Source: Deltaproteobacteria bacterium (GTDB lineage: Bacteria > Desulfobacterota > JADFVX01). From it: a DNA stretch of 64,000 bases. Below, one piece after another: positions 1 to 64,000 of the stretch. Position numbers and translations under genes: made by a program. The stretch covers positions 11,031-75,030 of the forward strand of contig JAOUBX010000011.1 of NCBI GenBank assembly GCA_029860075.1, in the 5' to 3' direction. The first letter of the stretch is position 1; the number at the start of each line of letters is the position of its first letter. Under the pieces are notes generated by a model, which made no database searches, was not told where the DNA came from, and saw nothing but the letters and a program-made list of their open reading frames with translations.

Positions 1-840
1 CCGTCTCCTTGCAAACCCTGCAACCGTCGCCACGACAAATAACACACTCAATGTCGACCTCAGCGCTGGGTTCGGTAAAAGGAAAGAAACTGGGCCGAAA
101 TCTCAGGTTGACATGGCTGCCGAACATTTTATGAACGAAGGCCGTTAGCAGTCCCTTCAATTGAGCAAAGGACACGTTTTTATCGACAACAAAACCCTCA
201 ACCTGGTGAAACATGGGCGTATGAGTAACGTCTGAGTCACACCGGTAGACCGTGCCGGGAGCAATAATCCTCATGGGAGGCTCATATTTCTCCATGGTCC
301 TTATCTGTACGGGTGATGTATGGGTCCTTAAAAGCAGGTCTTCCGAAACATAAAAAGTATCCTGCATTTCTCTTGCGGGGTGGTCTTTGGGAATATTAAG
401 GGCTTCGAAATTGTAGTAATCCGTCTCTATGTCGGGACCTTCCTCTACAGTAAAACCCAGAGGAATAAGAGCGGCACAGATCTCTTCCAGTATGGTCGTT
501 ACAGGATGAAGAGAACCGACGGAAACTCTCCTGCCCGGAAGTGTCAGGTCAACACCTTCCGACTGAATCTTTTTCTCTGTTGCAGCCCGGGAAATGTGGG
601 CAAACTTTTGAGATAAAACTTCTTCAATTTCTGCTTTTATCTCGTTTGCCCGTTTTCCGAGTTGAGGACGCTCTTTGGCGTCCAGTGAGCCTACCTTTTT
701 CAGGATATGGCTGATTTTCCCTTTTTTACCGAGATAGCCAACCCTGATTTTTTCCAGGCCCTCTTCCGAACGGGAACCTTCGATTGCTTCTTCCGCCTCT
801 GCTTTAAAAGCATCAAGACTGTCTAGGAGCTCACCAAGCA
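1..840 (-). CDS. pheS: Phenylalanine--tRNA ligase alpha subunit, 3'-truncated by window edge (N-terminal ~280 aa present)
   Basis: Minus-strand translation from ATG at 838-840 gives MLGELLDSLDAFKAEAEEAIEGSRSEE...FRPSFFPFTEPSAEVD, typical PheS. Conserved operon position after rplT. Absent from the ORF track because it runs off the window. Confidence 0.85.
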
Positions 841-847
841 TAGGGAA

Positions 848-1207
848 TCAGGCTTTGAGAGCACCTTTGGCTACGTCTGAAACAGCCGTAAAGCCTTTGG
901 GATCTGAAACAGCCATCTCTGCCAGAATTTTCCTATCGAGAGATACGGCCGCTTTTTTCAGTCCATTTATAAGCCTGCTGTATGAAATACCATTCATCCT
1001 GGCTGCCGCATTAATCCTGGCAATCCAGAGCTTTCTGAAGTCCCTTTTCTTAAGTTTTCTTCCTGTATATGCATAGGAGAGCGCCTTGTCAACAGCTTCT
1101 GTTGCTGTCCTGAAAAGCTTGCTCCTTGCCCCCCTGTAACCCTTGGCGAGTTTAAGTACCTTGTTTCTTCTTCTTCTGGCCTTAACACCTCTTTTAGTTC
1201 TTGCCAT
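848..1207 (-). CDS. rplT: 50S ribosomal protein L20
   Basis: 119 aa [26 protein letters not shown]... canonical L20. Lies in the infC-rpmI-rplT operon. Confidence 0.95.
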
Positions 1208-1287
1208 TTTTTAACGTGCTCCTTCTTTACTAATTGATATTGTTCCGGCGATTAGACTTTTTTTATTAAACAAATCGTAAAAATTTC

Positions 1288-1485
1288 TTACGCGTAAGGT
1301 ATCAACCTGGAAATGGATTTTTTATCGCTCTCTGCAACAAGTCCATCATGTCCAAGCTGTCTTTTCCTTTTTTGTGCCTTTTTGGTAAGAATGTGATTGG
1401 TATTGGCCTTTTGTCTTTTGATCTTGCCTGTACCGGTCACTTTGAATCTCTTGGCTGTTCCTCTGTTCGTCTTCATTTTCGGCAT
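1288..1485 (-). CDS. rpmI: 50S ribosomal protein L35
   Basis: 65 aa basic protein [24 protein letters not shown]... canonical L35. Confidence 0.95.
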
Positions 1486-1508
1486 TGCTTCTTTCCTCCA
1501 GCGTTAAA

Positions 1509-2057
1509 TTACTTGTTATTACTCGTCTTTTTGGGCGCAAGGATCATGAACATGTTACGTCCTTCAACCTTGGGAAGGAATTCCACAACGGCATCCTCTT
1601 TCACCTCTTCGGAAACCCTGCTCAGTATCTGTCTCCCCTTATCCATATAGGCCATCTCTCTCCCCCTGAAGATGACACTTATTTTGACCTTATTACCTTC
1701 AGCCAGAAACTGCTTGGCATGTTTTAACTTAAATTTGTAATCGTGTTCATCAATCTTTGGTCTGATTTTTATTTCTTTCAATATAACAACGGCTTGTTTT
1801 TTCTTCGCTTCATGAGCTTTTTTGCTCATTTCATACTTGTACTTGCCGTAGTCCATTATCTTACAGACAGGCGGGTCGGCCCCCGGCGCAATCTCAACCA
1901 GATCAAGTCCCCGGTCTTTGGCTTGTTCAAGCGCCTTATCAACAGAAATTATGCCAAGCTGGTTACCTTCATCATCAATTGCTCTGACCTCCCTGGCCCT
2001 GATGTCTTCGTTAACTCTTACCTTGTCCTTATTGTCTGCTGCTCTTCCTCGTTTAAT
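1509..2057 (-). CDS. infC: Translation initiation factor IF-3 with non-AUG (AUU) start
   Basis: Track ORF 1509..1856 is the C-terminal domain only. The frame stays open upstream, giving IIKRGRAADNKDKVRVNEDIRAREVRAIDDEGNQLGIISVDKALEQAKDRGLDLVEIAPGADPPVCKIMDYGKY. AUU at 2055-2057 is preceded by AGGAGG, matching the known autoregulatory AUU start of infC. Confidence 0.88.
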   Translation of the reverse strand: MKRGRAADNKDKVRVNEDIRAREVRAIDDEGNQLGIISVDKALEQAKDRGLDLVEIAPGADPPVCKIMDYGKYKYEMSKKAHEAKKKQAVVILKEIKIRPKIDEHDYKFKLKHAKQFLAEGNKVKISVIFRGREMAYMDKGRQILSRVSEEVKEDAVVEFLPKVEGRNMFMILAPKKTSNNK

Positions 2058-2088
2058 TATGGCCTGCCTCCTGTTTTAAATTAATGTT

Positions 2089-4014
2089 TTAAATACTAAT
2101 ATTGCATTCTTTTTTCAGCAAATCAACAAAAGATTGGGGAGTCATAGCACTTAGCGACTCACCTGACCTCGATCTTGGCGAAATAGTGCCCCCTTCAACC
2201 TCTTTATCGCCGATAACGATCATATATGGAATCTTCTGCAGTTGGGCTTCCCTGATCTTGAAGCCGAGCTTTTCATTCCTGTAATCACCTTCCACCCTCA
2301 TGCCTTCGCTTCTCAGTTTTTCCTCAACCTCTTTGGCATAATCCATTTGCTTGTCCGTAATATTAATTATCACTGCCTGAACAGGTGCAAGCCAGGTTGG
2401 AAAAGCGCCGGCAAAGTGCTCCGTCAATATACCGATAAATCTTTCAATAGATCCGAGAATGACCCTGTGGATCATAACAGGCCTGTGCTTCTCACCATCC
2501 TTACCGATATAGGAGAGATCAAATCTCTCGGGGAGGGTAAAATCACACTGGATTGTTGCACATTGCCATTCTCTTTCAAGACAATCCCGAAGCTTAACAT
2601 CTATCTTGGGGCCGTAAAAAGCGCCGTCACCTTCATTAAGATCATATTCGAGGCCCAGATCGTCGAGGGTTTTCATGAGCGCCCCTGTGGCCCTCTCCCA
2701 GTCTTCATCTGAACCGATCGATTTTTCAGGCCGTGTACTTACCTCCATCTTGTATGGAAAGCCGAAAATATCCATGATATGGCTTATAAATTCGATAACA
2801 CCTCTGATCTCATCATTGAGCTGTTCGGGTGTACAGAGAAGATGGGCGTCATCCTGGGTAAAACCCCGAACCCTCAAAAGACCGTGCAGCACACCTGACT
2901 TTTCGTGGCGATGTACGGTACCGAGTTCAAAATACCTGAGAGGAAGATCCCTGTAACTCCTCACCCTGGAGGCATAAATAATCATATGAGCCAGGCAATT
3001 CATGGGCTTTACGCCGTAACCTATACCCTCAACATCGGTAAAATACATATTTTCCCGATAGTTTTCATAGTGGCCCGACTTCTTCCAGAGATCTGTTCTT
3101 AGTAACTGCGGCCCCTGAACAATATGATAGCCACGTTTGATATGTTCTTTGCGCTCAAACTCTTCAAGCAGATATTTAAGCATGGCCCCCTTGGGATGAT
3201 AAATAACCATTCCGGCGCCTGCTTCTTCGTTTATTTCAAAGAGATCCAGGTCTTTGCCGACACGTCTGTGGTCTCTCTTTTTTGCCTCTTCCAGCCTGTT
3301 CAGGTAGGCTTTAAGCTCTTTTTCCGTAGAGAAAGCCGTGGCATAAATCCTCTGAAGCATGGGTTTGCTTTCATCACCCCTCCAGTAGGCGCCTGCCACG
3401 CTGAGAAGTTTAAATACGCCCGCCTTTCCTGTCGACGGAAGGTGCGGCCCCCTGCAAAGATCAACCCACTCACCCTGCCTGTAGAGAGAAACCTTATCAT
3501 CGGCAACGGAATTAATGAGTTCAACCTTATAGGATTCTCCCATTTTCTCAAAGAGCCTGACCGCCTCATCCTTTGAGACAATTTCCCTCTCTATGGGAAG
3601 ATCTCTTTTAACGATCTGAGCCATTTTCGCTTCGATCTTTTCAAAATCTTCCGGCGTAAACTGACCGTCAAAATCAAAATCGTAATAAAACCCGTTATCG
3701 ATAACCGGTCCTATAGTCACATGAGCATCGCCATAGAGCTCCTGAACGGCCTGGGCCATAATGTGAGAAGAAGAATGACGGTATATTTCAAGGCCTTCCT
3801 CACTCTTGACGGTAATAATCTCAATGGAAGCATCTTCTTCGATGGCCGTCGAAAGATCGACGAGATCACCGTTAAGCTTTCCCGCTATAGCATCTTTACC
3901 CAGCCTGTTCCCTATTGAGTAAGCAAATTCACCAACAGTAGAGCCTTTTGCGGCTTCTCTCGATGAACCATCGGGTAATGTAAGATTTACTGATTCCAAA
4001 ACTTTTACTTCCAA
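2089..4014 (-). CDS. thrS: Threonine--tRNA ligase
   Basis: 641 aa, TGS/ThrRS class II domains. Classic thrS-infC-rpmI-rplT-pheS order. Confidence 0.95.
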
Positions 4015-4131
4015 AACTTAACTAAAAACTCCAAAAAGAGAATGTAAAAAAGAGGCATCGCATGGCATTTGCACGATGCCCCTTTGTGTCGTATAAATCT
4101 TAAATTGACGGTTGATACGACACCAGATTCA

Positions 4132-4206
4132 TGGTAGGCGCGGGCGGTTTCGAACCGCCGACCTCTACCGTGTCAGGGTAGCGCTCTCCCCCTGAGCTAC
4201 GCGCCT
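4132..4206 (-). tRNA. tRNA-Val (anticodon GAC)
   Basis: Minus-strand sequence AGGCGCGTAGCTCAGGGGGAGAGCGCTACCCTGACACGGTAGAGGTCGGCGGTTCGAAACCGCCCGCGCCTACCA folds as a cloverleaf. It has a 7-bp acceptor, U8, GTTCGAAA T-loop and anticodon loop CTGACAC, with 3' CCA encoded. Confidence 0.85.
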
Positions 4207-4406
4207 TCAAATCCTTTATTTTCTTCTATTTACCTTTGTCAAATAAACGAAAAGCCTCAAACGCTTTCACCTTCATAAACCAAAGCAAGGCAAAAGTGAT
4301 TCAGGCAATGGCTGATTGTAACACAACCCGCGATTCTGTCAAGGAAAATTATCATTTTTTACAGCAATTTAAAGGGAAAAATGTCTATATTGATAGAGAT
4401 TAATAA

Positions 4407-5897
4407 TTATTTCCTCCGCCCACCACTGCCGCCGCGTCCCCGGTAGCCTCCCTTGCCGTAGCCACCTCCTCCGGGCCTTTTGTTTCCACCATATCTCTTC
4501 TGACCCCCGTATTGCTTCCGGCCGCCATACTGTGATTTAAACCTGTGCATCATTTTCTCAACGGCGCCACTGCTGAAACCTATCCTGTTGGGCCCCGCCA
4601 CCTTCTGGTCATCAAGAAGCAGGGAAAGGGCCTTGCAAGCGAGACTGGTTACATCCATCTCTCCAGAGAGGCCTTGAACCATATCCAGAATCTCATCATC
4701 AAAATCCCTGTCTTTAAGCCTGGCAAAGAGATCATCCATATAATTCTGTTTGACTTCATGAATAGAGGGAACCTCCCTGTACTTGATAGGGGCGCCGGAA
4801 ACCTTCATGATGCGACTAAGTTCCTTAAATTCCAGCGGCGTCACAAGCGTTATGGCCACCCCTTTTTTACCTGCACGCCCAGTACGTCCTATGCGATGAA
4901 TGTAGCTCTCAGGATTAAAGGGTATGTGATAGTTAAAGACATGAGTAACGTCAGTAATGTCAAGTCCCCTGGCGGCAACGTCTGTGGCAACAAGCATATC
5001 GGACTGACCTTTCTTGAAACTGGCTATCGTTTCGTTACGCTGGCGCTGCTCCATATCACCGTGCAGGGCACGGGCTGAATAGCCGCGGGAAACGAGAACG
5101 GTGGAAAGATTGTCAGCCTCCCTCTTGGTCCGGCAAAATACAATGGACTTGCCCGGTGACTCCGTATCAATAAGACGAACCATGGCCTCTTCACGCTCAC
5201 GCTCTTCAATAACGTAATAATGCTGGGCAATATCGACGTTTGTCGTTACCTCTTTAGGCGTTACATCGATAGAAACAGGAGTTTTGAGAATCTTATTGGC
5301 CAGCTTTCTAATGGCCGGCGGCATGGTTGCCGAGAAAAGAAGGGTCTGCCTCTCTTCGGGGAGAAACTTGAATATTGCCTCGATATCTTCCAAAAACCCC
5401 ATATCGAGCATTTCATCGGCTTCATCGAGAACGACGACGGAAGGTGCAAAATTTCTGAATCTCTTTGACCTTAAGTGATCGAGCAATCTTCCCGGTGTAG
5501 CCGTTACGACATTTGCCCCCCTCTGGATCATTTCCACCTGTCTCGATATGGATTGCCCACCATATACGGCAACGGTCTTCACCCCTGCATAGCGGCCCAG
5601 CCTGAACATCTCTTCACTCACCTGAGAAGCGAGCTCTCTTGTAGGTGCAATAATGAGAATCTCAACACCGCGCCCTCCCTTAATATTGTTCATAGAAGGA
5701 AGACCAAAGGCCGCTGTTTTGCCCGTTCCTGTCTGGGCCCGGGCAATGACATCACTCCCCTTCATAACAATAGGAATAGCCTGCTCCTGAATAGGGCTTG
5801 GCATCCTGAAACCGGCCTCCCTCACTCCTTTGGCTATATCCTTTTTAAAACCGAATGTATCAAAATTCACCTGTACATCATTATTATCAGTTGTCAT
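4407..5897 (-). CDS. deaD: DEAD-box ATP-dependent RNA helicase with C-terminal Gly/Arg-rich tail (DeaD/CsdA-like)
   Basis: Q-motif, AQTGTGKT (motif I), DEAD, SAT and HRIGRTGR motifs. C-terminal GGRGGYGKGGYRGRGG repeats. Long structured 5' UTR. Confidence 0.9.
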   Translation of the reverse strand: MTTDNNDVQVNFDTFGFKKDIAKGVREAGFRMPSPIQEQAIPIVMKGSDVIARAQTGTGKTAAFGLPSMNNIKGGRGVEILIIAPTRELASQVSEEMFRLGRYAGVKTVAVYGGQSISRQVEMIQRGANVVTATPGRLLDHLRSKRFRNFAPSVVVLDEADEMLDMGFLEDIEAIFKFLPEERQTLLFSATMPPAIRKLANKILKTPVSIDVTPKEVTTNVDIAQHYYVIEEREREEAMVRLIDTESPGKSIVFCRTKREADNLSTVLVSRGYSARALHGDMEQRQRNETIASFKKGQSDMLVATDVAARGLDITDVTHVFNYHIPFNPESYIHRIGRTGRAGKKGVAITLVTPLEFKELSRIMKVSGAPIKYREVPSIHEVKQNYMDDLFARLKDRDFDDEILDMVQGLSGEMDVTSLACKALSLLLDDQKVAGPNRIGFSSGAVEKMMHRFKSQYGGRKQYGGQKRYGGNKRPGGGGYGKGGYRGRGGSGGRRK

Positions 5898-6162
5898 TAT
5901 TCCTCTGTATTTAAATTAATTTTTATAGAATGCCGCAAGGGAAAAGAATCTGCCACAGGGACAAATCCCAACCATATAACGACCCCATATTGAATGGGTA
6001 ACCACTTTTCTTTTAACCTGGAAACAGCTGTTGAACATGGTTTCCAGATTTATGGACGAAGTGGCATTTTTTCCCGGAAAAGGCCTGAAGAAACTTCTTT
6101 CAGATTGAGCAGAAATTGATTGCAGAAATGAAGGAAAGTTTAAACCACTTTGTCTCTATATA

Positions 6163-6190
6163 AAACTACGCCCTGCCTGCATTGCAGGCA
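6163..6190 (-). terminator. Rho-independent terminator downstream of typA
   Basis: GC hairpin CCCTGCCTGCA-ATG-CAGGCAGGG just after the typA stop on the minus strand, followed by a U-rich tract. Confidence 0.55.
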
Positions 6191-6207
6191 GGGAAATCAC
6201 TCGAACA

Positions 6208-8019
6208 TCACTCCTTGTTACGAGGCCTCTTATTGGCCTGAAGGACTTTCTTTCTTAGCCTCATCGAATTGGGTGTTATCTCCAGAAGTTCATCTTCCTT
6301 AATAAAATCGATGGCCTCCTCAAGGCTAAGAAGTTTTGGAGGAATGAGTTGCAGTGACTCGTCAGAACCGGATGCTCGCATATTGGTGAGTTTCTTTTCC
6401 TTAATAACATTAACGTCAAGATCATTATCCCTGGAATTTTCACCAATAATCATTCCCTCATAAACCTCGGTCCCTTCTTTGACGAAAAGGATACCTCTCG
6501 GCTGGAGGTGAAAAAGAGCATACATGGTCGTTTTACCGGGACGGTCTGCAACGAGAGTACCGGTATTTCTTTTTGTCATAGGTCCATGCCACGGTTTATA
6601 GCCGTCAAAAAGATGATTCATGAGTCCTGTTCCTCTTGTATCTGTCAGAAACTGGGATCTGAAAGCGATGAGCCCCCGTGAAGGGATGCTGAATTCGAGG
6701 CTCACCCTGCCATGACCACCGTTTTGCATATTGCGCATCTTACCCTTTCTCTCACCGGCAAGCTGTGTTACGGCGCCTACGTACTCTTCGGGAACATCAA
6801 TAACCAGCAATTCCATGGGCTCATGAAGAGTACCGTTAATCTCTTTGGTAATGGTCTCAGGCATAGCAACAGAGAGTTCATAACCCTCTCTCCTCATCAT
6901 CTCGATGAGAATGGCAAGTTGCAGTTCTCCCCTCCCCATGACTTTAAAAGAATCGGTACCGTCGAAATCAACTTTAATGGAAACATTGTAGAGAAGTTCC
7001 TTCTCCAGTCTGTCCCTTAAGTTTCTCGACGTGACCAGTTTTCCGTCCCTGCCTGATAAGGGGGATGTATTAATGGAAAAAACCATGGAAATCGTCGGCT
7101 CATCAACCTGGATCCGAGGCAAAGGTAAAGGCTTTTCAATATCCGTAACGGTATCACCGATATTAATTCCCTCGATACCTGCAAGAAGAACAATATCACC
7201 GGCCGACGCTTTCTTCACTTCCTTACGGCCAAGACCATGGAATTTGTAGAGTGAGGTGATCTTTTTTCTCTCCGGTTCACCACCACTCCCTATAAGAGCC
7301 ACATTATCTCCAACGGAAACAGTACCGGAGAATATCCTTCCAATAGCAAGTCTCCCTAGAAAGTCATCGTAATCAATGTTCGTAATAAGAAGTTGAGCTA
7401 TTCCGTCCACCTCGCCCGTAGGTCCCGGAATAGTTTTAAGTATAAGATCAAAGAGGGGCCTTAAATCGGCAGACTCTTCTTCAAGTTCGTTTTTGGCAAT
7501 ACCATCCCTGGCAATGGTATAAATGATGGGAAACTCAAGCTGATCCTCATCTGCATCGAGGTCGATAAACATATCATAAACTTCGTTGAGTACTTCCTGT
7601 ATCCTCGAATCAGGCCTGTCAATCTTGTTAACAACGAGGATGGGTACCAATTTCAGTTCGAGCGCCTTTTTGAGTACAAAACGTGTCTGCGGCAAGGGGC
7701 CCTCTGAAGCATCGACGAGGAGCAGCACGCCATCGACCATTTTGAGGGTTCTCTCTACCTCACCACCGAAGTCAGCATGGCCCGGCGTATCAACGATGTT
7801 GATAGTAGTACCTTCATAATCAATGGCCGTACTCTTGGCAGCGATAGTAATACCACGTTCTTTTTCAAGATCAATATTATCCATCACCCTTTCATCGACT
7901 TTTTCGTTGGCCCTGAAGGTGCCGGCCTGCTTAAGCATGGCATCGACAAGAGTTGTTTTACCATGGTCAACATGGGCTACAATCGCTATATTTCTAAGAT
8001 CTTCGCGTATCATAAACAT
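6208..8019 (-). CDS. typA: Ribosome-associated translational GTPase TypA/BipA
   Basis: Track ORF 6208..8226 has a spurious N-terminal extension over a palindromic repeat. The real start is [26 protein letters not shown] at 8017-8019 (604 aa), matching BipA length and G-domain motifs. Confidence 0.9.
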
Positions 8020-8392
8020 TCCTGAATTTAAGTATTTTAATTTGAGAAAATGAACTGTAAGGTTTTGCAGATGGGGAGGAATAAATCTCTTCGAAAGAAA
8101 ATACCGCCTTGAATCCTTCTTTAAAACACTACTAAAAAAGGGAATTATAACATAATCAAACAAAATTAGACACAAGAAAATCTTTTGAGATGGGTCAGCG
8201 GGCTCATGCTTCGACAAGCTCAGCATGACAAAGTTTGAAACAGCATTTATAAAATGTCACCCTGAGCTTGTCGAAGGGGAATTTATATACGCCAATCATC
8301 CAGCTAACTTCTCATTTCTCTTGACAATTTCTTAATATTACTGTTATTTTAGCCGTTTCTTTTTACCAAATTTCTATCAGGAGGATTTATAA

Positions 8393-9406
<1,014 letters not shown>

Positions 9407-9412
9407 TACTCT

Positions 9413-10069
9413 ATGGATAGCAGGGAAAAGAACCGATCTACCATCTTCGCCGTTGAAGGACGTCCCTTTTACGGGACGCTTATTGCTGTTACCGTTATCG
9501 TTGCCATTGGCCAGTGCGCATGGTGGACACTATTGCTGGGCGGACTGACGGCCTTTGTCATGTACTTTTTCAGAAATCCTGAAAGGACCATCCCTGCTGA
9601 CGAGGGCGCCGTCATCGCACCGGCAGACGGTAGAATAGTCCAGAGAAGGCATGTGCAGGAAGATGAATTTATTGGCGGCGAAGCAATTAAGGTAAGTGTT
9701 TTCATGAACGTATTTAATGTTCATGTCAACAGGTCGCCTTACAAGGGAACAGTAAAAAAAGTCGTCTATCACCATGGCAAGTTTCTTAATGCCAGCCTTG
9801 ACAAAGCCTCCGAGCATAACGAAAGAAACGGTGTGCTTATGGAGACAGACAATGGGAAGAAGCTTCTCTTTGTTCAGATTGCCGGCCTTGTTGCAAGAAG
9901 GATTGTATGCTATGTTTCAGAAGGGGATAAACTGGAAAAGGGCGAACGCTTCGGACTCATCCGTTTTGGTTCCAGGGTAGATGTATATTTTCCTCCTGAT
10001 TCTAAAATTGAAGTCAACCTGGGCGATAAAGTTGTTGCAGGGGAGACGATACTTGGCTATATTGATTAA
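9413..10069 (+). CDS. psd: Phosphatidylserine decarboxylase (archaeal-type, short form)
   Basis: 218 aa with GLVARRIVCYVSEGDKLEKGERFGLIRFGSRVDVYFP, a PSD-family C-terminal self-cleavage region. Followed by pssA. Confidence 0.8.
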   Translation: MDSREKNRSTIFAVEGRPFYGTLIAVTVIVAIGQCAWWTLLLGGLTAFVMYFFRNPERTIPADEGAVIAPADGRIVQRRHVQEDEFIGGEAIKVSVFMNVFNVHVNRSPYKGTVKKVVYHHGKFLNASLDKASEHNERNGVLMETDNGKKLLFVQIAGLVARRIVCYVSEGDKLEKGERFGLIRFGSRVDVYFPPDSKIEVNLGDKVVAGETILGYID

Positions 10070-10071
10070 TC

Positions 10072-10848
10072 ATGGGCCATAAGCTTTCAAGAGACAACAT
10101 GAAGAAGGGAATTTATATCCTTCCCAACCTCTTTACGACGGGAGCTCTTTTTTTCGGATTTTATTCCGTCGTCTCTTCCTATAATGGTGATTATAAATGG
10201 GCAGCCATTTCCATCGTCATATCAGCTATATTCGATACACTCGATGGGAAAGTAGCCCGATTGACGGGAACAACAAGCAAGTTTGGTGTTGAATACGACT
10301 CACTTGCTGACCTTATCTCCTTCGGCATGGCGCCTGCCTTTCTTGCCTATACCTGGGCTCTTATCCCCTTTGGAAGATACGGATGGCTTGCGGCCTTCCT
10401 CTATCTGACATGTGCAGCGCTCAGACTGGCACGTTTTAACGTTCAGGTAGAAACGGTAGAGAAAACACGTTTTAAAGGTGTTCCTTCACCTGCCGCGGCA
10501 GGCATGATCGCCATTACAGTGCTGCTTTCCTACCACCTTGGAGGTATAGGAAGTACAAAGCATTTCACCATATTGCTTATGGTTTACTTCCTCGCCTTTT
10601 TGATGGTATCTAACGTTACTTACAGGAGCTTTAAAGAACTGGAGTTTTCCAAACGGCAGCCTTTCAGTCTCCTCGTCGTTGCAGTGCTTCTTTTGATACT
10701 CATCATTGCCGAACCGCAGGTCATGCTTTTTACCATCGGTGTAATCTACCTCATATCCGGCCCAGTAGAACTCATGCTTAACCTTGCAAAACGTAAAGCC
10801 AGAGATTCCAAGCTGTCTGAAACCAAGAAAAAAGACACCGGAATCTGA
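10072..10848 (+). CDS. pssA: CDP-diacylglycerol--serine O-phosphatidyltransferase
   Basis: 258 aa CDP-alcohol phosphatidyltransferase motif DTLDGKVARLTGTTSKFGVEYDSLADLISFGMAPA. Multiple TM helices. Confidence 0.85.
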   Translation: MGHKLSRDNMKKGIYILPNLFTTGALFFGFYSVVSSYNGDYKWAAISIVISAIFDTLDGKVARLTGTTSKFGVEYDSLADLISFGMAPAFLAYTWALIPFGRYGWLAAFLYLTCAALRLARFNVQVETVEKTRFKGVPSPAAAGMIAITVLLSYHLGGIGSTKHFTILLMVYFLAFLMVSNVTYRSFKELEFSKRQPFSLLVVAVLLLILIIAEPQVMLFTIGVIYLISGPVELMLNLAKRKARDSKLSETKKKDTGI

Positions 10849-10905
10849 CCGCAGTCTGTTCAGAAAATTCCAACAATATAATTCTCTATTTTTTGGAAAT
10901 CCACA

Positions 10906-12438
10906 ATGAAAAAAAGAATTAAAATATTTGACACCACACTGAGAGACGGCGAGCAATCTCCCGGCGCCAGTATGAATATAGACGAAAAAGTTCGTGTCGC
11001 CCACCAGCTTGAAAAGTTGAATGTTGATATTATCGAAGCAGGCTTCCCTATTGCTTCTGAAGGTGATTTTGAGGCGGTTAAAAAGGTAGCAGAGACAATA
11101 AAAAGTTGTCACGTTGCAGGGCTTGCGAGAGCAAATAATAAGGACATAGACAGGGCCTGGGAGGCACTTAAAGGTGCAAAGCATCCGAGAATCCATACCT
11201 TCATTGCCACTTCCGATATTCACCTCAAATATAAACTCAAAAAAAGCAGGGACCAAGTCCTTGAAGCGGCAGTTGCTGCTGTAAAGCATGCCAAAAGTTA
11301 TACTGATAACGTGGAATTTTCAGCCGAAGACGCTGTAAGGAGTGATGTCGATTATCTTTGCAAAGTCGTTGAGGCTGTAATCGATGCAGGGGCAACGACT
11401 GTTAACATTCCCGATACCGTAGGATATGCCATACCTACCGAGTTCGGCAAACTTATCAAAACACTCCATGAACGAGTTCCTAATGTGGACAAAGCCGTTA
11501 TCAGCGTCCACTGCCATAATGATTTAGGACTTGCCGTTGCCAACTCTCTGGCAGCCATAGAAAACGGCGCTGGTCAGGTAGAGTGTACCATTAACGGCAT
11601 TGGTGAAAGGGCCGGCAATGCATCCCTCGAAGAAATCGTCATGGCTATTCGTACAAGGAGTGACCTTCTCGGTTTTGAAACGGGTATCGATACCTCCAAC
11701 CTCTATCCCGCCAGCAGGCTCATTACCCATATTACAGGTATGGTAGTACAGCCTAACAAAGCCATAGTAGGCGCTAATGCCTTTGCCCACGAAGCTGGTA
11801 TCCACCAGGATGGCGTACTTAAGGAAAAAAGTACTTACGAAATTATGACACCCGAATCTGTCGGTGTTTCTCAAAACCTGCTTGTACTTGGCAAACATTC
11901 AGGCAGGCATGCATTCAGGGAAAGAATTAAAGACCTTGGTTATGAACTGGACGATGAAAATCTCGACAAGGCCTTCTCAAGGTTTAAAAATCTTGCCGAC
12001 AAGAAAAAAGAGATTTTTGATGAAGACCTTGATGCCATTATTGCTGATGAAGTCATCAGGATTGATGAAAAGTACAAGCTTGCCTATCTTAACGTAAGCA
12101 GCGGCACCGTCACCGTACCGACAGCAACGGTGCAGATGGAGATGAACGGTGATAAAATACAGGAAGCAGGTTTTGGCGTCGGACCTGTTGATGCTGTTTA
12201 TGAAACCATCGCTAAAATTACAAAGACAAAAAGCAAACTTATCAGGTATTCAGTCAGTTCTGTTACGAGAGGAATGGATGCGCAAGGCGAGGTGACAGTC
12301 AGAGTGGAAGAAGGGGGCAAGACTGTTATTGGCCAGGGGGCTCATACGGACATTATTGTTGCAAGCGCCAAGGCCTACATAAATGCCCTTAATAAACTGG
12401 AATACAGGAAGAAGAAGGTCTGGACCGATCTACCCTGA
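10906..12438 (+). CDS. leuA: 2-isopropylmalate synthase
   Basis: 510 aa [23 protein letters not shown]... HMGL-like TIM barrel plus LeuA dimerisation domain. Confidence 0.95.
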
Positions 12439-12461
12439 TTTATAGGGAGACTTTATGACAA

Positions 12462-12497
12462 AAAAAAGGGGCGCCTGTTAAGGGCGCCCCTTTTTTT
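12462..12497. terminator. Bidirectional rho-independent terminator
   Basis: AAAAAAAAGGGGCGCC-TGTTAA-GGGCGCCCCTTTTTTT is a perfect GC stem flanked by A-run and T-run. It lies between convergent leuA (+) and the BI-1 gene (-). Confidence 0.8.
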
Positions 12498-12511
12498 GAT
12501 TAATAGTACGA

Positions 12512-13225
12512 TTATCGTCTATCACCTATAATTCTTAAAAGCATAAGGAAGAGATTTATAAAATCCAGATACAAGGTAAGCGCGCCGCGTATAGCCTCCT
12601 TCGTATCCTCTTCCGTTCCTTCATTACCAAGAATATTCATCTTGAGGATTTTCTGCGTATCATATGCAGTAAGACCCACAAAGACGAGAACTCCCAGGTA
12701 AGTAGTGGCCCAGTAAATGGCAGGGCTTTGCAGAAAAATATTGACTACCGACGCAATAATTATCCCTATAAGACCCATAAAAAAGAAACTGCCCCAGGAT
12801 GTGAGGTCTTTCTTCGTTGTAGCGCCATAGAGAGACATGGCGCCGAAAGTTCCTGCTGAAACAATAAAGGCAGTAGCAATAGAGGACTGCGTATACACCA
12901 TAAAGATGAATGATAAAGTAAGACCATTCAAAATTGAATAACCCCAGAAAACAGCGGCTGCTGTAGAGGCCTTCATCTTCATTACCCAGCCGGCAAGAGC
13001 ACCAACCATAAGAAGTTCAACAATGATAAGTCCGAAAAATACCATCCTGTTTGAAAAAATAAGGCTGTTAATCGCTGAAACATTGGCCGCTGCATAGGCC
13101 ACAACACCTGTAAGGAGCAAACCTCCCGCCATCCAGTTATAGACCCTTAAAAGAAATCTGGCCTGTTCCGACTGTACATCACTGACTGTTTTTGTATCCC
13201 TGTAACTAGTTTCTTGTACTTCCAC
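12512..13225 (-). CDS. Bax inhibitor-1/YccA family membrane protein
   Basis: 237 aa, seven hydrophobic segments, BI-1/TMBIM-like sequence. Confidence 0.7.
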   Translation of the reverse strand: MEVQETSYRDTKTVSDVQSEQARFLLRVYNWMAGGLLLTGVVAYAAANVSAINSLIFSNRMVFFGLIIVELLMVGALAGWVMKMKASTAAAVFWGYSILNGLTLSFIFMVYTQSSIATAFIVSAGTFGAMSLYGATTKKDLTSWGSFFFMGLIGIIIASVVNIFLQSPAIYWATTYLGVLVFVGLTAYDTQKILKMNILGNEGTEEDTKEAIRGALTLYLDFINLFLMLLRIIGDRR

Positions 13226-13456
13226 TTTTAATTCCTCCGATAAAGGTTAATTATTTTTTTACGTTTACGACTTAATATCTCTTTACGAATTATAATAACG
13301 ATAAGATAAAAAGTAAAGATTAACCGGAAAAATATGTCTCTATAATATAAATTCGAATCTGCAAAAAGAGTGAGAAGAAGACGGGATAATTAATCCTGTC
13401 CCCTATATTTGGATTGACTAAATGGGGTAAATTTTATACAATTGCTTACTCTTTTA

Positions 13457-13533
13457 GCCCCCGTAGCTCAGGTGGATAGAGCGCCGGTTTCCTAAACCGT
13501 AGGTCACACGTTCGAGTCGTGTCGGGGGCACCA
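13457..13533 (+). tRNA. tRNA-Arg (anticodon CCT)
   Basis: GCCCCCGTAGCTCAGGTGGATAGAGCGCCGGTTTCCTAAACCGTAGGTCACACGTTCGAGTCGTGTCGGGGGCACCA. Perfect 7-bp acceptor, U8, TTCGAGT T-loop, anticodon loop TTCCTAA, CCA encoded. Confidence 0.85.
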
Positions 13534-13667
13534 TTTAACCTCCTTTAAACCCGGATTTCCCCCTAACAGCACCCATCTCTCTTTTCATCCATATCAACCT
13601 TTTCACAATCTATTAGAAGATGCATTAATTGTCTTTCATCAAAGATAACTGTTTTCTTCTGTGAGAA

Positions 13668-13700
13668 AAAAAGATCCCCTCCTGGGTTAAGAGGGGATTT
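13668..13700 (-). terminator. Candidate terminator for the radical-SAM operon
   Basis: The minus strand reads AAATCCCCTCTTAACCCAGGAGGGGATCTTTTTTT, a hairpin plus U-run about 300 bp downstream of the 13991 ORF end. Confidence 0.5.
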
Positions 13701-13990
13701 AAAATAGGAGAAAGGATTCGTAAGAAGAATCACCTTCGTTTCATTTTATAAAAACAACTACCGTGCCAAATAACGTGCGAACTGAAATAAAGTTGTGAAA
13801 TAAACAACCAAGGCACTAAGTCATTGATTTATTAAATGTTTTTCTTTCTTACTGCAAAAAGTTTTAAAATCAAAGGAACACTATTCATTAATGGTATTAA
13901 TATAACCAGCATAAATGACTGCCAGGCGGTTAATAAGCTACCAATTAACGAAATAATATTTACCATAGGAACATTATTTAACAAGCTGTA

Positions 13991-14176
13991 TTAACGATTA
14001 TTTCTGATGGATCCGACAATAAAAAGAATGATGCCTGAAAATAGAAAAAGTGTTGAAGTTTCAATGAGATGAAGACCACCACGCCAGGAAAGTAATAAAT
14101 TCAAGCTTCCCAGGAAGGTAAGAACAGCGCCAAGGATGCGTGTTTTAACGCCTTTTTTTAATTCAACGTCTTCCAC
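13991..14176 (-). CDS. Small two-TM membrane protein, hypothetical
   Basis: 61 aa, two hydrophobic helices. Its start overlaps the 3' end of the radical SAM gene by 14 bp, suggesting translational coupling. Confidence 0.4.
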   Translation of the reverse strand: MEDVELKKGVKTRILGAVLTFLGSLNLLLSWRGGLHLIETSTLFLFSGIILFIVGSIRNNR

Positions 14177-15389
14177 CGACCTTGCTCCTCATGGCTTCCA
14201 TAATATCAGGAGTAATTACCTGGTAACCTTTGGTTCGCGCATAGCGTTCCAGCCCCTTTTTTACCATCTTGCGTAAAAATATGGGTACTTTTTCGAGACG
14301 TTCCTTTGCTTCCGGCGTCCAGCCAAGTTCTCCCTTATGAGGGAGTGCTATGCCACTTTCGGCCTTGTCCGGTTCATAATCACACCAGGGATCTTCACCC
14401 ATTACATCCCCTGTGGCAGAAAGGGCCCTGGCACGGCAGCCACCGCAAACATCATTGTAGCGGCAATCACCGCATTTTCCATTATATTGAGGGGCCCTCA
14501 TCTGCTTGAATATGGGCGACCTGTCCCAGATTTCCACTAGTGACTCTTTTTTAAGGTTACCACCGGATGTGGTCATATAGGGACATGGTGTCACATCCGC
14601 CTCAGGAGAGATCCTGAAATAACCACTACCGGCAATGCAGCCGCTGGTAGCGCCTTTCATAATGGATGAGTCCGGTGAATTCTGCTGCACTACCCTCAAA
14701 AAATGCGGTGCACAGCGCGCCCTCACCATAGTTTTACCGGCATATTCTTCTTCTGCTTTAGCGAGCCAGGTAAGCATCTTTTCATACTGCGGGGGCGTAA
14801 TGTCCGTCATTTCCTGCCCCCGACCTGTGCAAACAAGAAAAAAGACATTTGCAACTTTGGCCCCTTTTTGAGAGGCAAATTCGATCAATTCGGGGATTTC
14901 ATCATAATTGTTTCGGGTCACGGTAAATTGCAGCTGAAATTCAAGGTCATTTTTTTTCAATAAGTCGATAGCGTCAACCGTCTTTTGCCAACATCCGGGA
15001 CTTCCTCTAAAGTCGTCATGACTTACGGGATTAATAGAATCGAGGCTCAAGCCCACACCCTGAAGACCGGCCAGTTTCATACGAAGAATAACTGCCTCAT
15101 TGAGCAGAGTTCCATTGGTTCCAAGTACGACATTAAGACCCTTATCTGAAGCATACTGTACAATATCAATCAGATCAGGCCTGGCCAGAGGTTCTCCCCC
15201 TGTTAGAATCAGCATGGCGCCGGGACAAAGTTCAGCTATCTCATCGACTATACCAAGAGCCTCAGCGGTCGTTAAATCGCCCTCCCCTCCTTCCAGCTCG
15301 GCAGCATCGAGGTAGCAGTGCTCACATTTCAAATTACAACGCTTGGTCAGGTTCCATGAGATTAAAAAGGGGACTGCGCTTCTGGTCAT
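14163..15389 (-). CDS. Radical SAM/SPASM protein of the AhbC/AhbD/NirJ family with a C-terminal PCP_red-like domain
   Basis: N-terminal ISWNLTKRCNLKCEHCY (CX3CX2C) is typical of AhbD/NirJ haem-modifying radical SAM enzymes. The Cys-rich C-terminal region CGDCRYNDVCGGCRARA is SPASM-like. The last ~50 aa (GWTPEAKERLEKVPIFLRKMVKKGLERYARTKGYQVITPDIMEAM) resemble the BchB C-terminal PCP_red domain. Confidence 0.7.
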   Translation of the reverse strand: MTRSAVPFLISWNLTKRCNLKCEHCYLDAAELEGGEGDLTTAEALGIVDEIAELCPGAMLILTGGEPLARPDLIDIVQYASDKGLNVVLGTNGTLLNEAVILRMKLAGLQGVGLSLDSINPVSHDDFRGSPGCWQKTVDAIDLLKKNDLEFQLQFTVTRNNYDEIPELIEFASQKGAKVANVFFLVCTGRGQEMTDITPPQYEKMLTWLAKAEEEYAGKTMVRARCAPHFLRVVQQNSPDSSIMKGATSGCIAGSGYFRISPEADVTPCPYMTTSGGNLKKESLVEIWDRSPIFKQMRAPQYNGKCGDCRYNDVCGGCRARALSATGDVMGEDPWCDYEPDKAESGIALPHKGELGWTPEAKERLEKVPIFLRKMVKKGLERYARTKGYQVITPDIMEAMRSKVGGRR

Positions 15390-16834
15390 GATAATGTCCT
15401 TTCCGTTGCATGTAGTACAGGGCTTTCCCTTTGACTTTTTTTAAACTTCACATGCTCTGCATCAAATTGACGCCCAATAGTTTCAGCAACCGTCTTTCCC
15501 TGTGAAATACAGGCCCTTACAGAAACACCCTGCAAATAATTACCCGTTACATGGAGTCCGGGAATAAGAGCCAGTTCTTCATCCAGTTTTTTCAGAAACA
15601 TTTGATGCCCCAGGTTATATTGAGGGAGCGCCTTTTTATGGCGAACAACACGAGTCAAAGAGGGGAAACCTTTTACTCCCACAAGCTGGCGTAAATCTTT
15701 AAGGCATCGATCGATGAGTTCCTCATCAGGAAGATCCACCAAATCCTTATTTCTCATCCCCCCCAAATAGGAGGTAAAGAGCACCTCATCACCCTTCGTC
15801 CGTCCCGGAAAAAGGGTTGAAGACCAGAGAGAGCCAAGGCTGGAAAATCCTTTTTCCCTTGCAGGAATCAAACAACCAATACCATCCAGTTTATGTTCTA
15901 CATCTTCTCTTTTGAAAGTGATATAGATTATATTCATTGAGGAATACTCGATACCTTTTAGCATCATGGACAGGTTGACCGATAGTTGATCAACAAGCCC
16001 GGCAGCAATACCGGCAGGAGTGGCCATAACGACGGCATCCCCCTTTATAATTGAGTTCCCGGCAGAACCGGTATGAACATACCATTCTTTACCGACACGC
16101 TCGATTTTTTCAATGGGACAATCGGTAACCAGCTTATCGCCAAGATAATTGCCAAGACCTTTAATGAGACTTTCCATACCGTCTTTAAAGGAAAAGACTT
16201 CAGCGGCACAGGCCGTCCTGATTCCTTTCATCTTCCTTGCAACAACTCCCTTAAGAATACTTCCGTGATCTTGTTCGAGGGCCGCAAATTGTTTAAAAGT
16301 GCTTTTCAGGCAAGCTTTTTCAGCATCACCGGCAAGCGTTCCTGTTACATAGGGTTCAATGGAACGATCAAAAACCTCACGCCCCAGCCGACGGGTAATA
16401 AACTGGGCCACCGTCTCTTCCTGCTCAGGTGCACTTTTAGGAATTAGAGGCTCCACCATGAGCCGCAGCTTTGCCTTTAAACTCCAGAGGTCACTAAAGA
16501 TAAGTTCCCCTATCTTCATGGGAACAACTTTGGGCTTACCATTTTTAACGAGATATCGTCGCTTTGCCGCTTCCTGCCGGGCAATTTTTTCAGGGCCTAA
16601 ACCGAGGGTATTAACCATAAAGTTAACTTCAGGGAGGAAATTAAAAACACAATTGGCCGCATGATCAATTAGAGCGCCACCAACTCTTTCACTCTTGATG
16701 AGCCCCCCGGCTCTGGCATTTCTTTCAAGGACAACAGCATGAAAGCCCTTTTGCTTCAGCCAGAAGGCAGCCGAAAGGCCTGAAATACCTCCACCGATGA
16801 TGATCACTCTTTTTTTGTTAAGATCAACTGCCAT
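15386..16834 (-). CDS. FAD-dependent protoporphyrinogen/coproporphyrinogen oxidase (HemY/CgoX-like)
   Basis: 482 aa, N-terminal VIIIGGGISGLSAAFWL dinucleotide fold, amine-oxidase-like HemY family. Overlaps the downstream radical SAM gene by 4 bp. Confidence 0.75.
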   Translation of the reverse strand: MAVDLNKKRVIIIGGGISGLSAAFWLKQKGFHAVVLERNARAGGLIKSERVGGALIDHAANCVFNFLPEVNFMVNTLGLGPEKIARQEAAKRRYLVKNGKPKVVPMKIGELIFSDLWSLKAKLRLMVEPLIPKSAPEQEETVAQFITRRLGREVFDRSIEPYVTGTLAGDAEKACLKSTFKQFAALEQDHGSILKGVVARKMKGIRTACAAEVFSFKDGMESLIKGLGNYLGDKLVTDCPIEKIERVGKEWYVHTGSAGNSIIKGDAVVMATPAGIAAGLVDQLSVNLSMMLKGIEYSSMNIIYITFKREDVEHKLDGIGCLIPAREKGFSSLGSLWSSTLFPGRTKGDEVLFTSYLGGMRNKDLVDLPDEELIDRCLKDLRQLVGVKGFPSLTRVVRHKKALPQYNLGHQMFLKKLDEELALIPGLHVTGNYLQGVSVRACISQGKTVAETIGRQFDAEHVKFKKSQRESPVLHATERTLS

Positions 16835-16860
16835 AGTTTTTTTGATAGTGCCTCATTTGA

Positions 16861-16962
16861 AGTGCCTAAAGTGAACTAAAGTGAACTAAAGTGCCTGAAA
16901 TGTAATTTCTACTTCTTAAATTTAGGCACTTTAAACTTTAGGCATTTTAGGCACTTTTACCG
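16861..16962. repeat. Palindromic array of AGTGCCTAAAGT-type units
   Basis: Left arm AGTGCCTAAAGTGAACTAAAGTGAACTAAAGTGCCTGAAAT. Right arm AAATTTAGGCACTTTAAACTTTAGGCATTTTAGGCACTTTT. This forms a long imperfect hairpin that overlaps the last codons of the cytochrome gene ending at 16947. Confidence 0.8.
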
Positions 16963-18479
16963 TTCTTCCTCCTGGCAGTGGTAAACCACCAGAACTCGCC
17001 CCCTATAATGACAGCGATCACCAAAAGGGGAATGTAGTAAACATCGGCCCCGGCCGCTGGTTTTAGGAAGAGCCAATACCAGGTTGACATGGTATGTTTG
17101 GAGCCTTTCTCGCTATTGCTGCCATCCCAGGCGGCAAAGGCAATGGGAACAAATCTGCCTGTAGGAATCTGAAGATCAGTCGAACCATCAGCCGTCGTTA
17201 AGGGTCTTTTCATAACAACACGCCATGCCCCCTTTTCATAGTGCGACTTAGCCTCAAGTCCGACTGTTGCGGCATCTCTTTTTTCTATGGCCCCAAAACC
17301 TTTACTATTAAGGAGTTGGATCATCTCGGGCTTTTCCGTAGTGCCACTCTTCCAGTGCCATACATTGACGGGGTTAGAAGCATCGCCCATCCCGAAATAG
17401 GGTTTTTCCATATCACTGGGATCATCGGATATGGCCAGGGGGAGCTGAACCGCCACTCCGTCCTCAAAGAGGTTTTCATCGGCAATATTGGCCGCTACAC
17501 TATCACCGGGAATACTTTTGGTCCTGTCATCCCACTCAAGAAGCATGGAAATTTCCTTATCATTGTAGAATGCCCGGAGTGTAATCGTGTCATTGGATGG
17601 TGTAAAGAAACGATCCTTGGCAATAATTTGAGGAAGCAGATAGAAGGTTGTCGGCTCACTGCTTGCCCATTTTTCATCTGTCGGTGAATGGGGAAGATCC
17701 CCTTCGAGTTTTTCCGCCTTAACTACTGTATTTTCACCTTTAACGACCTTCTCTGTCTTGGCAAGAGAAGCGGCATAATTGGCCACATGCCACCGCTCTT
17801 CGATAGAAAGCTTCTTTTTACTTGCCGGGTCGGCAAAAGAAGGCATCTGCGTGCCATGAATACCCACTGAAATACGGGAATAAATATCCCTGGGGTCATT
17901 GCTGCCCCTGAAAGTCCATGGCTTTGTCAGGTTTCTGGGCCAGGTCCTGAAACCGAGATCATCTTTCAGTTTCTTAATGGCGTTCCCCTTCCCTTCTTCA
18001 CCATGGCATTCGGAGCAGCGGTCAATAAAGAGTTCTTTTCCTTTTTTTATACTATCTTCAGATGATTGAATCTGCTTGCCATAATCAACCTGGTCCGTCG
18101 GTTTTTCCTCTTCATAACCGGCAAAGGTTTTGATATAGGCCACAAGATCCCACATGTCCTGTTCAGAGATAATATCGTCCCAGCCGGGCATTGCCGTTCC
18201 CGGCATACCCTCGGCAATCATTCTATAAATATCTTCATCATTGGGTACGGGATCATCAAAGCCGGTTGTTTTGATCTTGTACATGCCCGAACTAAAGTCC
18301 CTGGGCGGAGGATTGAGCCGTTCAGCGGCAGGACCATCTCCCTCTCCCTCTTCACCATGACACCAGACACAGCGTTTGTTATAGACCTTTGTCCCATTCT
18401 CTACATTGCCCGGTTTGGCTATGGCGTTACAGACCAACAAAGCTGAAATAATTAACGCAATAAGAACATGCTTTTTCAT
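16947..18479 (-). CDS. Dihaem cytochrome c with large C-terminal domain and C-terminal TM anchor (paralogue of 36673..38298)
   Basis: Signal peptide, CVWCH and CSECH motifs, ~300-aa C-terminal domain, terminal hydrophobic helix VYYIPLLVIAVIIGGEFWWF. Confidence 0.8.
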   Translation of the reverse strand: MKKHVLIALIISALLVCNAIAKPGNVENGTKVYNKRCVWCHGEEGEGDGPAAERLNPPPRDFSSGMYKIKTTGFDDPVPNDEDIYRMIAEGMPGTAMPGWDDIISEQDMWDLVAYIKTFAGYEEEKPTDQVDYGKQIQSSEDSIKKGKELFIDRCSECHGEEGKGNAIKKLKDDLGFRTWPRNLTKPWTFRGSNDPRDIYSRISVGIHGTQMPSFADPASKKKLSIEERWHVANYAASLAKTEKVVKGENTVVKAEKLEGDLPHSPTDEKWASSEPTTFYLLPQIIAKDRFFTPSNDTITLRAFYNDKEISMLLEWDDRTKSIPGDSVAANIADENLFEDGVAVQLPLAISDDPSDMEKPYFGMGDASNPVNVWHWKSGTTEKPEMIQLLNSKGFGAIEKRDAATVGLEAKSHYEKGAWRVVMKRPLTTADGSTDLQIPTGRFVPIAFAAWDGSNSEKGSKHTMSTWYWLFLKPAAGADVYYIPLLVIAVIIGGEFWWFTTARRKNGKSA

Positions 18480-18685
18480 AGTTACCGTCCTAAATCATTA
18501 TTGAAGAAAAATTGAAACTACTCATTTAATCCTTACTTCCCCTCTTTAGCAAAGGGGGGCGATGGGGAGATTTGAATAGCTATACCTTACTTAAATCCCC
18601 CTTAATTCCCCTTTACCAAAGGGGGAGAGTCCACATATCTTTCTCAGACTAATCCCATTACAATCTGCGCTTAGTTAATCATTAT

Positions 18686-19456
18686 TTAATGACCCTCTCC
18701 CCATGACCTCGGCGCCTGGCCTGTATAATCATAGAGAAAAAGAATAACCTTCCAAATTTCGTCTTCTGTCAGAAAATCCTCCCAGATGGGCATGGACGAT
18801 ATCCAGGGGGCAGCCTCTTTAGGCAGCCCCGGACCTCCCGTTGCTATTCTCCAAAAAAGAAAAGATTCCTGTAACTGGGCAATGGTCCCTACATCCTGAA
18901 AGTTGATGGGAAGTGGATTGAGTCTCTCCGCATAAGGTCCCCTGCCATCTAGCTTATCTCCATGACAATACTGACAGTTCTGGATATAAACATCTCCACC
19001 TTCCTTGACAAACTCTTTAAACTTTTCGGGATCTTCTTTTTCAAACTTCCTGTAGGGATTTTCAAGGGTCGACAGATCAAAACGCTTTCCAAAGGCTTTT
19101 AAAGTCGATGGTGGCGCAGGATGAATCGTTCTTAGTTCGACGGGGGCTTCAAAACTTGGAAGCATTTTTTGAAAGGTATAGCCTCCTATCAATAAAGGAA
19201 TAAGAGCAAAGACAATATTTCGAACCATCTTTTGTGAAGGGTCCTCAACGAGCGCCTTGATCGGTGCGGCAAGCTCCCTGGTACTCTCTTCCGTCGCCGT
19301 ATAGACCATTAGAACGCCTACGATAACGAAGAACATATACATGGTAAGCAGGCTTGATGGTATGAGCTGGCCAAGAATGACACCAAATATAATCTTGAAT
19401 GCGGCGTATATTCCTACAACAACTAAGACGGCCTGTAATAACTTGGGTATTTTCAT
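18686..19456 (-). CDS. Membrane-anchored monohaem cytochrome c (paralogue of 38380..39369)
   Basis: Two N-terminal TM helices and a single CQYCH motif. Clear similarity to 38380..39369 (shared GGPGLP and PINF motifs). Confidence 0.8.
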   Translation of the reverse strand: MKIPKLLQAVLVVVGIYAAFKIIFGVILGQLIPSSLLTMYMFFVIVGVLMVYTATEESTRELAAPIKALVEDPSQKMVRNIVFALIPLLIGGYTFQKMLPSFEAPVELRTIHPAPPSTLKAFGKRFDLSTLENPYRKFEKEDPEKFKEFVKEGGDVYIQNCQYCHGDKLDGRGPYAERLNPLPINFQDVGTIAQLQESFLFWRIATGGPGLPKEAAPWISSMPIWEDFLTEDEIWKVILFLYDYTGQAPRSWGEGH

Positions 19457-19470
19457 TTCTTAAGCTCTCC

Positions 19471-20280
19471 TTATTTCTGACTTGCCATATACTTAACGAG
19501 AATCTCCAACTCACTTGCAGCCATCTGCTCACCGAGGTCCGGCGGCATCATATCAGGCTCAAAGCCCTTTGCTATGTCGGCATTGGGATCAAGTATGGCC
19601 CTTCTCAGATAATTACTATCAACACTGGCACCTATTTTAGTCAGGTCCGGAGCGATGTCCCCAAGGTGACCTGCAATTTTATGGCACATGCCGCAGCCAA
19701 ATTTTTCAACAATCTCTTCCGGTGTTTTTAAGGCAACACGTACAGTCTCTTCCTCCCCTTCTTCCTCTGCAGGTGCATCAGTGGGGATCTCTACCGTTAC
19801 ATCGACACCGGCCGAATCCTGTAAGTAGGCAATAACGGCTTTTACCTCAGCATCTGAAAGTCCGATGCTCCCTGATGAAACATCGGGCATGGGACTAACC
19901 GTATCATTCGTCCCGGCCTTACCGAATCCGGCTACCACAAAGGCGGAGGGTTTAATGAGAGATTCCATAACATAGGCTTCCGAACTCTTTGCCTCCCCTT
20001 TGTAGCGGGCATCCTTCATCCGCTCTTCAGCAATGGCGGCAACCTTATTTATCATTGGCGCCCGCCCCAGTTCATTATGACAAAGCGTACAGGTTCCCTT
20101 TCCTTTATATATCTTTTCACCAAGTGCAATGAAGGTGTCCATCGTCATGGCACCCAGATCGAGTTTTTCCTCCACCGGCGGCGGAGCAGGCTTGACGTTG
20201 GGAATTCCATAGTTGGCATAGAGCGAAAAAGCTTCTATAGCCAAGACACTGAAGATCACTACCTTTAAAAAAGTCTTCAT
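19471..20280 (-). CDS. Dihaem class-I cytochrome c (paralogue of 39397..40371)
   Basis: Signal peptide, CTLCH and CGMCH motifs. Shares SLIKPSAFVVAGF / EVKAVIAYLQ blocks with the paralogue. Confidence 0.8.
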   Translation of the reverse strand: MKTFLKVVIFSVLAIEAFSLYANYGIPNVKPAPPPVEEKLDLGAMTMDTFIALGEKIYKGKGTCTLCHNELGRAPMINKVAAIAEERMKDARYKGEAKSSEAYVMESLIKPSAFVVAGFGKAGTNDTVSPMPDVSSGSIGLSDAEVKAVIAYLQDSAGVDVTVEIPTDAPAEEEGEEETVRVALKTPEEIVEKFGCGMCHKIAGHLGDIAPDLTKIGASVDSNYLRRAILDPNADIAKGFEPDMMPPDLGEQMAASELEILVKYMASQK

Positions 20281-20304
20281 CTAAATACTCCTTACTTGAA
20301 CGGC

Positions 20305-22161
20305 TCAGGTCGTGGCCGTTTTCTTCGTGCTTATCTGGGCAAGCCAGAAGATAAATATAACGAGGGCCATAAAGATGAGCGCCCCCGTCGAAACCACGTT
20401 AGCCGCATAACCGAGGGTCGGCGTAAATGCATCGGGAGAGGCATCTCTCATAATGTCCTTCACATGCCAATGCTGCCTGATTCCGGAGCGAATGTATCCC
20501 ATAAGGCCCATAAGCCAGGTAAAGGAAACGGCCAAAAGAAAAAGGGCATACTGCGACCGGTCCGGCACCTTTCCCCAGTTAAGAGGCGCCACTTCCTTTG
20601 CCCCCTTATACATAAAGGTGTCGATAACAGTGCATAAGACAATGATCACCAGCGTCGTACAGACCTGTGGAATGGAGGCTGCCACTTTGTAAACGGTATT
20701 GGTAAAGTAACCGTAATAAACACCAAGGATGAGAATATTGATGATACCCGCTGTAAAGATGGCCGACTGAGCGGCATTACCCGCCTTTTCCCAGCTTACA
20801 ACAGCCACTTTATTGCACCGCCGGTAAAGCATGAAGCTTAAGAAGGTAAAGGAGATCATAATATTTACAGCTGTATTCTTGGCAGGCATAATACCGAGAG
20901 GCCCGAGGTATTTATTGTAGGGACCACCCAGCGATTTAAGTTCTGCATTTGTCAGGATAAGTGTATGAGGTGTAAACCAGACCAAAAATGCACCGATGAC
21001 TGCAATGGCAATATACTTGATATACCTGGTATATCTGACAGCGCCTTCACTTCTCCCCATACAGCACCAGAGATAATAGTTTGCAGAGAGAAAAAGAGCC
21101 CCAATGAGGACGGCCTGAATAATAAAGAGCCAGGCAAAAACACCTCCCATGAGAGTAATTCCCATCTGTTGGCTATAGGCATAAATCTCGGCTGTCAGAT
21201 AATAGCCTGCAAAGGGCAATGGAAGCAGTGCCGATATGGCGATGAAGTTGGCATTATAGCCCATCCAGTCATAATGTGCTCTTTCCTCGGCCTTTGTTGC
21301 ACAGAGGAATTTATAGGCCGCATAGGCGCCGACAATGGAACCGCCATAGGCAACGTTGGCAATCACCCTGTGCAGGTTGATGGGATTCCATAAAAAATTA
21401 TGAATCACATCCCATTCGGAACCGAGGAATGCCCCCTTAATATCGACACCTGCCGGACTCATCATAAAGGTGACCCAGGCATTGGCCAGGAGCATCAAAG
21501 TGGTACCGACGGCATTAAGCATAAGCCCTATGGTGAGATGAACCCATTTTCTAAAACCTCCCTGCAGCCACTGCCAGCCATAATAATAGATGTAAAGGCA
21601 GGCGGATTCGGCAAAGAAGAGGAAAGCATAGGCCAGCATGGTCTTGCTAAATATGGATGAAAGATATTTAAAGAAATCAGGATAAAAAACGAGAAGTCCG
21701 AAAGCAGTAAGCCCGCCCAGGATAGCTGTTATGGAATAAGCCGTGAGACTAACCTTAATGAACTCATAGGCCATATCATCAAATTTTTTGTCCTTTGTCG
21801 CCATGCCGATAGATTCAATGATGAAGACAAAGATGGGAACGGCAAGAACAAAGGCGGCAAACCATAAGTGAAGCTGGGCGGCAAGCCAGACAAAGACCCT
21901 GCCGTTAATTCCGGGAATTTGCGGATAATCATCCGCTGTCAGTACCGGCGCCGGGGGATAAACTTTCGCAGCAACCGCTTCTTCACCGGCAGCGGGTTCG
22001 GCAGGAGGAGCCGCCTCTTCCTGCGAACTTGCAAGAGCCTCTGCAATACCGGAAAGTGATCTGTCAAAAGCGCCTAAATCGACTATCTGCACCAGGGCAG
22101 ATGCAATGAGAAGAAATAACAGTAACGCTCTCCACTTCTTAATAAAAGAAAGCAAGCTCAT
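20305..22161 (-). CDS. Cytochrome bd superfamily (CydA-like) membrane protein, CydB-less, copy 1
   Basis: 618 aa polytopic. N-terminal AAQLHLWFAAFVLAVPIFVFIIESIG aligns with the CydA His19/Glu helix-1 motif. NAWVTFMMSPAG aligns with the CydA NGWMQNP region. C-terminal GYIRSGIRQHWHV aligns with the CydA GWxxAExGRQPW motif. No cydB follows. Confidence 0.8.
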   Translation of the reverse strand: MSLLSFIKKWRALLLFLLIASALVQIVDLGAFDRSLSGIAEALASSQEEAAPPAEPAAGEEAVAAKVYPPAPVLTADDYPQIPGINGRVFVWLAAQLHLWFAAFVLAVPIFVFIIESIGMATKDKKFDDMAYEFIKVSLTAYSITAILGGLTAFGLLVFYPDFFKYLSSIFSKTMLAYAFLFFAESACLYIYYYGWQWLQGGFRKWVHLTIGLMLNAVGTTLMLLANAWVTFMMSPAGVDIKGAFLGSEWDVIHNFLWNPINLHRVIANVAYGGSIVGAYAAYKFLCATKAEERAHYDWMGYNANFIAISALLPLPFAGYYLTAEIYAYSQQMGITLMGGVFAWLFIIQAVLIGALFLSANYYLWCCMGRSEGAVRYTRYIKYIAIAVIGAFLVWFTPHTLILTNAELKSLGGPYNKYLGPLGIMPAKNTAVNIMISFTFLSFMLYRRCNKVAVVSWEKAGNAAQSAIFTAGIINILILGVYYGYFTNTVYKVAASIPQVCTTLVIIVLCTVIDTFMYKGAKEVAPLNWGKVPDRSQYALFLLAVSFTWLMGLMGYIRSGIRQHWHVKDIMRDASPDAFTPTLGYAANVVSTGALIFMALVIFIFWLAQISTKKTATT

Positions 22162-22182
22162 TTTAACTCCTTAGTGTATTAT

Positions 22183-22299
22183 TTAGTGATGAAAAAAGAG
22201 AGAGAGCCCCTGCGCTTTCATCAAACCAAAATCAAGGGCAAAGTAAATAACTGCTGATACGGCCAGAGAAACGATAAATGGGCCCATAAATGACTTCAT
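22183..22299 (-). CDS. Single-TM small peptide (38 aa), possible CydX-like accessory subunit
   Basis: MKSFMGPFIVSLAVSAVIYFALDFGLMKAQGLSLFFHH with GAGGAGG SD 5 nt upstream. Located 21 bp upstream of the cydA-like gene. Absent from the 60-aa-cutoff ORF track. Confidence 0.45.
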   Translation of the reverse strand: MKSFMGPFIVSLAVSAVIYFALDFGLMKAQGLSLFFHH

Positions 22300-22319
22300 A
22301 ATGCCTCCTCAATATATAA

Positions 22320-22409
22320 TCATAAAAACCAGATAAAAAATGCTGTAATGGCAATAAGCACGACAATAAACAGAGCCGGCCCTGCCAATCCTGCTTTTTC
22401 TGAACTCAT
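22320..22409 (-). CDS. Single-TM small peptide (29 aa), hypothetical
   Basis: MSSEKAGLAGPALFIVVLIAITAFFIWFL, lying between the sigma-54 promoter and the cydA-like gene. Confidence 0.35.
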   Translation of the reverse strand: MSSEKAGLAGPALFIVVLIAITAFFIWFL

Positions 22410-22595
22410 AAAGAACCTCGTATCATTATGTTTTTACCGCAGAGGACGCAGAGGATGCTGAGATTTAAATTCAATTGATGAAACGATCACATTATCAGGG
22501 GAATTACCATTCCTTTGCTGCCATCTCTGTGATCCCCACGTACTCTGCGGCTTTTGACCTGTTTATGCTTCCGACCCTTTCAGGTGTGGACAAAT

Positions 22596-22612
22596 TTGCA
22601 ACTGCCATGCCA
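22596..22612 (-). promoter_or_regulatory. Sigma-54 (-24/-12) promoter driving the cydA-like operon 1
   Basis: The minus strand reads TGGCAT-GGCAG-TTGCA, matching the TGGCAC-N5-TTGCW consensus. It sits about 190 bp upstream of the first small ORF. Confidence 0.7.
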
Positions 22613-22699
22613 TTCGTCTAAACCCGCTAAAAGTCGACAATCAAGGCGAGTTTTGCTAATAGGGCATCTTTTTTTCGGATAAAAAGCGAACAGTAAAGT

Positions 22700-22726
22700 G
22701 GTAACATTCTTACCAGTAAAAAGTGT
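22700..22726. promoter_or_regulatory. Candidate enhancer-binding-protein site (dyad GGTAA-N5-TTACCAGT)
   Basis: GGTAACATTCTTACCAGTAAAAAG lies about 100 bp upstream of the sigma-54 -24 element. The same dyad with the same spacing sits upstream of the second sigma-54 promoter at 53716. Confidence 0.6.
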
Positions 22727-23009
22727 AGTTAGAGTGGTAAAGTATTTTAAAATCCGGCAAGAATATAGTATCTTTAAGGTCTACAGCAAGACAGGCACAT
22801 AAAGAGACAAGTTGGTACTTTTTTTGCTCACGAAATGAAGGTATAAAAGATTTAAAAGGAGAATATGAATGATTAAAAAAGAACACCTGCCCAATATTGT
22901 TATCATGTCCGGCCTGGTAGTAAATGTTATCGTCATTGTGGCAATCCTCTACTTCTACCTCTAGGACTCATTCAAAGTGATAAACAACATGAAAGGGACA
23001 TGATCGAGG

Positions 23010-23639
23010 ATGCCTGAAAAAAAAACGTGCTTTTTAAATATAAGTCTCATTATCTTGGCACTAAGCTTCAGTTTAACGCTTTTACCTTTTTCCCATTTAA
23101 GAGCGAGTGAATCTCATGCAGAGGAAAATGTTTCACCTGAAATGCCCCCCGGTGGCAATTTCACACTAAACTCTGCCGACGGAGCAATATCCTTAAACAG
23201 ATATAAAGGCAAGGTAGTCGCCCTCCTCTTCGGCTACACAGAGTGCCCTGAGATTTGTCCCGGCTTCCTGACGGTAATGTCCAGGGCCTTTGCAGGGCTC
23301 AGCGAAGATGACGTTAAAAAGGTAAGGGGCTTTTTTATCAGCTTCGATCCGCAGCGGGACTCTCTTGAAAAACTCAAGGAATATTCGGCATACTTTCACC
23401 CAAATATAGCAGGCCTCAGCGGTTCAGTAGAAGAAGTTGAAAAGGTAGCGGAGCAATATGGTGCGCTTTACTATAAAATTGAGAAAGGCGGATCGCCCGG
23501 AGACTATCACTTTCTTCACTCAGCCAACATCTACCTCATAAGCCCGGAAGGCAAACTGGAATATATATTCAATGAAAACTCACCACCATCGGAAGTGACG
23601 GCAGCTATCCGGAGTCTGCTCGAAAAAGGGAAATTGTAA
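23010..23639 (+). CDS. SCO1/SenC family copper chaperone
   Basis: 209 aa thioredoxin-like protein with CPEIC (CxxxC) plus a downstream His. N-terminal membrane anchor. Confidence 0.8.
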   Translation: MPEKKTCFLNISLIILALSFSLTLLPFSHLRASESHAEENVSPEMPPGGNFTLNSADGAISLNRYKGKVVALLFGYTECPEICPGFLTVMSRAFAGLSEDDVKKVRGFFISFDPQRDSLEKLKEYSAYFHPNIAGLSGSVEEVEKVAEQYGALYYKIEKGGSPGDYHFLHSANIYLISPEGKLEYIFNENSPPSEVTAAIRSLLEKGKL

Positions 23640-23644
23640 TCTCT

Positions 23645-24094
23645 ATGATACGCATAATAATTATAACGGTCCTTCTTTCCCTTGCAGCCTGCACATCCAA
23701 AATGGCAATCCCTGCGCCTGAAGAGGCCTCCCTAATCAAGGTATCCAATCCATACATCCTGGAGCTTCCGCCTGTTTCAAAAAACAGCGCTGCATACATG
23801 GAGTTGCTAAACAAAGGCAACAGGGATGTATCTCTCATCGCAGTTTCAAGCCCTGCATCGGCTTCAGCCTCATTTCATGACCATATCCACAAAAATGGTC
23901 TCATGATGATGGAAAAACTCGACAAAGTAGCAATAAATAGCGGTGAGTCACTAAACTTCAAAGTCGGCAGCCTCCATATCATGCTGGCAGGGCTCAAAGA
24001 AAGCCTCTACAAAGGTGACATTGTTCCCCTGACATTTACCTTCAGCGACAGCAGTACACTTACAATCAATATTCCGGTACGAAAACGACAATAG
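23645..24094 (+). CDS. Periplasmic copper chaperone PCu(A)C (DUF461)
   Basis: 149 aa, lipoprotein-like signal (LAAC). His/Met-rich HDHIHKNGLMMMEK copper-binding motif. Confidence 0.75.
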   Translation: MIRIIIITVLLSLAACTSKMAIPAPEEASLIKVSNPYILELPPVSKNSAAYMELLNKGNRDVSLIAVSSPASASASFHDHIHKNGLMMMEKLDKVAINSGESLNFKVGSLHIMLAGLKESLYKGDIVPLTFTFSDSSTLTINIPVRKRQ

Positions 24095-24238
24095 CGGGCT
24101 AAGAAGTACGCCTTCAATGTAATACATCAATAATCCCACCGCAAGCAGAGAGGAATGCACCCGCCAGGGATTCTTATGCCTGATTTCTTGTTGAGAAAAT
24201 AATTGATAATTCTATCAAGTTGAAGTAACATGTAACCC

Positions 24239-24475
24239 ATGAAATTTGAAATAAGTGAAGAAACACGACAAAAAACGACAAAGTGTAAGAAAGATTTTTC
24301 ATGCCTGTCAGGTTTAGGAAAAGATATCTGCCAAGTTGATCATTTCCATGTTAAAGTAATTTGCTATATCAAATGTTCATCTACCGAAAATTGCAATTAT
24401 AGAACTGCCTTGTATGAAAGACCTATTTGTGCATGTCCCACAAGGCGAGAACTTCATGACAGGTATAATATATAA
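24239..24475 (+). CDS. Small Cys-rich hypothetical protein
   Basis: 78 aa with 9 Cys. No recognised family. Lies between the copper chaperones and the CcoQ-like gene. Confidence 0.3.
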   Translation: MKFEISEETRQKTTKCKKDFSCLSGLGKDICQVDHFHVKVICYIKCSSTENCNYRTALYERPICACPTRRELHDRYNI

Positions 24476-24681
24476 AGCAGCCTTATTATAGCTCTAAGCG
24501 CTCTTTCCTGCACTGATCAACACAACCCTTATCCTAAAAGCAGCAGTAAGCTTATTATTAATATCCCCATATAAAGACGTCACTAGCGCCCTTCTCCTAT
24601 TGAGTTAAACGTTTTCCAGCCACATCTCCTATCTCCGGCAACCGGGCATGATAGTCGAATTCATGGAAGGCGGGAATTTCC

Positions 24682-24882
24682 ATGAATAAAATTTTTGAAT
24701 CAAAGTGGGAGGCTATGACTCTAAACGATTGGATCGGGCTTGCTGTAACGGCAGTTATATTTATCTTCATGATAGTTGCTTACATCTATGTACTTAAACC
24801 AAATAACCGCGAAAAACTGGAAGCCCGCAGAAATATCATAATGAAGGAAGATTCCTCAGACAAGGATGGTGCAGATGACTGA
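24682..24882 (+). CDS. CcoQ/FixQ-like single-TM small subunit
   Basis: 66 aa, one TM helix (IGLAVTAVIFIFMIVAYIYVL). Overlaps the start of the CcoP-like gene, as in ccoQP. Confidence 0.5.
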   Translation: MNKIFESKWEAMTLNDWIGLAVTAVIFIFMIVAYIYVLKPNNREKLEARRNIIMKEDSSDKDGADD

Positions 24883-25741
24883 TAAACACGACCCCTACAA
24901 AGCAAAAGATACGGGGCATGTATGGGATGATGACATAAGAGAGCTTGATAACCCCCCACCCAGATGGTGGATATTGGGGATTCACCTTAGCTGGATCAGC
25001 ATACTTGTATACTGCATCCTTTATCCAAGCATACCCTTAATTAACGACTCAACCAAAGGCATCCTTGGATGGACGCAGATTAAAGAATTTAAATCAAAGG
25101 TGGCTGAGGTGGAGGCCATCAGAAAACCTTATAATGATAAGATAGCGGCAATGACGGCGGAAGAAGTATTAAAAGATGCAGAACTCCTCAACTTTGCTCA
25201 AATTTCATCCAGGGTCGTCTTTGGAGACTTTTGCGCCCCCTGCCACGGAGCGGGCGGACAAGGAGGGAAAAACTACCCTGTCCTCGCCGATGACGATTGG
25301 CTTTACGGCGGTTCACTGGAAGCAATAACGAAGAGTATTACTAACGGTAGAATAGGTGATATGCCGGGTCACAGTGAAATGCTGACGGAGCAGGAAATCA
25401 ACGATGTTGTCAAATACGTAGCAGGCCTCTCTACAGGACAAGTACACGAAGCGGGCAAGGCCGTCTACATGGGGAAGTCGGAAAATCGTGAGGCCAGGTG
25501 CTACACATGTCATGGCAGGGACGGTAAAGGAAAACAGAGCAAAGGCGCACCAGACCTGACCGATGCCATCTGGCGCTTTGACGGCAGCGAAGCAGGTATC
25601 AAACATACCATCGTACATGGAGTCAATTACGGAGGACCTCCAACAAGAAAGGCAAAAATGCCCGCCTTCAATAGAAAGCTGAGCGAAATTCAGATTAAAA
25701 AGCTTGCCCTTATGGTCTACCAATTCAGCGGTGGACAATAG
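24866..25741 (+). CDS. CcoP/FixP-like membrane-anchored dihaem cytochrome c (orphan, no ccoNO adjacent)
   Basis: N-terminal GHVWDDDIRELDNPPPRWW signature of cbb3 subunit III, a TM helix, then two haem motifs CAPCH and CYTCH. Confidence 0.75.
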   Translation: MVQMTDKHDPYKAKDTGHVWDDDIRELDNPPPRWWILGIHLSWISILVYCILYPSIPLINDSTKGILGWTQIKEFKSKVAEVEAIRKPYNDKIAAMTAEEVLKDAELLNFAQISSRVVFGDFCAPCHGAGGQGGKNYPVLADDDWLYGGSLEAITKSITNGRIGDMPGHSEMLTEQEINDVVKYVAGLSTGQVHEAGKAVYMGKSENREARCYTCHGRDGKGKQSKGAPDLTDAIWRFDGSEAGIKHTIVHGVNYGGPPTRKAKMPAFNRKLSEIQIKKLALMVYQFSGGQ

Positions 25742-25901
25742 TTAACAGTCATATATTTTTTAGGTCGGGATTTAAGTCCGGGATATCGGTTAAAGAAGGC
25801 AATCTAACAGGAATATGTGTGCTGATCCATAAACTTACCTTAATAGCAAAGGGCCTTTCCCTTGCATATACTTCAATCCATGCTACTATCATAATAGAGC
25901 A

Positions 25902-26282
25902 TTGAAAATCTTCCCAACCTCAGAGGGGGAAAAAGTGGATGAAAAGCTGAAGGAAAATATTAAAAGTCAAAGCACATGGATGAGGGGACTTTATATGCTC
26001 CTCTTTGCATTGATCTACAGTATAGCTGAAATAGTCGTCCTATTTATTGCGGTTTTCCAGTTTGTACTGACCCTGTTTACAGGTAAAGTAAATGAACGTC
26101 TTCTTAATTTCAGCGGGAGTCTGAGTACATTCATTTACCAGACAATGTTGTTTTTCATGTTTAACAGCGAAGAAAAACCTTACCCTTTCTCACCCTGGCC
26201 CAAAGGCGCACCTAAAACTTATAAGAGTTCAACTTCAAAAGAAAAAAGGAAGCCAAAAAGTATTAAGGAGGAAGATCAATAA
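25902..26282 (+). CDS. Hypothetical membrane protein (DUF4389-like)
   Basis: 126 aa, two hydrophobic helices, Lys-rich C-terminus. Confidence 0.4.
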   Translation: MKIFPTSEGEKVDEKLKENIKSQSTWMRGLYMLLFALIYSIAEIVVLFIAVFQFVLTLFTGKVNERLLNFSGSLSTFIYQTMLFFMFNSEEKPYPFSPWPKGAPKTYKSSTSKEKRKPKSIKEEDQ

Positions 26283-26519
26283 AGGAGGCTTTCCTATAGT
26301 CTCTTTATTAGCTATTTCAACATTTCTTCCTGAAGTCATCAAAAATACACTCTCTAGGAGCCTATGGGAAGTCGATTTAAAATTTACATCACTTTGAATC
26401 TATATTTGAATAATTTGTTGAAATTTCATATTAAAAGAATACTTTATTTAGCGCGTAGAAAAGATAATAAGATGAAGAGATGATGCAGTTTATCTAATGT
26501 ATGATTTATAGGTTCTGCA

Positions 26520-26816
26520 ATGGCTACAAGTGAAGGAGAGTATAACCCTAAAAGGCAGCATGTTCGAATAAAGGAAAAAAAGAAATGTATCTTGAGAGTC
26601 GCCTCTCTCAATTCAGAGGGGAGTGAGGCTATTTTTGTCGAAACATTAGATCACTCTAAAGGCGGGCTGGGCATTATTTACGATGGTGAAAAACTCTCAA
26701 TCGGTAATAGGTTTTTCGTATATATTGATACCTTGAATATTTCCAGCAAAGCGGCGGAGATTGTATGGTTGAGGCAGCTTAACGGAAATTATACAGCTGG
26801 ACTTCGGTGGCTATGA
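26520..26816 (+). CDS. PilZ domain protein (c-di-GMP receptor)
   Basis: 98 aa with RQHVR (RxxxR) and DHSKGGLG (DxSxGG) motifs. Confidence 0.65.
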   Translation: MATSEGEYNPKRQHVRIKEKKKCILRVASLNSEGSEAIFVETLDHSKGGLGIIYDGEKLSIGNRFFVYIDTLNISSKAAEIVWLRQLNGNYTAGLRWL

Positions 26817-26945
26817 GTCTGTCGGACTTAGGGTAAATCTAGTGCGAAAAAGAAGCTTTCCAGGTGGAAGCTTATCTTGAGGATTCACCACTTTTTTCCT
26901 GCATTGGGAATGCGCCTTTCTTAAAAGTCTTTTGAAAATAAGCAC

Positions 26946-26992
26946 AGAAACCTTGGTCAATAAAAAAATAGGGGCCCGGCCAAATCGGCCAG
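26946..26992 (-). terminator. Rho-independent terminator of the cytochrome c gene 27021..27344
   Basis: GC-rich hairpin GGGCCCGGCC...GGCCAGGCCC, followed on the minus strand by a run of seven T. Confidence 0.6.
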
Positions 26993-27020
26993 GCCCTGTA
27001 GGAGGGGGGGGTGAAAAATT

Positions 27021-27344
27021 TTAAAGTGTTTTCAGATACTCAACTACCGCCTTAACCTGATCGTCGTTTAGAAACCTGTTAGGCATTTTTGCCCTGGCCG
27101 TTACGGCTTTCGGATTTTTGATCCAGGTGAAGAGACCTTCTTCATCAAGCTTGTCCACATAAATTCCGCTTCGGCCGTAAACACCTTTCAGGCCAGGACC
27201 TACCTTCTTTTTCTCAGTCTTGTTGTGACAAGACATGCATTTTCTTTTAAAAATGTGCTCACCGTCTACCTTTTTTGCAAGAGCAGTACCTGCACTGGTT
27301 GATACAATAGCTGCAACGGCAATAGATGCTATAACTCTGGTCAT
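27021..27344 (-). CDS. Periplasmic monohaem class-I cytochrome c
   Basis: 107 aa, signal peptide, CMSCH. Confidence 0.8.
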   Translation of the reverse strand: MTRVIASIAVAAIVSTSAGTALAKKVDGEHIFKRKCMSCHNKTEKKKVGPGLKGVYGRSGIYVDKLDEEGLFTWIKNPKAVTARAKMPNRFLNDDQVKAVVEYLKTL

Positions 27345-27630
27345 TCTTTGTACTCCTTTTTCCTATTTTCTCAAAGTAGATGTATTTGAATATATAAGAT
27401 GCAACTGCCGCCAAAATTATTCCCAAAAAATAAAAAAACTTTAAATAGGTCTTTTTTTATTTAAACCTACTGTATTTGACACTGATTATCATAGATTGTC
27501 ATTGCGAGCGAAGCTCGGTGCCCTGAGCGTTAGCGAGGAAATCCCCCTGGTGTGCAATCTTGCACTAGAGATTGCTTCGTCATTTCATTCCTCGCAAAAA
27601 CATATATTGTTGGTTTCACACGATTAAGCT

Positions 27631-28143
27631 CTAATTGCTGGTGCACCCCTTGAACTCCAACTCCGGCTCTACAGTATGAGTGTAGGGAAGCCCATTTACC
27701 TTCCAGCCGTTGACTGTACGATGGCCTTTTTTATCCTTCGATCCCTCAAAGCTGTCCGACATATAATAGACCTTTTTGAAACCGGCTTCCATAAGCTTTG
27801 TGGCCGCCTGTTCCGCCCTGCCCCCACTTCGGCAGATCATAATGAGTGTCTTATCTTTGGAATATCTCTTTTCAACCATTTCGACAAATTCAGAATTTTC
27901 GTTCCACTTGGGGTAGAAACGAAGGGGAATATTGGGCACACCATTTGGCAAATCAGGGTGACCGACAAACTCATATTCAGCTTTAGTCCTCACATCGACA
28001 ATAAAAGTGTCCCTGGGACTATCCATAACCATCTTGTAGGCCTCTTTAGAATCAACCCCCTTCGCTTCCTCCTCTGCAAATGCAAAACTGCCGGCCATTA
28101 ATAAGAGAACCGAAACGAACACACTAATCCTTGATACCTTCAT
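27631..28143 (-). CDS. Periplasmic rhodanese-domain sulfurtransferase
   Basis: 170 aa, signal peptide, rhodanese fold with active-site loop CRSGGRAEQAA. Confidence 0.8.
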   Translation of the reverse strand: MKVSRISVFVSVLLLMAGSFAFAEEEAKGVDSKEAYKMVMDSPRDTFIVDVRTKAEYEFVGHPDLPNGVPNIPLRFYPKWNENSEFVEMVEKRYSKDKTLIMICRSGGRAEQAATKLMEAGFKKVYYMSDSFEGSKDKKGHRTVNGWKVNGLPYTHTVEPELEFKGCTSN

Positions 28144-28240
28144 AATCTCTCCTTTTTCCCTTAATTTTCATCAAAAAAAACTGCCTCTACCAGTACTACT
28201 TCAAAGTGAGAAGTTAGTATACATGGGTCAACTATGGTAC

Positions 28241-28360
28241 GGGCTGTTGCCCAAATCAAAAGAAGCCCTTCGACAAGCTCAGGGTGACCGTTTTTTAAAA
28301 CAAATATAACAACAATCCTGTCGTGCTGAGCCTGTCGAAGCACTTATCCGATTTGGGCAA
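28241..28360. repeat. Nested palindromic repeat element (family sharing CTTCGACAAGCTCAGGGTGAC)
   Basis: Outer inverted repeat GGCTGTTGCCCAAATC / GATTTGGGCAACAGCC encloses inner inverted repeat CTTCGACAAGCTCAG / CTGAGCCTGTCGAAG. The 22-mer is repeated at 8258-8280 in the typA leader. A diverged copy is at 27490-27545. Confidence 0.75.
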
Positions 28361-28384
28361 CAGCCTGTAGTAGTTCTAACTTTA

Positions 28385-28524
28385 TTTTCAATTTGGAAAG
28401 GAGGGATTTTTTGCAAGGTCAAGGAAATCAAGGGTTTCGCCGAGTCGTACTACTGTACGTCGCACAAGCAAATCTGAAAATTGACGCAGAGATTGCGAAA
28501 AGCACCCTTTCCGGATGAAAACTA
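28385..28524 (+). repeat. 140-bp dispersed repeat, copy A (candidate small RNA)
   Basis: About 93 percent identical to 35698..35839. Begins TTTTCAATTTGGAAAGGAGGG. Contains a hairpin CGTAC-TAC-TGTACG that shows a compensatory change in copy B. Confidence 0.7.
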
Positions 28525-28525
28525 A

Positions 28526-28720
28526 TTAGACTTCACATTTCTTGCATGTAGAAATCCCAAAAATCGTATAAAGTGGGCAATTCCCTACAAGACCCGTCAA
28601 GAGCGGAACTAGTCCCACCAGTCCCCAGAGCGTCTTTGGACCAACAACGACAAGGGATAGCAGAACAAGCCCGGCAACTACACGGATGACTCTCTCAGTA
28701 CTATTTTCATTGATTTTCAT
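28526..28720 (-). CDS. DUF2892/YgaP-like small membrane protein
   Basis: 64 aa, two TM helices, conserved GxVGxCP-like motif. Family commonly partnered with rhodaneses. Confidence 0.6.
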   Translation of the reverse strand: MKINENSTERVIRVVAGLVLLSLVVVGPKTLWGLVGLVPLLTGLVGNCPLYTIFGISTCKKCEV

Positions 28721-29182
28721 CTTTCCTTCCTCCTTTAGTTTTGTCCTTCTAAATATGAAGAACCGGATTTGCTAAAAAGGATTCAAAAATAAATCTGTAA
28801 AAAATATGTGTAAAGAATACACGCCCGGAGGACGTGGCCTTGCTTGAGCCCTAAAAGGGCTTGCTTTTCCTTCCCGTTAAAAGGCAGCCGAGTGTAGCCG
28901 TTGACTGAGGATGAAGGGCACAAACTGTCTGAGCGAAGCGAGTTTTTGTGCCCGCCGAAGGCAACGGTGAAAGGAGGGGAGTCCCGCCTTGGCGGGACCA
29001 AGTTTTAGGGCGGCCTTTCTTTTGTTACTTTTCTTTGTCCGCAAAAGAAAAGTAAAATTATTATGGCATACCCTTTTAACTCTAACCCCGCACAAAGGAC
29101 GGGGATTTCAAAGATTAATTAAAAAAGGGGTACACAAACTTCAATTAAGAGGAAAAAAGGAAGGGAGGACAGGACAAGAAAG

Positions 29183-29419
29183 CTACATTTTCTCCATCTC
29201 CCTCTGTATGAGTTCCTTAAGTCGCTTCCTGTCATCATGTGGTAATTTTTTTGTTTTTGTTCTCTTGATGAGAGCGACACTCTTTCGAAAGGTATCCAGT
29301 GTCTCTTTGCACTCCGTACAGTGGCCGATATGGCGCTCCGCCTCTTCAATCATGGCCAGGTCCATCTCACCGTCAAGATATTCCGACATTTTACCGAAGA
29401 GATCCTTACACTTTACCAT
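29183..29419 (-). CDS. Zinc-finger anti-sigma factor (ZAS, RsrA/ChrR-like)
   Basis: 78 aa with HIGHCTECKE (Hx3Cx2C). Immediately downstream of the ECF sigma gene. Confidence 0.7.
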   Translation of the reverse strand: MVKCKDLFGKMSEYLDGEMDLAMIEEAERHIGHCTECKETLDTFRKSVALIKRTKTKKLPHDDRKRLKELIQREMEKM

Positions 29420-29422
29420 ATT

Positions 29423-30016
29423 TTACCTCTTTGCCTTTTCGCTTCCAAAATAGTCCTTCAACTCATCTCTAACAAAGAGCCTCGCCCTGTGAAGACGTGA
29501 CTTTACAGCAGCCGTGGAGATATCAAGTACGCGGGCCGTCTCCTCTCCGCTCAGGCCTTCTGCATCACGAAGGACGATGACGAGACGGTATTTCTTGGGA
29601 AGCTTGCCTATTGCTTCCTCTATTTGGCCTGCCAGTTCGGCATTAAGCGCCTGACCTTCGGGCACTAGCGCTTCATCAGGTATCTCCAGAGCGGTGCCCC
29701 CTTCCTGCGGCAAAAACTGCTCCAGGGAAAGCTCGAAATTCGGTTCATTTACTCCCTTTCTCTTATATTTATAACAGGAATTGGCAGCAACCTTGTAAAG
29801 CCAGTTCTTGAAGCTCGCATCTCCCCGGAATTCGGCAAGATACCTGAAGGCATTGAGAAAGGTTTCCTGGGTTACATCAGCGGCCCCTTCCGGACATCGG
29901 CACATACGATAGAGAAAGCCATATATCCTGTCCTCATATCGGCTCAGCAGTTCATCAAATGCAGAAGCATCACCATTTTTAAAACGTTCTACAACTATGC
30001 GATCAGAGTCCGTCAT
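29423..30016 (-). CDS. ECF (sigma-70 family group IV) sigma factor
   Basis: 197 aa with sigma-70 region 2 and region 4 (SGEETARVLDISTAAVKSRLHRAR). Confidence 0.85.
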   Translation of the reverse strand: MTDSDRIVVERFKNGDASAFDELLSRYEDRIYGFLYRMCRCPEGAADVTQETFLNAFRYLAEFRGDASFKNWLYKVAANSCYKYKRKGVNEPNFELSLEQFLPQEGGTALEIPDEALVPEGQALNAELAGQIEEAIGKLPKKYRLVIVLRDAEGLSGEETARVLDISTAAVKSRLHRARLFVRDELKDYFGSEKAKR

Positions 30017-30266
30017 CTATTAATTATACCTTAACATAAGAAGTTAAGTATCAGTGGAGGGATTTTTTTCTCTAATGGAAAAAATTTCTGCCATATAATG
30101 ATTAAGCTCCCCCCTCACCTGCATCCTCACTTAATACCAAGGGCACTTTTCACTTTGTCCGTGCGCACTCGAAGTGACAGGTCAGTGCAATTTCCTAACC
30201 GTATATTGCTGACTTTGAGTCAGTATTGCTTAAAAAGATAATAATCACAAGGCTGAGATCATCAGA

Positions 30267-30713
30267 TCAAGCCCCCTGAGAGACTATCTCCACCAGCTTA
30301 ATCTCAAAGTTAAGCTCTTTCCCTGCCAGCGGATGATTGGCATCAACGGTTATAGTGTCATCCTTTATTTCGGTAATCCTCACATTGATAACGGTATTTT
30401 CATCGGCATTGGCCCTGAGTGTCATTCCGATCTTAGGCTCTAAACCTTCCGGCAGTTGGTCCCGGCCGATAAGAGTGAACATCTCCGCATTGGGTTCTCC
30501 ATAGGCCTCCTCCGGCGGTATGCTTATGTTTTTCTCCTTTCCCACTTCGAGACCAACAACAGCCTTTTCGAAAGCAGGGAGTACCATTTCTTTGCCGATG
30601 GTAAACTCAAAAGGCTTCGATTCATCTGAAGCGTCAAAAAGAGAGCCGTCTTCGAAGGTCCCTTTGTAGAGGACCTTTACCATATCACCATCTTTCGCTA
30701 TTTTCTTGTCCAT
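30267..30713 (-). CDS. FKBP-type peptidyl-prolyl isomerase (SlyD-like)
   Basis: FKBP domain with inserted IF (insert-in-flap) domain. Probable start is MDKKIAKDGDMVKV (residue 21 of the track ORF), preceded by AAGGA. Confidence 0.8.
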   Translation of the reverse strand: MDKKIAKDGDMVKVLYKGTFEDGSLFDASDESKPFEFTIGKEMVLPAFEKAVVGLEVGKEKNISIPPEEAYGEPNAEMFTLIGRDQLPEGLEPKIGMTLRANADENTVINVRITEIKDDTITVDANHPLAGKELNFEIKLVEIVSQGA

Positions 30714-30794
30714 CTTGTTATTCCTTTCAATTCTTATTAAAAAAGGCGGCAGGAACACCCTGCCGCCTCTCAAAAGCGCTTAACTCTGAAACAA

Positions 30795-31157
30795 TTACTT
30801 TCCTTTGCACTTACAAAGCACCCGCAAATGCTTGATCAAGGCATCTACCTCTTTATCAGTCAGGGTCTTCGACCAGGGAGGCATCATGGGTGACTTGCTA
30901 AGTGCAGGACCGCCATCAATAATAACATTCTTAAGATCAGCATTGGAGAGTTTATTCATCTCCGCTGCATTAGTAAAGTTCCTCGGTGTAACAGGCATAT
31001 CCTTTGTAACATTGGGCCCGTCACCCTTACCTCCCACACCATGACACTGGGCGCAGTAAAAACTATAAAGCTCCTTTCCACCAGCTGCATCAGCCTGAGG
31101 CGTTGCTGCCAGAAGGAAAGAAAAAACCGCTAATAAACATACAGTAATTCTCATCAT
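30795..31157 (-). CDS. Periplasmic monohaem class-I cytochrome c
   Basis: 120 aa, signal peptide, CAQCH. Confidence 0.8.
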   Translation of the reverse strand: MMRITVCLLAVFSFLLAATPQADAAGGKELYSFYCAQCHGVGGKGDGPNVTKDMPVTPRNFTNAAEMNKLSNADLKNVIIDGGPALSKSPMMPPWSKTLTDKEVDALIKHLRVLCKCKGK

Positions 31158-31182
31158 ATCAATCTCTCCTTATTCAACTATC

Positions 31183-31860
31183 TTATTTGAAGCTGGCAAC
31201 AAAGGCCGATACATTTTTCATGTCTTTATCCTTCAGAAGACCCTTAAATACAGGCATAATCTTGACAGGCTTGAAAACCTTTGGATTTACCATATAGGCA
31301 TAGATCCAGTCAGGATTGAGTCGTTTGCCGGCTCCGACAAGTGACGGACCGGTCATACCACCGGATATTTTTTTCTTGAAGGGATATTGATGACAACCTG
31401 AACAGGGCATTTTTTTCATAAATATAAGCTTACCCTTTGGATTTTTCTTAGGCTTGATAACCCCTGCTTTGACATCCTTAGAAGTGAGTGTCATAAGGTA
31501 ATCTGTCACATTTGCCGCATCCCCCCCTGAGAGTTTAGGATGATTTCCTGGATTCTTCTTTGTCAGGGAATTAAAGGCTAATGGTCTGATGGGCTTGGGA
31601 TCCTGAAGCCATTTGGCCATCCACTCCTTCTGAAATTTGCTTCCCGCATACCAGAGTTCAGGCCCTTTTTTCTTTTTCTGATCGGCTATTGTCTTCTCAC
31701 GGGCAGGGCCTTTCGTATAATGACAACTTCCACCGCATTTCTTTGCCTTAAAAACCTTCTTTCCTGCCGCCGCATCGGCCCAGCTCATCCCGTTTGCCGC
31801 CAGAATGAAAGCAAATACCGACACTACTGATACTGTTCTCTTCCAAGTCACCACATTCAA
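31183..31860 (-). CDS. Periplasmic dihaem cytochrome c
   Basis: 225 aa, signal peptide. Haem motifs CGGSCH (CX3CH variant) and CSGCH. Confidence 0.7.
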   Translation of the reverse strand: MNVVTWKRTVSVVSVFAFILAANGMSWADAAAGKKVFKAKKCGGSCHYTKGPAREKTIADQKKKKGPELWYAGSKFQKEWMAKWLQDPKPIRPLAFNSLTKKNPGNHPKLSGGDAANVTDYLMTLTSKDVKAGVIKPKKNPKGKLIFMKKMPCSGCHQYPFKKKISGGMTGPSLVGAGKRLNPDWIYAYMVNPKVFKPVKIMPVFKGLLKDKDMKNVSAFVASFK

Positions 31861-32048
31861 CCTCCTGATTATTTATTTAGGGAATCTCTAAATATTCCGG
31901 GCGAGAATATAAAGGAATCAAAAAAGTCAGATTCAAGGCAAAAATTGCAGTCTATAGTGAGTCTATAGGTCAAATTTTTAACGCAGAAGGTGGCTTTTTT
32001 GAACCTTTAGATGCCGGTCATGAATTTTTAGAGGTACCCTTTATACTT

Positions 32049-32465
32049 TTATCGATGTTTAGGTTCTACAGGGAAGCCTGCCTGAACCCAGGCATCGAAT
32101 CCTCCCTTAAGGACCTTAACATCCTTGAATCCCTTTTCTTTTAGTATCACCGCCGCACGGGCGCTGGTATACTCATTAGCTCAGGTGCAATAAGCAACTA
32201 TCTCACTTTCTTTTGAAAGCTCGCCCCATCTCGACTCTAAAGCACCTATCGGTATCCTTAGGGCTCCTTTGATCTTGTCATTTGACGCCATCCACGAGCC
32301 CGTCGTTCTTACATCGAGGATGACAGTGGAACCACCTTTGTCTATCCTGGCCTTAAGTGCTTCAACGGTCACCCTGGGAACATTATCTTCCGCCTGGATC
32401 ATGGCAGGCATAAAGAGAAATATCGATACTACCAGTGTCATGCACCGTCTTTTCAACATTATCAT
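32049..32465 (-). CDS. Periplasmic rhodanese with in-frame TGA at the active site (candidate selenoprotein)
   Basis: Track ORF 32181..32465 stops at TGA (plus-strand 32181-32183) exactly in the catalytic loop (IVAYCT-TGA-ANEYTSARAAVILKEKGF). The same frame continues uninterrupted to TAA at 32049-32051, encoding the rest of the fold (KVLKGGFDAWVQAGFPVEPKHR). A hairpin CAGCGCC-CGUGC-GGCGGUG starts about 14 nt after the UGA. Confidence 0.55.
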
Positions 32466-32493
32466 AGACCTCCTCTCTGTAATGATTTGAAAA

Positions 32494-33198
32494 TTAATGG
32501 CCGCTTTTTACCAGTACATACAGGAGAGAATCATCACTCCAGAATGTAACGTCATCACCATAAACGGGCATTTTATATGCCGTGTTTTTCTTCATGTCAA
32601 AAGTAATACTATGGGGATCGAGGATAAAAAGTGATGCCCTCTTTCCCTCCTCTTCATAAAAGAGATATGCAACGTCCTCGCGCCCCAGGCTGCACTTCCT
32701 TCCGCCAAGCAGTTGCAGCCCTTCATCAAAGAGCCCGGGTACTGAAACTTCAAAAGCTAGCTTTCCTACAAACCAGCCGGGGATATCACTTACCTGTCCT
32801 GCCTCAAAAGTCATAGCGTAGTTCTTATAGTGGTTTTCCATGGCAAAATGGACCAGCTTTTCGGGACTCCCAATATCACCGATAAAAGGATTTAGCATCA
32901 CCAGAAGTAGCACAGCCATAGCCAGGGCAGGCATAGCAATTTTCCATGGAAAGAATGGTTTTTCATCTTTCTCTTTTGCTTCCAGGGCACTAATATCCTG
33001 ATCAATACGATTTAATAATCCTTCCGGAAGGGGCGATTTTTTAAGACCATCCGCTATGATCTCCTCAAGCTTCCTGTCCGCATTCATCATGGCTGAGCAG
33101 TATTCACACTGCGAGAGATGGTCTTCCACTTCCTGAGGCGGCCCTTCCACTGCTCCTTTGCCGGATAAATATTTTTTAAAATCATCACATTTCATCAT
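32494..33198 (-). CDS. Membrane-spanning anti-sigma factor with N-terminal zinc-finger (zf-HC2) domain
   Basis: 234 aa, N-terminal CDDFKKYL...HLSQCEYC, central TM helix, periplasmic C-terminal domain. Overlaps the upstream ECF sigma gene by 4 bp. Confidence 0.7.
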   Translation of the reverse strand: MMKCDDFKKYLSGKGAVEGPPQEVEDHLSQCEYCSAMMNADRKLEEIIADGLKKSPLPEGLLNRIDQDISALEAKEKDEKPFFPWKIAMPALAMAVLLLVMLNPFIGDIGSPEKLVHFAMENHYKNYAMTFEAGQVSDIPGWFVGKLAFEVSVPGLFDEGLQLLGGRKCSLGREDVAYLFYEEEGKRASLFILDPHSITFDMKKNTAYKMPVYGDDVTFWSDDSLLYVLVKSGH

Positions 33199-33803
33199 TG
33201 TCTTAACCTCCTGTCAGGACGGTTAAAATCAACTTTCAGTATGTTGTTACCATAATCAAAACCGGATGATGCACTTAGCAGTTCCTTTTTGAGATGGTTC
33301 TTCCCCCTTGATATACGCGACATGACCGTACCTATCGGTATTTCCAGTGCATTGGAAATCTCCTGGTAAGCCATCCCTTCCACATAGAAGAGAAGAAGCG
33401 GTGTTCTATACTTTTCCGGTATTTTGGAAACACGCTCGCTCATCCTGTATCTCTCATTTTTTTCTGAGATCAACGCCTCCGGATTACGGGATTCATCGCC
33501 TGTCCTTGCCAGCATTTCCACATATTTTTCCTCATGCTCGGTAATAAACTCCCCTTTCCTGGTATTCCTTGCACTTTCCCTGAAAAAGAGGTTTCTCATA
33601 ATGGAAAGGAGCCAGTACTTGCACTTTTTTTCATCTTTTAGCTGATCAAAATTCTTAAATGCTCTGTAAAAGGTTTCCTGTGTAATATCCTCGGCATCGC
33701 TGCCGTTTCCCGTATAATAGAGCGCCATATTATAAATGAACTCTGCATGAGGATAGGCCACCTCCTGAAAACGCCTCTTTTTTCTATTCTTTGATGAAAA
33801 CAA
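33195..33803 (-). CDS. ECF sigma factor
   Basis: 202 aa with sigma-70 regions 2 and 4. Confidence 0.8.
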   Translation of the reverse strand: MFSSKNRKKRRFQEVAYPHAEFIYNMALYYTGNGSDAEDITQETFYRAFKNFDQLKDEKKCKYWLLSIMRNLFFRESARNTRKGEFITEHEEKYVEMLARTGDESRNPEALISEKNERYRMSERVSKIPEKYRTPLLLFYVEGMAYQEISNALEIPIGTVMSRISRGKNHLKKELLSASSGFDYGNNILKVDFNRPDRRLRQ

Positions 33804-33806
33804 ATC

Positions 33807-34328
33807 CTACTCCATGAGGCTCTGGAAGTGAGCACCCAAATCTTTGGGGAGAGCGGCATCCCTGTAACGTACTTTTCCACTCCGATCAACGATAATGATG
33901 GTCGGTGTCCCCATAACGTTGAAAGACTTTGTAATTTTGCTCCCCTCATCAAAAGCAAGAGGATAATCCATACCGTATTTTTTACTGTATCGCTTCATCT
34001 TTTTTTCGGAATCATTGATACCCACGTTGATGGCCAGAAATTCCATTCCTTTTGGATTAAAGGTGGAATAGAACTCTTTAAGTTTAGGTATCTCCTCCTT
34101 ACATACGGGACACCATGTGGCCCAAAATATCAGGAAAAGGGGTGCTTTTCCTTTTTTATCATCCACCTTAAAGAGATTCCCCTTCATCGTTTTTATTTCA
34201 AATGACGGGGCCATATCTTCTACTGTGACAGCAAAAACCCTGACGGAAAAAAGAAAGAGAAAGACGATAGTAATTAAAGCTATCAGTTCAAAGCGGATAT
34301 TTAAGTTCAATTTAAATTCATTCTTCAT
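33807..34328 (-). CDS. TlpA/ResA-like periplasmic thiol:disulfide oxidoreductase
   Basis: 173 aa, membrane anchor, thioredoxin fold with WCPVC active site. Confidence 0.8.
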   Translation of the reverse strand: MKNEFKLNLNIRFELIALITIVFLFLFSVRVFAVTVEDMAPSFEIKTMKGNLFKVDDKKGKAPLFLIFWATWCPVCKEEIPKLKEFYSTFNPKGMEFLAINVGINDSEKKMKRYSKKYGMDYPLAFDEGSKITKSFNVMGTPTIIIVDRSGKVRYRDAALPKDLGAHFQSLME

Positions 34329-35026
34329 AGCAGCAACTCTCCCATTTTAATAAGGAAGTACTCTCCCAGGCCGATCATAAGAAAACCTATCCCCTTTTTG
34401 ACTTTTACCATCCACTCTCCCGACCTTGGAAGCGCAGCAACAAGACCTGAAAAGGTCCCTACCAGGACCAGCAGCACGCCCATGCCTAATGAAAAAACAA
34501 AGAGCAGGCTCCATCCAAGGAGGATATTACCTGTGGAGGCAACGTAGGCCAGCATAACCCCGAGTACGGGGGCCGTACAGGGCGCTGCCACGAAACCTGA
34601 AGCCATCCCTATAATTATAGCACCTCCAATTCCTCCACGTTCCGATGAAGCGGACTTGGGAACAAATGAAGGTATGGTAAAAACGTCAAGCATGCTCAAT
34701 CCCAGCAGTATTATAATATTGGCCACAATGAGGTAAGCATAGGGATTGGTACTTACCTGCCCGAAAAAACGCCCCGTTGCAGCAGCAAAGACACCGAGAA
34801 AGGAGTATGTGAGCGCCACACCGAGCACATAAGAGAGGGAAAGAATAAAGCCCCTCACCTTTGAACCTCCCAGGTTCCTTGAGCCTACATATCCTGCCGT
34901 AATAGGAATCATGGGATATACACAAGGTGTAAAGCTTGTCAAAAGGCCACCTAAAAAAGCTGCGATAAAAGACATAAGTATGGAGGCCTGCAGATAGGCC
35001 TCCATACCGTTTATAAGTTCAGTCAC
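34325..35026 (-). CDS. ccdA: Cytochrome c biogenesis thiol-reductant transporter CcdA (DsbD beta-domain)
   Basis: 233 aa, six TM helices, the two conserved Cys (TPCVYP and APCTAP). Confidence 0.85.
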   Translation of the reverse strand: MTELINGMEAYLQASILMSFIAAFLGGLLTSFTPCVYPMIPITAGYVGSRNLGGSKVRGFILSLSYVLGVALTYSFLGVFAAATGRFFGQVSTNPYAYLIVANIIILLGLSMLDVFTIPSFVPKSASSERGGIGGAIIIGMASGFVAAPCTAPVLGVMLAYVASTGNILLGWSLLFVFSLGMGVLLVLVGTFSGLVAALPRSGEWMVKVKKGIGFLMIGLGEYFLIKMGELLL

Positions 35027-35035
35027 AATTCTATA

Positions 35036-35512
35036 TCAATGATCGTGTGCCATAGAAGGTGCTTCACCAAGCTTCCTGCTCGCAAGTCTCTTGGCCATAA
35101 GCATGTCTTCCTCGTAGGCCGCTTTCTGAATCTGGGCCCATGTAATACCCTCGACCTTGATATCATCAATTTCGATCATATTTGCCACGGGATAAATGTA
35201 GCCGGTGATGGTAGCTTCCTTCCCCTTTTTCCCGATCAGTTTATGGGTCCTGATCACTTCGTGTCCTTTTGCATTTTCGACAATATTCCAGATGGTTCCG
35301 TCAGCTGTTTTAAAGCCGATACCGTGCTGTGAATAGAGGCTGCATTGCGCATTTGCGCCGTCAAGCTTTTTCAGGCTGCAGCCTACGCAAAGTAAAGTAC
35401 CTTTAAGCGTAATTTTGTCTAAACCTTTCTTTTTGTCCCAACCACCAGCAACGGCCAGCGTAGCCGTCAACAATAATACTGTTACCGCAATAGCTCCTTT
35501 TCTAAACATCAA
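35036..35512 (-). CDS. Periplasmic hypothetical protein
   Basis: 158 aa, signal peptide, two Cys pairs. No recognised family. Confidence 0.4.
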   Translation of the reverse strand: MMFRKGAIAVTVLLLTATLAVAGGWDKKKGLDKITLKGTLLCVGCSLKKLDGANAQCSLYSQHGIGFKTADGTIWNIVENAKGHEVIRTHKLIGKKGKEATITGYIYPVANMIEIDDIKVEGITWAQIQKAAYEEDMLMAKRLASRKLGEAPSMAHDH

Positions 35513-35663
35513 TTGACTCCTTTATTTTTTTATTATTATTTTCGTCTTCCAAAAAAGTTACTTATTTACCCCACTCCCCCCTTTCTCTAATAAGATATAT
35601 ATAGAATAAGAGACAAGAGAAAGTCCTTTTATTCCCAAAACAAATAAAAAAATAATTATTTAG

Positions 35664-35708
35664 TTTCCATCCAGAAACTATAATAAATGAAACTTTGTTT
35701 TCAATTCG
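35664..35708 (+). promoter_or_regulatory. Shared promoter-like motif CCATCCAGAAAC-TATAAT...TGTTTTCAAT
   Basis: A near-identical 45-bp motif recurs at 60553..60598 directly upstream of the U32 peptidase gene. It contains a TATAAT / GATAAT -10 hexamer. Confidence 0.45.
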
Positions 35709-35839
35709 GAAAGGAGGGATTTTTTTGCAAGGTCAAGGAAATCAAGGGTTTCGCCGAGTTGTACTACTGTACATCGCACAAGCAAAACCGAAGATTGACG
35801 CAGAGATTGCGAAAAAGCACCCTTGACCGATGAAAACTA
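35698..35839 (+). repeat. 140-bp dispersed repeat, copy B (candidate small RNA)
   Basis: See copy A. Here it is preceded by a TATAAT promoter-like motif. Confidence 0.7.
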
Positions 35840-35903
35840 TTTATGATTTTCCGGCCAGATAGAGCCAATAGAAACAAGAACAGAGCAATTTTTCAGCATA
35901 TTT

Positions 35904-36395
35904 TTAAGCCGCCTTTGCATTCAGGGCCTCACCTTTTCCACTCAATAACAAGGCCCCACGATCCTCTTCCCCTGTAATATATTTTTGAGCCAGATCACCT
36001 ATAGTGTAGCTCTCCAGCTTGGAGATTAACGTTCGTTGTGTTTCTTCCAGAGACAGATGGACAGCACAATAGCCCCCCTTATGACAGGTATCGCCTCTTT
36101 CTGTACAACGTGTCATAATAATGGGACCATTCACCGCCTCAATAACATCCTTCAAGGTAATAAGCCGGGCATCTTTTGAAAGAGAAACCCCTCCGTCCCT
36201 TCCCCTGTACCCCTTTACAATTCCGGCATTAACCAGAGGAGGTATAACCTTTGCCAGGAAATAACGGGGAATTTCCTCCTCCTGCGCAATCTCCTTTATG
36301 GTAACAAGCTCCTTGTTATTCTTCATTGCCAGGTTAACAACAGACCGGATGGCGTAATCTGCAACTTTATTAAGCTTCATCTCATCACACCTCAT
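35904..36395 (-). CDS. Rrf2-family Fe-S transcriptional regulator (NsrR/IscR-like)
   Basis: 163 aa, N-terminal wHTH (KLNKVADYAIRSVVNLA). Three-Cys cluster ligand region CTERGDTCHKGGYC (Cx6Cx5C). Last gene of the cydA-like operon 2. Confidence 0.8.
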   Translation of the reverse strand: MRCDEMKLNKVADYAIRSVVNLAMKNNKELVTIKEIAQEEEIPRYFLAKVIPPLVNAGIVKGYRGRDGGVSLSKDARLITLKDVIEAVNGPIIMTRCTERGDTCHKGGYCAVHLSLEETQRTLISKLESYTIGDLAQKYITGEEDRGALLLSGKGEALNAKAA

Positions 36396-36405
36396 TTTGT
36401 AGTGA

Positions 36406-36669
36406 TCATTGATTGCCTGTATGGTTCATGGTTTCCTTACAGATACGCCTTCCTAAAACCTGGCCCGCCAGGGCTACTACAATAAAATAAGGAACACTCC
36501 AATATCCCAGTCCGACAACACGCCTCAATATGATAGTAATAACAATGGGAATATAGAGGCACCTTGCCCAGGGTTTTGAGTATCTCTCGTACCTTCCACC
36601 AATGAGGCCGAAGGAAATATGTATAAAAAATGTATATAAAATGATTGAAAGGAAACTATCATCAATCAT
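36406..36669 (-). CDS. Small two-TM membrane protein, hypothetical
   Basis: 87 aa, tightly packed between the cytochrome gene and the Rrf2 gene. Confidence 0.45.
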   Translation of the reverse strand: MIDDSFLSIILYTFFIHISFGLIGGRYERYSKPWARCLYIPIVITIILRRVVGLGYWSVPYFIVVALAGQVLGRRICKETMNHTGNQ

Positions 36670-36672
36670 CCA

Positions 36673-38298
36673 TTACTCCTCTTCCCTTCTGACTCTTCTT
36701 ACTAGCCAGAACTCACCGAGGCCCGTCAAAACGACACCGAGCAGTGCATAGATATAAACGTTCATCGGCGTGGGGGCCTCCATAAAGAGATAGTGCCAGG
36801 AGGAGAGACTCATAATAAGTCCATGCTCACCATTTGATCCATCCCATGCATTTAAAGCGAGAGGGATAAATTTGCCCTCTTCGAACTGGACGTCATTCTT
36901 GTCCTCTGTTTTAAGGGGGCGCTTCATAACCACTTTGTATGTAGCTCCCTTCCAAATCGCCTTTGACGTCACCTGCTGCTGGTCGGCCGGCTGTGACTTT
37001 ATGGGCTGTTTGTAACCCCTTGCAATAGAATCCTCTACAGCCGGTTCGCCGGCTGCATCCTTGTCGGCCTTCCATAGCCAGAGGTTCACCGGGTTTCCTG
37101 CATCACCTCTGAAGAAGTGAGGCTTCTTCGTCCCTTCAGCCATTTTGACGGGGAACTGTAAGGCGATGGAATCTCTGAAGTTATCAAAGTGTCGCGGGAT
37201 CATATCATTTGCCGCTACATATGAATTATATGCCCCTATTTTACTTATTTCCCTGGCATTAAACTCCTGCGATTCATCGTGTGTAAGATCCTGGAAAGGA
37301 TCATCCCACTCGACAAGGATGGCTATCTCTTTATCGTTATAGAGAGCCCTTACACTGGCAAGTTCGATACTTGGATTCTGCCATCTTGGCGCAGCAATAA
37401 CCTGTCCTGCCAGCCTTACATCCATAGGCTCGGCATTTTGCCACTGCGGTGCCTCGGGATCCTGAGGAAGTTCTCCATCGATCTTCTTTGCCTTCATTAC
37501 CGAGTGCTCTGTAGGGGTATACTGGAGCGACTTGATGTAGTTAGCCAGGTACCACCTTTCCTCATCATTAAAAGATTTTGCAAAGGAAGGCATGGGAGTA
37601 CCCATAATACCCGTTGAAAAGCGCATATAAATATCTTCAACTTCTGACCCTGCTTTAATTTTCCATGGCTGGGTAATATTCCTGATACGAATGGGAAAGC
37701 CCCAGTCATCTTCTTTTATATCCTTCTGACCATCACCCTTACCGCCTTTCCCATGACATTCAAAGCATTTTGCCCTCATAAAGAGTTCCTTGCCTTTTGC
37801 AATGGTATCTGCATTGTAGGGTGCTTTATTCGCGGGAAGACTTATTACTTTTTTACTTGGATCAAGCTCGGGATCTTCAAATTCCATGGCAAAGGTTTTG
37901 ATGTAATAGATAACCTGCCACCGTTCCTCTTCTGTAAGACCGTTCTTAATAATGTCATTATCAAAGGCCTGCATGGGAGTTCCCTGCAGACCACGGCTGA
38001 CAGTCCTGAAAAGATCTTCATCGGTAGGCAACTCACCACTTCCCGTCGTCCTGAACTTGAATACACCAAGGGTAAAATCTCTCGGTCTGGGATCCATATA
38101 ATCGGCAGCCGGGCCATTACCGTCCCCTAAAAGCCCGTGGCAGAAGCTGCACCTTTTGTAGTATATCTCTCTCCCTTTTTCAACGTTCTCAGGCGTCACA
38201 GGCGGCTTCGCCTTAGTCGGTTTTATGCCGGCCAGGGCACTAGTCCCAAACATAGTCATCAATATCGTTATTGCCAGAATGATTGCTCTTCTCTGCAT
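36673..38298 (-). CDS. Dihaem cytochrome c with large C-terminal domain and C-terminal TM anchor (paralogue of 16947..18479)
   Basis: Signal peptide, CSFCH and CFECH. Shares the conserved NPVNLWLWK / AWDGSN blocks with the paralogue. Terminal TM helix. Confidence 0.8.
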   Translation of the reverse strand: MQRRAIILAITILMTMFGTSALAGIKPTKAKPPVTPENVEKGREIYYKRCSFCHGLLGDGNGPAADYMDPRPRDFTLGVFKFRTTGSGELPTDEDLFRTVSRGLQGTPMQAFDNDIIKNGLTEEERWQVIYYIKTFAMEFEDPELDPSKKVISLPANKAPYNADTIAKGKELFMRAKCFECHGKGGKGDGQKDIKEDDWGFPIRIRNITQPWKIKAGSEVEDIYMRFSTGIMGTPMPSFAKSFNDEERWYLANYIKSLQYTPTEHSVMKAKKIDGELPQDPEAPQWQNAEPMDVRLAGQVIAAPRWQNPSIELASVRALYNDKEIAILVEWDDPFQDLTHDESQEFNAREISKIGAYNSYVAANDMIPRHFDNFRDSIALQFPVKMAEGTKKPHFFRGDAGNPVNLWLWKADKDAAGEPAVEDSIARGYKQPIKSQPADQQQVTSKAIWKGATYKVVMKRPLKTEDKNDVQFEEGKFIPLALNAWDGSNGEHGLIMSLSSWHYLFMEAPTPMNVYIYALLGVVLTGLGEFWLVRRVRREEE

Positions 38299-38379
38299 GT
38301 CAACCCTCTCTTAAAATTTTCAATTGTTTATTGACGATTGTTGAATGATTTTTCAACCATCAATCGTCAATCTTCAATC

Positions 38380-39369
38380 CTAGTGTTCCTCGCCCTCACC
38401 GTGAGATTCGGGGATGCGGGCTGTCTTCTCAGCCAGATCATACTCACCCATAATGATCTTCCATCTCTCATCGTCAGTGAGGTTGACTTTCCACTCAGGC
38501 ATTGCTGAGTCCCAGGGAGTCGCCTCTGTGGGCAGACCCGGGCCGCCGTTTGCAACCCTCCAGAAGGTATATCCCTCGACAATAACCTCAATTGTACCGT
38601 TATCAGTAAAGTTGATAGGCCTCAGCTTGAAGCCGTCAGCCATAGGCCCGTCACCGGCAACAGAGTCACCATGACAGGGTCGACAGTTCATTGCATAAAG
38701 AGCGCGTCCCTCAAAGAGATTCTTTTCATGCAATGCACCTCTGGCTGTCTCCCTGTCCACCTTACCTGATTCCACTTCCTTTATAAATTTCTTCCATGGC
38801 CCAGTAGGGATGAAAGACAAAGGATGGCCATCGGGATCAGGCCTCATTTCAAGCCAACTTTCAATATCGGCACTTACCTGGGGAATAAAATCTACCTCAC
38901 CGGCCTTTGCCTGTTCTACAAAGGCATCAATTTCCGCATCTGTCGGATTCTCCATGGGATTTTTCATGGACTCAAACTTTTTAGGAAAGTTCGATGAGGG
39001 GTGCTGTATCCTGAGGGCCACAGGAGGGTTCACTTTTGGAACCGTAAAATCGTAAACCTGCCATCCCACAACAAGAGGAACGACGGCTAAGACCACACTG
39101 CGCTGTAAACTGCCAAATTCACCTTTTAGCAGCCTAAGGATTGGCCTCAGGAACTCATTCATTCCCTCATCGGAAAATGTGACGTAGAGAAAAAGAGCAA
39201 CAAGCGTGAGTACCATATAGAAGAGCACCAACGTTCCCGGCACAGGAAGGGGGAAAGGCATCCCCGTTGCCTGCCTTGAGATGAAGGGGATGAGCCACTT
39301 TATAAGACCGTATATGACTAGCAGGGTCAAAACGATTGTCCAGAAGAAATTTAACTTTGATTTACCCAT
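38380..39369 (-). CDS. Membrane-anchored monohaem cytochrome c (paralogue of 18686..19456)
   Basis: N-terminal TM helices, CRPCH. Confidence 0.8.
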   Translation of the reverse strand: MGKSKLNFFWTIVLTLLVIYGLIKWLIPFISRQATGMPFPLPVPGTLVLFYMVLTLVALFLYVTFSDEGMNEFLRPILRLLKGEFGSLQRSVVLAVVPLVVGWQVYDFTVPKVNPPVALRIQHPSSNFPKKFESMKNPMENPTDAEIDAFVEQAKAGEVDFIPQVSADIESWLEMRPDPDGHPLSFIPTGPWKKFIKEVESGKVDRETARGALHEKNLFEGRALYAMNCRPCHGDSVAGDGPMADGFKLRPINFTDNGTIEVIVEGYTFWRVANGGPGLPTEATPWDSAMPEWKVNLTDDERWKIIMGEYDLAEKTARIPESHGEGEEH

Positions 39370-39396
39370 TTATATCTCCCTTATCGTATCAATTCT

Positions 39397-40371
39397 TTAT
39401 TTTTGAGCTTTTTGCATAATCAGGTAGGAAAGCACATCCTGATAATCCTTTACCGTAAGAGATTCGGAAAGGTCATCAGGCATTACGCTTGTACTCTCAT
39501 CTATCTTTGATTCTTTAATATCACTCTTGCTGATAGTGACAACGTCTCCATCTGCCTTGGTGATGTCGATTTCCGTCGCTTCATCACGGGTTTTAATCCC
39601 TTTGAACTGTCGCCCTTCTTTATTAACAACGACGTGGGTCTCAAAACCTTCAACAATAACAGTACCGGGCTGAACGATAGATTCGGAAATATACTTAAGA
39701 CCCTTCTTGCCTATTGCGGAAAGTTGGGGGCCTATTTCTCCTCCCTCGTCACCTATCATATGACACTCACTGCAGTTGTCCTCAAAAACAATCTTCCCGT
39801 TACCGGGGTCACCGCCTCCGGCTGCTGAAGCTGCTGCGATTTTGTCGTAATATTTTTTTGTTACCTCACTTGGATTATTGAGAGCATCCATGTCGAGATC
39901 TCCACCCTGACTCTGAAGATAAACAACAACGGCCTTGATCTCGTCGAGGCTTAGCGATATTGGCGGAGCAAAGACGATTGCCATCTCATTTTTATAGCCA
40001 TCTACCACGAAAGCTCCCGGATCGGCCAGACTCTCTACAAGATAATCGGTAGGTGAATAATTTTTTCCCGTCTGCTCACTGCGCTCTTTGGCCCTCTCAA
40101 CCGCTCTCGCACCGATGGGCAATGCAAACTTTTCTCCGAACTGACCCAAATTGGGACACCTGACGGCGCTTCCCCTGTCCCCAAGGCTGTGGCAGGTAAA
40201 GCAACGACCTTTACCCCAGAAGATGGCTTCACCCCCTTCGGGAGTGACCTCTACTGCACCGCCTCCACCCTTTTTTTCACCACCCGTAAGGTCGGTTATG
40301 GCCTTTCCTACATAAAGAAAGGTGGCCAGAACCAACAGCAGAAATATAAAAACATTAAGAACAGCTTTCAT
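39397..40371 (-). CDS. Dihaem class-I cytochrome c (paralogue of 19471..20280)
   Basis: Signal anchor, CFTCH and CSECH. Confidence 0.8.
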   Translation of the reverse strand: MKAVLNVFIFLLLVLATFLYVGKAITDLTGGEKKGGGGAVEVTPEGGEAIFWGKGRCFTCHSLGDRGSAVRCPNLGQFGEKFALPIGARAVERAKERSEQTGKNYSPTDYLVESLADPGAFVVDGYKNEMAIVFAPPISLSLDEIKAVVVYLQSQGGDLDMDALNNPSEVTKKYYDKIAAASAAGGGDPGNGKIVFEDNCSECHMIGDEGGEIGPQLSAIGKKGLKYISESIVQPGTVIVEGFETHVVVNKEGRQFKGIKTRDEATEIDITKADGDVVTISKSDIKESKIDESTSVMPDDLSESLTVKDYQDVLSYLIMQKAQK

Positions 40372-40503
40372 TGATAACCTCCAAAGAATAGTTCTGAAAA
40401 TGACTTGTAATCTCCCCTAACCCCTCTTTTTCTAAGAGGGGAACATTGCTCTTTCCCCCTTAGAAAAAGGGGGATTAAGGGGATTTTCAAATAACTTTAT
40501 TAA

Positions 40504-42615
40504 TCAATCCTTCTTTTTCTGCGAAGCAATACCGCCAAGCCAGAACATAAAGGCCACTCCAACGAGGAAGACCAGAACGGAAAGTCCTACCATCTGCGTC
40601 ATAGTGTAGTTACTGGGCGTATAGGCCCACTCCGATGTATCCCTCATTACGCCAAAGATATGCCAGTCAGTCCTGAGTCCTGAACGGATGAAACCCATAA
40701 GCCCCATATTCATGGTAATAACTATGGTCAAAAGAAGGAGCGCGTACTGACTTCTTACTGTCATCTTTCCCCACTTCAGCGGTCCGATCTCCTTGGCATT
40801 TCTGAAAAGGAAGGCATCAATGGCACTGACAAGGATCAAAGCGCTGATTAGCTGTAGAAACTGGCTAACAGCAATATTCCTGAGGAAGGGCGATGCTTTT
40901 TCCATCACAACAAAGCCATAAACACCCAGGAAACCTGTGACGCTTAAAGCCGTAAAACCGAGATAGAGATATTGACCTAAAACCCCTTTATCCTTTAAGG
41001 CAAGGAGAACAGCAACAACAGCTACTGCACAGTTAGCTAGAAGAAGGTAGCCCGTTGTTTTAAAATACTCGGTCCGGTCCGCCGGTAGATCGAGGCTACC
41101 TGGATCGAGGGTGATCATGGAGACGGCATACTGACCAACAATCAATATGGCCAACAGGCCTGCCATAGGGATCACAATTTTAGGCGCTTTTCCTTGCCGG
41201 CTGATTGGCAGAGTATCACCTTTATTCCCTCTTCTGTATAGGAGAAAGCTGAAAAAAGTAGCCAGGATGATCAGGTTAACAACCGCATTCTTTGCCGGCA
41301 TCAGTCCTAAATATTTCAAGGTGGGGTGATACTGGCTACCACCCATCTGGGATACCTCTTGACCGGTAAGGGGCAGATTGTGAGGCGTCAGCCACACGGC
41401 AAAGGAGATGATAATAGCACCGAGAATGAACTTTATATATTTATAATACCTCTCCGCCCCGGGTATCCTCGTCATGCCGCTCCATAGATAGTAGTTACTT
41501 ATAAGGAAAAGCGACCCTACGAGCATAGCCTGGATGATAAAAGTCCATGAGAAGTCACCGCCCATCATGTTGTTCCCCATAACGGCACTCGTTGAATAGA
41601 CCTCACGTCCGAGATAGTATCCAGCGAAGGGAAGAGGAATAAGGGCTGCTATAGCGACGAAGTTCGCAATATAGCCCATCCAGTCATAATGAGCTTTCTC
41701 TTCATCAGTTTTTGATCCGAGAAATTTGACTGCCGCATAGGAACCTGCAACCAATCCTCCAAAAGCAAGGTTCCCAAGCATTCTGTGAATGGCCACCGGT
41801 GTTGCAAGGGTGTTTTCGAATACCTGCCAGAGCGTACCCGTCAGTACTCCCTTCTGGTCAACACCTCCGGGGCTCATCATAAAGCCGACCCAGGAATTAG
41901 CCATCTGCATGATAGCCGTACCAACGACGTTTAGCAAAATACCTATCAGTATGTGGGTACTCTTCCTGTCCTTCACCATCATTAAACCGATACCAACAGG
42001 TAAAATGTAGAGAAAAGCCATAAAGGTTCTCGTATCAGTCCTCATTTGGGGACCGAATGCTCCAAAGAAGAAAGCTATGCCGATCAAAATGACAACGGCA
42101 CCGAGACCTTTCATGAACCACTGCACAGGTTTGCTGTACTCTTCTCCGCCACTGAGCCAGCCCCAGCCGTAATAGTATAGATAGAGGCAGAAGGTTTCGC
42201 CGAAGAAAAGGAGGGCATAAATGAACATGACGTCCTTGAAGTTGCCCGCCATATACCCCATGAATGTGGGATAAAGTGTAAAAAGGGCAAAGGCGAGAAG
42301 CCCGCCGAATGCAGCCGTTGTCGCATAGGCAACACTCAAAAGAGATGTAAACTCGTATGACAGCTTGTCGAACTTCTTATCTCCACCCTTCCAGCCTACG
42401 ATCTCGATTATCACCGCAAATAGCGGAACACCAAGAACAAAAGCCCCGAAAAATAGGTGCATCTGGGCTATAAACCAGACAACCTTCCTGGAGTCGAGGC
42501 CCAACACCTGCCGGTATACATTCTCTTCAAGGGCATATGCCGTTGATGATAGTACAAGCGCCATCAACAGGGCCGCAACGCCCCCTTTAACAATCTTATT
42601 AGATAACAAAGTCAT
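40504..42615 (-). CDS. Cytochrome bd superfamily (CydA-like) membrane protein, CydB-less, copy 2
   Basis: 703 aa. It has FIAQMHLFFGAFVLGVPLFAVIIEIVG (CydA helix-1 His/Glu motif), HYDWMGY, and C-terminal GFIRSGLRTDWHIFGVMRD, which aligns with the CydA GRQPW motif region. Collinear with copy 1. Confidence 0.8.
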   Translation of the reverse strand: MTLLSNKIVKGGVAALLMALVLSSTAYALEENVYRQVLGLDSRKVVWFIAQMHLFFGAFVLGVPLFAVIIEIVGWKGGDKKFDKLSYEFTSLLSVAYATTAAFGGLLAFALFTLYPTFMGYMAGNFKDVMFIYALLFFGETFCLYLYYYGWGWLSGGEEYSKPVQWFMKGLGAVVILIGIAFFFGAFGPQMRTDTRTFMAFLYILPVGIGLMMVKDRKSTHILIGILLNVVGTAIMQMANSWVGFMMSPGGVDQKGVLTGTLWQVFENTLATPVAIHRMLGNLAFGGLVAGSYAAVKFLGSKTDEEKAHYDWMGYIANFVAIAALIPLPFAGYYLGREVYSTSAVMGNNMMGGDFSWTFIIQAMLVGSLFLISNYYLWSGMTRIPGAERYYKYIKFILGAIIISFAVWLTPHNLPLTGQEVSQMGGSQYHPTLKYLGLMPAKNAVVNLIILATFFSFLLYRRGNKGDTLPISRQGKAPKIVIPMAGLLAILIVGQYAVSMITLDPGSLDLPADRTEYFKTTGYLLLANCAVAVVAVLLALKDKGVLGQYLYLGFTALSVTGFLGVYGFVVMEKASPFLRNIAVSQFLQLISALILVSAIDAFLFRNAKEIGPLKWGKMTVRSQYALLLLTIVITMNMGLMGFIRSGLRTDWHIFGVMRDTSEWAYTPSNYTMTQMVGLSVLVFLVGVAFMFWLGGIASQKKKD

Positions 42616-42785
42616 ATCTGTAACACCTCCATAAAAATCTCACATAGAAAGAAATTTGCAGGGGCAAACCCCTGTGTTTACCCTTTTTAAATAAAGGGCA
42701 AAGGCGGGGATCTAAATTGCCTTTTTTTATTTATTTTAAAACAAGGGCAGGCACGGGGGGCTGCCCCTACGGACAAATTAAATAG

Positions 42786-43331
42786 CTATTTCTCTCTTTT
42801 AAGCGCCCTTACAAACCTCACCACACCGGCAATCTCTTCCACCTCCATCTCTTCATCGTCGATATTCGTTTTACTGCAGATATTGATGGGTTCCGTCAAA
42901 TCCTTCAGTTTATCGTTAGAAGGAGTCTTGCTATTCAAAGGAGGAATGGATTGACTATGGCATTCCAGGCAAATTTCTTCAAAGAGCTTGTCACCTGTAA
43001 CGGCCCTGGCATAGAGGATCATGCTCTTCATTTCATCCTCGTTAATAACGTCCTTCCAGGGAGGCATTAGCTCTCCCTTTCCCTCCTTGATCGTCTTTAA
43101 AAGTTCCTCCTCCTTTTTATCGAGCCGTTCACCCTTTGCAAAGTTAGGGGCTTCAGGAAGAACTGAATTACCGTCAAAGCCATGACAGGCTGCACAGTTT
43201 TCTTCATAGATGGCTCTAGCCTTTTTTATTATTTCAAGTTTCTCTACCCACTTTGCATCTTCAGCGGCAAAGGCCGAACCTGTAAAAGCAGCTGCTAATA
43301 ACAATGCCAGAATGATAATTACTCTATTCAT
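42786..43331 (-). CDS. Periplasmic dihaem cytochrome c
   Basis: 181 aa, signal peptide, CAACH and CLECH. Confidence 0.8.
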   Translation of the reverse strand: MNRVIIILALLLAAAFTGSAFAAEDAKWVEKLEIIKKARAIYEENCAACHGFDGNSVLPEAPNFAKGERLDKKEEELLKTIKEGKGELMPPWKDVINEDEMKSMILYARAVTGDKLFEEICLECHSQSIPPLNSKTPSNDKLKDLTEPINICSKTNIDDEEMEVEEIAGVVRFVRALKREK

Positions 43332-43343
43332 CTTTTCTCCTCA

Positions 43344-45665
43344 TTAGTGTAATGTACCGGAAAGAGCCGAATAAAATTCCGCCAGTGCATCTATGCACAT
43401 CCAGTGATACTCCTCATAGTCGGCATCGTTAAGACGGTCCAGGAGTATTTGTGTACAATGTGGATCTTCCAGCCGTCTCAATGTCCTTGCAGCCTCACGT
43501 CGCAACTCCCCGCCATGATCAAATATGACATTCAGTACTTTTCCGCTAAGCTCCCCTTCTTCTTCATCTTCTGTTACAACATTGAGGGCCGCCCTCTTTA
43601 CCACCATCTCTTCATCATCAAGAGCCCTGGATAACAAATCCACTGCTGTCGAACCCTCCATAGAAGCGGCCACATTCAAGGCTCTCTCACGTACAAAGTA
43701 GTCAGGGTCACCTATTAGTATATGGAGCTTTTCTTCGATAACACTCTGAGCACCGAAACCCTTAAGGGCATCTATTGAAGCAAGTCTTACATCTCTGCTA
43801 TCAGATTCAAGCCCTTCCAGTACTAAAGGAAGTGACTTTTCATCACCTATCCTGCCAAGAGAAGTAATAACCTCCTTACAGATATCAGGATTATCAATAT
43901 CCACAGCCTCAGTTAAAGTCTCAAGCGCCTTTTCGCACTTCCTCTCTCCAAGGAGCCTTGCAGCAATAAGCTTCACTCTTATCTCTCTCTGTTCCATCTC
44001 AAAAGACCTGGCTTCCTCTTCAAGTTTGCGCTTTATCTCTCTATTCTCCTGAGCTTCAGGGGAAACCTGCGAAGCCATGATGGAAGCAAGAGTGGAAACA
44101 TCCTCCTTACCGATAGCCACCTCTCCATCGCCCAACAATTCTTCTACAGAGGGTTTATCTTCTTCACTCTCTTCCTCAATGGAGTTCATATCTTCCGATA
44201 TATGAGACACTTCACATTGGTCAACTGTTTCAGTCACAAAACCTTCTAGTAAGATATCTGCAAGTGTTTCCACTGATCCCTCAGGGTCTATCTCGGCAAG
44301 TGCCGTCATGGAAGCGATGGAAACGTTATCCTTCTTATCAAAAACAGTCCTCTTCAGCACCTCTACAGGATCAATGACTTCTTCCACACTTTCCACTGCC
44401 TCACCCTCTTCGTCTGAGGCATCTAAAAGCTCTTCTTCCCCAACAGTCTCATCCACCTCCCGGGACTCCATTCCCTTGCCCTTCAACATCCTGCCTAGAG
44501 CTATTGCAGCCTGAACTCTCACATTATTATCCATCTTTTCGTCATCGAGCATGGAGGCAATCTTTTCCTCAGGGCCCTCTTTAGCTATTTTTCCCAATGC
44601 TAAAACAGCGGCATAATTAAGGTCTCTATCATCGACGGAAAGATACATGCTGATTAGATCTACATATTCAGGACTGCCGATTTCACCCAGTATTTTCAGA
44701 ACTTTAGTGATGAGATAAGGGCTTGGGGAGTCACTCATCAACTTGATTAGTTTTTCGGCAACAGCCTTACCACGCATTTTTCCAAGAATTTCTGCTGCTT
44801 CCTCACAGACATTACTGTTGTTATCAGACAAAAGCATGGTAAGAGGAACAATGATCTGGGGACTCTTTGTGGCGCCCAGTGCCCTCGCCGCATATATGCG
44901 CACGTCCGGATCTTCATCCAGTAGCGCGTTACTCAATGATTCAAGAAGCCGGTTATCTATTTCACCGTTTTCGTTAGTTATAAAGTCAAGTTCTATAAAG
45001 GCCTTGGCCGCCCTTCTTCTGGCTAACCTTCCACCCTTTTCAAGTTGCTCAAGGAGGAAGTTCGTAGCCCTGGTACTGCTCAATTTGGCAAGCACCCTGA
45101 ATCCTTTTTCCTGGAGGTCTTCATATTCCTCATTGAGAAGAAGTTCTATTACACCATCGGCGGCATTTTCATCACCCAATTCACCGAGAGCATCGAGGGC
45201 CTGGCTCTGCACTTCCCATGCAGGAGCAAATTCCATATCATCCCCTTCACCGTCATAGATATCGAGGTAGCCATCCTCTTTGATACATTCCATCAAGACG
45301 TTAAGGGCCTTTTTCGACCTCATTTTACCCAGCGCGATAACGGCCTGGATACGCACCTCTCCATCGGGGTCATTCTTTAAGGTATCGATCAAAGGATCGA
45401 CGGCATCTTCCATATTCAAATTACCGAGCGCTTGCGCCGCATCCATACTCACATCAGGATCACTATCGTGCAAGGCATCTATAAGCTTATTTATGGATTC
45501 TTTATCAATAGCCTTCATTTTTTCAAGAGCCCTTACAGCACAACACCTTGAAAGAGAATTATCTCTGCTCAATACTTCCTGAAGATTTTCTATCACTGTT
45601 TCACGGTTTGCTTTTTTTATACTGTTCATAGGTTCCGTCATTTCAGTTATCATAATTAAGACCAT
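43344..45665 (-). CDS. HEAT/PBS-lyase-type repeat protein
   Basis: 773 aa of repeated ~30-aa units (AVRALGKIG-like) with acidic linkers. No catalytic motifs. Sits 67 bp downstream of the aioA-like gene. Confidence 0.6.
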   Translation of the reverse strand: MVLIMITEMTEPMNSIKKANRETVIENLQEVLSRDNSLSRCCAVRALEKMKAIDKESINKLIDALHDSDPDVSMDAAQALGNLNMEDAVDPLIDTLKNDPDGEVRIQAVIALGKMRSKKALNVLMECIKEDGYLDIYDGEGDDMEFAPAWEVQSQALDALGELGDENAADGVIELLLNEEYEDLQEKGFRVLAKLSSTRATNFLLEQLEKGGRLARRRAAKAFIELDFITNENGEIDNRLLESLSNALLDEDPDVRIYAARALGATKSPQIIVPLTMLLSDNNSNVCEEAAEILGKMRGKAVAEKLIKLMSDSPSPYLITKVLKILGEIGSPEYVDLISMYLSVDDRDLNYAAVLALGKIAKEGPEEKIASMLDDEKMDNNVRVQAAIALGRMLKGKGMESREVDETVGEEELLDASDEEGEAVESVEEVIDPVEVLKRTVFDKKDNVSIASMTALAEIDPEGSVETLADILLEGFVTETVDQCEVSHISEDMNSIEEESEEDKPSVEELLGDGEVAIGKEDVSTLASIMASQVSPEAQENREIKRKLEEEARSFEMEQREIRVKLIAARLLGERKCEKALETLTEAVDIDNPDICKEVITSLGRIGDEKSLPLVLEGLESDSRDVRLASIDALKGFGAQSVIEEKLHILIGDPDYFVRERALNVAASMEGSTAVDLLSRALDDEEMVVKRAALNVVTEDEEEGELSGKVLNVIFDHGGELRREAARTLRRLEDPHCTQILLDRLNDADYEEYHWMCIDALAEFYSALSGTLH

Positions 45666-45732
45666 TTCATCACATTTGTTAGAAAAATCAGGGGCACCCC
45701 CACATAAGGATGCCCCTGAAAGAAAACAGACT

Positions 45733-48450
45733 CTAGGCGATATCCCTCCGGATGAAGCTCATCTGGGAGAAGCTCTTCTTGAAAGGCGATTCACCGATCT
45801 TCTTAACCTTACCCATGGCAATCTTATAGTTGTAGTTCATTGTCATAGGATCAGGTACTCTTGGTGCAATCGAATTGAATGCCTGCTTTTTATCAAGGAA
45901 GTTGGTAAAGGTTACCCCCTTCTTAATGGCAGGTGTTACGATTGCCACGGCAGAGAACTCACCTGATTCAAACTTGAGGTGTCCACGCTTTTTGAGACCG
46001 TTGAAGTACATGTCGTCACCTTTCACACCAAGGTTGAAGTCCTTCTGGATTGCAACCCTGTCGTTGGTTACGGTCACCATATCACCGGACTCGATACCCC
46101 TCTTCTTAGCATCAGCAGGGTGAATCTCGATGAAGTTCATGGGCCATCTCTGTTGGATATAGGCACGTCTTTCCGTATCATCGAATCCGGATTGCCATAT
46201 CTCGTTGATACGACCGGCAGTTACCCAGAGTTCACCGTCCCTCGGCTTGAGATAGTCATGGTACTGGTTCCAATAGAAATTCCATGGCGTTTTCATCAGG
46301 TTCAGCTTACCTGTCTGTGATTTAAAGGCCATAATGTTCTTCTTGATAACCGTAGGACCCTCGGGACCGGTTTCCGGTATGGCGAACTTCTTATTTTTAT
46401 TACGGTCATACCAGTGCTGCCTCGGTGTTTCCATGATCTTGCCGTCAACCCAGAGAAGCGGCGCCTGATAACCCTGCGTACCTCTCTTGGCCAGGAAGTC
46501 ATGAGCTTTCATACCGGCCTTCCTTGCGGCAACCTTAATTGCGTTGAAGTCAGACCTGTGACCACGGCTGAACCTGCAAGCCTCCTCGAATACATCGTTG
46601 GAGTCTTTCCAGTCGTAACCGTCAAAGCCCATCTTCTTGGCAAACATAGAGACGATCTTCCAGTCTGGTTTGGCGTCACCCGGTGCATCGTAGAACTTAG
46701 AATAAAGACGGATACGCCTTTCACCGTTCTCCCTGGTAAAGCTGTCTTCACCCCATGTTGCGGCAGGAAGAATAATGTCGGCATACTGGCTGCCAACGGG
46801 ATCGATGAGGTAGATGTCCTGATTGACGACAACCATACCACCACTGTCTACCCTCTTCTTGAGTGTTTCGATAATTTCTTTCTTATCGAAGCTCTTTACC
46901 TGGTTCGGATTGAGCTTGACCTGTCTCTTAAAGCTATCCTGCATAGCTGCAGAACCGGCCATGGCCTGCATCCAGGTCGTTCCAACTACATAGGCAAATC
47001 GCAGGTGGCCCGCTTCAACCCAGCGGTCAAGATCCAGTCTATGACGCCTTCTGCCGGGGAACTTGTAAGGTGACCTGATACCGGGGTAAGGGCCACCGCC
47101 CCTGCCGCCACGCTGATGTCCACCGAGACGGGTTACAGCACTTCCGGGCTTTCCACCTGCACCGCAGATAATTCCAAGTACTCCAACTGAGGCAGTGTTA
47201 CCCCAGTTGTTTGACCAGTAATTACCTTTCTCGATACCGATTGTAAGCTTACGGCGCTTGCCTCTTTTCGGCTTAGCCATTAATTCAGCTGCTTTGTAGA
47301 TCTTCTTTACATCAATTCCGCAAATCTTGGCAGCAACCTTCGGATCGGCTGACTTTTCACCGAGGTTCCACTTTTTATAAGCTTCGATGCCGTTAACGAC
47401 GCCGATCTTACCCCATGTGGTTCTCCACTGCCATGGTGTATTACGCGTTCCCTGGCCGAATCCGGAGTCCGTCTCCCACTTATTGTTAACAAAGCGCTTG
47501 ATGAATTCCTTGTCTTCCCATCCTTTTTCAAGGATGACCCTTGCAATGGCGTTGTGCAGGGCCTGATCGGTTCCAGGCGTAATATCGATCCAGAGGCCGC
47601 CATTCTTTTCTATATGGGCAACACCGGCAGTTCTTCTGGGGTTGACCATGATAACCTTGGTCTTGTTTTTCTGGATTCCTTTGAGAATCCACTCATTCCA
47701 GACGATTGTTTTCGCTTCATAGGGATCGGTCCCTGAAAGGAAAATTGTGTCTGCAAGAGAGAAGTCCTCGTAGGCTGCGGGAAAGATGTCATAACCGATA
47801 TCTACCCAACCCGGAACGGAGTTAACGATTGCCGGGTGGTCATGATGTGCCACAGCCGGCGTCCCGATATTCCTGAAAGCAAGCTTGGTAAGTGCAAAAG
47901 TGTTCTCATAGTATTGGTAACTAAAGTACTTGAGACCCCATGCATTCTCACCGTGATTTTTAAGAACATGCCTCGAAACATCGGCCATAATGTCCAGGGC
48001 AAAGTCCCAGGTAACAGGCATGAGCGTATCATGAACCCTTACCATAGGATATTTGAGCCTGTCCTGGGTAGGGCTCTTAGGATTGTATACTTTCTGGGCA
48101 ATACATCCGCCACGTATACTGGCGTCTCCGCCGACGTTAACGACCTTTGAGTCACCATCAGGTACAACGGCAATATTGTAAAGCTTACCTTTATAGGCAG
48201 CCTGTGTTACCTGGGTTGGACTTACCCAGTTACCGGATCTTCCCGGAATGCTCGTAGAACCGGGCAGAACAAAATCCCTGTTTAGAGCATTCTGGCTCTT
48301 CTTGGGTCCACCGGGCTTTGCATTTGCAGGCCAGCGGTAGACCTTGTAGCCGCATGCAACGATACAGTAATCGCAACATGTAGTGAGCACCTCTGCGTTT
48401 TTAGGCGGAAGAGGCACTCTGTCTTCTGGCTGATAATGTGGTGTTGACAT
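45733..48450 (-). CDS. aioA: Arsenite-oxidase-type molybdopterin oxidoreductase large subunit (AioA-like)
   Basis: 905 aa. N-terminal RVPLPPKNAEVLTTCCDYCIVACGYKVYRWP closely matches the AioA 3Fe-4S motif region (CxxCxxxC...). Also NGERRIRL and EIWQS blocks shared with AioA. Preceded by its Rieske partner. Confidence 0.8.
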   Translation of the reverse strand: MSTPHYQPEDRVPLPPKNAEVLTTCCDYCIVACGYKVYRWPANAKPGGPKKSQNALNRDFVLPGSTSIPGRSGNWVSPTQVTQAAYKGKLYNIAVVPDGDSKVVNVGGDASIRGGCIAQKVYNPKSPTQDRLKYPMVRVHDTLMPVTWDFALDIMADVSRHVLKNHGENAWGLKYFSYQYYENTFALTKLAFRNIGTPAVAHHDHPAIVNSVPGWVDIGYDIFPAAYEDFSLADTIFLSGTDPYEAKTIVWNEWILKGIQKNKTKVIMVNPRRTAGVAHIEKNGGLWIDITPGTDQALHNAIARVILEKGWEDKEFIKRFVNNKWETDSGFGQGTRNTPWQWRTTWGKIGVVNGIEAYKKWNLGEKSADPKVAAKICGIDVKKIYKAAELMAKPKRGKRRKLTIGIEKGNYWSNNWGNTASVGVLGIICGAGGKPGSAVTRLGGHQRGGRGGGPYPGIRSPYKFPGRRRHRLDLDRWVEAGHLRFAYVVGTTWMQAMAGSAAMQDSFKRQVKLNPNQVKSFDKKEIIETLKKRVDSGGMVVVNQDIYLIDPVGSQYADIILPAATWGEDSFTRENGERRIRLYSKFYDAPGDAKPDWKIVSMFAKKMGFDGYDWKDSNDVFEEACRFSRGHRSDFNAIKVAARKAGMKAHDFLAKRGTQGYQAPLLWVDGKIMETPRQHWYDRNKNKKFAIPETGPEGPTVIKKNIMAFKSQTGKLNLMKTPWNFYWNQYHDYLKPRDGELWVTAGRINEIWQSGFDDTERRAYIQQRWPMNFIEIHPADAKKRGIESGDMVTVTNDRVAIQKDFNLGVKGDDMYFNGLKKRGHLKFESGEFSAVAIVTPAIKKGVTFTNFLDKKQAFNSIAPRVPDPMTMNYNYKIAMGKVKKIGESPFKKSFSQMSFIRRDIA

Positions 48451-48462
48451 AGTATATACCTC

Positions 48463-49002
48463 CTATCCTTTCAAGTTATCGTACCGGCCATAAATAAGAC
48501 CGATAAGTCCGACGGCATAAATGTCGTCTCCCTCGACTTCGAGGAGAACCTGTGGAAGGCTCTGCGTTGCATGACCGGTGACGATCATACCGTGCCTCGT
48601 CAGGTCAAAGGTAGACTGATGGAAAGGACAGGGTCCGAGAGCTTTGTCTGCGGACTGATAGAACCTTCCCATGGGGCCACCCATATGTGTACAGAGCGTA
48701 TTAAAAGCCACAACATCTTTCTTTCTTCCTATCCCGCCTCCGGCAGGCGTCCCGAGCTTAACAAGTATGCTCTGGGAATTTTTGCCGTCATCGGGATATT
48801 TGAAAGTCAAAGGCTTGTTGGCCTTCAGCTTACTGAGCCTTCCGATCTTCTTTTTCGGATAGGTAGTCACTTCAGCCGCTATGGCCTTTCCTTCCAGACC
48901 GGGAATATTGTTGAGAAGTACCGTAGTTGCTACGGCAGCACCGCTCCCGATAAGAAAGGCCCTTCGGCTTATGCAACGGTCATCATTTTTACTATTTTCC
49001 AT
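48463..49002 (-). CDS. aioB: Rieske [2Fe-2S] small subunit with Tat signal (AioB-like)
   Basis: 179 aa, twin-arginine motif RRAFLIGSG. Rieske boxes CTHMGG and CPFHQS. Confidence 0.8.
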   Translation of the reverse strand: MENSKNDDRCISRRAFLIGSGAAVATTVLLNNIPGLEGKAIAAEVTTYPKKKIGRLSKLKANKPLTFKYPDDGKNSQSILVKLGTPAGGGIGRKKDVVAFNTLCTHMGGPMGRFYQSADKALGPCPFHQSTFDLTRHGMIVTGHATQSLPQVLLEVEGDDIYAVGLIGLIYGRYDNLKG

Positions 49003-49015
49003 AGCTTAAACCTCC

Positions 49016-50260
49016 TTAATATTTGATGCCCTGGGCATCGAGGTAGAACTCGATTCCAGTGATTTTGGCCTTCTTCTGGGTCAGGCGCTTTACATCAGGG
49101 AAGGGCTTCATTTTGGGAACCTTGACGGAACCGATCTTGATTTCCTTACCACTGATCTCTTCGAGGAAAGCAACGAGAGCTTCCTTCTCACCATCAGTCA
49201 AGCCGAGAGGTTTGAGGATCTTCGTCTTGGTACCGTACTTTTTGGTAAAGTCGTTCTCACCACCACCATCGTTGTAGAAATCAATGACTTCTTCGAGGGT
49301 AAAGAACTGACCGGCATGCATATAAGGCGCCGTATACTTGAGATAACGAAGCGGTGCTGTCCTGAATTTACCGAGATCCTTTTTTTGCTTGGTTTGGAAA
49401 TAGAGGCCCAGGTCGTCTTTGTAGTTCCTGTATTTGTCCTCATAGACACCCTTGGCATAAAGCTCAAACCTGAAAGTGATCTGATTAAGACCTATCGTCT
49501 CCCACTCTTCAGGCCTCGGTACACCGATATTATAAAACTTCTCGTCAGTCAGCATAGGACCATTGTGACACTCAATACAGTTGGCCTTACCTTCGAAAAG
49601 CTTCATCCCTTTAACGGCCTTCTTGGAAAGGGCGCTCTTCTTACCTTTCAGATACTTATCAAGTGGAGACTCCCACTTGCCGACCTGCGAAAGCGCACCA
49701 CGCTCAAAAGCAGCAATTGCCATATAAGCCAGTGGACGAACATTAGGCTGCTCTGCACCGTAGACCTTTCTGAAAAGCTCTACATACTCAGGTGTTTGAC
49801 GAAGACGCTCATCCATCACGTCCAGTTCACCATTACCGGCAACACCACCCTGTGCGGCAGATTTAGCCTGCTTTTCGAGACTCGTTGTCGATCCGGCCCA
49901 GAAAACCTTGTTCAGGTACCCTGTATTGACAACGGTCTGGCAGTTTCTCCAGTGGACCGTACCGGGATAACCACGGCAGATCGGTTCGTTAAATCCCCAA
50001 CCCTGTTCGGGATGGTGACAGTCTACGCAAGCCAGACTTGCGTCACCTGAAATTTTAGGATCGAAATAGAGCATTTTTCCCAGCTCGATCTTTTCAGGCG
50101 TCATAGAGTTATCCATGGGATCCGGCACAGGGCCCAGAGGGGCGAGTGGCGGATCAAAATCAGGATCTCCCTTTGCAAAGGTGGACGAAGCAGCCATTAA
50201 AAAAGCAAGGCATGTCACCACCATCAGAGGGAGGGCCACTTTATAAATTCTTTTATTCAT
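49016..50260 (-). CDS. Dihaem cytochrome c peroxidase / MauG family protein
   Basis: 414 aa, signal peptide, CVDCH and CIECH in CCP-family context (GNGELDVMDER, PYMHAGQF). Confidence 0.8.
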   Translation of the reverse strand: MNKRIYKVALPLMVVTCLAFLMAASSTFAKGDPDFDPPLAPLGPVPDPMDNSMTPEKIELGKMLYFDPKISGDASLACVDCHHPEQGWGFNEPICRGYPGTVHWRNCQTVVNTGYLNKVFWAGSTTSLEKQAKSAAQGGVAGNGELDVMDERLRQTPEYVELFRKVYGAEQPNVRPLAYMAIAAFERGALSQVGKWESPLDKYLKGKKSALSKKAVKGMKLFEGKANCIECHNGPMLTDEKFYNIGVPRPEEWETIGLNQITFRFELYAKGVYEDKYRNYKDDLGLYFQTKQKKDLGKFRTAPLRYLKYTAPYMHAGQFFTLEEVIDFYNDGGGENDFTKKYGTKTKILKPLGLTDGEKEALVAFLEEISGKEIKIGSVKVPKMKPFPDVKRLTQKKAKITGIEFYLDAQGIKY

Positions 50261-50275
50261 GATTAAACCTCCCGT

Positions 50276-51403
50276 CTAATTCTTTTTATTGAGCCAGTCT
50301 TCGATCACAGGATATTCCTGCGGGATCTTGGGTGGATCAATTTTTCCAGGTTGTTTAGGACTGCTTAAACTCTCCAGGAAGGCAACGAGTTGCTTTTTCT
50401 CGCCGGAGCTGAGTCCTAACTTCTTAAGTTCCCTTGCTAGAGGATCATCATGCCCGCCACCGTTATTGTAGAATTCAACAACATCCTTCAATGACTTAAT
50501 GGTGCCGTTATGCATGTAAGGAGCGGTGTACTTGAGTTCCCTCAGCGTAGGGGTAATGAACTTTCCTACGTCAGCATATTTTTTGCTGGTAAAGAAATAA
50601 CCCACGTCTCTTCTCCACTGTCCCCCTTTGGGAACACCGTATGTGGTCAGAACCGCACGGTAGGTGGCATGCCTGACGGCATTTTTGAACACTTCGAGGT
50701 TCTCGGCAACACCCGTATTATGCGGTTTGCCATCTGAAAAGTAGGAGCCGTTGTGGCACTTGATGCAGCCTGCCTTACCTTTGAAGAGCTTCATACCGGC
50801 CTTGGCATCTTTTGACATATTACCTTTGTCGAAAGGTGCGTCACCGGTGGAAACAAGCGTTTCCACATAGGCGATCAATGCTTTCCTTGCCTTACCGGAA
50901 GAGCACTCACCGTTGAAGTTTTCCTTACACATTTTCACGTAAGTAGGATCCTGTTTCATCCGCTCATGAAGTATTCTCATGTCCAGGTTCAGGATAGTCG
51001 TTTCAGTGATCTGGTCCCTCATCACATCGTTCAGGCTGGAACCCATGCGGCCGTCCCATCCCCATCCCACATCCGAGAAGCCACTCTTATAAACGACATT
51101 TAAAAGCGTTGCCGAATTCCTGAAATAATCGGAACCGGGATATGCCTTTGACAGTGGCTGTCCATCACCGAAACCCTTTCTCGGATCGTGGCACGTAGCA
51201 CAGCTGATAGCGCCATCACCGGAAATCCTCGCGTCATAGAAAAGCCGCTTGCCCATTTCAACCATGGACGCCTTAGGGGCTTTCCTTTTCGGCAGGGGTC
51301 CGATGTCTTCACCGGCCATAGCTACCGTGGGAGCAGCAATGAAAAGAGTCACTGCACCCAACAGAGCGAGACCGGACATGGCTAAGATCTTTTTCTTCCC
51401 CAT
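50276..51403 (-). CDS. Dihaem cytochrome c peroxidase / MauG family protein (tandem paralogue)
   Basis: 375 aa, CATCH and CIKCH, PYMHNG motif. Confidence 0.8.
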   Translation of the reverse strand: MGKKKILAMSGLALLGAVTLFIAAPTVAMAGEDIGPLPKRKAPKASMVEMGKRLFYDARISGDGAISCATCHDPRKGFGDGQPLSKAYPGSDYFRNSATLLNVVYKSGFSDVGWGWDGRMGSSLNDVMRDQITETTILNLDMRILHERMKQDPTYVKMCKENFNGECSSGKARKALIAYVETLVSTGDAPFDKGNMSKDAKAGMKLFKGKAGCIKCHNGSYFSDGKPHNTGVAENLEVFKNAVRHATYRAVLTTYGVPKGGQWRRDVGYFFTSKKYADVGKFITPTLRELKYTAPYMHNGTIKSLKDVVEFYNNGGGHDDPLARELKKLGLSSGEKKQLVAFLESLSSPKQPGKIDPPKIPQEYPVIEDWLNKKN

Positions 51404-51421
51404 GTCTTACACCTCCATATT

Positions 51422-52201
51422 TTATTGTTTGCTAAATTCAAAGTTTGACTCGACTTTACCCTTTGCAGGCACGGTTACCTTGGTCTTCTGAACACCGAGC
51501 TTGGGGTGCCATGCCTTTAAAGTATATTCACCGGGCGGAACGTTATCAATTTTATAGGTCCCGTCGGCATTAACCACAACAGCATAGGGATGCTCAGGAG
51601 CCAGCATGAAACCGAACATGAAGTTATGGGCCTCACAGTTGAGCGATATATAGGAAGAACGTCTCGGCTTGAGCGCTTTCTCAATATCACCCTTATCAGG
51701 CTGACCGAAGTTAAAGAGCGTCCTTTTAATAGGTTTTCTTCCTTTTTTCTCGACTCCGATCATTTCACGCATATTGATGTTATGGAGTACGGAATCACTA
51801 TTCCTGATAGTAACGTTCCCCCGTTTAACTACCTGAGCCCAGGGAGTAAAACGACAGTCTTTCTGGTCGACGATATATTTGCCGCTTTTGGGAGCCGACC
51901 ACTTTTTCCCTTTTTTAACCTTGTCTAAAAAGACAAATGTCCCTCTAAGTGCGTTGCCCTTGATATCGACCCATACAACCTCACGGTAACCTTCACCGCA
52001 TATTTCAGGGTTTTTTGTAATGGATATCTTCTCCACTGCATTGTCAGGAGCAGCCCCTTTAAAGGAGACTTTACCTGATACACTGCCGCCATCACTGACG
52101 TCACCCTCTTTGTAAGCGGCATGACCTGCCATGGGCACGGCAATCATAAGGGCCGTCAAAAGTGCTGAAAGCTCAAATTTTATACCCCATTTCACTTGCA
52201 T
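51422..52201 (-). CDS. Secreted tandem beta-sandwich (CarboxypepD_reg-like) protein
   Basis: 259 aa, signal peptide. C-terminal DGTYKIDNVPPGEYTLKAWHP is typical of carboxypeptidase regulatory-like/transthyretin-like folds. Confidence 0.45.
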   Translation of the reverse strand: MQVKWGIKFELSALLTALMIAVPMAGHAAYKEGDVSDGGSVSGKVSFKGAAPDNAVEKISITKNPEICGEGYREVVWVDIKGNALRGTFVFLDKVKKGKKWSAPKSGKYIVDQKDCRFTPWAQVVKRGNVTIRNSDSVLHNINMREMIGVEKKGRKPIKRTLFNFGQPDKGDIEKALKPRRSSYISLNCEAHNFMFGFMLAPEHPYAVVVNADGTYKIDNVPPGEYTLKAWHPKLGVQKTKVTVPAKGKVESNFEFSKQ

Positions 52202-52264
52202 ACCTCCTATGCTGTTACATTAAGTCTAAACATGGCGGGCCTTAGCCCGCCATAGATCGACTGA

Positions 52265-53359
52265 TTAGAATTTAACGTTCAGGTTAACCTGAATCCTTGT
52301 ACGGTCATCTGTCAGGATCGCATCTTCTTCAACATACGTTGCACCTTTAGTCGTTAAACCGGCAATAGTGTAAGTACCATCAGCGTTATCTGTTACTTTT
52401 TCCTTGGGCTCCATATCATAGTAGCGAATATCCAGGGATACTTTGCTAGCCAATTTGAAATCGGCCTGAACGCGGATACCATCGAAGTTACTCACACCGC
52501 TGCCTCCCGGATTGGGGAAGTTGTCCTGAGACGCCATACCATCGTATGGAGCGGCAAATGCCCCGACAGAGTAGCTGTAAATCCTGAATCCGAGCCAATC
52601 GGTAGCCTTAATCCTGGCCTGGGCAACGATAGCCGTCTCTTCTTCGTCTGCATCAGATTGGATGTAGTCAACAGCAACTCTCCAGATTCCACCTTTAAGC
52701 TGTGCACTGGCAGTGCTGTGGCTTTCAGCCTGCAATGCATCGCCCTCATTGGCAATAGAGACAGCCCCAAGAGCCGCCTTCAGCTTAAGCCCTCCAAAGC
52801 CTTGACCGTAAACTACCTGAGCCGTTGTATAGATTTCGTCATCATTAGGATTATCAGGTGTCCATCCAGCCTCAGTAGCAATAAAATAACCGGCATGAAA
52901 ACCAACGGGGCCAGCTTTGTAGCCCAGTTGTATACCCTCATGTTGCAAATCCCCATCAAACACAACCTCTGTAGTGGCCCAGTATTTAGCCGCTGCCTTA
53001 CCGAAAATAGCATTAAAATCAGCTACCTTGTAAGAAATGTATGCCTGGTCAAGGCCAAAGCTGTCACTGCCGCCGTCTCCAAGCGTCTGGTGAGGCGAAT
53101 TTGCAGAACCTGCCTTGGTAGCGAGACGAATCTTGAGGCCCCAGTTTTCATCAACAGTGTACTTGGCGCCAATACGTGCACGAATACGATGACGATCACG
53201 CTCCTCTTTTGTAGTATGATCCCTGTCATCCTGCTCATACCTGTAACGTACATCACCGAAAAGCGAAAGATTGTCCCCAACCTCAACGCCCGCATAAGCA
53301 GGTAACGATGAGAACCCAAACATTAAAGCCATTAATAAAACAAAAAATCTTTTAATCAT
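52265..53359 (-). CDS. Outer-membrane beta-barrel porin
   Basis: 364 aa, signal peptide, alternating amphipathic strands, C-terminal Phe (NLNVKF). No haem motif. Confidence 0.65.
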   Translation of the reverse strand: MIKRFFVLLMALMFGFSSLPAYAGVEVGDNLSLFGDVRYRYEQDDRDHTTKEERDRHRIRARIGAKYTVDENWGLKIRLATKAGSANSPHQTLGDGGSDSFGLDQAYISYKVADFNAIFGKAAAKYWATTEVVFDGDLQHEGIQLGYKAGPVGFHAGYFIATEAGWTPDNPNDDEIYTTAQVVYGQGFGGLKLKAALGAVSIANEGDALQAESHSTASAQLKGGIWRVAVDYIQSDADEEETAIVAQARIKATDWLGFRIYSYSVGAFAAPYDGMASQDNFPNPGGSGVSNFDGIRVQADFKLASKVSLDIRYYDMEPKEKVTDNADGTYTIAGLTTKGATYVEEDAILTDDRTRIQVNLNVKF

Positions 53360-53613
53360 TTATAAACTCCTTTCATGAAATTGACTTAATCCCACACCCC
53401 GAAATCGAAATTAATCTTTCTTTATCACCTCCTTTTCTCAATTCCCGGCAGTTACATGTCCCTTTAGTTTCTTCAATGAGGAGGGGAATGCATTCTCTAC
53501 CTTCACGCCCCGGTGATTACAACAAGGCGTTTTTTTATTCACATATTTCACATTTAAAAAGATGATTAACAGATGAATCAAGTAAATCTGTCATTTAATC
53601 ATGAGTGGTAATA

Positions 53614-53628
53614 GCAACAGACATGCCA
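53614..53628 (-). promoter_or_regulatory. Sigma-54 (-24/-12) promoter of the porin/CCP/aioBA operon
   Basis: The minus strand reads TGGCAT-GTCTG-TTGCT, about 255 bp upstream of the porin start. Confidence 0.7.
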
Positions 53629-53715
53629 CACTTTTTTTCCTCATAATTTCAGGAACTTAATCAGTTTATGAATGGCGATAATGCTTGAGTGTGGTTGGAT
53701 GTTTACCAATAAGCC

Positions 53716-53742
53716 GGTAACCTTATTACCAGTTAAAAGCAT
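53716..53742. promoter_or_regulatory. Candidate enhancer-binding-protein site (dyad GGTAA-N5-TTACCAGT)
   Basis: GGTAACCTTATTACCAGTTAAAAG lies about 100 bp upstream of the -24 element. Same dyad and spacing as at 22700. An extra TGGTAAAC half-site is nearby. Confidence 0.6.
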
Positions 53743-53865
53743 AGTATACAAATGATATCATTGTATAGCAGAAGAGGAAGTGGCGAGTCTTAAAATAATT
53801 ATTCCCCGGACAAGGGGGCGAATTGATTCGCTGATTTGAGCAGGTATAATCAAAGGTTCCCTTAA

Positions 53866-55230
53866 CTATTTATGAAGACCATACTTCTTGAGCTTGTCCC
53901 GCAGGGTCAACCTCGATATACCGAGTAATTTGGCTGCCTTCGTTTTATTTCCACCCAGCATTTTGTGAACTTTAATAATATGATACTTTTCAACGTCTTC
54001 CAGTGTCATTTCATGGCTCTCACCCTGGGGCGCCGCTAAAGCATTTTCTCCGGCAGAAAGCAATTCACGGGGAAGTGAATCAATATCAATAGTCTCTCCT
54101 TTCGCGAGAATAACAGCCCGCTCCATAACATTTTTAAGTTCTCGTATGTTTCCCGGCCAGGAATAATTAAGAATCATATCTTTCGCTGCCCTGGAAATGC
54201 CCTTTATATTTTTTCCGAATACGGGATTATTCAAATCGATGAAATATTCAGCCAGAAAATGAACATCCTTTCTCCGCTCTCTCAAAGGAGGAAGCTCAAC
54301 AACCATGACTTTTAAGCGATAGTAAAGATCTTCCCTGAATTCGTTTTTCTTTACCATCCTTTCAAGATTCCTGTTTGTTGCTGCAATCACTCTCACATCA
54401 ACCGAGATATCACGTGTTCCCCCCAATTTTCTGAATGTCTGATATTCCAGAACCTGCAGCAATTTTGACTGCAGGTTAATGTCCATCTCTCCCATCTCAT
54501 CAAGAAAGATCGTTCCTCCATCGGCCAGTTCGAAAAGGCCTTTTTTGCTCTGCCTTGCATCGGTAAAGGCCCCTTTTTCATAACCAAAAAGTTCACTTTC
54601 AAGGAGGTTTTCCGGAATAGCGCTACAGTTAATTTTGATATAAGCATTATCCCTTCGTTCACTGTTGCAATGAATGGAATTAGCTACAAGCTCTTTGCCG
54701 GTGCCCGTCTCACCCATAATAAGAACAGATGTTTTCGGTGTCCCCGATACTATCTGAATAAATTCCCTCACAAGTTCAAAGGCAGGACTTTCTCCCACCA
54801 TATCGGGAGCGCCGAGGTCCTTCCGTTCATAGCGGCGCAACTCCACTTCCGATTTGAGCTGTCTGTTTTCCGTCGCCTTATCGACGAGAAGCTTTAACTC
54901 ATCCAGTTCAAAAGGCTTGTTTATATAATCATAAGCGCCTTCTTTCATTGCCAAAATGGCAGTTTTAACATCGGGGTAGGCTGTCATGACAATGACAGTC
55001 GTATCATCATCAAAAGACCTGAGTTCTTTCAAGACATCCAAACCGGACCTGTCGGGCAACCTCACATCGAGAAGAGCAATATCAACCTTCTGGCTTTTAA
55101 ATATCTCCAGGGCGCTGCCGGCCCTTTCCGCCGTAAGCACTCTGAAATCACGACGAACAAAGACCTCGGAAAGGGTTTTTCTCATTGTCTCTTCATCTTC
55201 TACAATTAACATGGATTGTTTCATAAGCAC
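53866..55230 (-). CDS. Sigma-54-dependent response regulator (NtrC/AioR-like)
   Basis: 454 aa with receiver domain (DEE...D), AAA+ sigma-54 activator domain (GETGTGKE, GAFTDA, ESELFGYEKGAF) and C-terminal Fis-type HTH. Confidence 0.9.
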   Translation of the reverse strand: MLMKQSMLIVEDEETMRKTLSEVFVRRDFRVLTAERAGSALEIFKSQKVDIALLDVRLPDRSGLDVLKELRSFDDDTTVIVMTAYPDVKTAILAMKEGAYDYINKPFELDELKLLVDKATENRQLKSEVELRRYERKDLGAPDMVGESPAFELVREFIQIVSGTPKTSVLIMGETGTGKELVANSIHCNSERRDNAYIKINCSAIPENLLESELFGYEKGAFTDARQSKKGLFELADGGTIFLDEMGEMDINLQSKLLQVLEYQTFRKLGGTRDISVDVRVIAATNRNLERMVKKNEFREDLYYRLKVMVVELPPLRERRKDVHFLAEYFIDLNNPVFGKNIKGISRAAKDMILNYSWPGNIRELKNVMERAVILAKGETIDIDSLPRELLSAGENALAAPQGESHEMTLEDVEKYHIIKVHKMLGGNKTKAAKLLGISRLTLRDKLKKYGLHK

Positions 55231-55248
55231 CTTTTTATATTTAAAATA

Positions 55249-57594
55249 CTATTCTATGTGGTTCACTGGAAATAACAGGTCAAATGTTGTGCCTTGACCA
55301 AGAATACTTTTAACTCTGATATCGCCTCCATGCTCTTCGAGAATTCGATGAACGATGGAAAGGCCAAGGCCCGTTCCATCAGATTTTGTAGTAAAAAAAG
55401 GATCAAAGACCTTACTCATATCTTCAGATGAAATCCCTTTCCCCGAATCTGCAACGGAAACCTTGAGCAGATCACCCTCTCTCTCTTCATTATTAATGAC
55501 GATGCTTCCGCCGGAGGGCATGGCGTGAATGGCATTGACAAAGAGATTGACAAAAACCTGTTTGAGCAGGTCCTCGCTTATCAATACCTCTGCCGGTTCA
55601 CTTTGCCGCTCATCTATAATGGCAATATCATTCTTCTCAGCCTCTTTTTCAATCATAAACAACACTTCATCCAGTACATAATCGATGTCACAGCTTCCAA
55701 TCTTCATGCTCACCCCGGGGTGGGCAAAGGTAGAAAATGTCTTGATAAAAAGGTTTAACCTGTCTATCTCTCTTAATATCCTGTCAATATACTCTTCCTG
55801 CTCCCCGCGAAAGGGGGCCACCTCTTCCATTGACTGGATCACTGTTTTGATTGCGGCAAGGGGGTTTCCGATTTCATGAGCAATCCCGGCAGAAAGTTCA
55901 CCAATAGTTACAAGCTTATCGGCATGAAGGAGCTGTCTTTCCATCATTATCGTTTCATCGATAAGGCGTTGACGTTCACTGACATCACGAACAACCATCA
56001 TCGATCCATAGCGTTTGCCTTCAAATGCAACAACAGCTGCACTGATCTCCAACTGCTGGGAACCGACAGTCATGGAAACCGTACTTGAGGGAACCGGTGA
56101 TTGCCCCGACAAAAGCGCCCTGATTTTGTCGGGGTTCTTGTGGCATCCCATGATAGATTGGCCTATCTTGCCGTCCTTTTTTACACCGAGGATTGCTTCG
56201 GCAGCAGGATTCATAATGAGAATATTATCTTCTTCATCAGCCACAATAATTCCTTCACTGGCACACATAAGAACACTTTCAAACTTGTTTTTCTCAAGTT
56301 CCAGTTCCTTCGTTCTCTCAGCTACTTCATCTTTAAGCGACTCATTCCAGTTAAGAAGCTTGTTTCTCGATTCCTTAAGAGTAGAGGTCATGTTGTTGAA
56401 CTGCTCCGCCAGCATCTCTATTTCATCACCTGTCTTGATATTGATTTTATGATCAAAATCACCCTCTGAGATGCTTTCAACGCCCCGGTGAAGCATAACA
56501 ATCGGTTTGGCAAAGCGCCTTGCCAGCCAGATACCCACAATAGAAACGGTAAGAATGGTAACAGCGCCTATCATCATATTCGTCTTTATAAGAGACGACA
56601 CGGAGGCAAAAATATTCTTCCTGGGATAAGCCATAGCCAGAACCCAGTAATCTTTCGAAGTCTTGTCACCGGTAAAAATGGGATGATAGGAAATAATCTC
56701 CTGCTCCGTTCTGACTGTACCGGGACTTCCCGACAAGAGATGGGCAACCACATTCTCTGAAAAGTCCCCGCTCAAATCATTGATTGATCCAATTTTAAAA
56801 GATCTGCTGTCAAGTTTAAGACTATTAATATGGGAAAGATAAAAGTGGTCTTTATTAACGAGAAAGGTCGTCCCCCCCTTGGTAATATCTGTCTTTTGAA
56901 TCTGGTTAATCAAATAGCTGGCAAAAAGATTGATAACGACAATCCCTTTTCTTTCCCGCTTGCTGTTAAAAACAGGCGTTGCCACCCTGACAACCGGTTT
57001 TTCAGGGAGTTCTATGACTCCGCGCTCAATGTTAAGATCCATGGGAGAAACGTAGCACTCCTCCGCCCAATAACTCATTGTTTTCTTAAAATAATAGCGG
57101 TCTCCCTTGAACTGGAGTTTTTCACGCGTGACAGCTTCCGCTTCATCACCCTGGTTATTGACCCTGACCAGTTCAAAGCCATTTTCGTCAATATAGCGAA
57201 TCTGATCATAATAAGGCCTTGTCTGGGCGATAATAAGAAAAGCCTTTTCCAGACGGTTTCTGAGTCTATGAAAGACTGATTTATATTCACCTTCCCCTAA
57301 ATCAACCATATCCCGCATAGCTACAGTTTTACTCAAGTACTGCACATCACGGTGTATCGTTTTCAGGAATTGCTCCGAATCATGCGCTTTAGAGGAAAGC
57401 TCAAATTCAAGGTGGCGAAGCGTTGCGTCTTCAAGAATATAAGTCGAATACTTTTCTCCGGAGATACCGGCCAGATAGGAAGGAACAATCGCAAAAAGCA
57501 GGAGGATGATAATCAGTTTCCTCCTGATGCCGAAAGGCTTTATTAACAGTTTTTTTAAATTCATTGCATTGCTAAATTCTTGATCTTTCAACAT
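55249..57594 (-). CDS. Sensor histidine kinase with periplasmic dCache-like domain, HAMP and PAS
   Basis: 781 aa with two TM helices bracketing a ~280-aa periplasmic region, HAMP, PAS, HisKA (HEIGNPL) and HATPase_c. Confidence 0.85.
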   Translation of the reverse strand: MLKDQEFSNAMNLKKLLIKPFGIRRKLIIILLLFAIVPSYLAGISGEKYSTYILEDATLRHLEFELSSKAHDSEQFLKTIHRDVQYLSKTVAMRDMVDLGEGEYKSVFHRLRNRLEKAFLIIAQTRPYYDQIRYIDENGFELVRVNNQGDEAEAVTREKLQFKGDRYYFKKTMSYWAEECYVSPMDLNIERGVIELPEKPVVRVATPVFNSKRERKGIVVINLFASYLINQIQKTDITKGGTTFLVNKDHFYLSHINSLKLDSRSFKIGSINDLSGDFSENVVAHLLSGSPGTVRTEQEIISYHPIFTGDKTSKDYWVLAMAYPRKNIFASVSSLIKTNMMIGAVTILTVSIVGIWLARRFAKPIVMLHRGVESISEGDFDHKINIKTGDEIEMLAEQFNNMTSTLKESRNKLLNWNESLKDEVAERTKELELEKNKFESVLMCASEGIIVADEEDNILIMNPAAEAILGVKKDGKIGQSIMGCHKNPDKIRALLSGQSPVPSSTVSMTVGSQQLEISAAVVAFEGKRYGSMMVVRDVSERQRLIDETIMMERQLLHADKLVTIGELSAGIAHEIGNPLAAIKTVIQSMEEVAPFRGEQEEYIDRILREIDRLNLFIKTFSTFAHPGVSMKIGSCDIDYVLDEVLFMIEKEAEKNDIAIIDERQSEPAEVLISEDLLKQVFVNLFVNAIHAMPSGGSIVINNEEREGDLLKVSVADSGKGISSEDMSKVFDPFFTTKSDGTGLGLSIVHRILEEHGGDIRVKSILGQGTTFDLLFPVNHIE

Positions 57595-57672
57595 GCGCCA
57601 GCGCTATTTATTAATAAGAATTTCAGGTTCTTTAAGAATGGCTTGACAGGCAAAACCGGACCACGGAGAGAG

Positions 57673-59472
57673 TTAACGGTCCATATGACCGGACATTTGG
57701 GCCTGCATCTTTTCTCTTGCCTCTACCAGACCCGCTTCCACCACCTCTTGATCAACATTTTTTATGCCCTTTAAACCGGCATACCCTTCAACACTCTTTC
57801 TCGCTGCATCACGCATAAAGCCCTCAGGTACACGCGCCAACCGCTTAAGGGCGCACTCTGTCCACTGAAGATTATCACCTGGCTCGACGCTGTCCTCACC
57901 TCTCGCTTCAAGTACCATCTCTTTAGAAATGACACTTAAATGCCTCACATGGGCCTGTTTTTCCAGCTTTAAACGTATCTGTTTTTTTTCCGCCTCATTA
58001 CCGATCTCCTGGAGGAGACAATGTGCTTCTGCGGTCCAGTTCAATTTACGGCCATCAAAGGTCTCACCGGCAATGGATCCTTCATCTCCCGTCCCGTCAT
58101 CGCGGGAAGCCTCTATTATTTTAAAGGTTTCCCCCCCTTTGGCGCAGACAGGACATACCTTGGGGCGCACCTCATGATGGACGTATTTACAGGCGGGACA
58201 CTCAAAAGAAAGAGAAAACGTTTTATATTCTTCCATTGTTTCCTCCTGCGGGCCGTCATCAAAGTTTATTCCCATGACCCTTATTGCTTCCGGTGGCAAA
58301 AGCTTTCTAACAGCATTATCGACAACGCCGGCAGTAATCATCGTATACCCTTCCGCAACGGCGTGCTGCTGAATAGCCTTCATAGCCACGCCTTTGGCCA
58401 TTGCCGGCACGGTCTCCATTTTAGCCTTCGCTTCTTTTGTCCACATGATAGTCTCATCGGCCTGATATTCCAGGGGCGGTTCAAACTTTGTTTCCGTCAG
58501 CAGAATGTTGCAGGGAGCCATACGCAGAATATTTTCCGCATTACTTCCAAGATCAATATCATCATCATTGTGAATCCCCGTCCGACCGAGGATGAGCAGC
58601 CAGGGCCGGTCTTTATTCACATACTCCAAAACCTTTTGCCAGGCCTTGCCGTCAAGCAAGGTTGTTTCTATTTTATGGCCATTATCATCTGCAATTCGTC
58701 CGGCAATATCGAGATTCCCCTGGTAAACCTTTGCCAGTCCCGAATCAATAATATCTTCATGCAGCTTTTCCTGCTCCTCAAACTTAAAAACTTCTTTCGC
58801 CTTTTCCGTTAATACCTCTTTTAGAGAATCAAACATGACGTAATGGTAATAGGGATCAAAGGCAGAAACCGCTTTTACCTTCTTGTTAAATTTATTAGCC
58901 AGATCAAGGGCGACTTTTAAAGCACCATAGGAGCGCTCACTCCCATCGAGACAAACGACAATGGTATCACTTTGATACTCGCTATTTTCTTTAACGATGA
59001 GCACATCCCGTTTGACTCTTCTTGTTACCCGGTCTGCCACAGAACCTAAGATTGCTCCCGGCACTCTGCCAAGACCATGAGCGCCCATAACGACCAGATC
59101 GTAGTTATTTTCCTCGATATCACGAACAAGTTCCTGCCAGTTTTTTCCCTCCAGCGAGACACCCTCAAATTGGAGACCAATCTTTGCACAACTTTTCGCC
59201 ATGACGCCTAAATAGGAATCCGTAATAAGCTCCAGGCCCTTGGTAATAAGCGAATCATGAATCTTTCGCTGCCTTTCCAGCCGGCTTTCTTCATGAAACT
59301 GCGCAGGAAGTCCGCTTTCCATCGTCTTAAAACGTTTATCATGCAGTTTGGCTGCATAAACGTGACTTCCCGTTAAACGTGATTTATTCATCCCTCCAAC
59401 TTTAAGGGCCAGGTCGACAGCGGCATTTGACAGATCGGAGTTATCAACAGGAACATAGATATTTTTATACAT
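57673..59472 (-). CDS. Tandem universal-stress-protein (UspA) domain protein with two PCP_red-like domains and a zinc ribbon
   Basis: 599 aa. Two Usp ATP-binding motifs (VVMGAHGLGRVPGAILGSVADRV and LILGRTGIHNDD). CPACKYV...CPVC ribbon. Two WT-E-A-LP repeats resembling the BchB C-terminal domain, which is also found at the end of the radical SAM protein at 14163. Confidence 0.6.
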   Translation of the reverse strand: MYKNIYVPVDNSDLSNAAVDLALKVGGMNKSRLTGSHVYAAKLHDKRFKTMESGLPAQFHEESRLERQRKIHDSLITKGLELITDSYLGVMAKSCAKIGLQFEGVSLEGKNWQELVRDIEENNYDLVVMGAHGLGRVPGAILGSVADRVTRRVKRDVLIVKENSEYQSDTIVVCLDGSERSYGALKVALDLANKFNKKVKAVSAFDPYYHYVMFDSLKEVLTEKAKEVFKFEEQEKLHEDIIDSGLAKVYQGNLDIAGRIADDNGHKIETTLLDGKAWQKVLEYVNKDRPWLLILGRTGIHNDDDIDLGSNAENILRMAPCNILLTETKFEPPLEYQADETIMWTKEAKAKMETVPAMAKGVAMKAIQQHAVAEGYTMITAGVVDNAVRKLLPPEAIRVMGINFDDGPQEETMEEYKTFSLSFECPACKYVHHEVRPKVCPVCAKGGETFKIIEASRDDGTGDEGSIAGETFDGRKLNWTAEAHCLLQEIGNEAEKKQIRLKLEKQAHVRHLSVISKEMVLEARGEDSVEPGDNLQWTECALKRLARVPEGFMRDAARKSVEGYAGLKGIKNVDQEVVEAGLVEAREKMQAQMSGHMDR

Positions 59473-60071
59473 AAGGCGTCCTTTATAAAGTTATATTCAG
59501 GGTAAAAGCCCATTAACGGGGAAAGATCTATCAAAAAACATACCGTTATATAAAATCATGAAAAGAATTTATAATTGCAGGAAGGCATTAACAGATAAAC
59601 AGCAATAAAAACTTTGAAAATTAATTTTTTATCTCATAGCAAAGAAGAGCCTTTCCTTACGGTAACTGCTATAAGAACAGAATTATCGGTAAATATCTTA
59701 CCACACCCCCCTGCCCTACTGGTAGTTTTTTTACCACACAGATCCTCCGTGTATGCCGTCAAAAAAATAATGAGAATTTAACTTTATGAAATCACGCTCA
59801 GAATAGCCCCTGCTGTGCACAGGGATGAAGGGCATCCCCCATGGCTCTCCCCCTTCACCAGGATGGCGGAGATCCTGTTAGAAAATTAGAGGCCCTCCCC
59901 TTTAAGGAGCAGGACATGGCGCTTTATGAATTTATTCCCCCTTTCATCAAATAAGGCCAAACAGTGAAAGAGGAATTATTTCCTTTTCTTATTTTTCATT
60001 TGATATTCCCTCTCCTATACTTTAGTATTAAGAATAACCTACCCTAAGGTCCTTAAAAAGGAGTCTTCTTT

Positions 60072-60479
60072 ATGAAAAAGAGTCTGAACTTTAAGTTTTT
60101 AGCCCTTACATTCCTCTTTTTCACACTTTTATCATACGGTTGCCTTAACAATAAAGCCTATGAAAACAAGGCGCATGTCGTATTCAAGTGGCAGCTTCAC
60201 ACGGAGAATACAACTTCCACCGGTTGGATAAAAGCGCATGGTTGGGTAATCAACAAAGGAAGCAAAAGAGCCGATTGGGTAACGGTTACCATCTATTCCA
60301 TCGACCCGGAAACGAACATTGTCGTTGATAAAAAAATGATTGATGTTCAAGGCACGGGGCCAAACAAACGGAGTGTGGAGCCCGGAGCAGCAGCTCGTTT
60401 TGACGCCAGGCTCAATTCCAAAAGGAAGCATCATTACAAATACAGGCGGGAAGTTACCTGGGTTGAAGCAGCACAATAA
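60072..60479 (+). CDS. Lipoprotein, hypothetical
   Basis: 135 aa, lipobox LLSYGC. No recognised family. Confidence 0.5.
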   Translation: MKKSLNFKFLALTFLFFTLLSYGCLNNKAYENKAHVVFKWQLHTENTTSTGWIKAHGWVINKGSKRADWVTVTIYSIDPETNIVVDKKMIDVQGTGPNKRSVEPGAAARFDARLNSKRKHHYKYRREVTWVEAAQ

Positions 60480-60613
60480 ACAAGCCTGCCGGTTAGCGAC
60501 TATTAATACCATTATTTCATACCTGCTCTCACCTTCCGGAATTTCCAGGCTATTTAGTGTCCATCCAGAAACGATAATCAATCAAACTATGTTTTCAATC
60601 AGGAATTAGCGCC

Positions 60614-62686
60614 ATGAAAGAATTTAAGGAAGCCGAACTGCTTGCGCCTGCCGGAAGTATTGAAGCTTTTTTTGCCGCCATTGATTCCGGCGCCGATGCC
60701 CTCTACGCAGGTTTAAAATCATTTAGCGCCAGGGGCAGAGCGCGAAACTTTTCTATTGCCGACCTGGAAAAAGTCATTCCCTACGCTCATTCCAGGGATA
60801 AAAAAGTCTATATTGCCCTCAACACCATTCTAAAGGAAGGGGAACTTGAAAAGGTAATCTATGATCTCTCTGCCCTCTCCTGCCTTGGAGCGGACGCTGT
60901 AATTATCCAGGATCTCGGCCTTTATCGTATATTAAGAACTTATTTCCCTGACCTTACTATCCATGCCAGTACGCAAATGACGGTCCACAACAGTGCCGGT
61001 ATTAACCAACTGGCTTCCATGGGATTTAAAAGAATTGTTGTTGCACGTGAAATGACGCTAAAGGAGATCAAAGCCGCCAAAAAGAAATCGGACGTTGAAA
61101 TAGAGGCCTTTGTTCATGGATCAATGTGCTTCAGCTATGCCGGTTCCTGTTTTTTCAGCAGTTATCTCGGAGGAAAGAGTTCCAACCGCGGCGTCTGTGT
61201 TCAGCCCTGCCGAAGAGAATATCGTGACGGCCGGGAGGAAATGAATCCCTTCTCCATGGGAGATCTCTCTACCATTGAACTCATTCCTCAAATCATAAAA
61301 GCCGGAATAGATTCCTTCAAGATCGAGGGAAGAATGAAATCGGTAGAATACGTGGAAAATGTGGTCAAGGCTTACAGAATGGTCATGGATGCCGAGAATA
61401 ACAATCAAAAGGATGCAATTGATCAGGCAAAGGAACTCCTTAAAGATGTCATGTCACGCCAGCGCACGTCAGGCTTCTTTCTCGATGAAAGACCGCTATC
61501 GATTACCGTTCCGGGACGAAGCGGTAATATGGGAAAATTTGCAGGAAAGGTAATAAAGTGCGTCGGCACAAGAGCGCTCTTTAAGTCAACCATAGACCTT
61601 CACACCAGGGACAGGTTAAGAGTACAAAATGTAAAAACAGGGGGAAGAACGGCTTTTTCACTCAGGCAGATATGGTTGAAAGGTAAAAAAGTAAACCAGT
61701 CAAAAAAGGGAGATACCATAGAGATTACTGTTCCCGGCAGTTTAAACAAAGGGGATGCCCTTTTCAAAACGACGTCCCATGAGCACCGCGGTAAAAACAT
61801 TGAAGCCAAAAGACGGCTTGATAAAATAAAAGGCATCAAAATTCAGGAGGAAAGCAAGCTACAGGCAGCCGGGCTTTTAGAGAAACTGCTGAGAGAAAGC
61901 ATAAGCCCGCCTAAAGATGTCCATCCGGCAGGAACGCTTGTTCGGGTAGGTGATCTGAGAGATGTACCGAGGGTTTCAAGCCAGTGCAATGGCCTTATCA
62001 TTCCTCTTGTGAGGGCCACCATTCATAACCTGAAAAAGCATCTAAAAAGGCTTAAAGCCATGAAGGAGCGTATTGTCTGGTCTCTTCCACTGGTCATCCA
62101 GGAAGGGGAAATCCCCTTTTATAAGGATGTTATTGACTTTCTTGGGAGGGAAGGGTTTGCCAACTGGCAGGTTTCCAACATCAGTCATTTTAACCTTTTA
62201 AAGGACGGTCACTTTAATATTAGCAGCAGCCACTATATTCATGCGCTAAACAGCGCTGCCATACAAAGCTTGTCCGACCTCGGCTGCTCCAGAATAACGC
62301 TTTCCATCGAGAGTGACGGCAATAACCTGGAGGCCCTTGTGAAAAAGGGAGCAACAGCCATGGGGGATCTCCTCGTCTATTCTCACCTGCCCCTTTACGT
62401 GTCACGGGTAAAATGGACAAAAAAGAAGAAAGGCCTCGGAGGACAGGAAGGCGGCGAATATATCCCGAAAGAGCGTGATGGCCTGACCTATGTTTTTGCC
62501 GAAAAGCCCTTTTCCTTCTTTGGCTATATGAAGCGATTCAAAAAGATGGGCTTTAAGAACTTCCAGATCGATCTCAGCGGCGAGAGCAGACAGCGTGACA
62601 ATTACCAGGAAATATTGAGCAGCTATAAAAGTGGAAAATGGCTTGAAGAATGCTCTTCCATGAATATGGAGACGGGCCTGGAATAA
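60614..62686 (+). CDS. Peptidase U32 family protein (long form)
   Basis: 690 aa. N-terminal ELLAPAGSIEAFFAAIDSGADALYAG and catalytic-core Cys cluster (CFSYAGSCFFSSYLGGKSSNRGVCVQPC) typical of U32/RlhA/UbiU proteins. Confidence 0.8.
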   Translation: MKEFKEAELLAPAGSIEAFFAAIDSGADALYAGLKSFSARGRARNFSIADLEKVIPYAHSRDKKVYIALNTILKEGELEKVIYDLSALSCLGADAVIIQDLGLYRILRTYFPDLTIHASTQMTVHNSAGINQLASMGFKRIVVAREMTLKEIKAAKKKSDVEIEAFVHGSMCFSYAGSCFFSSYLGGKSSNRGVCVQPCRREYRDGREEMNPFSMGDLSTIELIPQIIKAGIDSFKIEGRMKSVEYVENVVKAYRMVMDAENNNQKDAIDQAKELLKDVMSRQRTSGFFLDERPLSITVPGRSGNMGKFAGKVIKCVGTRALFKSTIDLHTRDRLRVQNVKTGGRTAFSLRQIWLKGKKVNQSKKGDTIEITVPGSLNKGDALFKTTSHEHRGKNIEAKRRLDKIKGIKIQEESKLQAAGLLEKLLRESISPPKDVHPAGTLVRVGDLRDVPRVSSQCNGLIIPLVRATIHNLKKHLKRLKAMKERIVWSLPLVIQEGEIPFYKDVIDFLGREGFANWQVSNISHFNLLKDGHFNISSSHYIHALNSAAIQSLSDLGCSRITLSIESDGNNLEALVKKGATAMGDLLVYSHLPLYVSRVKWTKKKKGLGGQEGGEYIPKERDGLTYVFAEKPFSFFGYMKRFKKMGFKNFQIDLSGESRQRDNYQEILSSYKSGKWLEECSSMNMETGLE

Positions 62687-63183
62687 TTATTTATAAAATA
62701 ATAAGCCTTTCTGCCGTTTATATCATTTTCCACGAAAACTGTGGAAAAAGCGCTTCTTTTTCTCATTTCCCCCCCTAAAAGTCCGTTCCAATGGGGTAAA
62801 AAGTAAAATGCCTCTTTTCAAGCATTTATTCCCGCCTTTTTTATGCCGACCTTTGAAGGGCTTGCCTTTAGACAAGTCTATCAAAGGGGCTATCTCTAAA
62901 ATTTCATGAGATAGAATTAATAGCGACTCACTTTATCCACAGCCGCTCTCTCAGCCTGTGGATAAGTACAAAAAATAAAGGTATTATCAGAACCTTATCT
63001 ATTCATCCTCTCATCTTAAGGGCAGCATTTTTTTCACTCTTTCAAAGAGGGCCGGGTTCTGTCTTGTTAAAGTAATGCAAAGATTGACAGTCCGTACCTT
63101 TTACATTATTGTAGTGTCACTTTTTTAATAACTCCCTTCCCGGGGATACATTGATATTTTCAACAAAAGGAGAAATAGCCCTA

Positions 63184-64000
63184 ATGAAAAAAGAGGCCAT
63201 TCAAAAAGGCGATAGATTATCAGGATTTATTGTGGATCGTATTGTAGAGCTCACTGATCTGTCTATGACTCTTTTCATGCTTTCTCATGAAAAAACAGGC
63301 GCCCAATATATACATATTAAAAATGACGATGAAAACAATCTTTTTTCCATTGCTTTCAGAACGACGCCCATGGATTCTACGGGGGTGGCTCATATTCTTG
63401 AACACACCGTGCTTTGCGGATCAAAAAAATTTCCTGTAAGAGATCCTTTCTTTTCCATGCTCAAACGGAGCCTCAATACCTTCATGAATGCACTGACGGC
63501 AAACGACTGGACTATGTATCCTTTTTCAACACAAAATGAGAAAGACTTTTACAATCTTATGGATGTCTACCTCGATGCCACCTTTTTTCCCAATATAAGG
63601 GAGCTTAGTTTCAAACAGGAAGGATGGCGTGTCGAATTTGAAGAAACTGAGAATCGGGAATCAAAACTCACCTACAAAGGGGTCGTCTACAACGAAATGA
63701 AGGGTGCCATGTCTGATCCTGCTTCACTCATGCACAGGCGGCTTCAAAGGGCACTCTACCCTTCAAGTACTTATCACCATAACTCGGGCGGCGAACCGGC
63801 AAACATACCTGACCTTAGCTGGGAACAGTTAAAAGAATTCCATGGAACCTACTATCACCCATCAAATGCAAAGTTCTTTACCTATGGCAACCTGCCTTTG
63901 GAAAAACACCTGAAGGTAATAGAAGAACGTGTCCTGTCAGGCTTTGAAAAGCTCCATGTCGATAGTGAGGTTAAAAGAGAGAGAAGATATGAATCACCGC
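63184..64000 (+). CDS. M16 family zinc metallopeptidase (inverzincin HxxEH), 3'-truncated by window edge
   Basis: Starts MKKEAIQKGDRLSGF. HILEH zinc-binding motif and downstream NAxT...YxF region. Runs past the window end, so it is absent from the track. Confidence 0.75.
   Translation, partial: MKKEAIQKGDRLSGFIVDRIVELTDLSMTLFMLSHEKTGAQYIHIKNDDENNLFSIAFRTTPMDSTGVAHILEHTVLCGSKKFPVRDPFFSMLKRSLNTFMNALTANDWTMYPFSTQNEKDFYNLMDVYLDATFFPNIRELSFKQEGWRVEFEETENRESKLTYKGVVYNEMKGAMSDPASLMHRRLQRALYPSSTYHHNSGGEPANIPDLSWEQLKEFHGTYYHPSNAKFFTYGNLPLEKHLKVIEERVLSGFEKLHVDSEVKRERRYESP

What the first reader, a model, noticed from the sequence alone, without database searches (positions are those of the whole stretch)
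28385..28524. 140-bp element present twice (28385-28524 and 35698-35839), with a compensatory base change in a hairpin
The two copies are about 93 percent identical. Within them, CGTAC-TAC-GTACG in copy A becomes TGTAC-TAC-GTACA in copy B, a paired C/G to T/A change that preserves the stem. This favours a structured RNA over a coding or purely DNA-level element. A possible 35-codon TTG-initiated frame is broken by a 1-nt indel in copy B. Copy B sits just downstream of a TATAAT promoter-like motif. Both copies lie in intergenic regions next to periplasmic redox genes.
Basis: seen in the sequence. Interest (0 to 1): 0.6.

Follow-up and report, generated by a model that had tools for sequence, protein, structure and literature searches.

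The report
Hairpin-forming miniature transposon (MITE) copies
The two 140-base repeats are copies of a small non-coding jumping-DNA element (a MITE) found in many copies in anaerobic sediment bacteria; its long hairpin is genuinely conserved, but it is not a dedicated regulatory RNA gene of the neighbouring redox genes.

Summary
Two copies about 93% identical exist, and the C-G to T-A double change in a small hairpin is real.

The interpretation needs revising. The repeats belong to a dispersed family of about 175-190 bp elements.
- **Abundance:** I found 108 distinct full copies in genomes and metagenomes, at least 6 in one MAG.
- **Ends:** the family has terminal inverted repeats (GTGTCCATCCGGAAAC ... 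GTTTCCGGACGAAAAC) and an extra internal copy of the left repeat.
- **Target duplication:** a 6-bp duplication (consensus TARYTA) is perfect in 52 of 108 copies, against about 3 expected.
- **Filled and empty sites:** these exist. A relative with the same gene order lacks copy B and has a single TAAATT there.
- **Context:** copies are intergenic, randomly oriented to genes, and next to unrelated genes. There is no conserved reading frame and no Rfam match.

This makes it a MITE. The window holds one complete copy (B), one 5'-damaged copy (A) and a 5' fragment at 60551-60605.

The 141-nt hairpin covaries: 16 pairs have double changes and 90.8% of cells are paired. G:U exceeds A:C 110 to 32. The apical part is more conserved than the ends, which is unusual and unexplained.

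I found no autonomous partner. Verdict: a new member of a known kind, of modest interest.

The parts
35657..35662 (.). Left target-site duplication of copy B (TATTTA)
   Evidence: The same hexamer recurs at 35838-35843. In the family, 52 of 108 copies have 6/6 identical flanks.
35663..35694 (+). Copy B 5' module. It holds the left terminal inverted repeat GTTTCCATCCAGAAAC (35663-35678) and an AT-rich remnant of a short hairpin that contains TATAAT.
   Evidence: Family alignments and TIR search. On the - strand, an outward promoter-like site TTGAAA-16-TATAGT at 35704..35677 overlaps this module.
35695..35837 (+). Copy B long imperfect hairpin. It runs from the inner direct copy of the TIR (GTTTTCAATTCGGAAAGG), through the conserved apical core, to the right TIR (CCTTGACCGATGAAAAC).
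   Evidence: Fold -43.8 kcal/mol, z -4.1. CM score 126.8 bits. Covariation.
35760..35773 (+). Tip hairpin of copy B, TGTAC-TACT-GTACA
   Evidence: Pair 69:82 of alignment A2 is C-G in 27 sequences and U-A in 2. In the 103-copy set it is C-G in 87 and T-A in 13.
35838..35843 (.). Right target-site duplication of copy B (TATTTA)
   Evidence: The relative L144 has a single TAAATT at the corresponding place on the opposite strand.
28382..28522 (+). Copy A long hairpin (inner TIR copy, core, right TIR). The 5' module is lost or replaced.
   Evidence: Fold -40.9 kcal/mol, z -2.7. CM score 124.7 bits. Upstream sequence belongs to another palindrome.
28446..28459 (+). Tip hairpin of copy A, CGTAC-TACT-GTACG
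28523..28528 (.). Hexamer TAATTA flanking the right end of copy A. It fits the TARYTA target consensus. No matching left copy remains. It contains the stop codon of the YgaP-like gene on the - strand.
60551..60605 (+). Third, truncated copy. It consists of TATTTA, the left TIR GTGTCCATCCAGAAAC, the 5' module and the first 15 nt of the hairpin arm. It ends 8 nt before the ATG at 60614.
   Evidence: Direct-repeat family D3, 87% identical to copy B. Exact TIR match. Sequence, ORF.

Best explanation

**Shown**
- The family is multi-copy and dispersed.
- It has a left terminal inverted repeat, a short 5' hairpin module, a second internal direct copy of the left repeat, a conserved core and a right inverted repeat.
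- It is bounded by a 6-bp target-site duplication with consensus TARYTA.
- The same site exists filled and empty.
- The inner repeat, core and right repeat form a 141-nt imperfect hairpin whose pairs covary.

**Inferred**
- A trans-acting DDE-type transposase, encoded elsewhere, recognises the three repeat copies. It cuts the target with a 6-bp stagger and inserts the element, preferentially at TTARYTAA-like sites that often overlap stop codons in intergenic DNA.
- The hairpin is kept by selection on a single strand. Most likely this acts on the + strand RNA in read-through or self-promoted transcripts (stability or processing effects, as in other bacterial MITEs). Less likely it acts on single-stranded DNA.

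The neighbouring redox genes are bystanders. In this window, copy B is a complete, probably recent insertion. Copy A is an older copy whose 5' module was lost next to another palindromic repeat. The site at 60551-60605 is a 5' fragment.
For: **Abundance**
- 24 loci matched the 20-mer in species-representative genomes. About 18 of these carry true copies, with 6 in one MAG and 3 in another.
- Together these give 108 distinct full copies.

**Target-site duplication**
- 52 of 108 copies have perfect 6/6 flanks, against 3.1 expected. The hexamers vary (TAGTTA, TAGCTC, GAACTA and others) but match on both sides of each copy.

**Filled and empty sites**
- Paralogous: another repeat carries a single TAGCTC in 7 loci and is split by this element, with TAGCTC on both sides, in L035 and L036.
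- Orthologous: L144 has the same gene order and its flanking protein is 82% identical. Its spacer is 151 nt instead of 391 nt, it gives no CM hit, and it has a single TAAATT.

**No coding or host function signal**
- No conserved reading frame. Only 30 of 108 copies are stop-free in the best frame, and anchor spacing varies between 38, 39 and 40 nt.
- 106 of 108 copies are intergenic, and orientation to flanking genes is random.
- No recurrent neighbouring protein.

**Hairpin**
- 52 pairs, with 90.8% of cells paired against 38-50% when the partner is slid.
- 16 pairs have double changes: 125 cells against 44.5 in shuffles, reached in 0 of 500 shuffles.
- G:U 110 against A:C 32, and the + strand folds better in 30 of 31 sequences.

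**Precedent**
- Literature describes MITEs that fold as RNA hairpins, carry promoters or IHF sites, and show compensatory changes (bcr1, Correia) (PMC3184786).
Against: - I found no autonomous element with the same ends, and no transposase, in 1 Mb of flanking sequence. The mobilising enzyme and its family are therefore unknown.
- The termini are less conserved (59-72% pairwise identity) than the apical core (84-86%). This is the reverse of what is usual for MITEs.
- In the window's subfamily, the left and right terminal repeats occur in mismatched allelic combinations.
- Transcription was not tested.
- Part of the covariation in the basal stem could reflect co-evolution of transposase-binding sites rather than pairing.
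Confidence: 0.85

Rival explanations
1. A stand-alone structured small RNA or cis-regulatory RNA. It would be transcribed from the + strand, have its fold maintained by selection, and act on the adjacent periplasmic redox genes.
For: - Covariation and G:U bias favour the + strand.
- A TATAAT lies upstream of copy B.
- The apical core and its unpaired purine loops are strongly conserved.
Against: - There is a target-site duplication and there are empty sites.
- More than 100 copies sit next to unrelated genes in random orientation.
- Both window copies are antisense to all flanking genes.
- No terminator-like site was found at either copy.
- There is no Rfam hit.
- The TATAAT is part of the element and is absent from other subfamilies.
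Confidence: 0.08
2. A single-stranded-DNA hairpin site used by a non-DDE recombinase (REP/REPIN with a RAYT, IS200/IS605-like ends, or an integron attC-like site). The fold would be selected on one DNA strand.
For: - The hairpin is strand-biased and has conserved unpaired bases.
- The ends vary while the structure is kept.
Against: - Those systems do not produce variable 6-bp target duplications.
- No integrase, RAYT or TnpA was found nearby.
- Copies are dispersed singly, not in cassette arrays.
Confidence: 0.05
3. A small protein gene of 35-48 codons with a strong Shine-Dalgarno sequence (AAAGGAGGG) and a TTG start.
For: - ORFs of 41-48 aa exist in both window copies.
- An SD-like sequence lies 7-8 nt before the TTG.
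Against: - The frame differs between subfamilies.
- Indels of 1-2 nt occur between the anchors.
- Only 30 of 108 copies are stop-free in any one frame.
- The SD-like word is absent in most subfamilies, which read GGAAACGAGC instead.
Confidence: 0.02

Closest known systems
bcr1 repeat of the Bacillus cereus group (MITE-like, about 155 bp)
   Same: It is a non-autonomous mobile repeat flanked by short direct repeats. It is non-coding, and it has compensatory base changes that keep an RNA-level fold (PMC3184786).
   Different: It has 5-bp direct repeats, a cruciform of two stem-loops, and is restricted to Bacillus. There is no sequence similarity. Transcription is shown for bcr1 but not here.
Correia elements / nemis of Neisseria
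   Same: It is a MITE that folds into a long RNA hairpin. It carries promoter-like sequences at its ends and an IHF-consensus site near the centre (PMC3184786). Here, WATCAANNNNTTR is present in 76 of 108 copies, and there is an outward promoter-like site in the window's subfamily.
   Different: From my own knowledge, Correia duplicates TA and has about 26-bp TIRs. Here the duplication is 6 bp (TARYTA). The IHF-like site is missing in the two window copies, and no binding has been tested.
Chunjie MITE of Geobacter uraniireducens Rf4
   Same: It is a MITE of 178-235 bp in a related host group (Desulfuromonadales). It is intergenic and forms stable hairpins.
   Different: Chunjie has 21-bp TIRs and 9-bp direct repeats, is A+T-rich, and folds at about -98 to -130 kcal/mol. 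Here the direct repeats are 6 bp and the folds are -41 to -68 kcal/mol. The 20-mer scan returned no G. uraniireducens record. A direct sequence comparison was not possible because the paper is not held.
REP / REPIN elements
   Same: They are short, intergenic, palindromic and multi-copy.
   Different: REPINs have no target-site duplication and are tied to RAYT genes. This element has TIRs and a TSD, and no associated protein was found.

Membership tests
MITE (non-autonomous DNA transposon) | Short, non-coding | tested here: met
   The element is 175-190 bp. No reading frame is conserved.
MITE (non-autonomous DNA transposon) | Terminal inverted repeats | tested here: met
   The left end GTGTCCATCCGGAAAC matches the reverse complement of the right end, GTTTTCGTCCGGAAAC, at 13 of 16 positions. 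The match is perfect in L044 and L102.
MITE (non-autonomous DNA transposon) | Target-site duplication flanking each copy | tested here: met
   52 of 108 copies have a perfect 6-bp duplication, against 3.1 expected. The consensus is TARYTA.
MITE (non-autonomous DNA transposon) | Many dispersed copies within a genome | tested here: met
   6 copies on 6 contigs of MAG CAZQAE01, 3 copies each in JACZKE01 and CAYSHR01, and three sites in this 64-kb window.
MITE (non-autonomous DNA transposon) | Same site found both filled and empty | tested here: met
   Paralogous sites. An orthologous site in L144, where the flanks are diverged and the match is not base-perfect.
MITE (non-autonomous DNA transposon) | A cognate autonomous IS with the same ends | tested here: inconclusive
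   None was found in the window or in about 1 Mb of loci.
Chunjie MITE | 9-bp direct repeats and 21-bp TIRs | tested here: not met
   The duplication is 6 bp and the TIRs are about 16 bp, against the values quoted in PMC3184786.
Rfam structured RNA families | Match to a curated covariance model | tested here: not met
   No hit at gathering score in the window or in 5 loci with copies. Nothing relevant at E-value up to 10.
Cis-regulatory RNA (riboswitch or leader) or sRNA gene | Fixed orientation and position relative to a regulated gene, with its own promoter and terminator | tested here: not met
   The upstream gene is on the same strand in 51 copies and the opposite strand in 41. The downstream gene is on the same strand in 42 and the opposite in 49. 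No terminator-like site was found at the copies.
Structured RNA in general | Covariation supporting the fold | tested here: met
   16 of 52 pairs have double changes. The covariation score is 0.248 against 0.142 in shuffles, reached in 0 of 500 shuffles. Slid controls give 0.05-0.09.
Structured RNA in general | Transcript detected | not testable with these tools
   No expression data are available.
REP/REPIN or integron attC | No TSD, with an associated RAYT or integrase, in arrays or doublets | tested here: not met
   A TSD is present. No recurrent neighbouring protein was found.

The most novel reading that the evidence does not exclude
The element may be more than a passive MITE. Its apical hairpin domain is more conserved than its transposon ends, has invariant purine internal loops, and shows a + strand G:U bias. 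It occurs in MAGs labelled as different phyla (Desulfuromonadales, Desulfobacterales, Thermoanaerobaculia). This domain could be a functional RNA or protein-binding module that the element carries for its own propagation or for host manipulation. Examples would be a transposase cofactor or guide, or a decoy for a host RNA-binding protein. That would make it a horizontally spreading mobile RNA gene.
Probability: 0.12. Interest if true: 0.65.

Novelty: new member of a known kind. Interest (0 to 1): 0.3.

Why it matters
- It stops a mobile repeat from being annotated as a regulatory RNA of periplasmic redox genes.
- It documents an abundant MITE family in anaerobic sediment bacteria, with a clear target preference (TARYTA) and a defined architecture. 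As far as Rfam, the sequence-string literature search and the plasmid and phage collections show, the family is undescribed.
- Such elements break assemblies, create spurious small ORFs, and can donate promoters or ribosome-binding sites. A fragment sits 8 nt upstream of a gene start at 60614.
- A core more conserved than the ends, with RNA-type covariation, makes this a reasonable test case for whether bacterial MITEs are selected at the RNA level.

Tried and rejected
- **Rfam:** gathering scores on the window and 5 loci, and E-value up to 10 on the copy A region. Nothing relevant.
- **Viral contigs, plasmids and phages:** no match.
- **Literature search for six sequence strings of the element:** no paper.
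- **Chunjie paper:** not held, so no sequence comparison was possible.
- **Search for an autonomous partner:**
  - TIR pairs 0.5-6 kb apart in all loci were all explained by neighbouring MITE copies.
  - All-against-all clustering of 1271 ORFs near copies gave only housekeeping families.
  - A TIR search of the window found only the known sites.
- **Sigma-54 promoter in the 5' module** (TGGCACGACCGCAG): rejected by eye because the spacing and the -12 element do not fit.
- **CsrA-sponge idea** (three CAAGG words): not pursued, because the motifs lie in stems and internal loops and there is no supporting evidence.
- **Small-protein reading:** rejected.
- **Alternative 2-bp duplication with TA as part of the ends:** rejected, because hexamers not ending in TA (TAGCTC, TAACTG, TAGATG, TAATTC) also match on both sides.
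- **Exact-protein look-ups for two window proteins:** failed before a homologue search gave the source and a relative.

Full report
**Observation.**
- Searches confirm two copies at about 28382-28522 and 35695-35837. They are roughly 93% identical with two single-base indels, and share a 95-nt gapless core at 95%.
- The hairpin is CGTAC-TACT-GTACG in copy A (28446-28459) and TGTAC-TACT-GTACA in copy B (35760-35773). The paired C-G to T-A change is real.
- Repeat finding also showed a third site. The 55 nt just upstream of copy B recur at 60551-60605 at 87% identity.
- As RNA, the + strand of both copies folds into one long imperfect hairpin (-40.9 and -43.8 kcal/mol, z -2.7 and -4.1). The - strand folds less well.
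- Rfam gave nothing at either copy.

**The family.**
- A 20-mer from the invariant part (GGTCAAGGAAATCAAGGGTT) matched 24 loci in species-representative genomes. About 18 carry whole-length homologues, with several per genome: 6 in MAG CAZQAE01, and 3 each in a Desulfuromonadales MAG and in CAYSHR01. Single copies occur in MAGs labelled Thermoanaerobaculia, Desulfobacterales and Proteobacteria.
- In total there are 108 distinct full copies.
- The window's own subfamily (GGAAAGGAGGGA ... GCACCCTTTCC) is abundant in metagenome Ga0224514.
- The window comes from a MAG named Deltaproteobacteria bacterium.

**Anatomy.** From left to right the element has:
- A left terminal repeat, GTGTCCATCCGGAAAC. 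Subfamily variants include GTTCCCATCCCAGAAC.
- A short hairpin. In the window's subfamily this is degraded to the AT-rich sequence CTATAATAAATCAAAC.
- A second, internal direct copy of the terminal repeat, GTTTTCGATCCGGAAACGAG.
- A conserved core: GGTCAAGGAAATCAAGGRTTTG, a tip hairpin GGCGTA-loop-TACGCC, CGCACAAKCAAA, GATTGAC and GAGATTGCGGAAAAGGGCC.
- A right terminal repeat, CGTTTCCGGACGAAAAC, complementary to both left copies.

**Mobility.**
- The 6 bases outside the two ends are identical in 52 of 108 copies and differ at one position in 16 more. Random pairing of flanks gives 3.1 perfect matches.
- The hexamers differ between copies (TAGTTA, TAATTA, TAGCTA, TATTTA, TAGCTC, GAACTA and others). 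The consensus is TARYTA within TTARYTAA.
- Hexamers that do not end in TA also match on both sides. This rules out a 2-bp duplication with TA as part of the ends.
- Copy B has TATTTA at 35657-35662 and at 35838-35843.
- Two filled-versus-empty comparisons exist.
  - Another repeat family is intact, with one TAGCTC, in seven loci. In L035 and L036 it is split by this element with TAGCTC on both sides.
  - A relative has the same gene order (cytochrome c/EB_dh, small ORF, Rrf2, then the 158-aa protein at 82% identity, DsbD, thioredoxin-like). Its Rrf2-to-gene spacer is 151 nt instead of 391 nt. It gives no model hit. It carries one TAAATT where the window's - strand reads TAAATA-element-TAAATA. 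The flanks are otherwise diverged, so the match is good but not base-perfect.
- A tandem dimer shares the same hexamer three times (L053). This fits insertion into the duplicated target of an earlier copy.

**What it is not.**
- **Not coding.** The spacing between the two arms varies between 38, 39 and 40 nt. Only 30 of 108 copies are stop-free in the best frame, and the SD-like word is subfamily-specific.
- **Not a cis-regulator or a terminator.**
  - 106 of 108 copies are intergenic.
  - The upstream gene is on the same strand in 51 copies and the opposite strand in 41. The downstream gene is on the same strand in 42 and the opposite in 49.
  - Neighbouring genes are unrelated housekeeping families.
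  - No terminator-like site lies at the copies.
  - Both window copies are antisense to every adjacent gene: the rhodanese, YgaP-like, Rrf2 and 158-aa periplasmic protein genes.
- **Not on mobile vehicles sampled here.** It is not found in phage, plasmid or viral collections. None of six sequence strings from the element occurs in the searchable literature.

**The structure is nevertheless real.**
- I tested 31 sequences that are each less than 95% identical to the others (alignment A2). A 52-pair hairpin is paired in 90.8% of cells, against 38-50% when the 3' partner is slid.
- 16 pairs show changes on both sides, covering 125 cells against 44.5 in shuffles. This was reached in 0 of 500 shuffles. 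RNAalifold independently finds 9 such pairs.
- Covariation is strongest in the basal stem. There it could also reflect co-evolving transposase-binding sites, since all three repeat copies change together.
- Covariation also occurs in internal helices: 35:117 is A-U in 19 and G-C in 10, and 55:96, 60:91, 69:82 and 73:78 covary as well.
- G:U cells outnumber A:C cells 110 to 32. The + strand folds better than the - strand in 30 of 31 sequences, with means of -53.1 and -44.5 kcal/mol. This points to selection on one strand, RNA or single-stranded DNA.
T-A occurs in 13 of 103 copies, so it was probably one event that then spread by transposition.

**An unexplained feature.**
- I avoided ascertainment bias by measuring each anchor region only in copies found through the other anchor. 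The apical arms show 84-86% mean pairwise identity. The basal stem, which carries the inner and right copies of the terminal repeat, shows 59-72%.
- The unpaired purine-rich internal loops are nearly invariant.
- In the window's subfamily, left and right end variants (CCGGAAA type and CGGTCAA type) occur in mixed combinations.
- MITEs usually conserve their ends most. Here something constrains the core.
- An IHF consensus (WATCAANNNNTTR) sits at AATCAAGGRTTTG in 76 of 108 copies but not in the two window copies. This is a lead only.

**Mechanism.**
- I commit to a MITE mobilised in trans by a DDE-type transposase that makes 6-bp staggered cuts. The target duplication and empty sites are shown. 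The enzyme is inferred.
- No autonomous partner or transposase was found in the window or in about 1 Mb of flanks.
- The hairpin most likely acts in transcripts, affecting processing, stability or insulation, as described for other bacterial MITEs (PMC3184786). This step is inference.

**Comparison with known elements.**
- The closest analogues are bcr1 of Bacillus (mobile, short direct repeats, compensatory changes, transcribed) and Correia elements (hairpin, promoters, IHF site).
- Chunjie of Geobacter uraniireducens is from a related host group but has 9-bp direct repeats and 21-bp TIRs.
- None of these shares sequence or duplication length with this family. It is a new member of a known kind.

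**In this window.**
- Copy B (35663-35837) is complete with a perfect duplication.
- Copy A (28382-28522) keeps the hairpin and the right flank TAATTA, which contains the stop codon of the YgaP-like gene. Its 5' module is replaced by a different 132-bp palindromic repeat at 28238-28369.
- The site at 60551-60605 is a 5' fragment ending 8 nt before the start codon at 60614.
- The covariance model finds no further copies.

Noticed in passing
window 28238-28369: A different palindromic repeat of about 132 bp lies directly 5' of copy A. Its outer arms are 95% complementary, and its inner arms carry the words CTTCGACAAGCTCAG / CTGAGCCTGTCGAAG. It occupies the place of copy A's 5' module, so the rhodanese-YgaP spacer is a stack of two repeat elements.
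   Followed up: partly
window 40397-40498: Another intergenic palindrome with 47-nt arms that are 74% complementary (TCCCCTAACCCCTCTTTTTCTAAGAGGGGAA ...). It also gives a weak hit to the hairpin model at 20 bits. It is probably a separate REP-like repeat.
   Followed up: partly
window 60551-60616: The truncated 5' fragment of the element ends 8 nt before the ATG (60614) of a 690-aa ORF. By eye the N-terminus MKEFKEAELLAPAGS looks like a U32 peptidase; I did not scan it. The fragment contributes a GATAAT and an AGGA just upstream, so it may have been co-opted as promoter and ribosome-binding region.
   Followed up: partly
window 35704..35677 (- strand): A promoter-like site, TTGAAA-16-TATAGT (10 of 12), lies inside the 5' module of copy B. 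It points outward toward the 158-aa periplasmic protein gene at 35036-35512. The same sequence is in the subfamily consensus.
   Followed up: no
window 28523-28528: The stop codon of the YgaP-like gene (28526-28528, - strand) lies inside the hexamer TAATTA flanking copy A. The target consensus TTARYTAA contains stop codons on both strands, which may explain why insertions sit at gene ends.
   Followed up: partly
L035, L036, L118, L119, L139 (also L027, L060, L120, L131, L140): A second MITE-like family of about 170 bp, with ends AGGAGNCTGTCGGACTAT, is nested with this one in both directions. This element sits inside it in L035 and L036. It sits inside this element at the same point of the conserved core (GGTCAA|GGAAATC) in three copies with different flanks. 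This may be a site preference for the core.
   Followed up: partly
L053 800-1203; L139 about 8400-8700: There is a tandem dimer of the element sharing the hexamer TAGTTA three times. There is also a copy whose 5' module (the TIR-like unit) is present three times in a row.
   Followed up: no
L018 versus L047: Two loci have near-identical flanks, so apparently the same site in related genomes. They carry copies of the element whose 5' modules differ much more than the flanks do. Independent insertions or conversion between copies could explain this.
   Followed up: no
window 21197-21531 and 41612-41946: Two stretches about 72-73% identical lie 20.4 kb apart. They are probably paralogous genes.
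   Followed up: no

What the first reader, a model, noticed from the sequence alone, without database searches (positions are those of the whole stretch)
32049..32465. Rhodanese with UGA at the catalytic position and a downstream hairpin: candidate Sec-containing sulfurtransferase
The ORF stops at TGA inside the catalytic loop. Yet the same frame continues for 44 more codons encoding precisely the rest of a rhodanese fold, and UGA aligns with the catalytic Cys position (loop U-A-N-E-Y-T-S versus the canonical C-x-x-G-x-[RT]-S). A Cys two residues upstream gives a C-x-U motif typical of selenoprotein redox pairs. A 7-bp stem with 5-nt loop begins about 14 nt after UGA, where bacterial SECIS elements sit. 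A neighbouring Cys-rhodanese (27631..28143) shows that the non-Sec form coexists.
Basis: partly seen in the sequence, partly recalled or inferred. Interest (0 to 1): 0.7.

Follow-up and report, generated by a model that had tools for sequence, protein, structure and literature searches.

The report
Known-family selenocysteine rhodanese, truncated in annotation
The in-frame TGA is real and almost certainly encodes selenocysteine in a small exported rhodanese enzyme, but this selenoprotein family has been known since 2005, so the only news is that public annotation cuts this gene short at the TGA.

Summary
A minus-strand gene (32459/32465..32049) has an in-frame TGA at 32183..32181. Read through, it gives one complete rhodanese domain.

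- **Position of the TGA:** it aligns with the catalytic Cys of solved rhodaneses, and a Cys lies two residues upstream (C-x-U).
- **Conservation:** among 89 homologous loci from genomes and metagenomes, 86 carry TGA at exactly this codon and 3 carry TGC (Cys). None has a stop or frameshift elsewhere.
- **Hairpin:** the stem starts 16 nt after the UGA in the family. The loop G is invariant in all 74 distinct UGA forms. Two synonymous codon positions covary (C:G to U:A). The window's copy meets all four published bacterial SECIS criteria.
- **Family:** the product passes the curated NCBIfam model NF041203 "rhodanese_LYCAU, rhodanese-related (seleno)protein" (118.3 bits, cut-off 115). This is the "CxU" rhodanese selenoprotein family credited to Zhang and Gladyshev 2005.

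So this is a new member of a known kind, stored in databases as a 92-aa fragment. Its biochemical function is unknown and its gene neighbourhood is not conserved. The Sec machinery (selA/B/C/D) is not in this window and could not be checked. The "neighbouring Cys form" is an unrelated canonical rhodanese.

The parts
32049..32465 (-). Complete selenoprotein gene. It gives 138 codons from ATG 32465, or 136 from the more likely start ATG 32459, and ends at TAA 32051..32049. It encodes a single-domain rhodanese with Sec at codon 95 (93 from the second ATG).
   Evidence: Translation. Pfam Rhodanese 33-128, profile 1-101/102, E=1.2e-15. NF041203 118.3 bits against cut-off 115. The public gene call P0001 is truncated to 92 aa.
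32469..32477 (-). Shine-Dalgarno-like GAGAGGAGG. It lies 3 nt before ATG 32465 and 9 nt before ATG 32459, which favours 32459 as the start.
   Evidence: Read directly from the sequence. The database gene call also starts at the second ATG.
32391..32459 (-). Predicted N-terminal signal peptide MLKRRCMTLVVSIFLFMPAMIQA, with cleavage inferred after IQA. This implies an exported (periplasmic) product.
   Evidence: Basic n-region plus a hydrophobic core, read from the sequence. The same feature is present in the deltaproteobacterial and some acidobacterial homologues, and is covered by the NF041203 profile from position 5. No signal-peptide predictor was run.
32187..32189 (-). TGC codon for the Cys of the C-x-U motif, two residues before Sec.
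   Evidence: Invariant [YF]-C-[TSA]-U context in all 89 homologous loci.
32181..32183 (-). In-frame TGA read as selenocysteine, at the catalytic-Cys position of the rhodanese fold.
   Evidence: Aligned to the catalytic Cys of 6mxv and 1yt8. TGA in 86 and TGC in 3 of 89 homologous loci at this codon. The same TGA is present in two independent assemblies.
32143..32173 (-). Bacterial SECIS-type hairpin AGUAUACCAGCGCCCGUGCGGCGGUGAUACU. The upper stem is 32163..32160 paired with 32154..32151. The apical loop CGUGC is at 32159..32155, and 21 nt separate UGA from the loop.
   Evidence: MFE structure, -12.0 kcal/mol for the hairpin. In the family, a 5-bp stem in the same register is fully paired in 67 of 74 UGA forms, the loop G is present in 74 of 74, and pair 24/36 covaries at synonymous sites (CG 63, UA 10). 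It meets the four bSECIS constraints quoted.
32052..32180 (-). The 43 codons after the UGA. They encode the rest of the active-site loop (A-N-E-Y-T-S), the following helix and the conserved GGFDAW...VEPK C-terminus.
   Evidence: 77% identity over 30 aa to the C-terminus of full-length homologue P0002, E=1e-14. The segment is conserved across all homologous loci.

Best explanation
This is an intact selenoprotein gene. It belongs to the known 'rhodanese-related (seleno)protein' family (NCBIfam NF041203 rhodanese_LYCAU, also listed as rhodanese-like selenoprotein form 3 with a CxU motif).

**Recoding (strongly supported by comparative evidence).** During translation, the hairpin 14-40 nt downstream of UGA 32183..32181 acts as a bacterial SECIS. 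It recruits SelB.GTP.Sec-tRNA(Sec), so Sec is inserted instead of terminating. The product is 136-138 aa.

**Export (predicted from sequence).** An N-terminal signal peptide sends it out of the cytoplasm.

**Catalysis (inferred).** Sec occupies the catalytic-Cys position at the start of the rhodanese active-site loop and is the nucleophile. It would accept a sulfur or selenium atom, or be oxidised. The conserved Cys two residues upstream would act as the resolving residue, forming an intramolecular selenenylsulfide. The protein would then behave as a chalcogen-transfer or thiol-redox enzyme rather than a classical thiosulfate:cyanide sulfurtransferase. Its loop (U-A-N-E-Y-T-S) lacks the canonical Gly and Arg and carries a conserved Glu.

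**Local context (speculative).** In this organism, the adjacent CcdA and ResA/TlpA-like genes could supply the periplasmic reductant.
For: - **Domain spans the UGA.** Full-length rhodanese domain across the stop. The post-UGA segment is strongly homologous to full-length relatives.
- **Catalytic position.** U aligns with the catalytic Cys.
- **Codon conservation.** 77 of 80 genome loci and 9 of 9 metagenome family loci have TGA at the identical codon, 3 have TGC, and no locus has a stop elsewhere in the domain.
- **Hairpin conservation.** Same register in the family. 67 of 74 distinct UGA forms have 5/5 stem pairs. The loop G is present in 74 of 74 and GU in 66 of 74. Covariation is C:G to U:A at third codon positions of Ser and Ala (10 sequences). 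The structure exceeds all 500 shuffles and all slid controls.
- **RNA-level constraint.** The loop codon alternates between Arg (CGU) and Ser (AGU) while keeping NGU.
- **Cys forms have degraded features.** One of the three lost the loop G (L069). Another (L051) has a stem mismatch and GC in place of GU.
- **SECIS criteria met.** Loop 5 nt, upper stem at least 4 bp, G at loop position 2, 21-nt spacing, MFE -12 kcal/mol.
- **Family model.** NF041203 118.3 bits, above the cut-off of 115, over profile 5-126 of 126. Secreted deltaproteobacterial homologues score 122-135.
- **Literature.** Rhodanese selenoproteins with a CxU motif are listed in PMC9312934 and PMC13188914 and are abundant in deltaproteobacterial symbionts (PMC1976440).
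- **TGA is otherwise a stop.** It ends other genes in the window, which argues against an alternative genetic code.
- **Not an assembly error.** An identical TGA is present in independent ENA and Logan assemblies.
Against: - No tRNA-Sec, SelA, SelB or SelD is detectable in the 64-kb window. The rest of the genome could not be examined, so Sec competence of this organism is assumed from its lineage.
- The NF041203 score is only just above the cut-off, and falls to 111.4 when the Sec position is scored as X.
- The window's hairpin has a G.G mismatch, leaving only 4 contiguous upper-stem pairs. Its folding energy alone is unremarkable (z = -1.5).
- The two closest full-length proteins in the protein database carry Ser, not Cys, at the Sec position.
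- No conserved gene neighbourhood supports any specific biochemical role.
- There is no experimental evidence of Se incorporation, export or activity.
Confidence: 0.9

Rival explanations
1. It is a pseudogene or nonsense allele. A Ser (TCA) or Cys (TGC/TGT) codon mutated to TGA, so only a non-functional 92-94-aa fragment is made.
For: The closest full-length database homologues P0002 and P0003 have Ser at this position, and TCA to TGA is a single change. Public annotation calls a 92-aa product. The Sec machinery is not shown for this genome.
Against: TGA at the identical codon in 86 of 89 homologous loci across Deltaproteobacteria, Acidobacteriota and Chloroflexota makes TGA the ancestral, selected state. 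The 43 downstream codons keep every conserved family residue. The downstream hairpin is conserved with covariation.
Confidence: 0.04
2. The UGA is decoded, but not as selenocysteine. It could be general stop-codon readthrough, Cys insertion by a Sec machinery loaded with sulfur, or an alternative genetic code (UGA = Trp or Gly).
For: No direct evidence of selenium. Cys is tolerated at this position in 3 homologues.
Against: TGA ends ordinary genes in the same window, such as rplT and a leuA-like gene, so the code is standard. The conserved SelB-type hairpin with an invariant loop G is specific to Sec insertion. No homologue has Trp or Gly codons at this site.
Confidence: 0.04
3. It is a sequencing or assembly error that creates a spurious stop in an ordinary Cys rhodanese.
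For: The sequence is a metagenome-assembled contig. An independent assembly diverges from the window about 3.2 kb downstream of the gene, near 28810.
Against: Two independent assemblies (ENA ERZ27296429, Logan SRR7134660) carry the identical gene with the same TGA. One is 100% identical over 3.7 kb and the other 99.96% identical over 13.65 kb around the gene. The same TGA recurs in 86 unrelated assemblies of homologues.
Confidence: 0.01

Closest known systems
NCBIfam NF041203 'rhodanese_LYCAU' rhodanese-related (seleno)protein. [quoted passage not shown]
   Same: About 125-140 aa, single rhodanese domain, signal peptide, Y-C-x-U motif with Sec at the catalytic position, GGFDAW...VEPK C-terminus and a SECIS hairpin 16 nt after UGA. 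The score is above the curated cut-off.
   Different: It is a peripheral member: 118 bits, against 122-135 for other secreted members, and at most about 50-53% identity to any relative found. The motif is A-Y-C-T-U rather than L-Y-C-A-U. The loop is U-A-N-E-Y-T-S, against the family's usual U-P-[DHN]-E-[AG]-[ST]-S. The SECIS upper stem carries a G.G mismatch, shared with L017, L022 and L041.
Other rhodanese-fold selenoproteins: form 1 (UxxS, WP_010941598.1), forms 2 and 4 (UxxG), the UxU variant of Olavius symbionts (PMC1976440), and TsoB, a rhodanese/DsbD fusion (NF045694, UxxxxU).
   Same: Sec replaces the catalytic Cys of a rhodanese domain. They are found mainly in Deltaproteobacteria and relatives. 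TsoB physically links a Sec-rhodanese to a DsbD-type membrane reductase, and here a CcdA gene whose best NCBIfam match is the TsoB membrane domain lies about 1.9 kb upstream.
   Different: The motifs and architecture differ. This protein scores only 24.5 bits to TsoB (cut-off 805) and is not fused to anything.
Canonical single-domain Cys rhodaneses (GlpE, PspE; active site C-x-x-G-x-R-[ST]).
   Same: Same fold, and the nucleophile is at the same position.
   Different: It has Sec instead of Cys and an extra Cys at -2. The loop lacks the Gly and Arg and has a conserved Glu, so thiosulfate binding as in GlpE or PspE is not expected (inference). It scores about 18-28 bits to the GlpE and PspE models, against cut-offs of 102.
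Alr3790 of Nostoc (PDB 3k9r, 3hix, 2kl3, 3ilm), the best full-length solved single-domain match.
   Same: Single rhodanese-like domain of similar length. It aligns over residues 30-137 with E=1.4e-9.
   Different: In the printed alignment, Alr3790 has no Cys or Sec at the aligned active-site positions (Y-G-A-G-D-E-Q-T). I could not retrieve its function.
Bacterial SECIS elements (consensus bSECIS model of Zhang and Gladyshev, as summarised in PMC13188914).
   Same: An in-ORF hairpin immediately downstream of UGA, with G(U) in a 5-nt apical loop, 21-nt spacing and MFE below -7.5 kcal/mol.
   Different: It has no match to any Rfam family. The sequence is family-specific (GCGCC-NGUGY-GGCGC).

Membership tests
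NF041203 rhodanese_LYCAU (CxU rhodanese selenoprotein family) | Whole-protein HMM score at or above the curated cut-off (115 bits) with full-length profile coverage | tested here: met
   118.3 bits over profile 5-126 of 126 with U scored as C. The score is 111.4 bits with X at that position. Secreted homologues score 122-135.
NF041203 rhodanese_LYCAU (CxU rhodanese selenoprotein family) | Y-C-x-U motif, with Sec (or Cys) two residues after a conserved Cys, at the rhodanese catalytic position | tested here: met
   A-Y-C-T-U. U aligns with the catalytic Cys of 6mxv and 1yt8. The same motif is present in 89 of 89 homologous loci.
Bacterial selenoprotein gene (general criteria) | In-frame UGA conserved in orthologues, with sequence conservation on both sides | tested here: met
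   86 TGA and 3 TGC in 89 loci at the same codon. Both flanks are conserved.
Bacterial selenoprotein gene (general criteria) | Homologues with Cys aligned to the UGA | tested here: met
   L010, L051 and L069 have TGC. More distant canonical rhodaneses have Cys at this position in an ungapped alignment.
Bacterial selenoprotein gene (general criteria) | SECIS hairpin meeting the bSECIS model: 3-9 nt loop, 4-16 bp upper stem, G in the first two loop positions, 16-37 nt from UGA to the loop, MFE <= -7.5 kcal/mol | tested here: met
   Loop CGUGC, a 4-bp upper stem extended to 11 bp, G at loop position 2, 21-nt spacing, -12.0 kcal/mol. Criteria quoted from PMC13188914. Conservation and covariation.
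Bacterial selenoprotein gene (general criteria) | Genome encodes selA, selB, selC (tRNA-Sec) and selD | not testable with these tools
   None is in the 64-kb window. Only tRNA-Val and tRNA-Arg were found, and there is no SelB P-loop or SelD motif.
Bacterial selenoprotein gene (general criteria) | Selenium actually incorporated into the protein | not testable with these tools
   This needs 75Se labelling or mass spectrometry.
Rhodanese superfamily (Pfam PF00581) | Domain match above the gathering threshold | tested here: met
   58.3 bits against 22.2, profile 1-101 of 102.
Canonical catalytic rhodanese (GlpE/PspE type) | Active-site loop C-x-x-G-x-R-[ST] | tested here: not met
   The loop is U-A-N-E-Y-T-S: no Gly at +3, and Thr rather than Arg at +5. 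GlpE and PspE model scores are far below their cut-offs.
TsoB rhodanese/DsbD fusion selenoprotein (NF045694) | Fused rhodanese plus DsbD membrane domain, UxxxxU motif, score >= 805 bits | tested here: not met
   24.5 bits, a single domain and a single Sec. The separate CcdA gene nearby matches only the TsoB membrane part (174.7 bits).

The most novel reading that the evidence does not exclude
In this organism the exported Sec-rhodanese may be the periplasmic end of a dedicated, ECF-sigma-controlled thiol/selenol redox module. The gene order is secreted CxxC protein, CcdA, ResA/TlpA-like thioredoxin, ECF sigma, anti-sigma, Sec-rhodanese, SoxX-like cytochrome c, cytochrome c. This would be an unfused counterpart of the TsoB rhodanese/DsbD fusion. 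CcdA and the thioredoxin would re-reduce the C-x-U selenenylsulfide, and the cytochromes would carry away electrons from oxidation of a periplasmic sulfur or selenium compound. That would give the first functional context for a selenoprotein family that has had none since 2005.
Probability: 0.1. Interest if true: 0.45.

Novelty: new member of a known kind. Interest (0 to 1): 0.15.

Why it matters
The practical value is a correction to annotation. The gene is stored in public databases as a 92-aa 'rhodanese-like domain-containing protein' cut at the Sec codon. The true product is a 136-138-aa exported selenoprotein.

It also marks this uncultured deltaproteobacterium as a probable selenocysteine user.

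It does not open a new question. Sec-rhodaneses with a CxU motif are catalogued and have a curated HMM. The open question remains what this family does. The comparative data here add four points, and I did not check whether any of them has been reported before:
- secreted and cytoplasmic subgroups;
- a loop with a conserved Glu;
- Arg/Ser alternation at the SECIS loop codon, driven at the RNA level;
- no conserved neighbourhood.

Tried and rejected
1. **Nonsense mutation or pseudogene.** Rejected, because TGA sits at the same codon in 86 of 89 homologous loci.
2. **Alternative genetic code.** Rejected, because TGA ends other genes in the window and no homologue has Trp or Gly at the site.
3. 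**Assembly error.** Rejected, because two independent assemblies carry the identical sequence.
4. **Other selenoprotein genes or Sec machinery in the window.** A scan of all in-frame-TGA ORF pairs gave no other convincing candidate. The CxxC-protein/CcdA pair at 34325..35512 is two adjacent genes in the same frame. No tRNA-Sec, SelB or SelD motif was found.
5. **Conserved gene neighbourhood.** tblastn of 14 window neighbours against 80 plus 19 loci, all-against-all clustering of flanking ORFs, and a CxxCH census found nothing shared. Cytochrome c neighbours occur in only 1 of 14 secreted-type loci.
6. **Rfam.** No match for the hairpin or for the repeat element.
7. **Promoter and terminator scan around the gene.** Counts were no higher than in shuffles.
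8. **Structure prediction of the U-to-C product.** It was not pursued with a homologue, because the tool returns no coordinates for measuring Cys-Sec geometry.
9. **Closer relatives.** The metagenome scan found none; the best match was 52% identity over a near-full-length match.
10. **'Neighbouring Cys form'.** Rejected as a counterpart. It is a canonical CRSGGR rhodanese of another subfamily.

Full report
**1. What is in the sequence**

The feature lies on the minus strand. An ORF starts at ATG 32465. A second ATG at 32459 is better placed, 9 nt after GGAGG at 32473..32469, and is the start used by the public gene call. The ORF runs 94 codons to TGA at 32183..32181. The same frame then continues for 43 sense codons to TAA at 32051..32049.

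With the TGA read through, the 138-aa product is a single, complete Pfam Rhodanese domain: residues 33-128, profile positions 1-101 of 102, E=1.2e-15. The 43 residues after the TGA are 77% identical over 30 residues to the C-terminus of a full-length homologue (E=1e-14).

In HMMER alignments to solved structures, the TGA codon pairs with the catalytic Cys of both domains of 6mxv and of a domain of 1yt8. The loop U-A-N-E-Y-T-S aligns with C-G-G-G-F-R-S and C-A-G-R-T-R-S. It also aligns without gaps to the Cys of canonical CKGGxRA rhodaneses found in the metagenome scan. A Cys lies two residues upstream (A-Y-C-T-U).

The N-terminus (MLKRRCMTLVVSIFLFMPAMIQA/EDN) looks like a signal peptide.

CAGCGCC-CGUGC-GGCGGUG starts 14 nt after the UGA and has one G.G mismatch. 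It extends to an 11-bp hairpin at 32173..32143. Taken alone its stability is unremarkable (z = -1.5 against shuffles).

**2. Is it more than chance? Comparative test**

*Genome scan.* A scan of one genome per species returned 80 loci that encode relatives. Their tblastn matches run across the stop position. Translating them in frame gives Y/F-C-[TSA]-* in 77 loci and Y-C-[ST]-C in 3. The stop is TGA in all 77 and the Cys codon is TGC in all 3.

*Metagenome scan.* This added 9 more family members, all with TGA at that codon. No locus shows a stop or frameshift elsewhere in the domain. Sequence after the TGA is as conserved as sequence before it.

*Taxa.* The loci come from Deltaproteobacteria/Thermodesulfobacteriota, Syntrophales, many Acidobacteriota (Pyrinomonadaceae, Blastocatellia, Terriglobales) and Dehalococcoidia/Chloroflexota.

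**3. The hairpin**

An ungapped alignment of 77 distinct sequences covered 3 nt before to 48 nt after the UGA codon. RNAalifold predicts a 5-bp stem at columns 23-27/33-37 (consensus GCGCC/GGCGC). It begins 16 nt after the UGA and closes a 5-nt loop NGUGY.

- Pair 24/36 is C:G in 63 sequences and U:A in 10. Both columns are third codon positions (Ser AGC/AGU and Ala GCG/GCA), so the covariation cannot be explained by the protein.
- The structure I supplied exceeds all 500 column shuffles for percentage paired, double changes and covariation score. It also exceeds every slid-register control (80% paired against 27-51%).
- Among the 74 distinct UGA forms, 67 have all five pairs. The loop G is present in 74 of 74, and GU in 66 of 74.
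- The codon that carries the loop G alternates between Arg (CGU) and Ser (AGU). This is a non-conservative amino-acid change that preserves NGU.
- Of the three Cys forms, L069 has lost the loop G (AAUGU). L051 has a stem mismatch and GC in place of GU. That is what one expects once the SECIS is no longer needed.

The window's own copy meets the four constraints of the published bacterial SECIS model, quoted from PMC13188914:
- loop of 3-9 nt (here 5);
- upper stem of at least 4 bp;
- G in the first two loop positions;
- 16-37 nt between UGA and loop (here 21), with MFE <= -7.5 kcal/mol (here -12.0).

Its G.G mismatch at the base of the upper stem is shared with L017, L022 and L041. In the window, L017 and L041 it is followed by two further pairs (A-U, C-G).

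**4. Alternatives**

- *Alternative code.* TGA functions as an ordinary stop elsewhere in the window, for example at the end of rplT and of a leuA-like gene. This excludes a UGA = Trp or Gly code.
- *Assembly error.* Two independent assemblies contain the identical gene with the same TGA: an ENA contig 99.96% identical over 13.65 kb and a Logan contig 100% identical over 3.7 kb.
- *TCA-to-TGA nonsense mutation.* I first took this seriously, because the two closest full-length proteins in the protein database (P0002, P0003) have Ser at this position. The 86-of-89 TGA count makes it untenable.

**5. What it is**

The product matches NCBIfam NF041203 'rhodanese_LYCAU, rhodanese-related (seleno)protein', an equivalog model. 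The score is 118.3 bits against a curated cut-off of 115, over profile positions 5-126 of 126. It falls to 111.4 bits if the Sec is scored as X. Signal-peptide-bearing deltaproteobacterial homologues score 122-135. The shorter cytoplasmic acidobacterial and Dehalococcoidia forms score 100-110.

[quoted passage not shown] Both credit it to Zhang and Gladyshev 2005 (PMC9312934, PMC13188914). Rhodanese-related selenoproteins were among the most abundant selenoprotein families in the deltaproteobacterial symbionts of Olavius, where a UxU variant was also seen (PMC1976440). They were also found in the Sargasso Sea data (PMC1088965).

The finding is therefore a correct rediscovery of a catalogued family. 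The public record for this very gene is a 92-aa 'rhodanese-like domain-containing protein' from a deltaproteobacterial MAG, truncated at the Sec codon.

**6. How it most likely works**

*Shown by comparative evidence.* UGA is recoded with the help of the downstream hairpin.

*Predicted from sequence.* The protein is exported. The family splits into a secreted subgroup, which includes this protein, L001-L007, L009-L011, L013, L014, L017 and L041, and a cytoplasmic subgroup.

*Inferred from established rhodanese and selenoprotein chemistry.* The selenolate at the start of the active-site loop is the nucleophile, and the invariant Cys at -2 resolves the intermediate as a selenenylsulfide. The loop lacks the canonical Gly and Arg and carries a conserved Glu (family consensus U-P-[DHN]-E-[AG]-[ST]-S; here U-A-N-E-Y-T-S). 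A classical thiosulfate:cyanide reaction is therefore doubtful. I found no paper that assigns a function.

**7. Context**

In the window the gene sits in a co-directional run:
- a secreted CxxC protein (35036..35512);
- CcdA/DsbD-type membrane protein (34325..35026), whose best NCBIfam match is the membrane part of the rhodanese/DsbD fusion selenoprotein TsoB (174.7 bits);
- a ResA/TlpA-like thioredoxin (33807..34328);
- an ECF sigma factor (33195..33803);
- an anti-sigma factor (32494..33198);
- the Sec-rhodanese;
- a cytochrome c whose C-terminal domain is SoxX-like (31183..31860; 57.4 bits against cut-off 61);
- a second cytochrome c (30795..31157);
- an FKBP isomerase (30267..30773).

This suggests a periplasmic thiol-redox or sulfur-oxidation setting. 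However, none of these neighbours is found next to any of the 99 related loci. Flanking ORFs of the homologues do not cluster into any shared family. Cytochrome neighbours occur in only 1 of 14 secreted-type loci. I therefore treat the context as a low-probability lead, not as evidence.

**8. Limits**

- The Sec machinery could not be checked. The window has only tRNA-Val and tRNA-Arg and no Rfam hit beyond them. A crude motif scan found no SelB or SelD.
- The 'neighbouring Cys-rhodanese' at 27631..28143 is a canonical, signal-peptide-bearing C-R-S-G-G-R-A rhodanese of another subfamily. It also lies beyond a point (about 28810) where an independent assembly diverges from the window.

**9. Verdict**

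This is a new member of a known selenoprotein family. It is of low interest beyond correcting the annotation.

Noticed in passing
window 28378..28539 and 35691..35848: Two direct copies (about 92% identical) of a roughly 160-nt intergenic element lie 7.3 kb apart and bracket the whole cluster from the second ECF sigma gene to the CxxC protein, Sec-rhodanese included. The ends form an imperfect inverted repeat (GGAAAGGAGGGATTTTTTTGC ... GCGAAAAAGCACCCTTTCC). An independent assembly (L081) holds a further, inverted copy and diverges from the window near 28810. There is no Rfam match and no further copy in the window. It could be a MITE-like element or an assembly-confounding repeat.
   Followed up: partly
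window 33807..35512 (minus strand): A secreted CxxC protein of unknown family (158 aa, no Pfam or NCBIfam hit), CcdA and a ResA/TlpA-like thioredoxin lie directly upstream of the ECF sigma/anti-sigma pair. The best NCBIfam match of CcdA is the membrane domain of the selenoprotein TsoB (174.7 bits), slightly better than DsbD (161.7).
   Followed up: partly
window 31183..31860 (minus strand): The two-domain c-type cytochrome immediately downstream of the Sec-rhodanese has a C-terminal domain that matches SoxX, the sulfur-oxidation cytochrome, just under the curated cut-off (57.4 against 61 bits).
   Followed up: no
window 36673..42615 (minus strand): A cluster of large periplasmic and membrane redox proteins. 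It includes a 541-aa protein combining cytochrome c domains with an EB_dh/DMSO-reductase-gamma-like haem b domain, two cytochrome c proteins of about 325 aa, and a 703-aa polytopic membrane protein with only a weak Cyt_bd_oxida_I hit and no NCBIfam match. An Rrf2 regulator (35904..36395) sits beside it.
   Followed up: no
P0002 and P0003 (database homologues): The two closest full-length proteins in the protein database have Ser, not Cys or Sec, at the Sec position (Y-C-A-S and Y-C-T-S), while keeping the upstream Cys. They may be Sec-to-Ser variants in which the upstream Cys is the working residue. I did not check the DNA for TCA against TGA.
   Followed up: no
loci L001-L080 (genome scan): The family splits into a signal-peptide-bearing subgroup (Deltaproteobacteria, Syntrophales, some Blastocatellia) and a shorter cytoplasmic subgroup (most Pyrinomonadaceae/Acidobacteriota, Dehalococcoidia). 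The cytoplasmic forms tested (3 of them: 100-110 bits), and one secreted form (L017, 112.3 bits), fall below the NF041203 cut-off although they carry the same Y-C-T-U motif and SECIS. Current annotation rules may therefore miss them.
   Followed up: partly
window 27631..28143 (minus strand): A second exported rhodanese with a canonical C-R-S-G-G-R-A active site and a roughly 40-aa C-terminal extension. In the other assembly (L081) the sequence beyond about 28810 is different, and the corresponding region there carries, among others, an Rce1-like gene call.
   Followed up: partly

Follow-up and report, generated by a model that had tools for sequence, protein, structure and literature searches.

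Within the cytochrome bd superfamily, bd-like complexes of the OR-N2 type make up one subfamily (Murali, Gennis and Hemp 2021). None of the OR-N enzymes has yet been obtained in pure form, and in the literature their oxidase activity stands as a hypothesis (PMC10839748). In Nitrospira, Nitrospina and Kuenenia, a duplicated and enigmatic cluster encoding a bd-like protein, an alternative NxrC and two cytochromes c adjoins nitrite oxidoreductase (NXR) (PMC6606698, PMC3578206). A further described system that bears on the present locus is the iodate-reduction (idr) island, whose P2, P1, B, A gene order has been presented as its hallmark (PMC10989891); the two peroxidase genes in this order are what defines idr, and aio clusters do not have them (PMC8692401, PMC10989891). 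We analyzed a window of 64,000 nucleotides, that is, the whole stretch of DNA presented here, in which two bd-like modules and an idr-type cluster lie on the same strand. The features discussed below are as follows.

16947..22161, minus strand: module 1 (the paralogue), with CydA1, c269, c256 and c510 (618, 269, 256 and 510 aa, in that order), in the same gene order as operon 2
22183..22409, minus strand: two conserved tiny single-TM ORFs of 38 and 29 aa, upstream of CydA1
22869-22964, plus strand: third tiny TM ORF, 31 aa
30795..31860, minus strand: c225 and c120, small cytochromes c that usually join the modules (Pfam)
35904..36395, minus strand: Rrf2-family regulator, 163 aa (Pfam Rrf2)
36406..36669, minus strand: tm87, small membrane protein of 87 aa with 2-3 TM helices (position-conserved copies on contigs L092 and L093)
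36673..38298, minus strand: c541, dihaem cytochrome c with an EB_dh haem-b domain and a C-terminal TM helix, 541 aa (Pfam EB_dh)
38380..39369, minus strand: c329, membrane monohaem cytochrome c with three N-terminal TM helices, 329 aa (Pfam and CxxCH count)
39397..40371, minus strand: c324, dihaem cytochrome c with an N-terminal anchor, 324 aa (Pfam Cytochrom_C and CxxCH count)
40372..40503, minus strand: 132-nt spacer between CydA2 and c324, containing an inverted repeat with 47-nt arms
40504..42615, minus strand: CydA2, CydA-like, OR-N2-type cytochrome bd-like subunit I, 703 aa (Pfam Cyt_bd_oxida_I)
42616..42785, minus strand: 170-nt leader between c181 and CydA2, with a long stable hairpin
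42786..51403, minus strand: idr-type cluster with two dihaem peroxidases, a Tat-Rieske subunit, an Aio/Idr-like Mo subunit (905 aa), a HEAT-repeat protein and the dihaem c181 (Pfam)

All operon 2 genes are on the minus strand. The range first flagged, 36673-42615, holds the four core genes only, and tm87 and the Rrf2 gene fall just outside it.

The predicted operon 2 complex is of the OR-N2 "cytochrome bd-like" type, a known kind rather than a new one. The large subunit had been called bd-like from its sequence, and Pfam, the OR-N2 signature residues and fold comparison all agree. Specifically, CydA2 and CydA1 score 34 and 66 bits against Cyt_bd_oxida_I (PF01654; cutoff 26), 5DOQ_A is matched at E 1e-4, and the ten best PDB fold matches of the low-confidence AF2 model of CydA2 (pLDDT 65) are all cytochrome bd subunit I. 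The OR-N2 signature in Table S6 of Murali et al. (H99, Y183, E190, Y197, Y199, H213, H269, M430/N434, S563, W569) is found in full in CydA1 (H98, Y178, E185, Y192, Y194, H208, H264, M425/N429, S559, W565) and in CydA2 (H53, Y133, E140, Y147, Y149, H221, H277, M439/N443, S645, W651). Nine of the ten residues are at least 97 % conserved across 86 CydA2 and 50 CydA1 orthologues, and the first His (H53 in CydA2) is invariant, as judged in the 39-sequence alignment A1 only. CydA1, with about 12-14 hydrophobic segments, follows the 14-helix Nitrospira OR-N2 reference collinearly and nearly position for position, with a near-constant offset that is 4-5 at all signature residues but H98 (1). CydA2 differs from both in having about 17-18 helices, with a signal-like helix at the N-terminus, because two helix pairs are inserted relative to CydA1, at about residues 152-217 and 497-581.

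Compared with the canonical bd quinol oxidase CydAB (E. coli 6RKO, Geobacillus 5DOQ), its best fold match, the CydA-like subunit shares the N-terminal four-helix haem-binding core and equivalents of His19, His186, Met393, Glu107 and His126. Both copies retain a His/Met site of the b558 type together with the His at the high-spin haem, and counterparts of the haem-d-site His and of the proton-channel Glu and His are present as well. However, identity is only 12-16 %, CydB is lacking, the b595 ligand Glu445 is replaced by Ser and Glu99 by Tyr, and the donor is probably a cytochrome c. There is also no quinol-binding Q-loop, as the long periplasmic loop after the H277 helix of CydA2 is missing; OR-N2 proteins share this absence.

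The remaining subunits fit the same type. Each complex has three membrane-anchored periplasmic cytochromes with five haem-c motifs and one NxrC/EbdC-type haem-b domain, matching the several cytochromes c and EbdC-like subunit of OR-N2 operons. In c324, the haem motifs are CFTCH at 57 and CSECH at 200 (74 orthologues, median identity 65 %), while c329 carries CRPCH at 229, with H123 and M290 among the residues invariant across both paralogue families. c541 is, by its predicted domains, an "alternative NxrC": its EB_dh domain scores 93 bits in Pfam (93 and 98 bits for c541 and c510) and matches NxrC 7B04_C and EbdC 2IVF_C, and its residues 36-259 match the Kuenenia dihaem cytochrome 6H5L_B at E 2e-55. 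The positions of EbdC Met108 and Lys201 are taken by an invariant Arg397 and an invariant Met496, respectively.

These four gene types are those of the NXR-associated cluster (Nitrospira bd-like_3 with its downstream duplicate bd-like_4, Nitrospina gracilis and Kuenenia stuttgartiensis), a likeness based on how those genes are described in print and on the residues of Table S6, not on a direct alignment. Both clusters adjoin a periplasmic molybdoenzyme, and the function is still called enigmatic. The neighbour there is an NXR of the type II DMSO-reductase family, whereas here it is a Rieske-containing Aio/Idr-type enzyme. The locus also differs from the OR-N2 subfamily at large in that its modules are paired, three tiny TM ORFs accompany module 1, and the Idr-like partner occurs in MAGs dominated by Proteobacteria, not Nitrospirota.

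The two modules had been described as the same four genes, collinear and 20 kb apart, and pairwise BLASTP bears this out: CydA1 and CydA2 are 46 % identical (E 5e-138), c269 and c324 29 % (E 1e-20), c256 and c329 31 % (E 2e-44), and c510 and c541 39 % (E 2e-117). The pairing holds throughout, with alignments that span the TM regions and the EB_dh domain and extend beyond the CxxCH motifs, which rules out a likeness confined to generic cytochrome c motifs. A duplication local to this genome, as the sequence-only reading implied, does not hold, since orthologues are 61-100 % identical across classes and paralogues 41-50 %. The two copies are an ancient paralogous pair, each a four-subunit complex.

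We then compared the locus with 80 species-level loci, those most similar to this protein, a choice that skews every frequency towards this clade. The order of the four genes is preserved in 60 of 62 loci, in line with the earlier proposal of a functional unit. A second module follows in tandem in 44/48 loci, where counterparts of c225 and c120 sit between c541 and CydA1 and nothing else separates the modules. Since the modules are adjacent in those 44 genomes, the 20 kb gap here is secondary, insertions having split the pair. In 53-54 of 54 loci, homologues of the tiny TM ORFs lie close to CydA1. Two copper chaperones, Sco1 and PCuAC, adjoin module 1, and in L008 and L010 Sco1 is found within the cluster itself. 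Upstream of the modules, 45/48 loci carry an iodate-reductase-like cluster of the idrP2-P1-B-A type. Both modules are thus typically in tandem directly downstream of an idr-type cluster, forming one co-directional island of roughly 20 kb. Carriers are uncultured Alpha-, Beta- and Gammaproteobacteria, "Deltaproteobacteria" and Nitrospirae of oxygen-minimum zones and groundwater, lineages among which the island has spread.

The idr-like molybdoenzyme cluster directly upstream, rather than the regulator, is the stronger physiological clue; the sequence-only reading had not tied it to operon 2. Its Mo and Rieske subunits match the Pfam families Rieske_3, Molybdopterin and Rieske, and an SRRAFL Tat motif and a CxxCxxxC motif are present, as in an AioA-like 3Fe-4S Mo subunit with a Tat-exported Rieske subunit. 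Two dihaem cytochrome c peroxidase genes stand directly upstream, giving the order P2, P1, B, A, as in the idrABP1P2 islands of Pseudomonas sp. SCT as well as Denitromonas sp. IR-12. The layout of histidine kinase, sigma-54 regulator, two peroxidases, Rieske and Mo subunit is that of an Azonexus plasmid cluster. The described islands and the Azonexus/Vibrio examples that we checked differ in having no bd-like modules, and they have neither the HEAT-repeat protein nor the CarboxypepD_reg-like protein. The papers searched contain no link between idr and bd-like modules. The Mo enzyme is a putative iodate reductase, as suggested by gene content and order only.

Could the Mo enzyme instead oxidize a periplasmic donor, arsenite or another oxyanion precursor, with the twin modules as its dedicated terminal oxidases? 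Such an arrangement would mirror NXR and the bd-like modules of aerobic nitrite oxidisers (PMC6606698, PMC3578206), and the cluster would then specify a whole donor-to-oxidase chain. With 420 bits (cutoff 359), the Mo subunit clears TIGR02693, the NCBIfam model for arsenite oxidase, and it keeps three of four AioA pocket residues, H195, R419 and H423. However, E203 is lost, the protein is only 28 % identical to true AioA against 50-52 % to idr-type proteins of Azonexus and Vibrio (a reference set that holds no verified IdrA), and the peroxidase pair in its idr-defining order speaks for idr. We consider this arrangement improbable. Identity as the arsenite oxidase AioAB itself is not supported, with TIGR02693 passed only marginally, 28 % identity to the solved AioA, and peroxidase genes present.

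We favour a cytochrome-c-fed membrane reductase with lineage-specific Rrf2 control (probability about 0.42), with a quinone-coupled module as a close rival. In this scheme, the periplasmic cytochrome c pool would feed electrons into the complex by way of the dihaem/haem-b subunit and the other two cytochromes. Within the CydA-like subunit they would move from the low-spin haem to the high-spin haem with its His ligand and there reduce a small oxidant, most likely trace O2 and possibly a reactive by-product of iodate reduction. The island may then serve low-oxygen waters that contain iodate by bundling three cytochrome-c-dependent sinks, namely Idr, the two peroxidases and the bd-like modules. 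The Rrf2 protein would be a lineage-specific Fe-S sensor co-transcribed with the operon, probably giving feedback control by O2, NO or redox state. We prefer the reductase direction because none of the subunits looks like a known quinol-binding protein and a Q-loop is missing (PMC3578206), because the haem-d-site His and proton-channel Glu and His equivalents are kept, and because Sco1 and PCuAC adjoin module 1. Against it count the hypothetical oxidase activity of the never-purified OR-N enzymes (PMC10839748), the replacements of Glu445 by Ser and Glu99 by Tyr, the presence of the same module beside NXR in strictly anaerobic anammox bacteria (PMC6606698), and the proposal of another module, the OR-N1-type bd-like_2, as the Nitrospira terminal oxidase (PMC6606698). 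The wider reading is weakened by the cultured iodate reducers, which manage without the modules, by the biased 80-locus sample, by the pLDDT of 65, and by the three AioA pocket residues that the Mo enzyme keeps.

It is possible, if somewhat doubtful, that the modules are quinone-coupled electron-transfer modules of the alternative complex III kind that tie the quinone pool to a periplasmic molybdoenzyme. Here quinol would be the electron source, with the cytochromes c passing the electrons on to IdrAB and the peroxidases, and beside NXR the flow would be reversed. Respiratory islands frequently bring their own quinol dehydrogenase, which we count in favour of this coupling, as we do the occurrence of the module in anaerobic anammox bacteria, the homology of c541 to the docking gamma subunit of type II Mo enzymes, and the four additional helices of CydA2, which could make a new quinone site. 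Moreover, the sole feature common to the described contexts is a periplasmic molybdoenzyme, be it NXR (PMC6606698, PMC3578206) or the Idr-like enzyme (45/48 loci). However, quinol-binding residues and a Q-loop are absent from the modules (PMC3578206), the haems of the bd fold all lie near the periplasmic face, and Aio/Idr enzymes rely on a Rieske subunit and soluble carriers rather than on a gamma subunit. Two whole modules also look excessive for mere electron supply, and in four loci (L005, L006, L013, L018) the module occurs without any Mo enzyme, adjoining multicopper oxidases.

The lineage-specific control that we ascribe to the favoured reductase concerns the two genes after c541. Because the gaps are only 3 nt (c541-tm87) and 10 nt (tm87-Rrf2), there is no space for an intergenic promoter, and Rrf2 is probably co-transcribed with operon 2. 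tm87 has no Pfam match; we regard it as a real gene because copies 52-65 % identical occupy the same position on L092 and L093. These two short related metagenome contigs and the present lineage are the only places where tm87 and Rrf2 follow the module: the pair is downstream in 0/62 loci with enough downstream sequence, and tm87 is absent from all 80 genome loci. The addition of a small membrane protein and a Cx6Cx5C Rrf2 regulator to copy 2, noted from the sequence alone, is therefore real in this genome but is not a general feature of the module (0/62). It is a lineage-specific local add-on.

The regulator itself (Pfam Rrf2, 116 bits; probable start M6 at 36380, database copy 158 aa) carries a predicted cluster-binding motif, Cx6Cx5C, formed by C97, C104 and C110. 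With D13, these align to D8, C93, C99 and C105 of the [4Fe-4S] NO sensor NsrR of S. coelicolor (5N07), which has the same Rrf2 fold but a Cx5Cx5C spacing. The protein passes only the Rrf2 superfamily model among those scored; NsrR (68 vs 182 bits), IscR (75 vs 208) and RirA (82 vs 193) all fall below cutoff, and we assign it to none of them. The first reading of the locus, an NO-handling or NO-tolerant respiratory module under an NsrR-like sensor, draws on the four aligned cluster ligands, the probable co-transcription, the NO tolerance of canonical bd oxidases (PMC10839748) and the Rrf2 genes upstream of the module in L018 and L075. However, these two are only 34-37 % identical to the Rrf2 here and are called unrelated, 78/80 loci have no Rrf2, and the score lies far under the NsrR cutoff. 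NsrR-type target genes are not nearby, NO reductase, hmp and nitrite reductase were not found among the genes scanned within the window, and a search of the window and other Rrf2-linked loci found no shared Rrf2 operator. We thus regard NO handling as very unlikely.

The palindromes once put forward as Rrf2 sites belong to long stable hairpins and recur neither in the window nor in other Rrf2-linked loci. The leader palindrome CCCTTT-N6-AAAGGG occurs exactly once, and the 10 matches with up to two mismatches are no excess over chance (mean 5.5). The 170-nt leader folds as RNA at -56.9 kcal/mol (z -4.7) and contains terminator-like sites. The 132-nt spacer folds at -52.1 kcal/mol (z -5.3), and its inverted repeat has no second copy in the window. 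In three annotated loci (L001, L003, L005), the CydA2 and c324 homologues overlap or sit 5 nt apart.

The two bd-like modules of the window were compared gene by gene. All genes of both lie on the minus strand, and operon 2 closes, as the sequence-only reading had described, with a small membrane protein and an Rrf2 regulator carrying a Cx6Cx5C motif (Cys97, Cys104, Cys110).

42615..40504, minus: CydA-like protein (CydA2), 703 aa
40371..39397, minus: c324, dihaem cytochrome c, 324 aa
39369..38380, minus: c329, three N-terminal helices and one haem-c motif, 329 aa
38298..36673, minus: c541, two haem-c motifs, EB_dh domain and C-terminal anchor, 541 aa
36669..36406, minus: tm87, membrane protein, 87 aa
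36395..35904, minus: Rrf2 regulator, 163 aa
22161..16947, minus: module 1, second copy of the four core genes (CydA1, c269, c256, c510)

Pfam bears out the domain assignments. By BLASTP, CydA2 is 46 % identical to CydA1 (E 5e-138), c324 is 29 % identical to c269 (E 1e-20), c329 is 31 % identical to c256 (E 2e-44) and c541 is 39 % identical to c510 (E 2e-117). The similarity spans the membrane helices and the EB_dh domain and is thus not limited to the haem motifs. These alignments confirm the twin collinear modules that the sequence-only reading had seen, while its interpretation is supported in part.

More than 3500 homologues of CydA2 are in the database; the top 120 all share 74-85 % identity with it and represent diverse taxa. 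A one-genome-per-species scan turned up relatives in 408 stretches. We kept the best 80 loci, all of them MAGs, from Alpha-, Beta- and Gammaproteobacteria, 'Deltaproteobacteria' and Nitrospirae; the ETNP, Arabian Sea, Saanich Inlet and groundwater are the source of many. Searching 33 window proteins against these loci by tblastn showed that the four-gene order, proposed earlier as a functional unit, recurs in other genomes: CydA2-c324-c329-c541 is retained in 60 of the 62 loci with enough downstream sequence. A tandem second module follows, after the small cytochromes c225 and c120, in 44/48 loci, and upstream in 45/48 are genes for two dihaem peroxidases, a Rieske protein and an Aio/Idr-like Mo subunit. 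All these frequencies describe CydA2's clade and not all OR-N2 modules, since the 80 loci were kept for their high similarity to CydA2. Identity is 61-100 % within orthologue groups versus 41-50 % between paralogues, indicating that the duplication is old and that both copies have been retained together. In a few loci the module occurs without the Mo enzyme and adjoins multicopper oxidases. The module pair of the window is split by two insertions, one between c541 and c225 (tm87, Rrf2, a 158-aa protein, CcdA/DsbD, thioredoxin and an ECF sigma factor) and the other between c120 and CydA1. A FixP/CcoP-like cytochrome (cbb3 subunit III, FixP_N domain; 24866-25741, plus strand) sits in the insertion between the modules, with no CcoN or CcoO seen adjoining it. 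The linking cytochrome c225 (31183-31860, minus strand) has an unusual CGGSCH (CX3CH) motif besides a standard CSGCH.

Murali, Gennis and Hemp described the OR-N family of the cytochrome bd superfamily, which lacks the quinol site, and listed signature residues for a Nitrospira OR-N2 reference in their Table S6 (bioRxiv 10.1101/2021.01.16.426971). We aligned 86 CydA2 and 50 CydA1 orthologues from other genomes and found all of these residues in both CydA1 and CydA2; among the orthologues they are at least 97 % conserved, the first His excepted, which is invariant in alignment A1. The CydA1 residues (H98, Y178, E185, Y192, Y194, H208, H264, M425/N429, S559, W565) follow those of the reference (H99, Y183, E190, Y197, Y199, H213, H269, M430/N434, S563, W569) at a nearly constant offset. 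Both copies retain the Glu missing from the OR-N1 subfamily, which identifies them as OR-N2. An OR-N1 identity is ruled out, as the residue replaced by Gly in OR-N1 is Glu in both copies and the pet genes are absent; the OR-C family, considered first, is ruled out because the CydA-like proteins lack CxxCH motifs. AlphaFold modelled CydA2 with modest confidence (pLDDT 65), so the model served solely for helix count and fold class; the ten solved structures that match it best are nonetheless all cytochrome bd subunit I, with identities of 12-16 %. We know of no OR-N structure.

The same gene cluster is already on record beside nitrite oxidoreductase (NXR) in Nitrospina, Kuenenia and Nitrospira: an alternative NxrC, a monohaem and a dihaem cytochrome c, and a bd-like oxidase with 14 helices that was called 'conspicuous' and, in function, 'enigmatic' (PMC3578206). 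Since earlier genome papers describe this cluster, the module and its duplication are of an already known kind. The bd-like module is known but uncharacterised, and its variant features here are an 18-helix CydA2 and a conserved island with an Idr-like enzyme. A plasmid search with the CydA-like protein gave no match.

Relative to CydA1, CydA2 has two inserted helix pairs (~152-217 and ~497-581). The N-terminal half of c541 resembles the dihaem cytochrome of the Kuenenia 6H5L complex (E 2e-55), and its EB_dh half matches NxrC and EbdC. At the position of EbdC Met108, c510 (16947-18479) has Met364 (17/20) and c541 (36673-38298) an invariant Arg397; at that of Lys201 they have His462 and an invariant Met496, respectively, and c541 has a nearly invariant His394 nearby. 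As judged from these aligned residues, the unlike ligand positions point to different haem-b ligation in the two modules, and the haem-b potentials probably differ as well. Three tiny single-helix ORFs lie just upstream of CydA1:

22183-22299, minus: 38-aa ORF
22320-22409, minus: 29-aa ORF
22869-22964, plus: 31-aa ORF

Clear homologues of the three occur in 53-54 of 54 CydA1-bearing loci, the strand of the 31-aa ORF varying between clades, and the ORFs resemble small subunits of the CydX type. No such ORFs belong to module 2, where CydA2 has four extra helices instead. Genes for two copper chaperones, Sco1 and PCu(A)C (23010-24094, plus strand), diverge from the CydA1 operon, and Sco1 lies between c120 and CydA1 in two Gammaproteobacteria (L008, L010). 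These chaperone genes agree with an earlier proposal that bd-like oxidases contain a copper site; such oxidases have extra histidines that are invariant (H309, H412, H430, H652).

Upstream of operon 2, the 905-aa Mo subunit has an AioA 3Fe-4S domain and pairs with a Tat-exported Rieske protein. The subunit passes the NCBIfam arsenite-oxidase model only narrowly (420 bits against a cutoff of 359). It keeps three of four AioA pocket residues, Glu203 being lost, a pattern that does not separate Aio from Idr. Among plasmid records, its identity to well-known AioA proteins is 28 %, against 50-52 % to the Azonexus hydrophilus, Vibrio sp. THAF190c and Thiothrix proteins. The layout of the Azonexus locus (histidine kinase, sigma-54 regulator, peroxidase, peroxidase, Rieske, Mo subunit, cytochrome c) matches that of the window, but the Azonexus and Vibrio loci, unlike the window, have no bd-like modules within 12 kb. 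This content and order, idrP2, P1, B, A, have been published as separating iodate reductase from arsenite oxidase (PMC8692401, PMC10989891). We regard the upstream cluster as idr-type, with iodate reduction itself putative. Full-text searches of a literature library found no paper linking idr to the bd-like module, and the text of the Reyes-Umana paper does not mention bd-like neighbours. The same paired module is tightly and repeatedly tied to a second, unrelated periplasmic molybdoenzyme, an iodate-reductase-like one known from dozens of uncultured species of marine and groundwater habitats. This suggests that OMZ iodate reducers carry a conserved respiratory island much larger than the four-gene idr cluster from cultures. 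We consider the interest moderate, stemming mainly from this Idr island, which goes beyond the initial proposal.

Nitrite oxidisers and anammox bacteria are rich in OR-N bd-like complexes, for which published work offers two ideas, an oxygen reductase fed by cytochrome c and a quinone-coupled module. We rank first, at a probability of about 0.42, that the module is a cytochrome-c-dependent oxygen reductase: the haem-site residues are kept, there is no recognisable quinol site, and copper chaperone genes neighbour module 1, being within the cluster in two genomes. Second, and possible though we lean away from it, the module may be a quinone-coupled unit serving the periplasmic Mo enzyme, such an enzyme being the sole feature common to the NXR and Idr contexts; the module is also present in anaerobic anammox bacteria. 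The Idr link offers an independent context for testing a terminal oxidase against a quinone-coupled module. An oxidative role of the Mo enzyme, which we consider improbable, and nitric oxide handling trail behind the oxygen reductase and the quinone-coupled unit; all these gradings are judgements, not measurements. By analogy, and as the longest shot of all, the NXR-linked module would be a general membrane partner of periplasmic molybdoenzymes, and in these uncultured bacteria of oxygen-minimum zones and groundwater the Idr-like enzyme with the twin modules would form a complete donor-to-oxygen chain that could run oxidatively, taking iodide or a lower iodine species to iodate as NXR does nitrite. 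At module level the NXR analogy is exact, and the potential of the IO3-/I- couple (+0.72 V), just below that of O2/H2O, is compatible with such a chain, which, if real, would offer one candidate for how marine iodate arises biologically, a route long looked for.

Spacers of 3 nt (c541-tm87) and 10 nt (tm87-Rrf2) speak for tm87 and Rrf2 being transcribed together with c541. Two short related metagenome contigs (L092, L093) keep the order c541 end, tm87, Rrf2, 158-aa protein, and L092 runs on into DsbD; tm87 is 52-65 % and Rrf2 54-64 % identical there, indicating that both are real genes kept in this lineage. The pair follows the module in 0/80 genome loci, and a sister contig with an 83 % identical CydA2 has no Rrf2 after c541. 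In L018 and L075 an Rrf2 gene, 34-37 % identical to that of the window, lies upstream of CydA2; a word-index search for Rrf2 homologues returned only three proteins. The regulator's four putative cluster ligands pair with the S. coelicolor NsrR residues Asp8, Cys93, Cys99 and Cys105, and the Rrf2 score is far under the NsrR, IscR and RirA cutoffs. Nitric oxide handling by the module, raised speculatively in the sequence-only reading, seems to us very unlikely, and the regulator is of local interest only. The palindromes suggested for testing its binding are parts of long, unusually stable hairpins, and no candidate Rrf2 operator was found. CCCTTT-N6-AAAGGG has one exact copy in the window and two-mismatch matches no more frequent than chance; a low-power test found no GC-containing palindromic half-site common to the window and the Rrf2-linked L018 and L075, and promoter and terminator scans gave sites no more numerous than in shuffled sequence. 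The hairpins lie in two operon 2 spacers, 40372-40503 (-52 kcal/mol, z -5.3) and 42616-42785 (-57 kcal/mol, z -4.7), and are unique in the window; an Rfam search found only two tRNAs, placing these structured spacers in no known RNA family. In the annotated loci L001, L003 and L005, CydA2 and c324 overlap or have 5 nt between them, and only 45-58 nt separate CydA2 from the gene upstream in those with the idr cluster.

A tRNA-Arg(CCT) (13457-13533, plus strand) lies ~600 nt beyond the last island gene; its 3' end has no att-like repeat elsewhere in the window, hence no sign of recent integration. Directly after c510 (14163-16834, minus strand) come genes for a homologue of HemY-type protoporphyrinogen oxidase and for a radical SAM protein that resembles AhbD/NirJ and has a PCP_red tail, a pair that lies upstream of CydA2 in L011, L012, L015, L016, L022 and L085 and hints at dedicated haem modification for the bd-like complexes. 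A universal-stress and PCP_red domain protein (57673-59472, minus strand) is encoded upstream of the kinase and regulator, and a similar one directly after c541 where the module has no Idr partner (L005, 16311-17498). A secreted CarboxypepD_reg-like beta-sandwich protein accompanies the island in 66/80 loci, its gene placed before the peroxidases or directly before CydA2; a Porin_5 outer-membrane protein precedes it in the window (the two at 51422-52201 and 52265-53359, minus strand) and in L007.

Follow-up and report, generated by a model that had tools for sequence, protein, structure and literature searches.

A probable Idr-type iodate reductase gene cluster of a second IdrA lineage in a deltaproteobacterium

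Genes and features of the locus

The window analysed here is a stretch of 64,000 nucleotides from a Deltaproteobacteria bacterium (GCA_029860075.1 JAOUBX010000011.1:11031-75030), in which six co-directional open reading frames occupy the minus strand from 45733 to 53359 (ORF calls on the window). A first-pass annotation, made from the sequence alone, had described this six-gene set, and all six ORFs were recovered at the same coordinates and on the same strand. Both motifs that it cited, TTCCDYCIVACGYKVYRWP and GGHQRGGRGGGPYPG, are present in the sequence, and the genes that it placed after the molybdoenzyme gene, for a 773-aa HEAT-repeat protein, a dihaem cytochrome c and a bd-like protein, do follow it. 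The features of the locus and its flanks are:

55249..57594, minus strand: sensor histidine kinase, 781 aa, with dCache_1, HAMP, PAS, HisKA and HATPase_c domains (Pfam)
53866..55230, minus strand: sigma-54-dependent response regulator, 454 aa, with Response_reg, Sigma54_activat and HTH_8 domains (Pfam)
53613..53628, minus strand: sigma-54 promoter-like element of the -24/-12 type, TGGCATGTCTGTTGCT (consensus match)
52265..53359, minus strand: outer-membrane porin, 364 aa, Porin_5 (Pfam), the first gene of the operon
51422..52201, minus strand: secreted beta-sandwich protein, 259 aa, with a recognised C-terminal CarboxypepD_reg/prealbumin-like domain
50276..51403, minus strand: idrP2-type dihaem cytochrome c peroxidase-like protein, 375 aa (CCP_MauG)
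49016..50260, minus strand: idrP1-type dihaem cytochrome c peroxidase-like protein, 414 aa (CCP_MauG)
48463..49002, minus strand: idrB, Tat-exported Rieske [2Fe-2S] small subunit, 179 aa (similarity to IdrB, invariant motifs)
45733..48450, minus strand: idrA-type Mo-bisPGD catalytic subunit, 905 aa (Rieske_3 3Fe-4S domain, Molybdopterin, Molydop_binding)
45688..45719, minus strand: hairpin resembling an intrinsic terminator (stem and T-tail)
43344..45665, minus strand: cytoplasmic HEAT-repeat protein, 773 aa, accessory (seven HEAT_2 matches, Pfam)
42786..43331, minus strand: dihaem cytochrome c, 181 aa (Cytochrome_CBB3, two CXXCH)
36673..42615, minus strand: bd-like (OR-N-type) module, a 703-aa polytopic CydA-like protein with cytochromes c of 324, 329 and 541 aa (Pfam)

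The kinase, a probable oxyanion (iodate) sensor, has a counterpart upstream of the idr genes of Pseudomonas sp. SCT, with which it shares 33% identity along the entire protein, the periplasmic dCache domain as well. In the idr loci of SCT, Azonexus and Caenispirillum, the same sigma-54 regulator gene is found at the corresponding place. The element TGGCATGTCTGTTGCT differs at one position from TGGCAC-N5-TTGCW and stands roughly 250 nt 5' of the porin start, in a 506-nt intergenic region; because this consensus pattern is no more frequent across the window than chance would give, it is the position of the element that argues for it. At the other end of the operon, the hairpin (45719-45688; a 14-bp stem with 8 GC pairs and a TTTTT tail) lies in the 67-nt gap directly 3' of idrA and has the appearance of a strong terminator.

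For the small subunit, identity reaches 51-52% with the IdrB proteins of SCT and Azonexus, compared with 38-43% for AioB. It has a twin-arginine motif (SRRAFL) and the IdrB-type motif TFDLTRHGM, and its RR-x-F, C-x-H and C-x2-H motifs are invariant in the alignment. Both CCP/MauG proteins carry two CXXCH motifs and, by sequence inspection and alignment, Sec-type leaders, the 375-aa protein having a signal-like N-terminus. Of the two CCPs encoded at the SCT idr locus, the 375-aa protein scores higher with the first (277 vs 212 bits) and the 414-aa protein with the second (331 vs 223 bits); to judge by these scores, the two pairs are positionally orthologous. The series CCP-CCP-Rieske precedes the molybdoenzyme gene in 59/59 relatives, counting those with enough DNA. 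At first pass the operon had been called unusual. It is no unexplained novelty, however, but corresponds to the published idrP2-idrP1-idrB-idrA cluster, an order which is characteristic of iodate reductase clusters, while peroxidases are absent from AioA neighbourhoods (PMC8692401, PMC10989891).

The catalytic subunit and its relatives

The kinship with AioBA, through a 3Fe-4S motif and a Tat-Rieske partner, had been recognised correctly, and the closest solved structures to the large subunit are those of AioA. The motif is N-terminal (C-x2-C-x3-C), and the subunit has no signal peptide by sequence inspection and alignment. Aligned from end to end with the UniProt-named IdrA of Pseudomonas sp. 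SCT, the subunit shows 48% identity (858 bits), as against 29% with Ensifer AioA (301 bits), and tblastn searches of plasmids give a bimodal result, with idr-type loci at 50-52% and aio loci at 27-32%. In neighbour-joining trees (100 bootstraps, not maximum likelihood), a clade of IdrA sequences that excludes AioA has 99% support and comprises two sister lineages, G1, which holds SCT (100%), and G2, which holds the window protein (97%). The AioA clade, with 100% support, leaves the window protein outside, and sister lineages without CCP neighbours (intermediates) branch outside the IdrA clade. A surrogate IdrA profile HMM, which was built from G1 sequences and is distinct from the published profile with its cutoff of 640 bits (PMC8692401), gives the window protein 1157 bits, the intermediates 616-894 bits and AioA 254-407 bits.

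The residues at the substrate site of AioA, which we take to be H195, E203, R419 and H423 (A. faecalis numbering, 1G8K), are conserved in the window protein at H195, R419 and H423. In the same alignment, where AioA has N196, R197, E203 and E425 the window protein has D, H, S and R, respectively, and N196, R197 and E425 are invariant across all AioA sampled. The window protein has the IdrA-type D196 and R425 (HD..., GGHQR), not the AioA-type residues (HNR...E, GGHQE). The Gly/Arg-rich insertions that had been singled out are present, but they align with GGHQRGGLSAGG... in the validated IdrA and are, by this alignment, a trait of the IdrA family and not a peculiarity of the window protein.

Oxidation of arsenite or antimonite, the default at first pass, is not supported, because the protein clusters apart from AioA, within the IdrA clade, and has different residues at the Mo site, two observations that the first pass had itself named as speaking against its reading; the accompanying caution that the substrate might not be arsenite was well placed. 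An AioBA-type oxidase that passes As(III) electrons through a cytochrome c or copper protein to the bd-like oxidase would agree with the shared 3Fe-4S and Rieske architecture, the three conserved residues, the AioA structures and the terminal-oxidase-like module nearby. The NCBIfam arsenite oxidase models also accept the window protein, both TIGR02693 (420.5, cutoff 359.05) and TIGR02694 (131.1, cutoff 95.65), but this is non-discriminating because the validated SCT IdrA bears the same NCBI name and, judging by it, passes too. Against this reading stand the low identity to AioA, the tree, the lost AioA residues, the two CCP genes (PMC8692401) and the gene content, and we consider it highly improbable. 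The true aio loci examined for comparison hold a PhnD-like AioX, a kinase with AioR, a cytochrome c, moeA and ars genes, whereas aioX, an AioS-type kinase, ars genes and moeA were not found among the window genes scanned. The lack of aioX and moeA had been reported at first pass; the cytochrome c gene, reported as lacking too, is in fact present at 43331-42786, after the HEAT-repeat gene.

Lineage G2, its accessory genes and a proposed mechanism

The iodate reductase system has been known since 2020. We propose that the locus is probably an iodate reduction island, a cluster of genes for a periplasmic iodate reductase of the Idr type, based on the similarity to IdrA, the clade, the active-site residues, the gene order and the SCT-like regulators. 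Iodate itself we infer as the substrate by extension from G1 enzymes: all the confirmed iodate reducers that could be placed belong to G1 (SCT IdrA alone was placed directly), and those confirmed up to 2022 form one small clade that includes SCT (PMC8801600). In the literature searched, no G2 member was found to have been tested for iodate reduction (PMC8801600). G2-type organisms are already regarded as putative iodate reducers (PMC8692401, PMC10989891). Thiomargarita nelsonii and Sedimenticola thiotaurini are named as idr carriers in a supplement (PMC8692401); of these two, the one placed here is T. nelsonii, whose sequence (locus L079) falls within G2. Beside the window organism, G2 systems occur in many sulfur-oxidising Gammaproteobacteria and symbionts, with Sedimenticola hydrogenitrophicus and Vibrio sp. 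THAF190c among the cultured carriers. Going beyond the literature searched are the G2 lineage, its own active-site loop and its recurrent accessory genes, which are those for the beta-sandwich protein, the HEAT-repeat protein, the porin and the linked bd-like/cytochrome c module.

Porin homologues adjoin idr clusters in 11/80 related loci, and HEAT-repeat homologues lie downstream of idrA in 17/80; sequence inspection finds no TM segment or signal in the HEAT-repeat protein. The 181-aa dihaem cytochrome c is a candidate electron donor to IdrB, and in SCT, Azonexus and Sulfurivermis, too, idrA has a small cytochrome c gene after it. The beta-sandwich protein has the motif His140-Asn141 ... Cys189-x2-His192-x2-Met195, which fits the ligand pattern of type 1 copper proteins (His ... 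Cys-x(n)-His-x(m)-Met, the first His being followed by Asn) and makes it a candidate mononuclear copper electron carrier. Among 40 close homologues and 35 from the related loci, the latter as low as 25% in identity, H140, C189, H192 and M195 never vary, whereas three distant homologues have Ser in place of N141; the G1 locus of Sulfurivermis fontis also encodes a homologue with the motif. Pfam gave no cupredoxin match at E up to 1 and a PDB profile search no match; Foldseek returned generic beta-sandwiches only, and the AF2 models are poor in the domain concerned (pLDDT 46-66, 59.7).

The 703-aa protein of the bd-like module has a weak match to Cyt_bd_oxida_I (residues 43-341), no CXXCH and 18 hydrophobic TM-like segments, a crude count in which some overlap, so that there are roughly 14-17 helices. 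Three cytochrome c genes adjoin it, the 541-aa product having an EB_dh haem-b domain. Of the 27 G2 loci whose sequence extends at least 9 kb to either side, 20-21 have the module; the five G1 loci examined lack it. The continuity of the operon with this module, as first drawn, is weakened by the terminator-like hairpin, yet the physical linkage is conserved in relatives.

Might G2 enzymes act on something other than iodate? The active-site loop next to the Mo site is lineage-specific (HDHPAIVNS in the window protein, HDKCSATND in G1-type IdrA), with K197 replaced by H/T/N and D203 by S relative to G1. In some genomes, that of Sedimenticola hydrogenitrophicus among them, the two lineages occur side by side, which hints at non-redundant roles, and one MAG carries G2 twice. 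Together with the distribution of the bd-like module and the small clade of confirmed reducers, these observations would suit a G2 reductase for bromate, chlorate, periodate, selenate or another high-potential oxyanion or oxidant, with G1 as the true iodate enzyme. However, the two lineages are sisters with 99% support, share D196 and R425, and have the same four-gene core and homologous dCache kinases and sigma-54 regulators; the field already counts G2-type organisms as putative iodate reducers, and no neighbouring gene points to an alternative substrate. We therefore regard a non-iodate substrate as unlikely.

For an iodate reductase, the following mechanism can be proposed, in which we infer how the electrons travel and what the porin, beta-sandwich, HEAT-repeat and bd-like proteins do. 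The dCache kinase and the sigma-54 activator would switch on the sigma-54 promoter upstream of the porin gene, giving a transcript of porin, beta-sandwich, idrP2, idrP1, idrB and idrA that would stop at the hairpin. IdrB would carry IdrA (Mo-bisPGD, 3Fe-4S) into the periplasm via Tat. Electrons from the respiratory chain would pass by way of a c-type cytochrome, the beta-sandwich protein or both to the Rieske cluster, the 3Fe-4S cluster and Mo, where IO3- would be reduced, following published models, to HIO and finally to I-, while the two dihaem peroxidase-like proteins would remove H2O2 or another reactive by-product.

A bolder and rather doubtful idea is that G2 Idr forms a self-contained respiratory module, in which the reductase is wired to a dedicated, copper-type beta-sandwich carrier and an OR-N bd-like oxidase/cytochrome c complex. 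One possible reason is that iodate reduction releases O2, H2O2 or HIO, to be consumed by the oxidase and the peroxidases, which, if true, would settle the disagreement between two published mechanisms. Another is that G2 enzymes possibly use a different substrate.

Comparison with known systems

The AioBA enzymes of Alcaligenes faecalis (1G8K) and Rhizobium NT-26 (4AAY) share with the window enzyme the fold family, the 3Fe-4S motif, a Tat-exported Rieske partner, Ala at the usual Mo-ligand position and H195, R419 and H423. The window subunit differs in being ~29% identical and ~80 residues longer, with N196D, R197H, E203S and E425R, and its locus has peroxidase genes and other regulators and no AioX; the proposed reaction also runs the opposite way, as a reductase.

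Members of the OR-N family have a CydA-like core with 10-14 TM helices, no quinol-binding Q-loop and no haem c motif, and are found in operons with alternative electron donors (Murali et al., bioRxiv 10.1101/2021.01.16.426971). The 703-aa protein is alike in its CydA-like N-terminal helices, its many TM helices, its lack of a haem c motif and its operon with cytochromes c as alternative electron donors, the OR-N label being given here by description, not by subfamily. The literature searched makes no mention of a linkage between OR-N and idr clusters.

Closest are the IdrABP1P2 systems of Pseudomonas sp. SCT, Denitromonas sp. IR-12, Aromatoleum toluclasticum TC-10 and Azoarcus sp. DN11, which agree with the window in the four core genes and their order and have an IdrA with the 3Fe-4S motif and no signal peptide, a Tat-Rieske IdrB, two Sec-type dihaem CCPs, a dCache kinase and sigma-54 regulator upstream, a cytochrome c downstream and the HD... 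and GGHQR signatures. Unlike them, the window enzyme stands at 48% identity in the sister lineage G2, with the loop HDHP..NS in place of HDKC..ND, and in its locus, which has no moaA or moeA nearby and is linked to the bd-like/cytochrome c module, porin and beta-sandwich genes separate the regulator from idrP2 and a HEAT-repeat gene separates idrA from the cytochrome c gene.

Assignment of the molybdoenzyme to the IdrA family

We propose that the locus is probably an idr-type iodate reduction island of a kind easily misnamed as an arsenite oxidase, a reading drawn from sequence comparison. Six tightly packed ORFs (gaps of 12-63 nt) occupy 53359-45733 on the minus strand, with regulators upstream and further redox genes downstream.

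Genes of the locus
First of the six ORFs, minus strand: outer-membrane porin of the Pfam family Porin_5, 364 aa
51422-52201, minus strand: secreted beta-sandwich protein, 259 aa
Minus strand: two CCP_MauG dihaem proteins, 375 and 414 aa, with two CXXCH apiece
Minus strand: Rieske protein, 179 aa, with an SRRAFL twin-arginine leader
45733..48450, minus strand: molybdopterin oxidoreductase, 905 aa, with an N-terminal Rieske_3 (3Fe-4S) domain
53866-55230, upstream of the cluster: sigma-54-dependent response regulator
55249-57594, upstream of the cluster: dCache/HAMP/PAS histidine kinase
Downstream: 773-aa HEAT-repeat protein, dihaem cytochrome c, 703-aa bd-like membrane protein and three more c-type cytochromes

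Checking ORFs, domains and neighbouring genes showed that the first-pass annotation had described the sequence accurately, down to motifs and downstream genes. Its default of arsenite or antimonite oxidation has phylogeny, active-site residues and gene context all against it, and on these three grounds we reject the arsenite oxidase reading. What favours that reading is that NCBIfam arsenite-oxidase models pass weakly on the 905-aa protein (420.5 bits, where the cutoff is 359) and that its closest solved structures are AioA (about E-78). The protein is 48% identical over its whole length (858 bits) to P0242, the validated IdrA of Pseudomonas sp. SCT (UniProt A0A391NTR7, “Iodate reductase subunit IdrA”), and 29% identical, with many gaps, to Ensifer AioA (301 bits). 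SCT IdrA was reached through cluster members; a name search did not find the Denitromonas IR-12 IdrA. A tblastn search of all plasmids was bimodal. Three loci matched at 50-52% identity, and the two that were inspected (Vibrio and Azonexus) have a CCP-CCP-small-large arrangement; the true aio loci among the matches listed came in at 27-32%. Exact copies of the window protein were found in metagenome assemblies only.

In a neighbour-joining tree (77 sequences, 100 bootstraps) of 50%-identity representatives from an exhaustive search plus NapA/Fdh-like outgroups, the protein falls within a CCP-linked IdrA clade (99% bootstrap), apart from the AioA clade (100%). IdrA splits into G1 (100%; SCT, Azonexus) and G2 (97%; Thiomargarita, Thiodiazotropha, Sedimenticola, Vibrio, Methylomirabilales and the window protein, with 91% support for the subclade of the latter). 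Against a profile made from G1, the window protein scores 1157 bits, G2 1074-1342, lineages intermediate between IdrA and AioA 616-894, and AioA 254-407. Alignment of the active site shows that the window protein has lost four AioA-invariant residues and has a lineage-specific loop, and that it has D196 and R425, the IdrA signatures, in common with IdrA.

Active-site residues (A. faecalis numbering)
AioA (all sampled): loop 195-203, H195-N-R-P-A-Y-N-S-E203; motif 419-425, R419..H423-Q-E425
IdrA lineage G1: loop 195-203, H-D-K-(C/P)-(S/A)-x-T-N-D; motif 419-425, R..H-Q-R
Window protein: loop 195-203, H-D-H-P-A-I-V-N-S; motif 419-425, R..H-Q-R

We reject the idea that the Gly/Arg-rich insertions are peculiar to this protein, because the same segment aligns in the validated SCT IdrA.

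As for gene context, idrABP1P2 is conserved in all idrA-clade neighbourhoods and peroxidases are absent from those of aioA (PMC8692401), the gene order being idrP2, P1, B, A (PMC10989891). Two peroxidase genes beside an Aio-like BA pair are the signature of an iodate reductase cluster. Across 80 genomic relatives, 59 loci extend 4 kb or more upstream, and all 59 have CCP-CCP-Rieske there; each of the two window peroxidases is the positional orthologue of its SCT counterpart. At 51-52% identity the window Rieske subunit is closer to IdrB than to AioB (38-43%), and RR-x-F, C-x-H and C-x2-H are invariant in the alignment. The immediate sister lineage of IdrA also has a peroxidase neighbour; three intermediate lineages have no peroxidase genes as neighbours. 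Intermediate loci with Rieske and Mo genes and without peroxidases are L091 (protein P0370), L090 (P0372) and L092 (P0375), one of which adjoins Copper-bind cupredoxin and multicopper-oxidase genes.

Pipelines name P0242 and most homologous matches “arsenate reductase (azurin) large subunit” or “arsenite oxidase large subunit”. Public pipelines thus misname even the experimentally validated enzyme, because TIGR02693 passes its cutoff on IdrA-type proteins.

Transcription and regulation

The 67-nt gap that follows idrA contains a T-tailed hairpin with a 14-bp stem (45719-45688), which makes porin to idrA the likely transcription unit; the HEAT-repeat and cytochrome c genes likely form the next, with a weaker hairpin following the cytochrome c gene ahead of the bd-like gene. 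The two predicted terminators weaken the earlier suggestion of a single run into the bd-like operon. Below the regulator gene, the intergenic region has a sigma-54-type element (TGGCATGTCTGTTGCT, 53628-53613). Counts of sigma-70 promoters and sigma-54 patterns over the region are not above chance, and for this single site, with 1 mismatch, it is only the position that is suggestive. Over its full length, sensor domain included, the window kinase shares 33% identity with that of SCT.

Lineage G2 and its accessory genes

All experimentally confirmed iodate reducers belong to one small clade (PMC8801600), which corresponds to G1 of our tree. The window protein is in G2, a widespread lineage for which we found no record of a biochemical test in the literature searched. 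Of the 27 G2 loci that have 9 kb or more on both sides, 20-21 carry the bd-like module, 15 the beta-sandwich gene, 11 the HEAT gene and 4 the porin. The bd-like module is absent from all five G1 loci examined, and the beta-sandwich gene is present in one of them (Sulfurivermis). Some genomes hold several idrA paralogues (loci L073, L075, L080 and L093 of Sedimenticola hydrogenitrophicus; L012 and L040 of one MAG); in S. hydrogenitrophicus, G2 copies occur together with a G1 copy whose CCPs are enlarged (506-527 aa). Such paralogues suggest functional differentiation between IdrA lineages.

Just upstream of the idr kinase, 57673-59472 encodes a protein of 599 aa that combines two Usp domains with a rubredoxin-like Cys motif and two PCP_red domains. 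The protein is found again close to idr clusters of several unrelated genomes (loci L001, L004, L020, L058, L063, L079 of Thiomargarita nelsonii, and L094), among them the G1 locus of Sulfurivermis fontis.

The beta-sandwich family, found in both IdrA lineages (window 51422-52201; locus L094, 6380-7102), shows unusually high conservation (62-73% identity for the best 120 database matches) and is not named in the idr literature we found. All homologues down to 25% identity keep His140-Asn141...Cys189-x2-His192-x2-Met195, apart from a Ser in place of Asn141 in three distant ones; Cys68 and Cys116 co-vary. The His...Cys-x2-His-x2-Met spacing is that of the amicyanin type 1 copper site. A permissive Pfam scan, PDB profile searches and Foldseek PDB searches gave no cupredoxin match, leaving the conserved ligand-like motif standing by itself, and two AF2 models, one of the whole protein (pLDDT 71.6) and one of the middle domain (pLDDT 59.7), are poor in the motif domain. 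For these reasons it is offered only hypothetically, as a candidate copper electron carrier.

The 703-aa protein has a weak CydA-like N-terminal part, no haem c motif and, by a crude count, 18 hydrophobic, TM-like segments, some overlapping (~14-17 helices). It would fit the OR-N bd-like family, which lacks a quinol site and occurs alongside alternative electron donors (bioRxiv 10.1101/2021.01.16.426971). In the window (36673-42615) it is grouped with three cytochromes c, of which one contains an EB_dh haem-b domain. The module, also present in L002-L012, L020, L026, L028, L039, L041, L049, L066, L068, L076 and other related loci, is downstream of idr in the window and upstream in sulfur-oxidising Gammaproteobacteria and symbionts. 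A second, paralogous module at 16947-22161, with 23010-23639 and 24866-25741, combines a CydA-like protein of 618 aa with two cytochromes c and an EB_dh-containing dihaem cytochrome of 510 aa; genes for a FixP-like cbb3 subunit and a SCO1/SenC copper chaperone lie near it. It is adjoined at 14163-16834 by an AhbD/NirJ-like radical-SAM haem synthase and protoporphyrinogen oxidase, consistent with a haem-rich respiratory region.

Proposed mechanism and relation to known idr systems

How might the island work? Iodate would pass the outer membrane, perhaps via the porin, and be sensed by the dCache kinase. Tat would export IdrAB, whose Rieske cluster would take electrons from cytochrome c and/or the copper-type protein; IO3- would be reduced at Mo and reactive by-products removed by IdrP1 and IdrP2. 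The linked bd-like module may supply electrons, or consume O2, H2O2 or HIO, a question that bears on the mechanistic disagreement between the two published Idr models (PMC8692401).

Iodate reduction shapes the oceans’ iodide/iodate balance, and hence ozone chemistry, and is relevant to radio-iodine clean-up. Once these genes are recognised as idr, the metabolism read from this genome, and from many genomes of sulfur oxidisers and symbionts, has to be corrected. In addition, the candidate copper protein, porin, HEAT protein and linked bd-like module provide handles on the electron route to Idr and on the reactive intermediates that it makes. The literature searched yielded nothing on idrA linked with cupredoxins, bd-like oxidases or symbionts.

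The SCT idr locus (kinase with dCache and HAMP, sigma-54 regulator, CCP, CCP, Rieske, IdrA, cytochrome c, moaA and onwards) resembles the window in its kinase, sigma-54 regulator and CCP-CCP-Rieske-IdrA order. G2 loci differ from the textbook G1 island in their recurrent accessories, the bd-like module being the most frequent. As read from its sequence, the putative idr island is known in kind; its lineage is unvalidated, and the conserved set of accessory genes found with it is undescribed.
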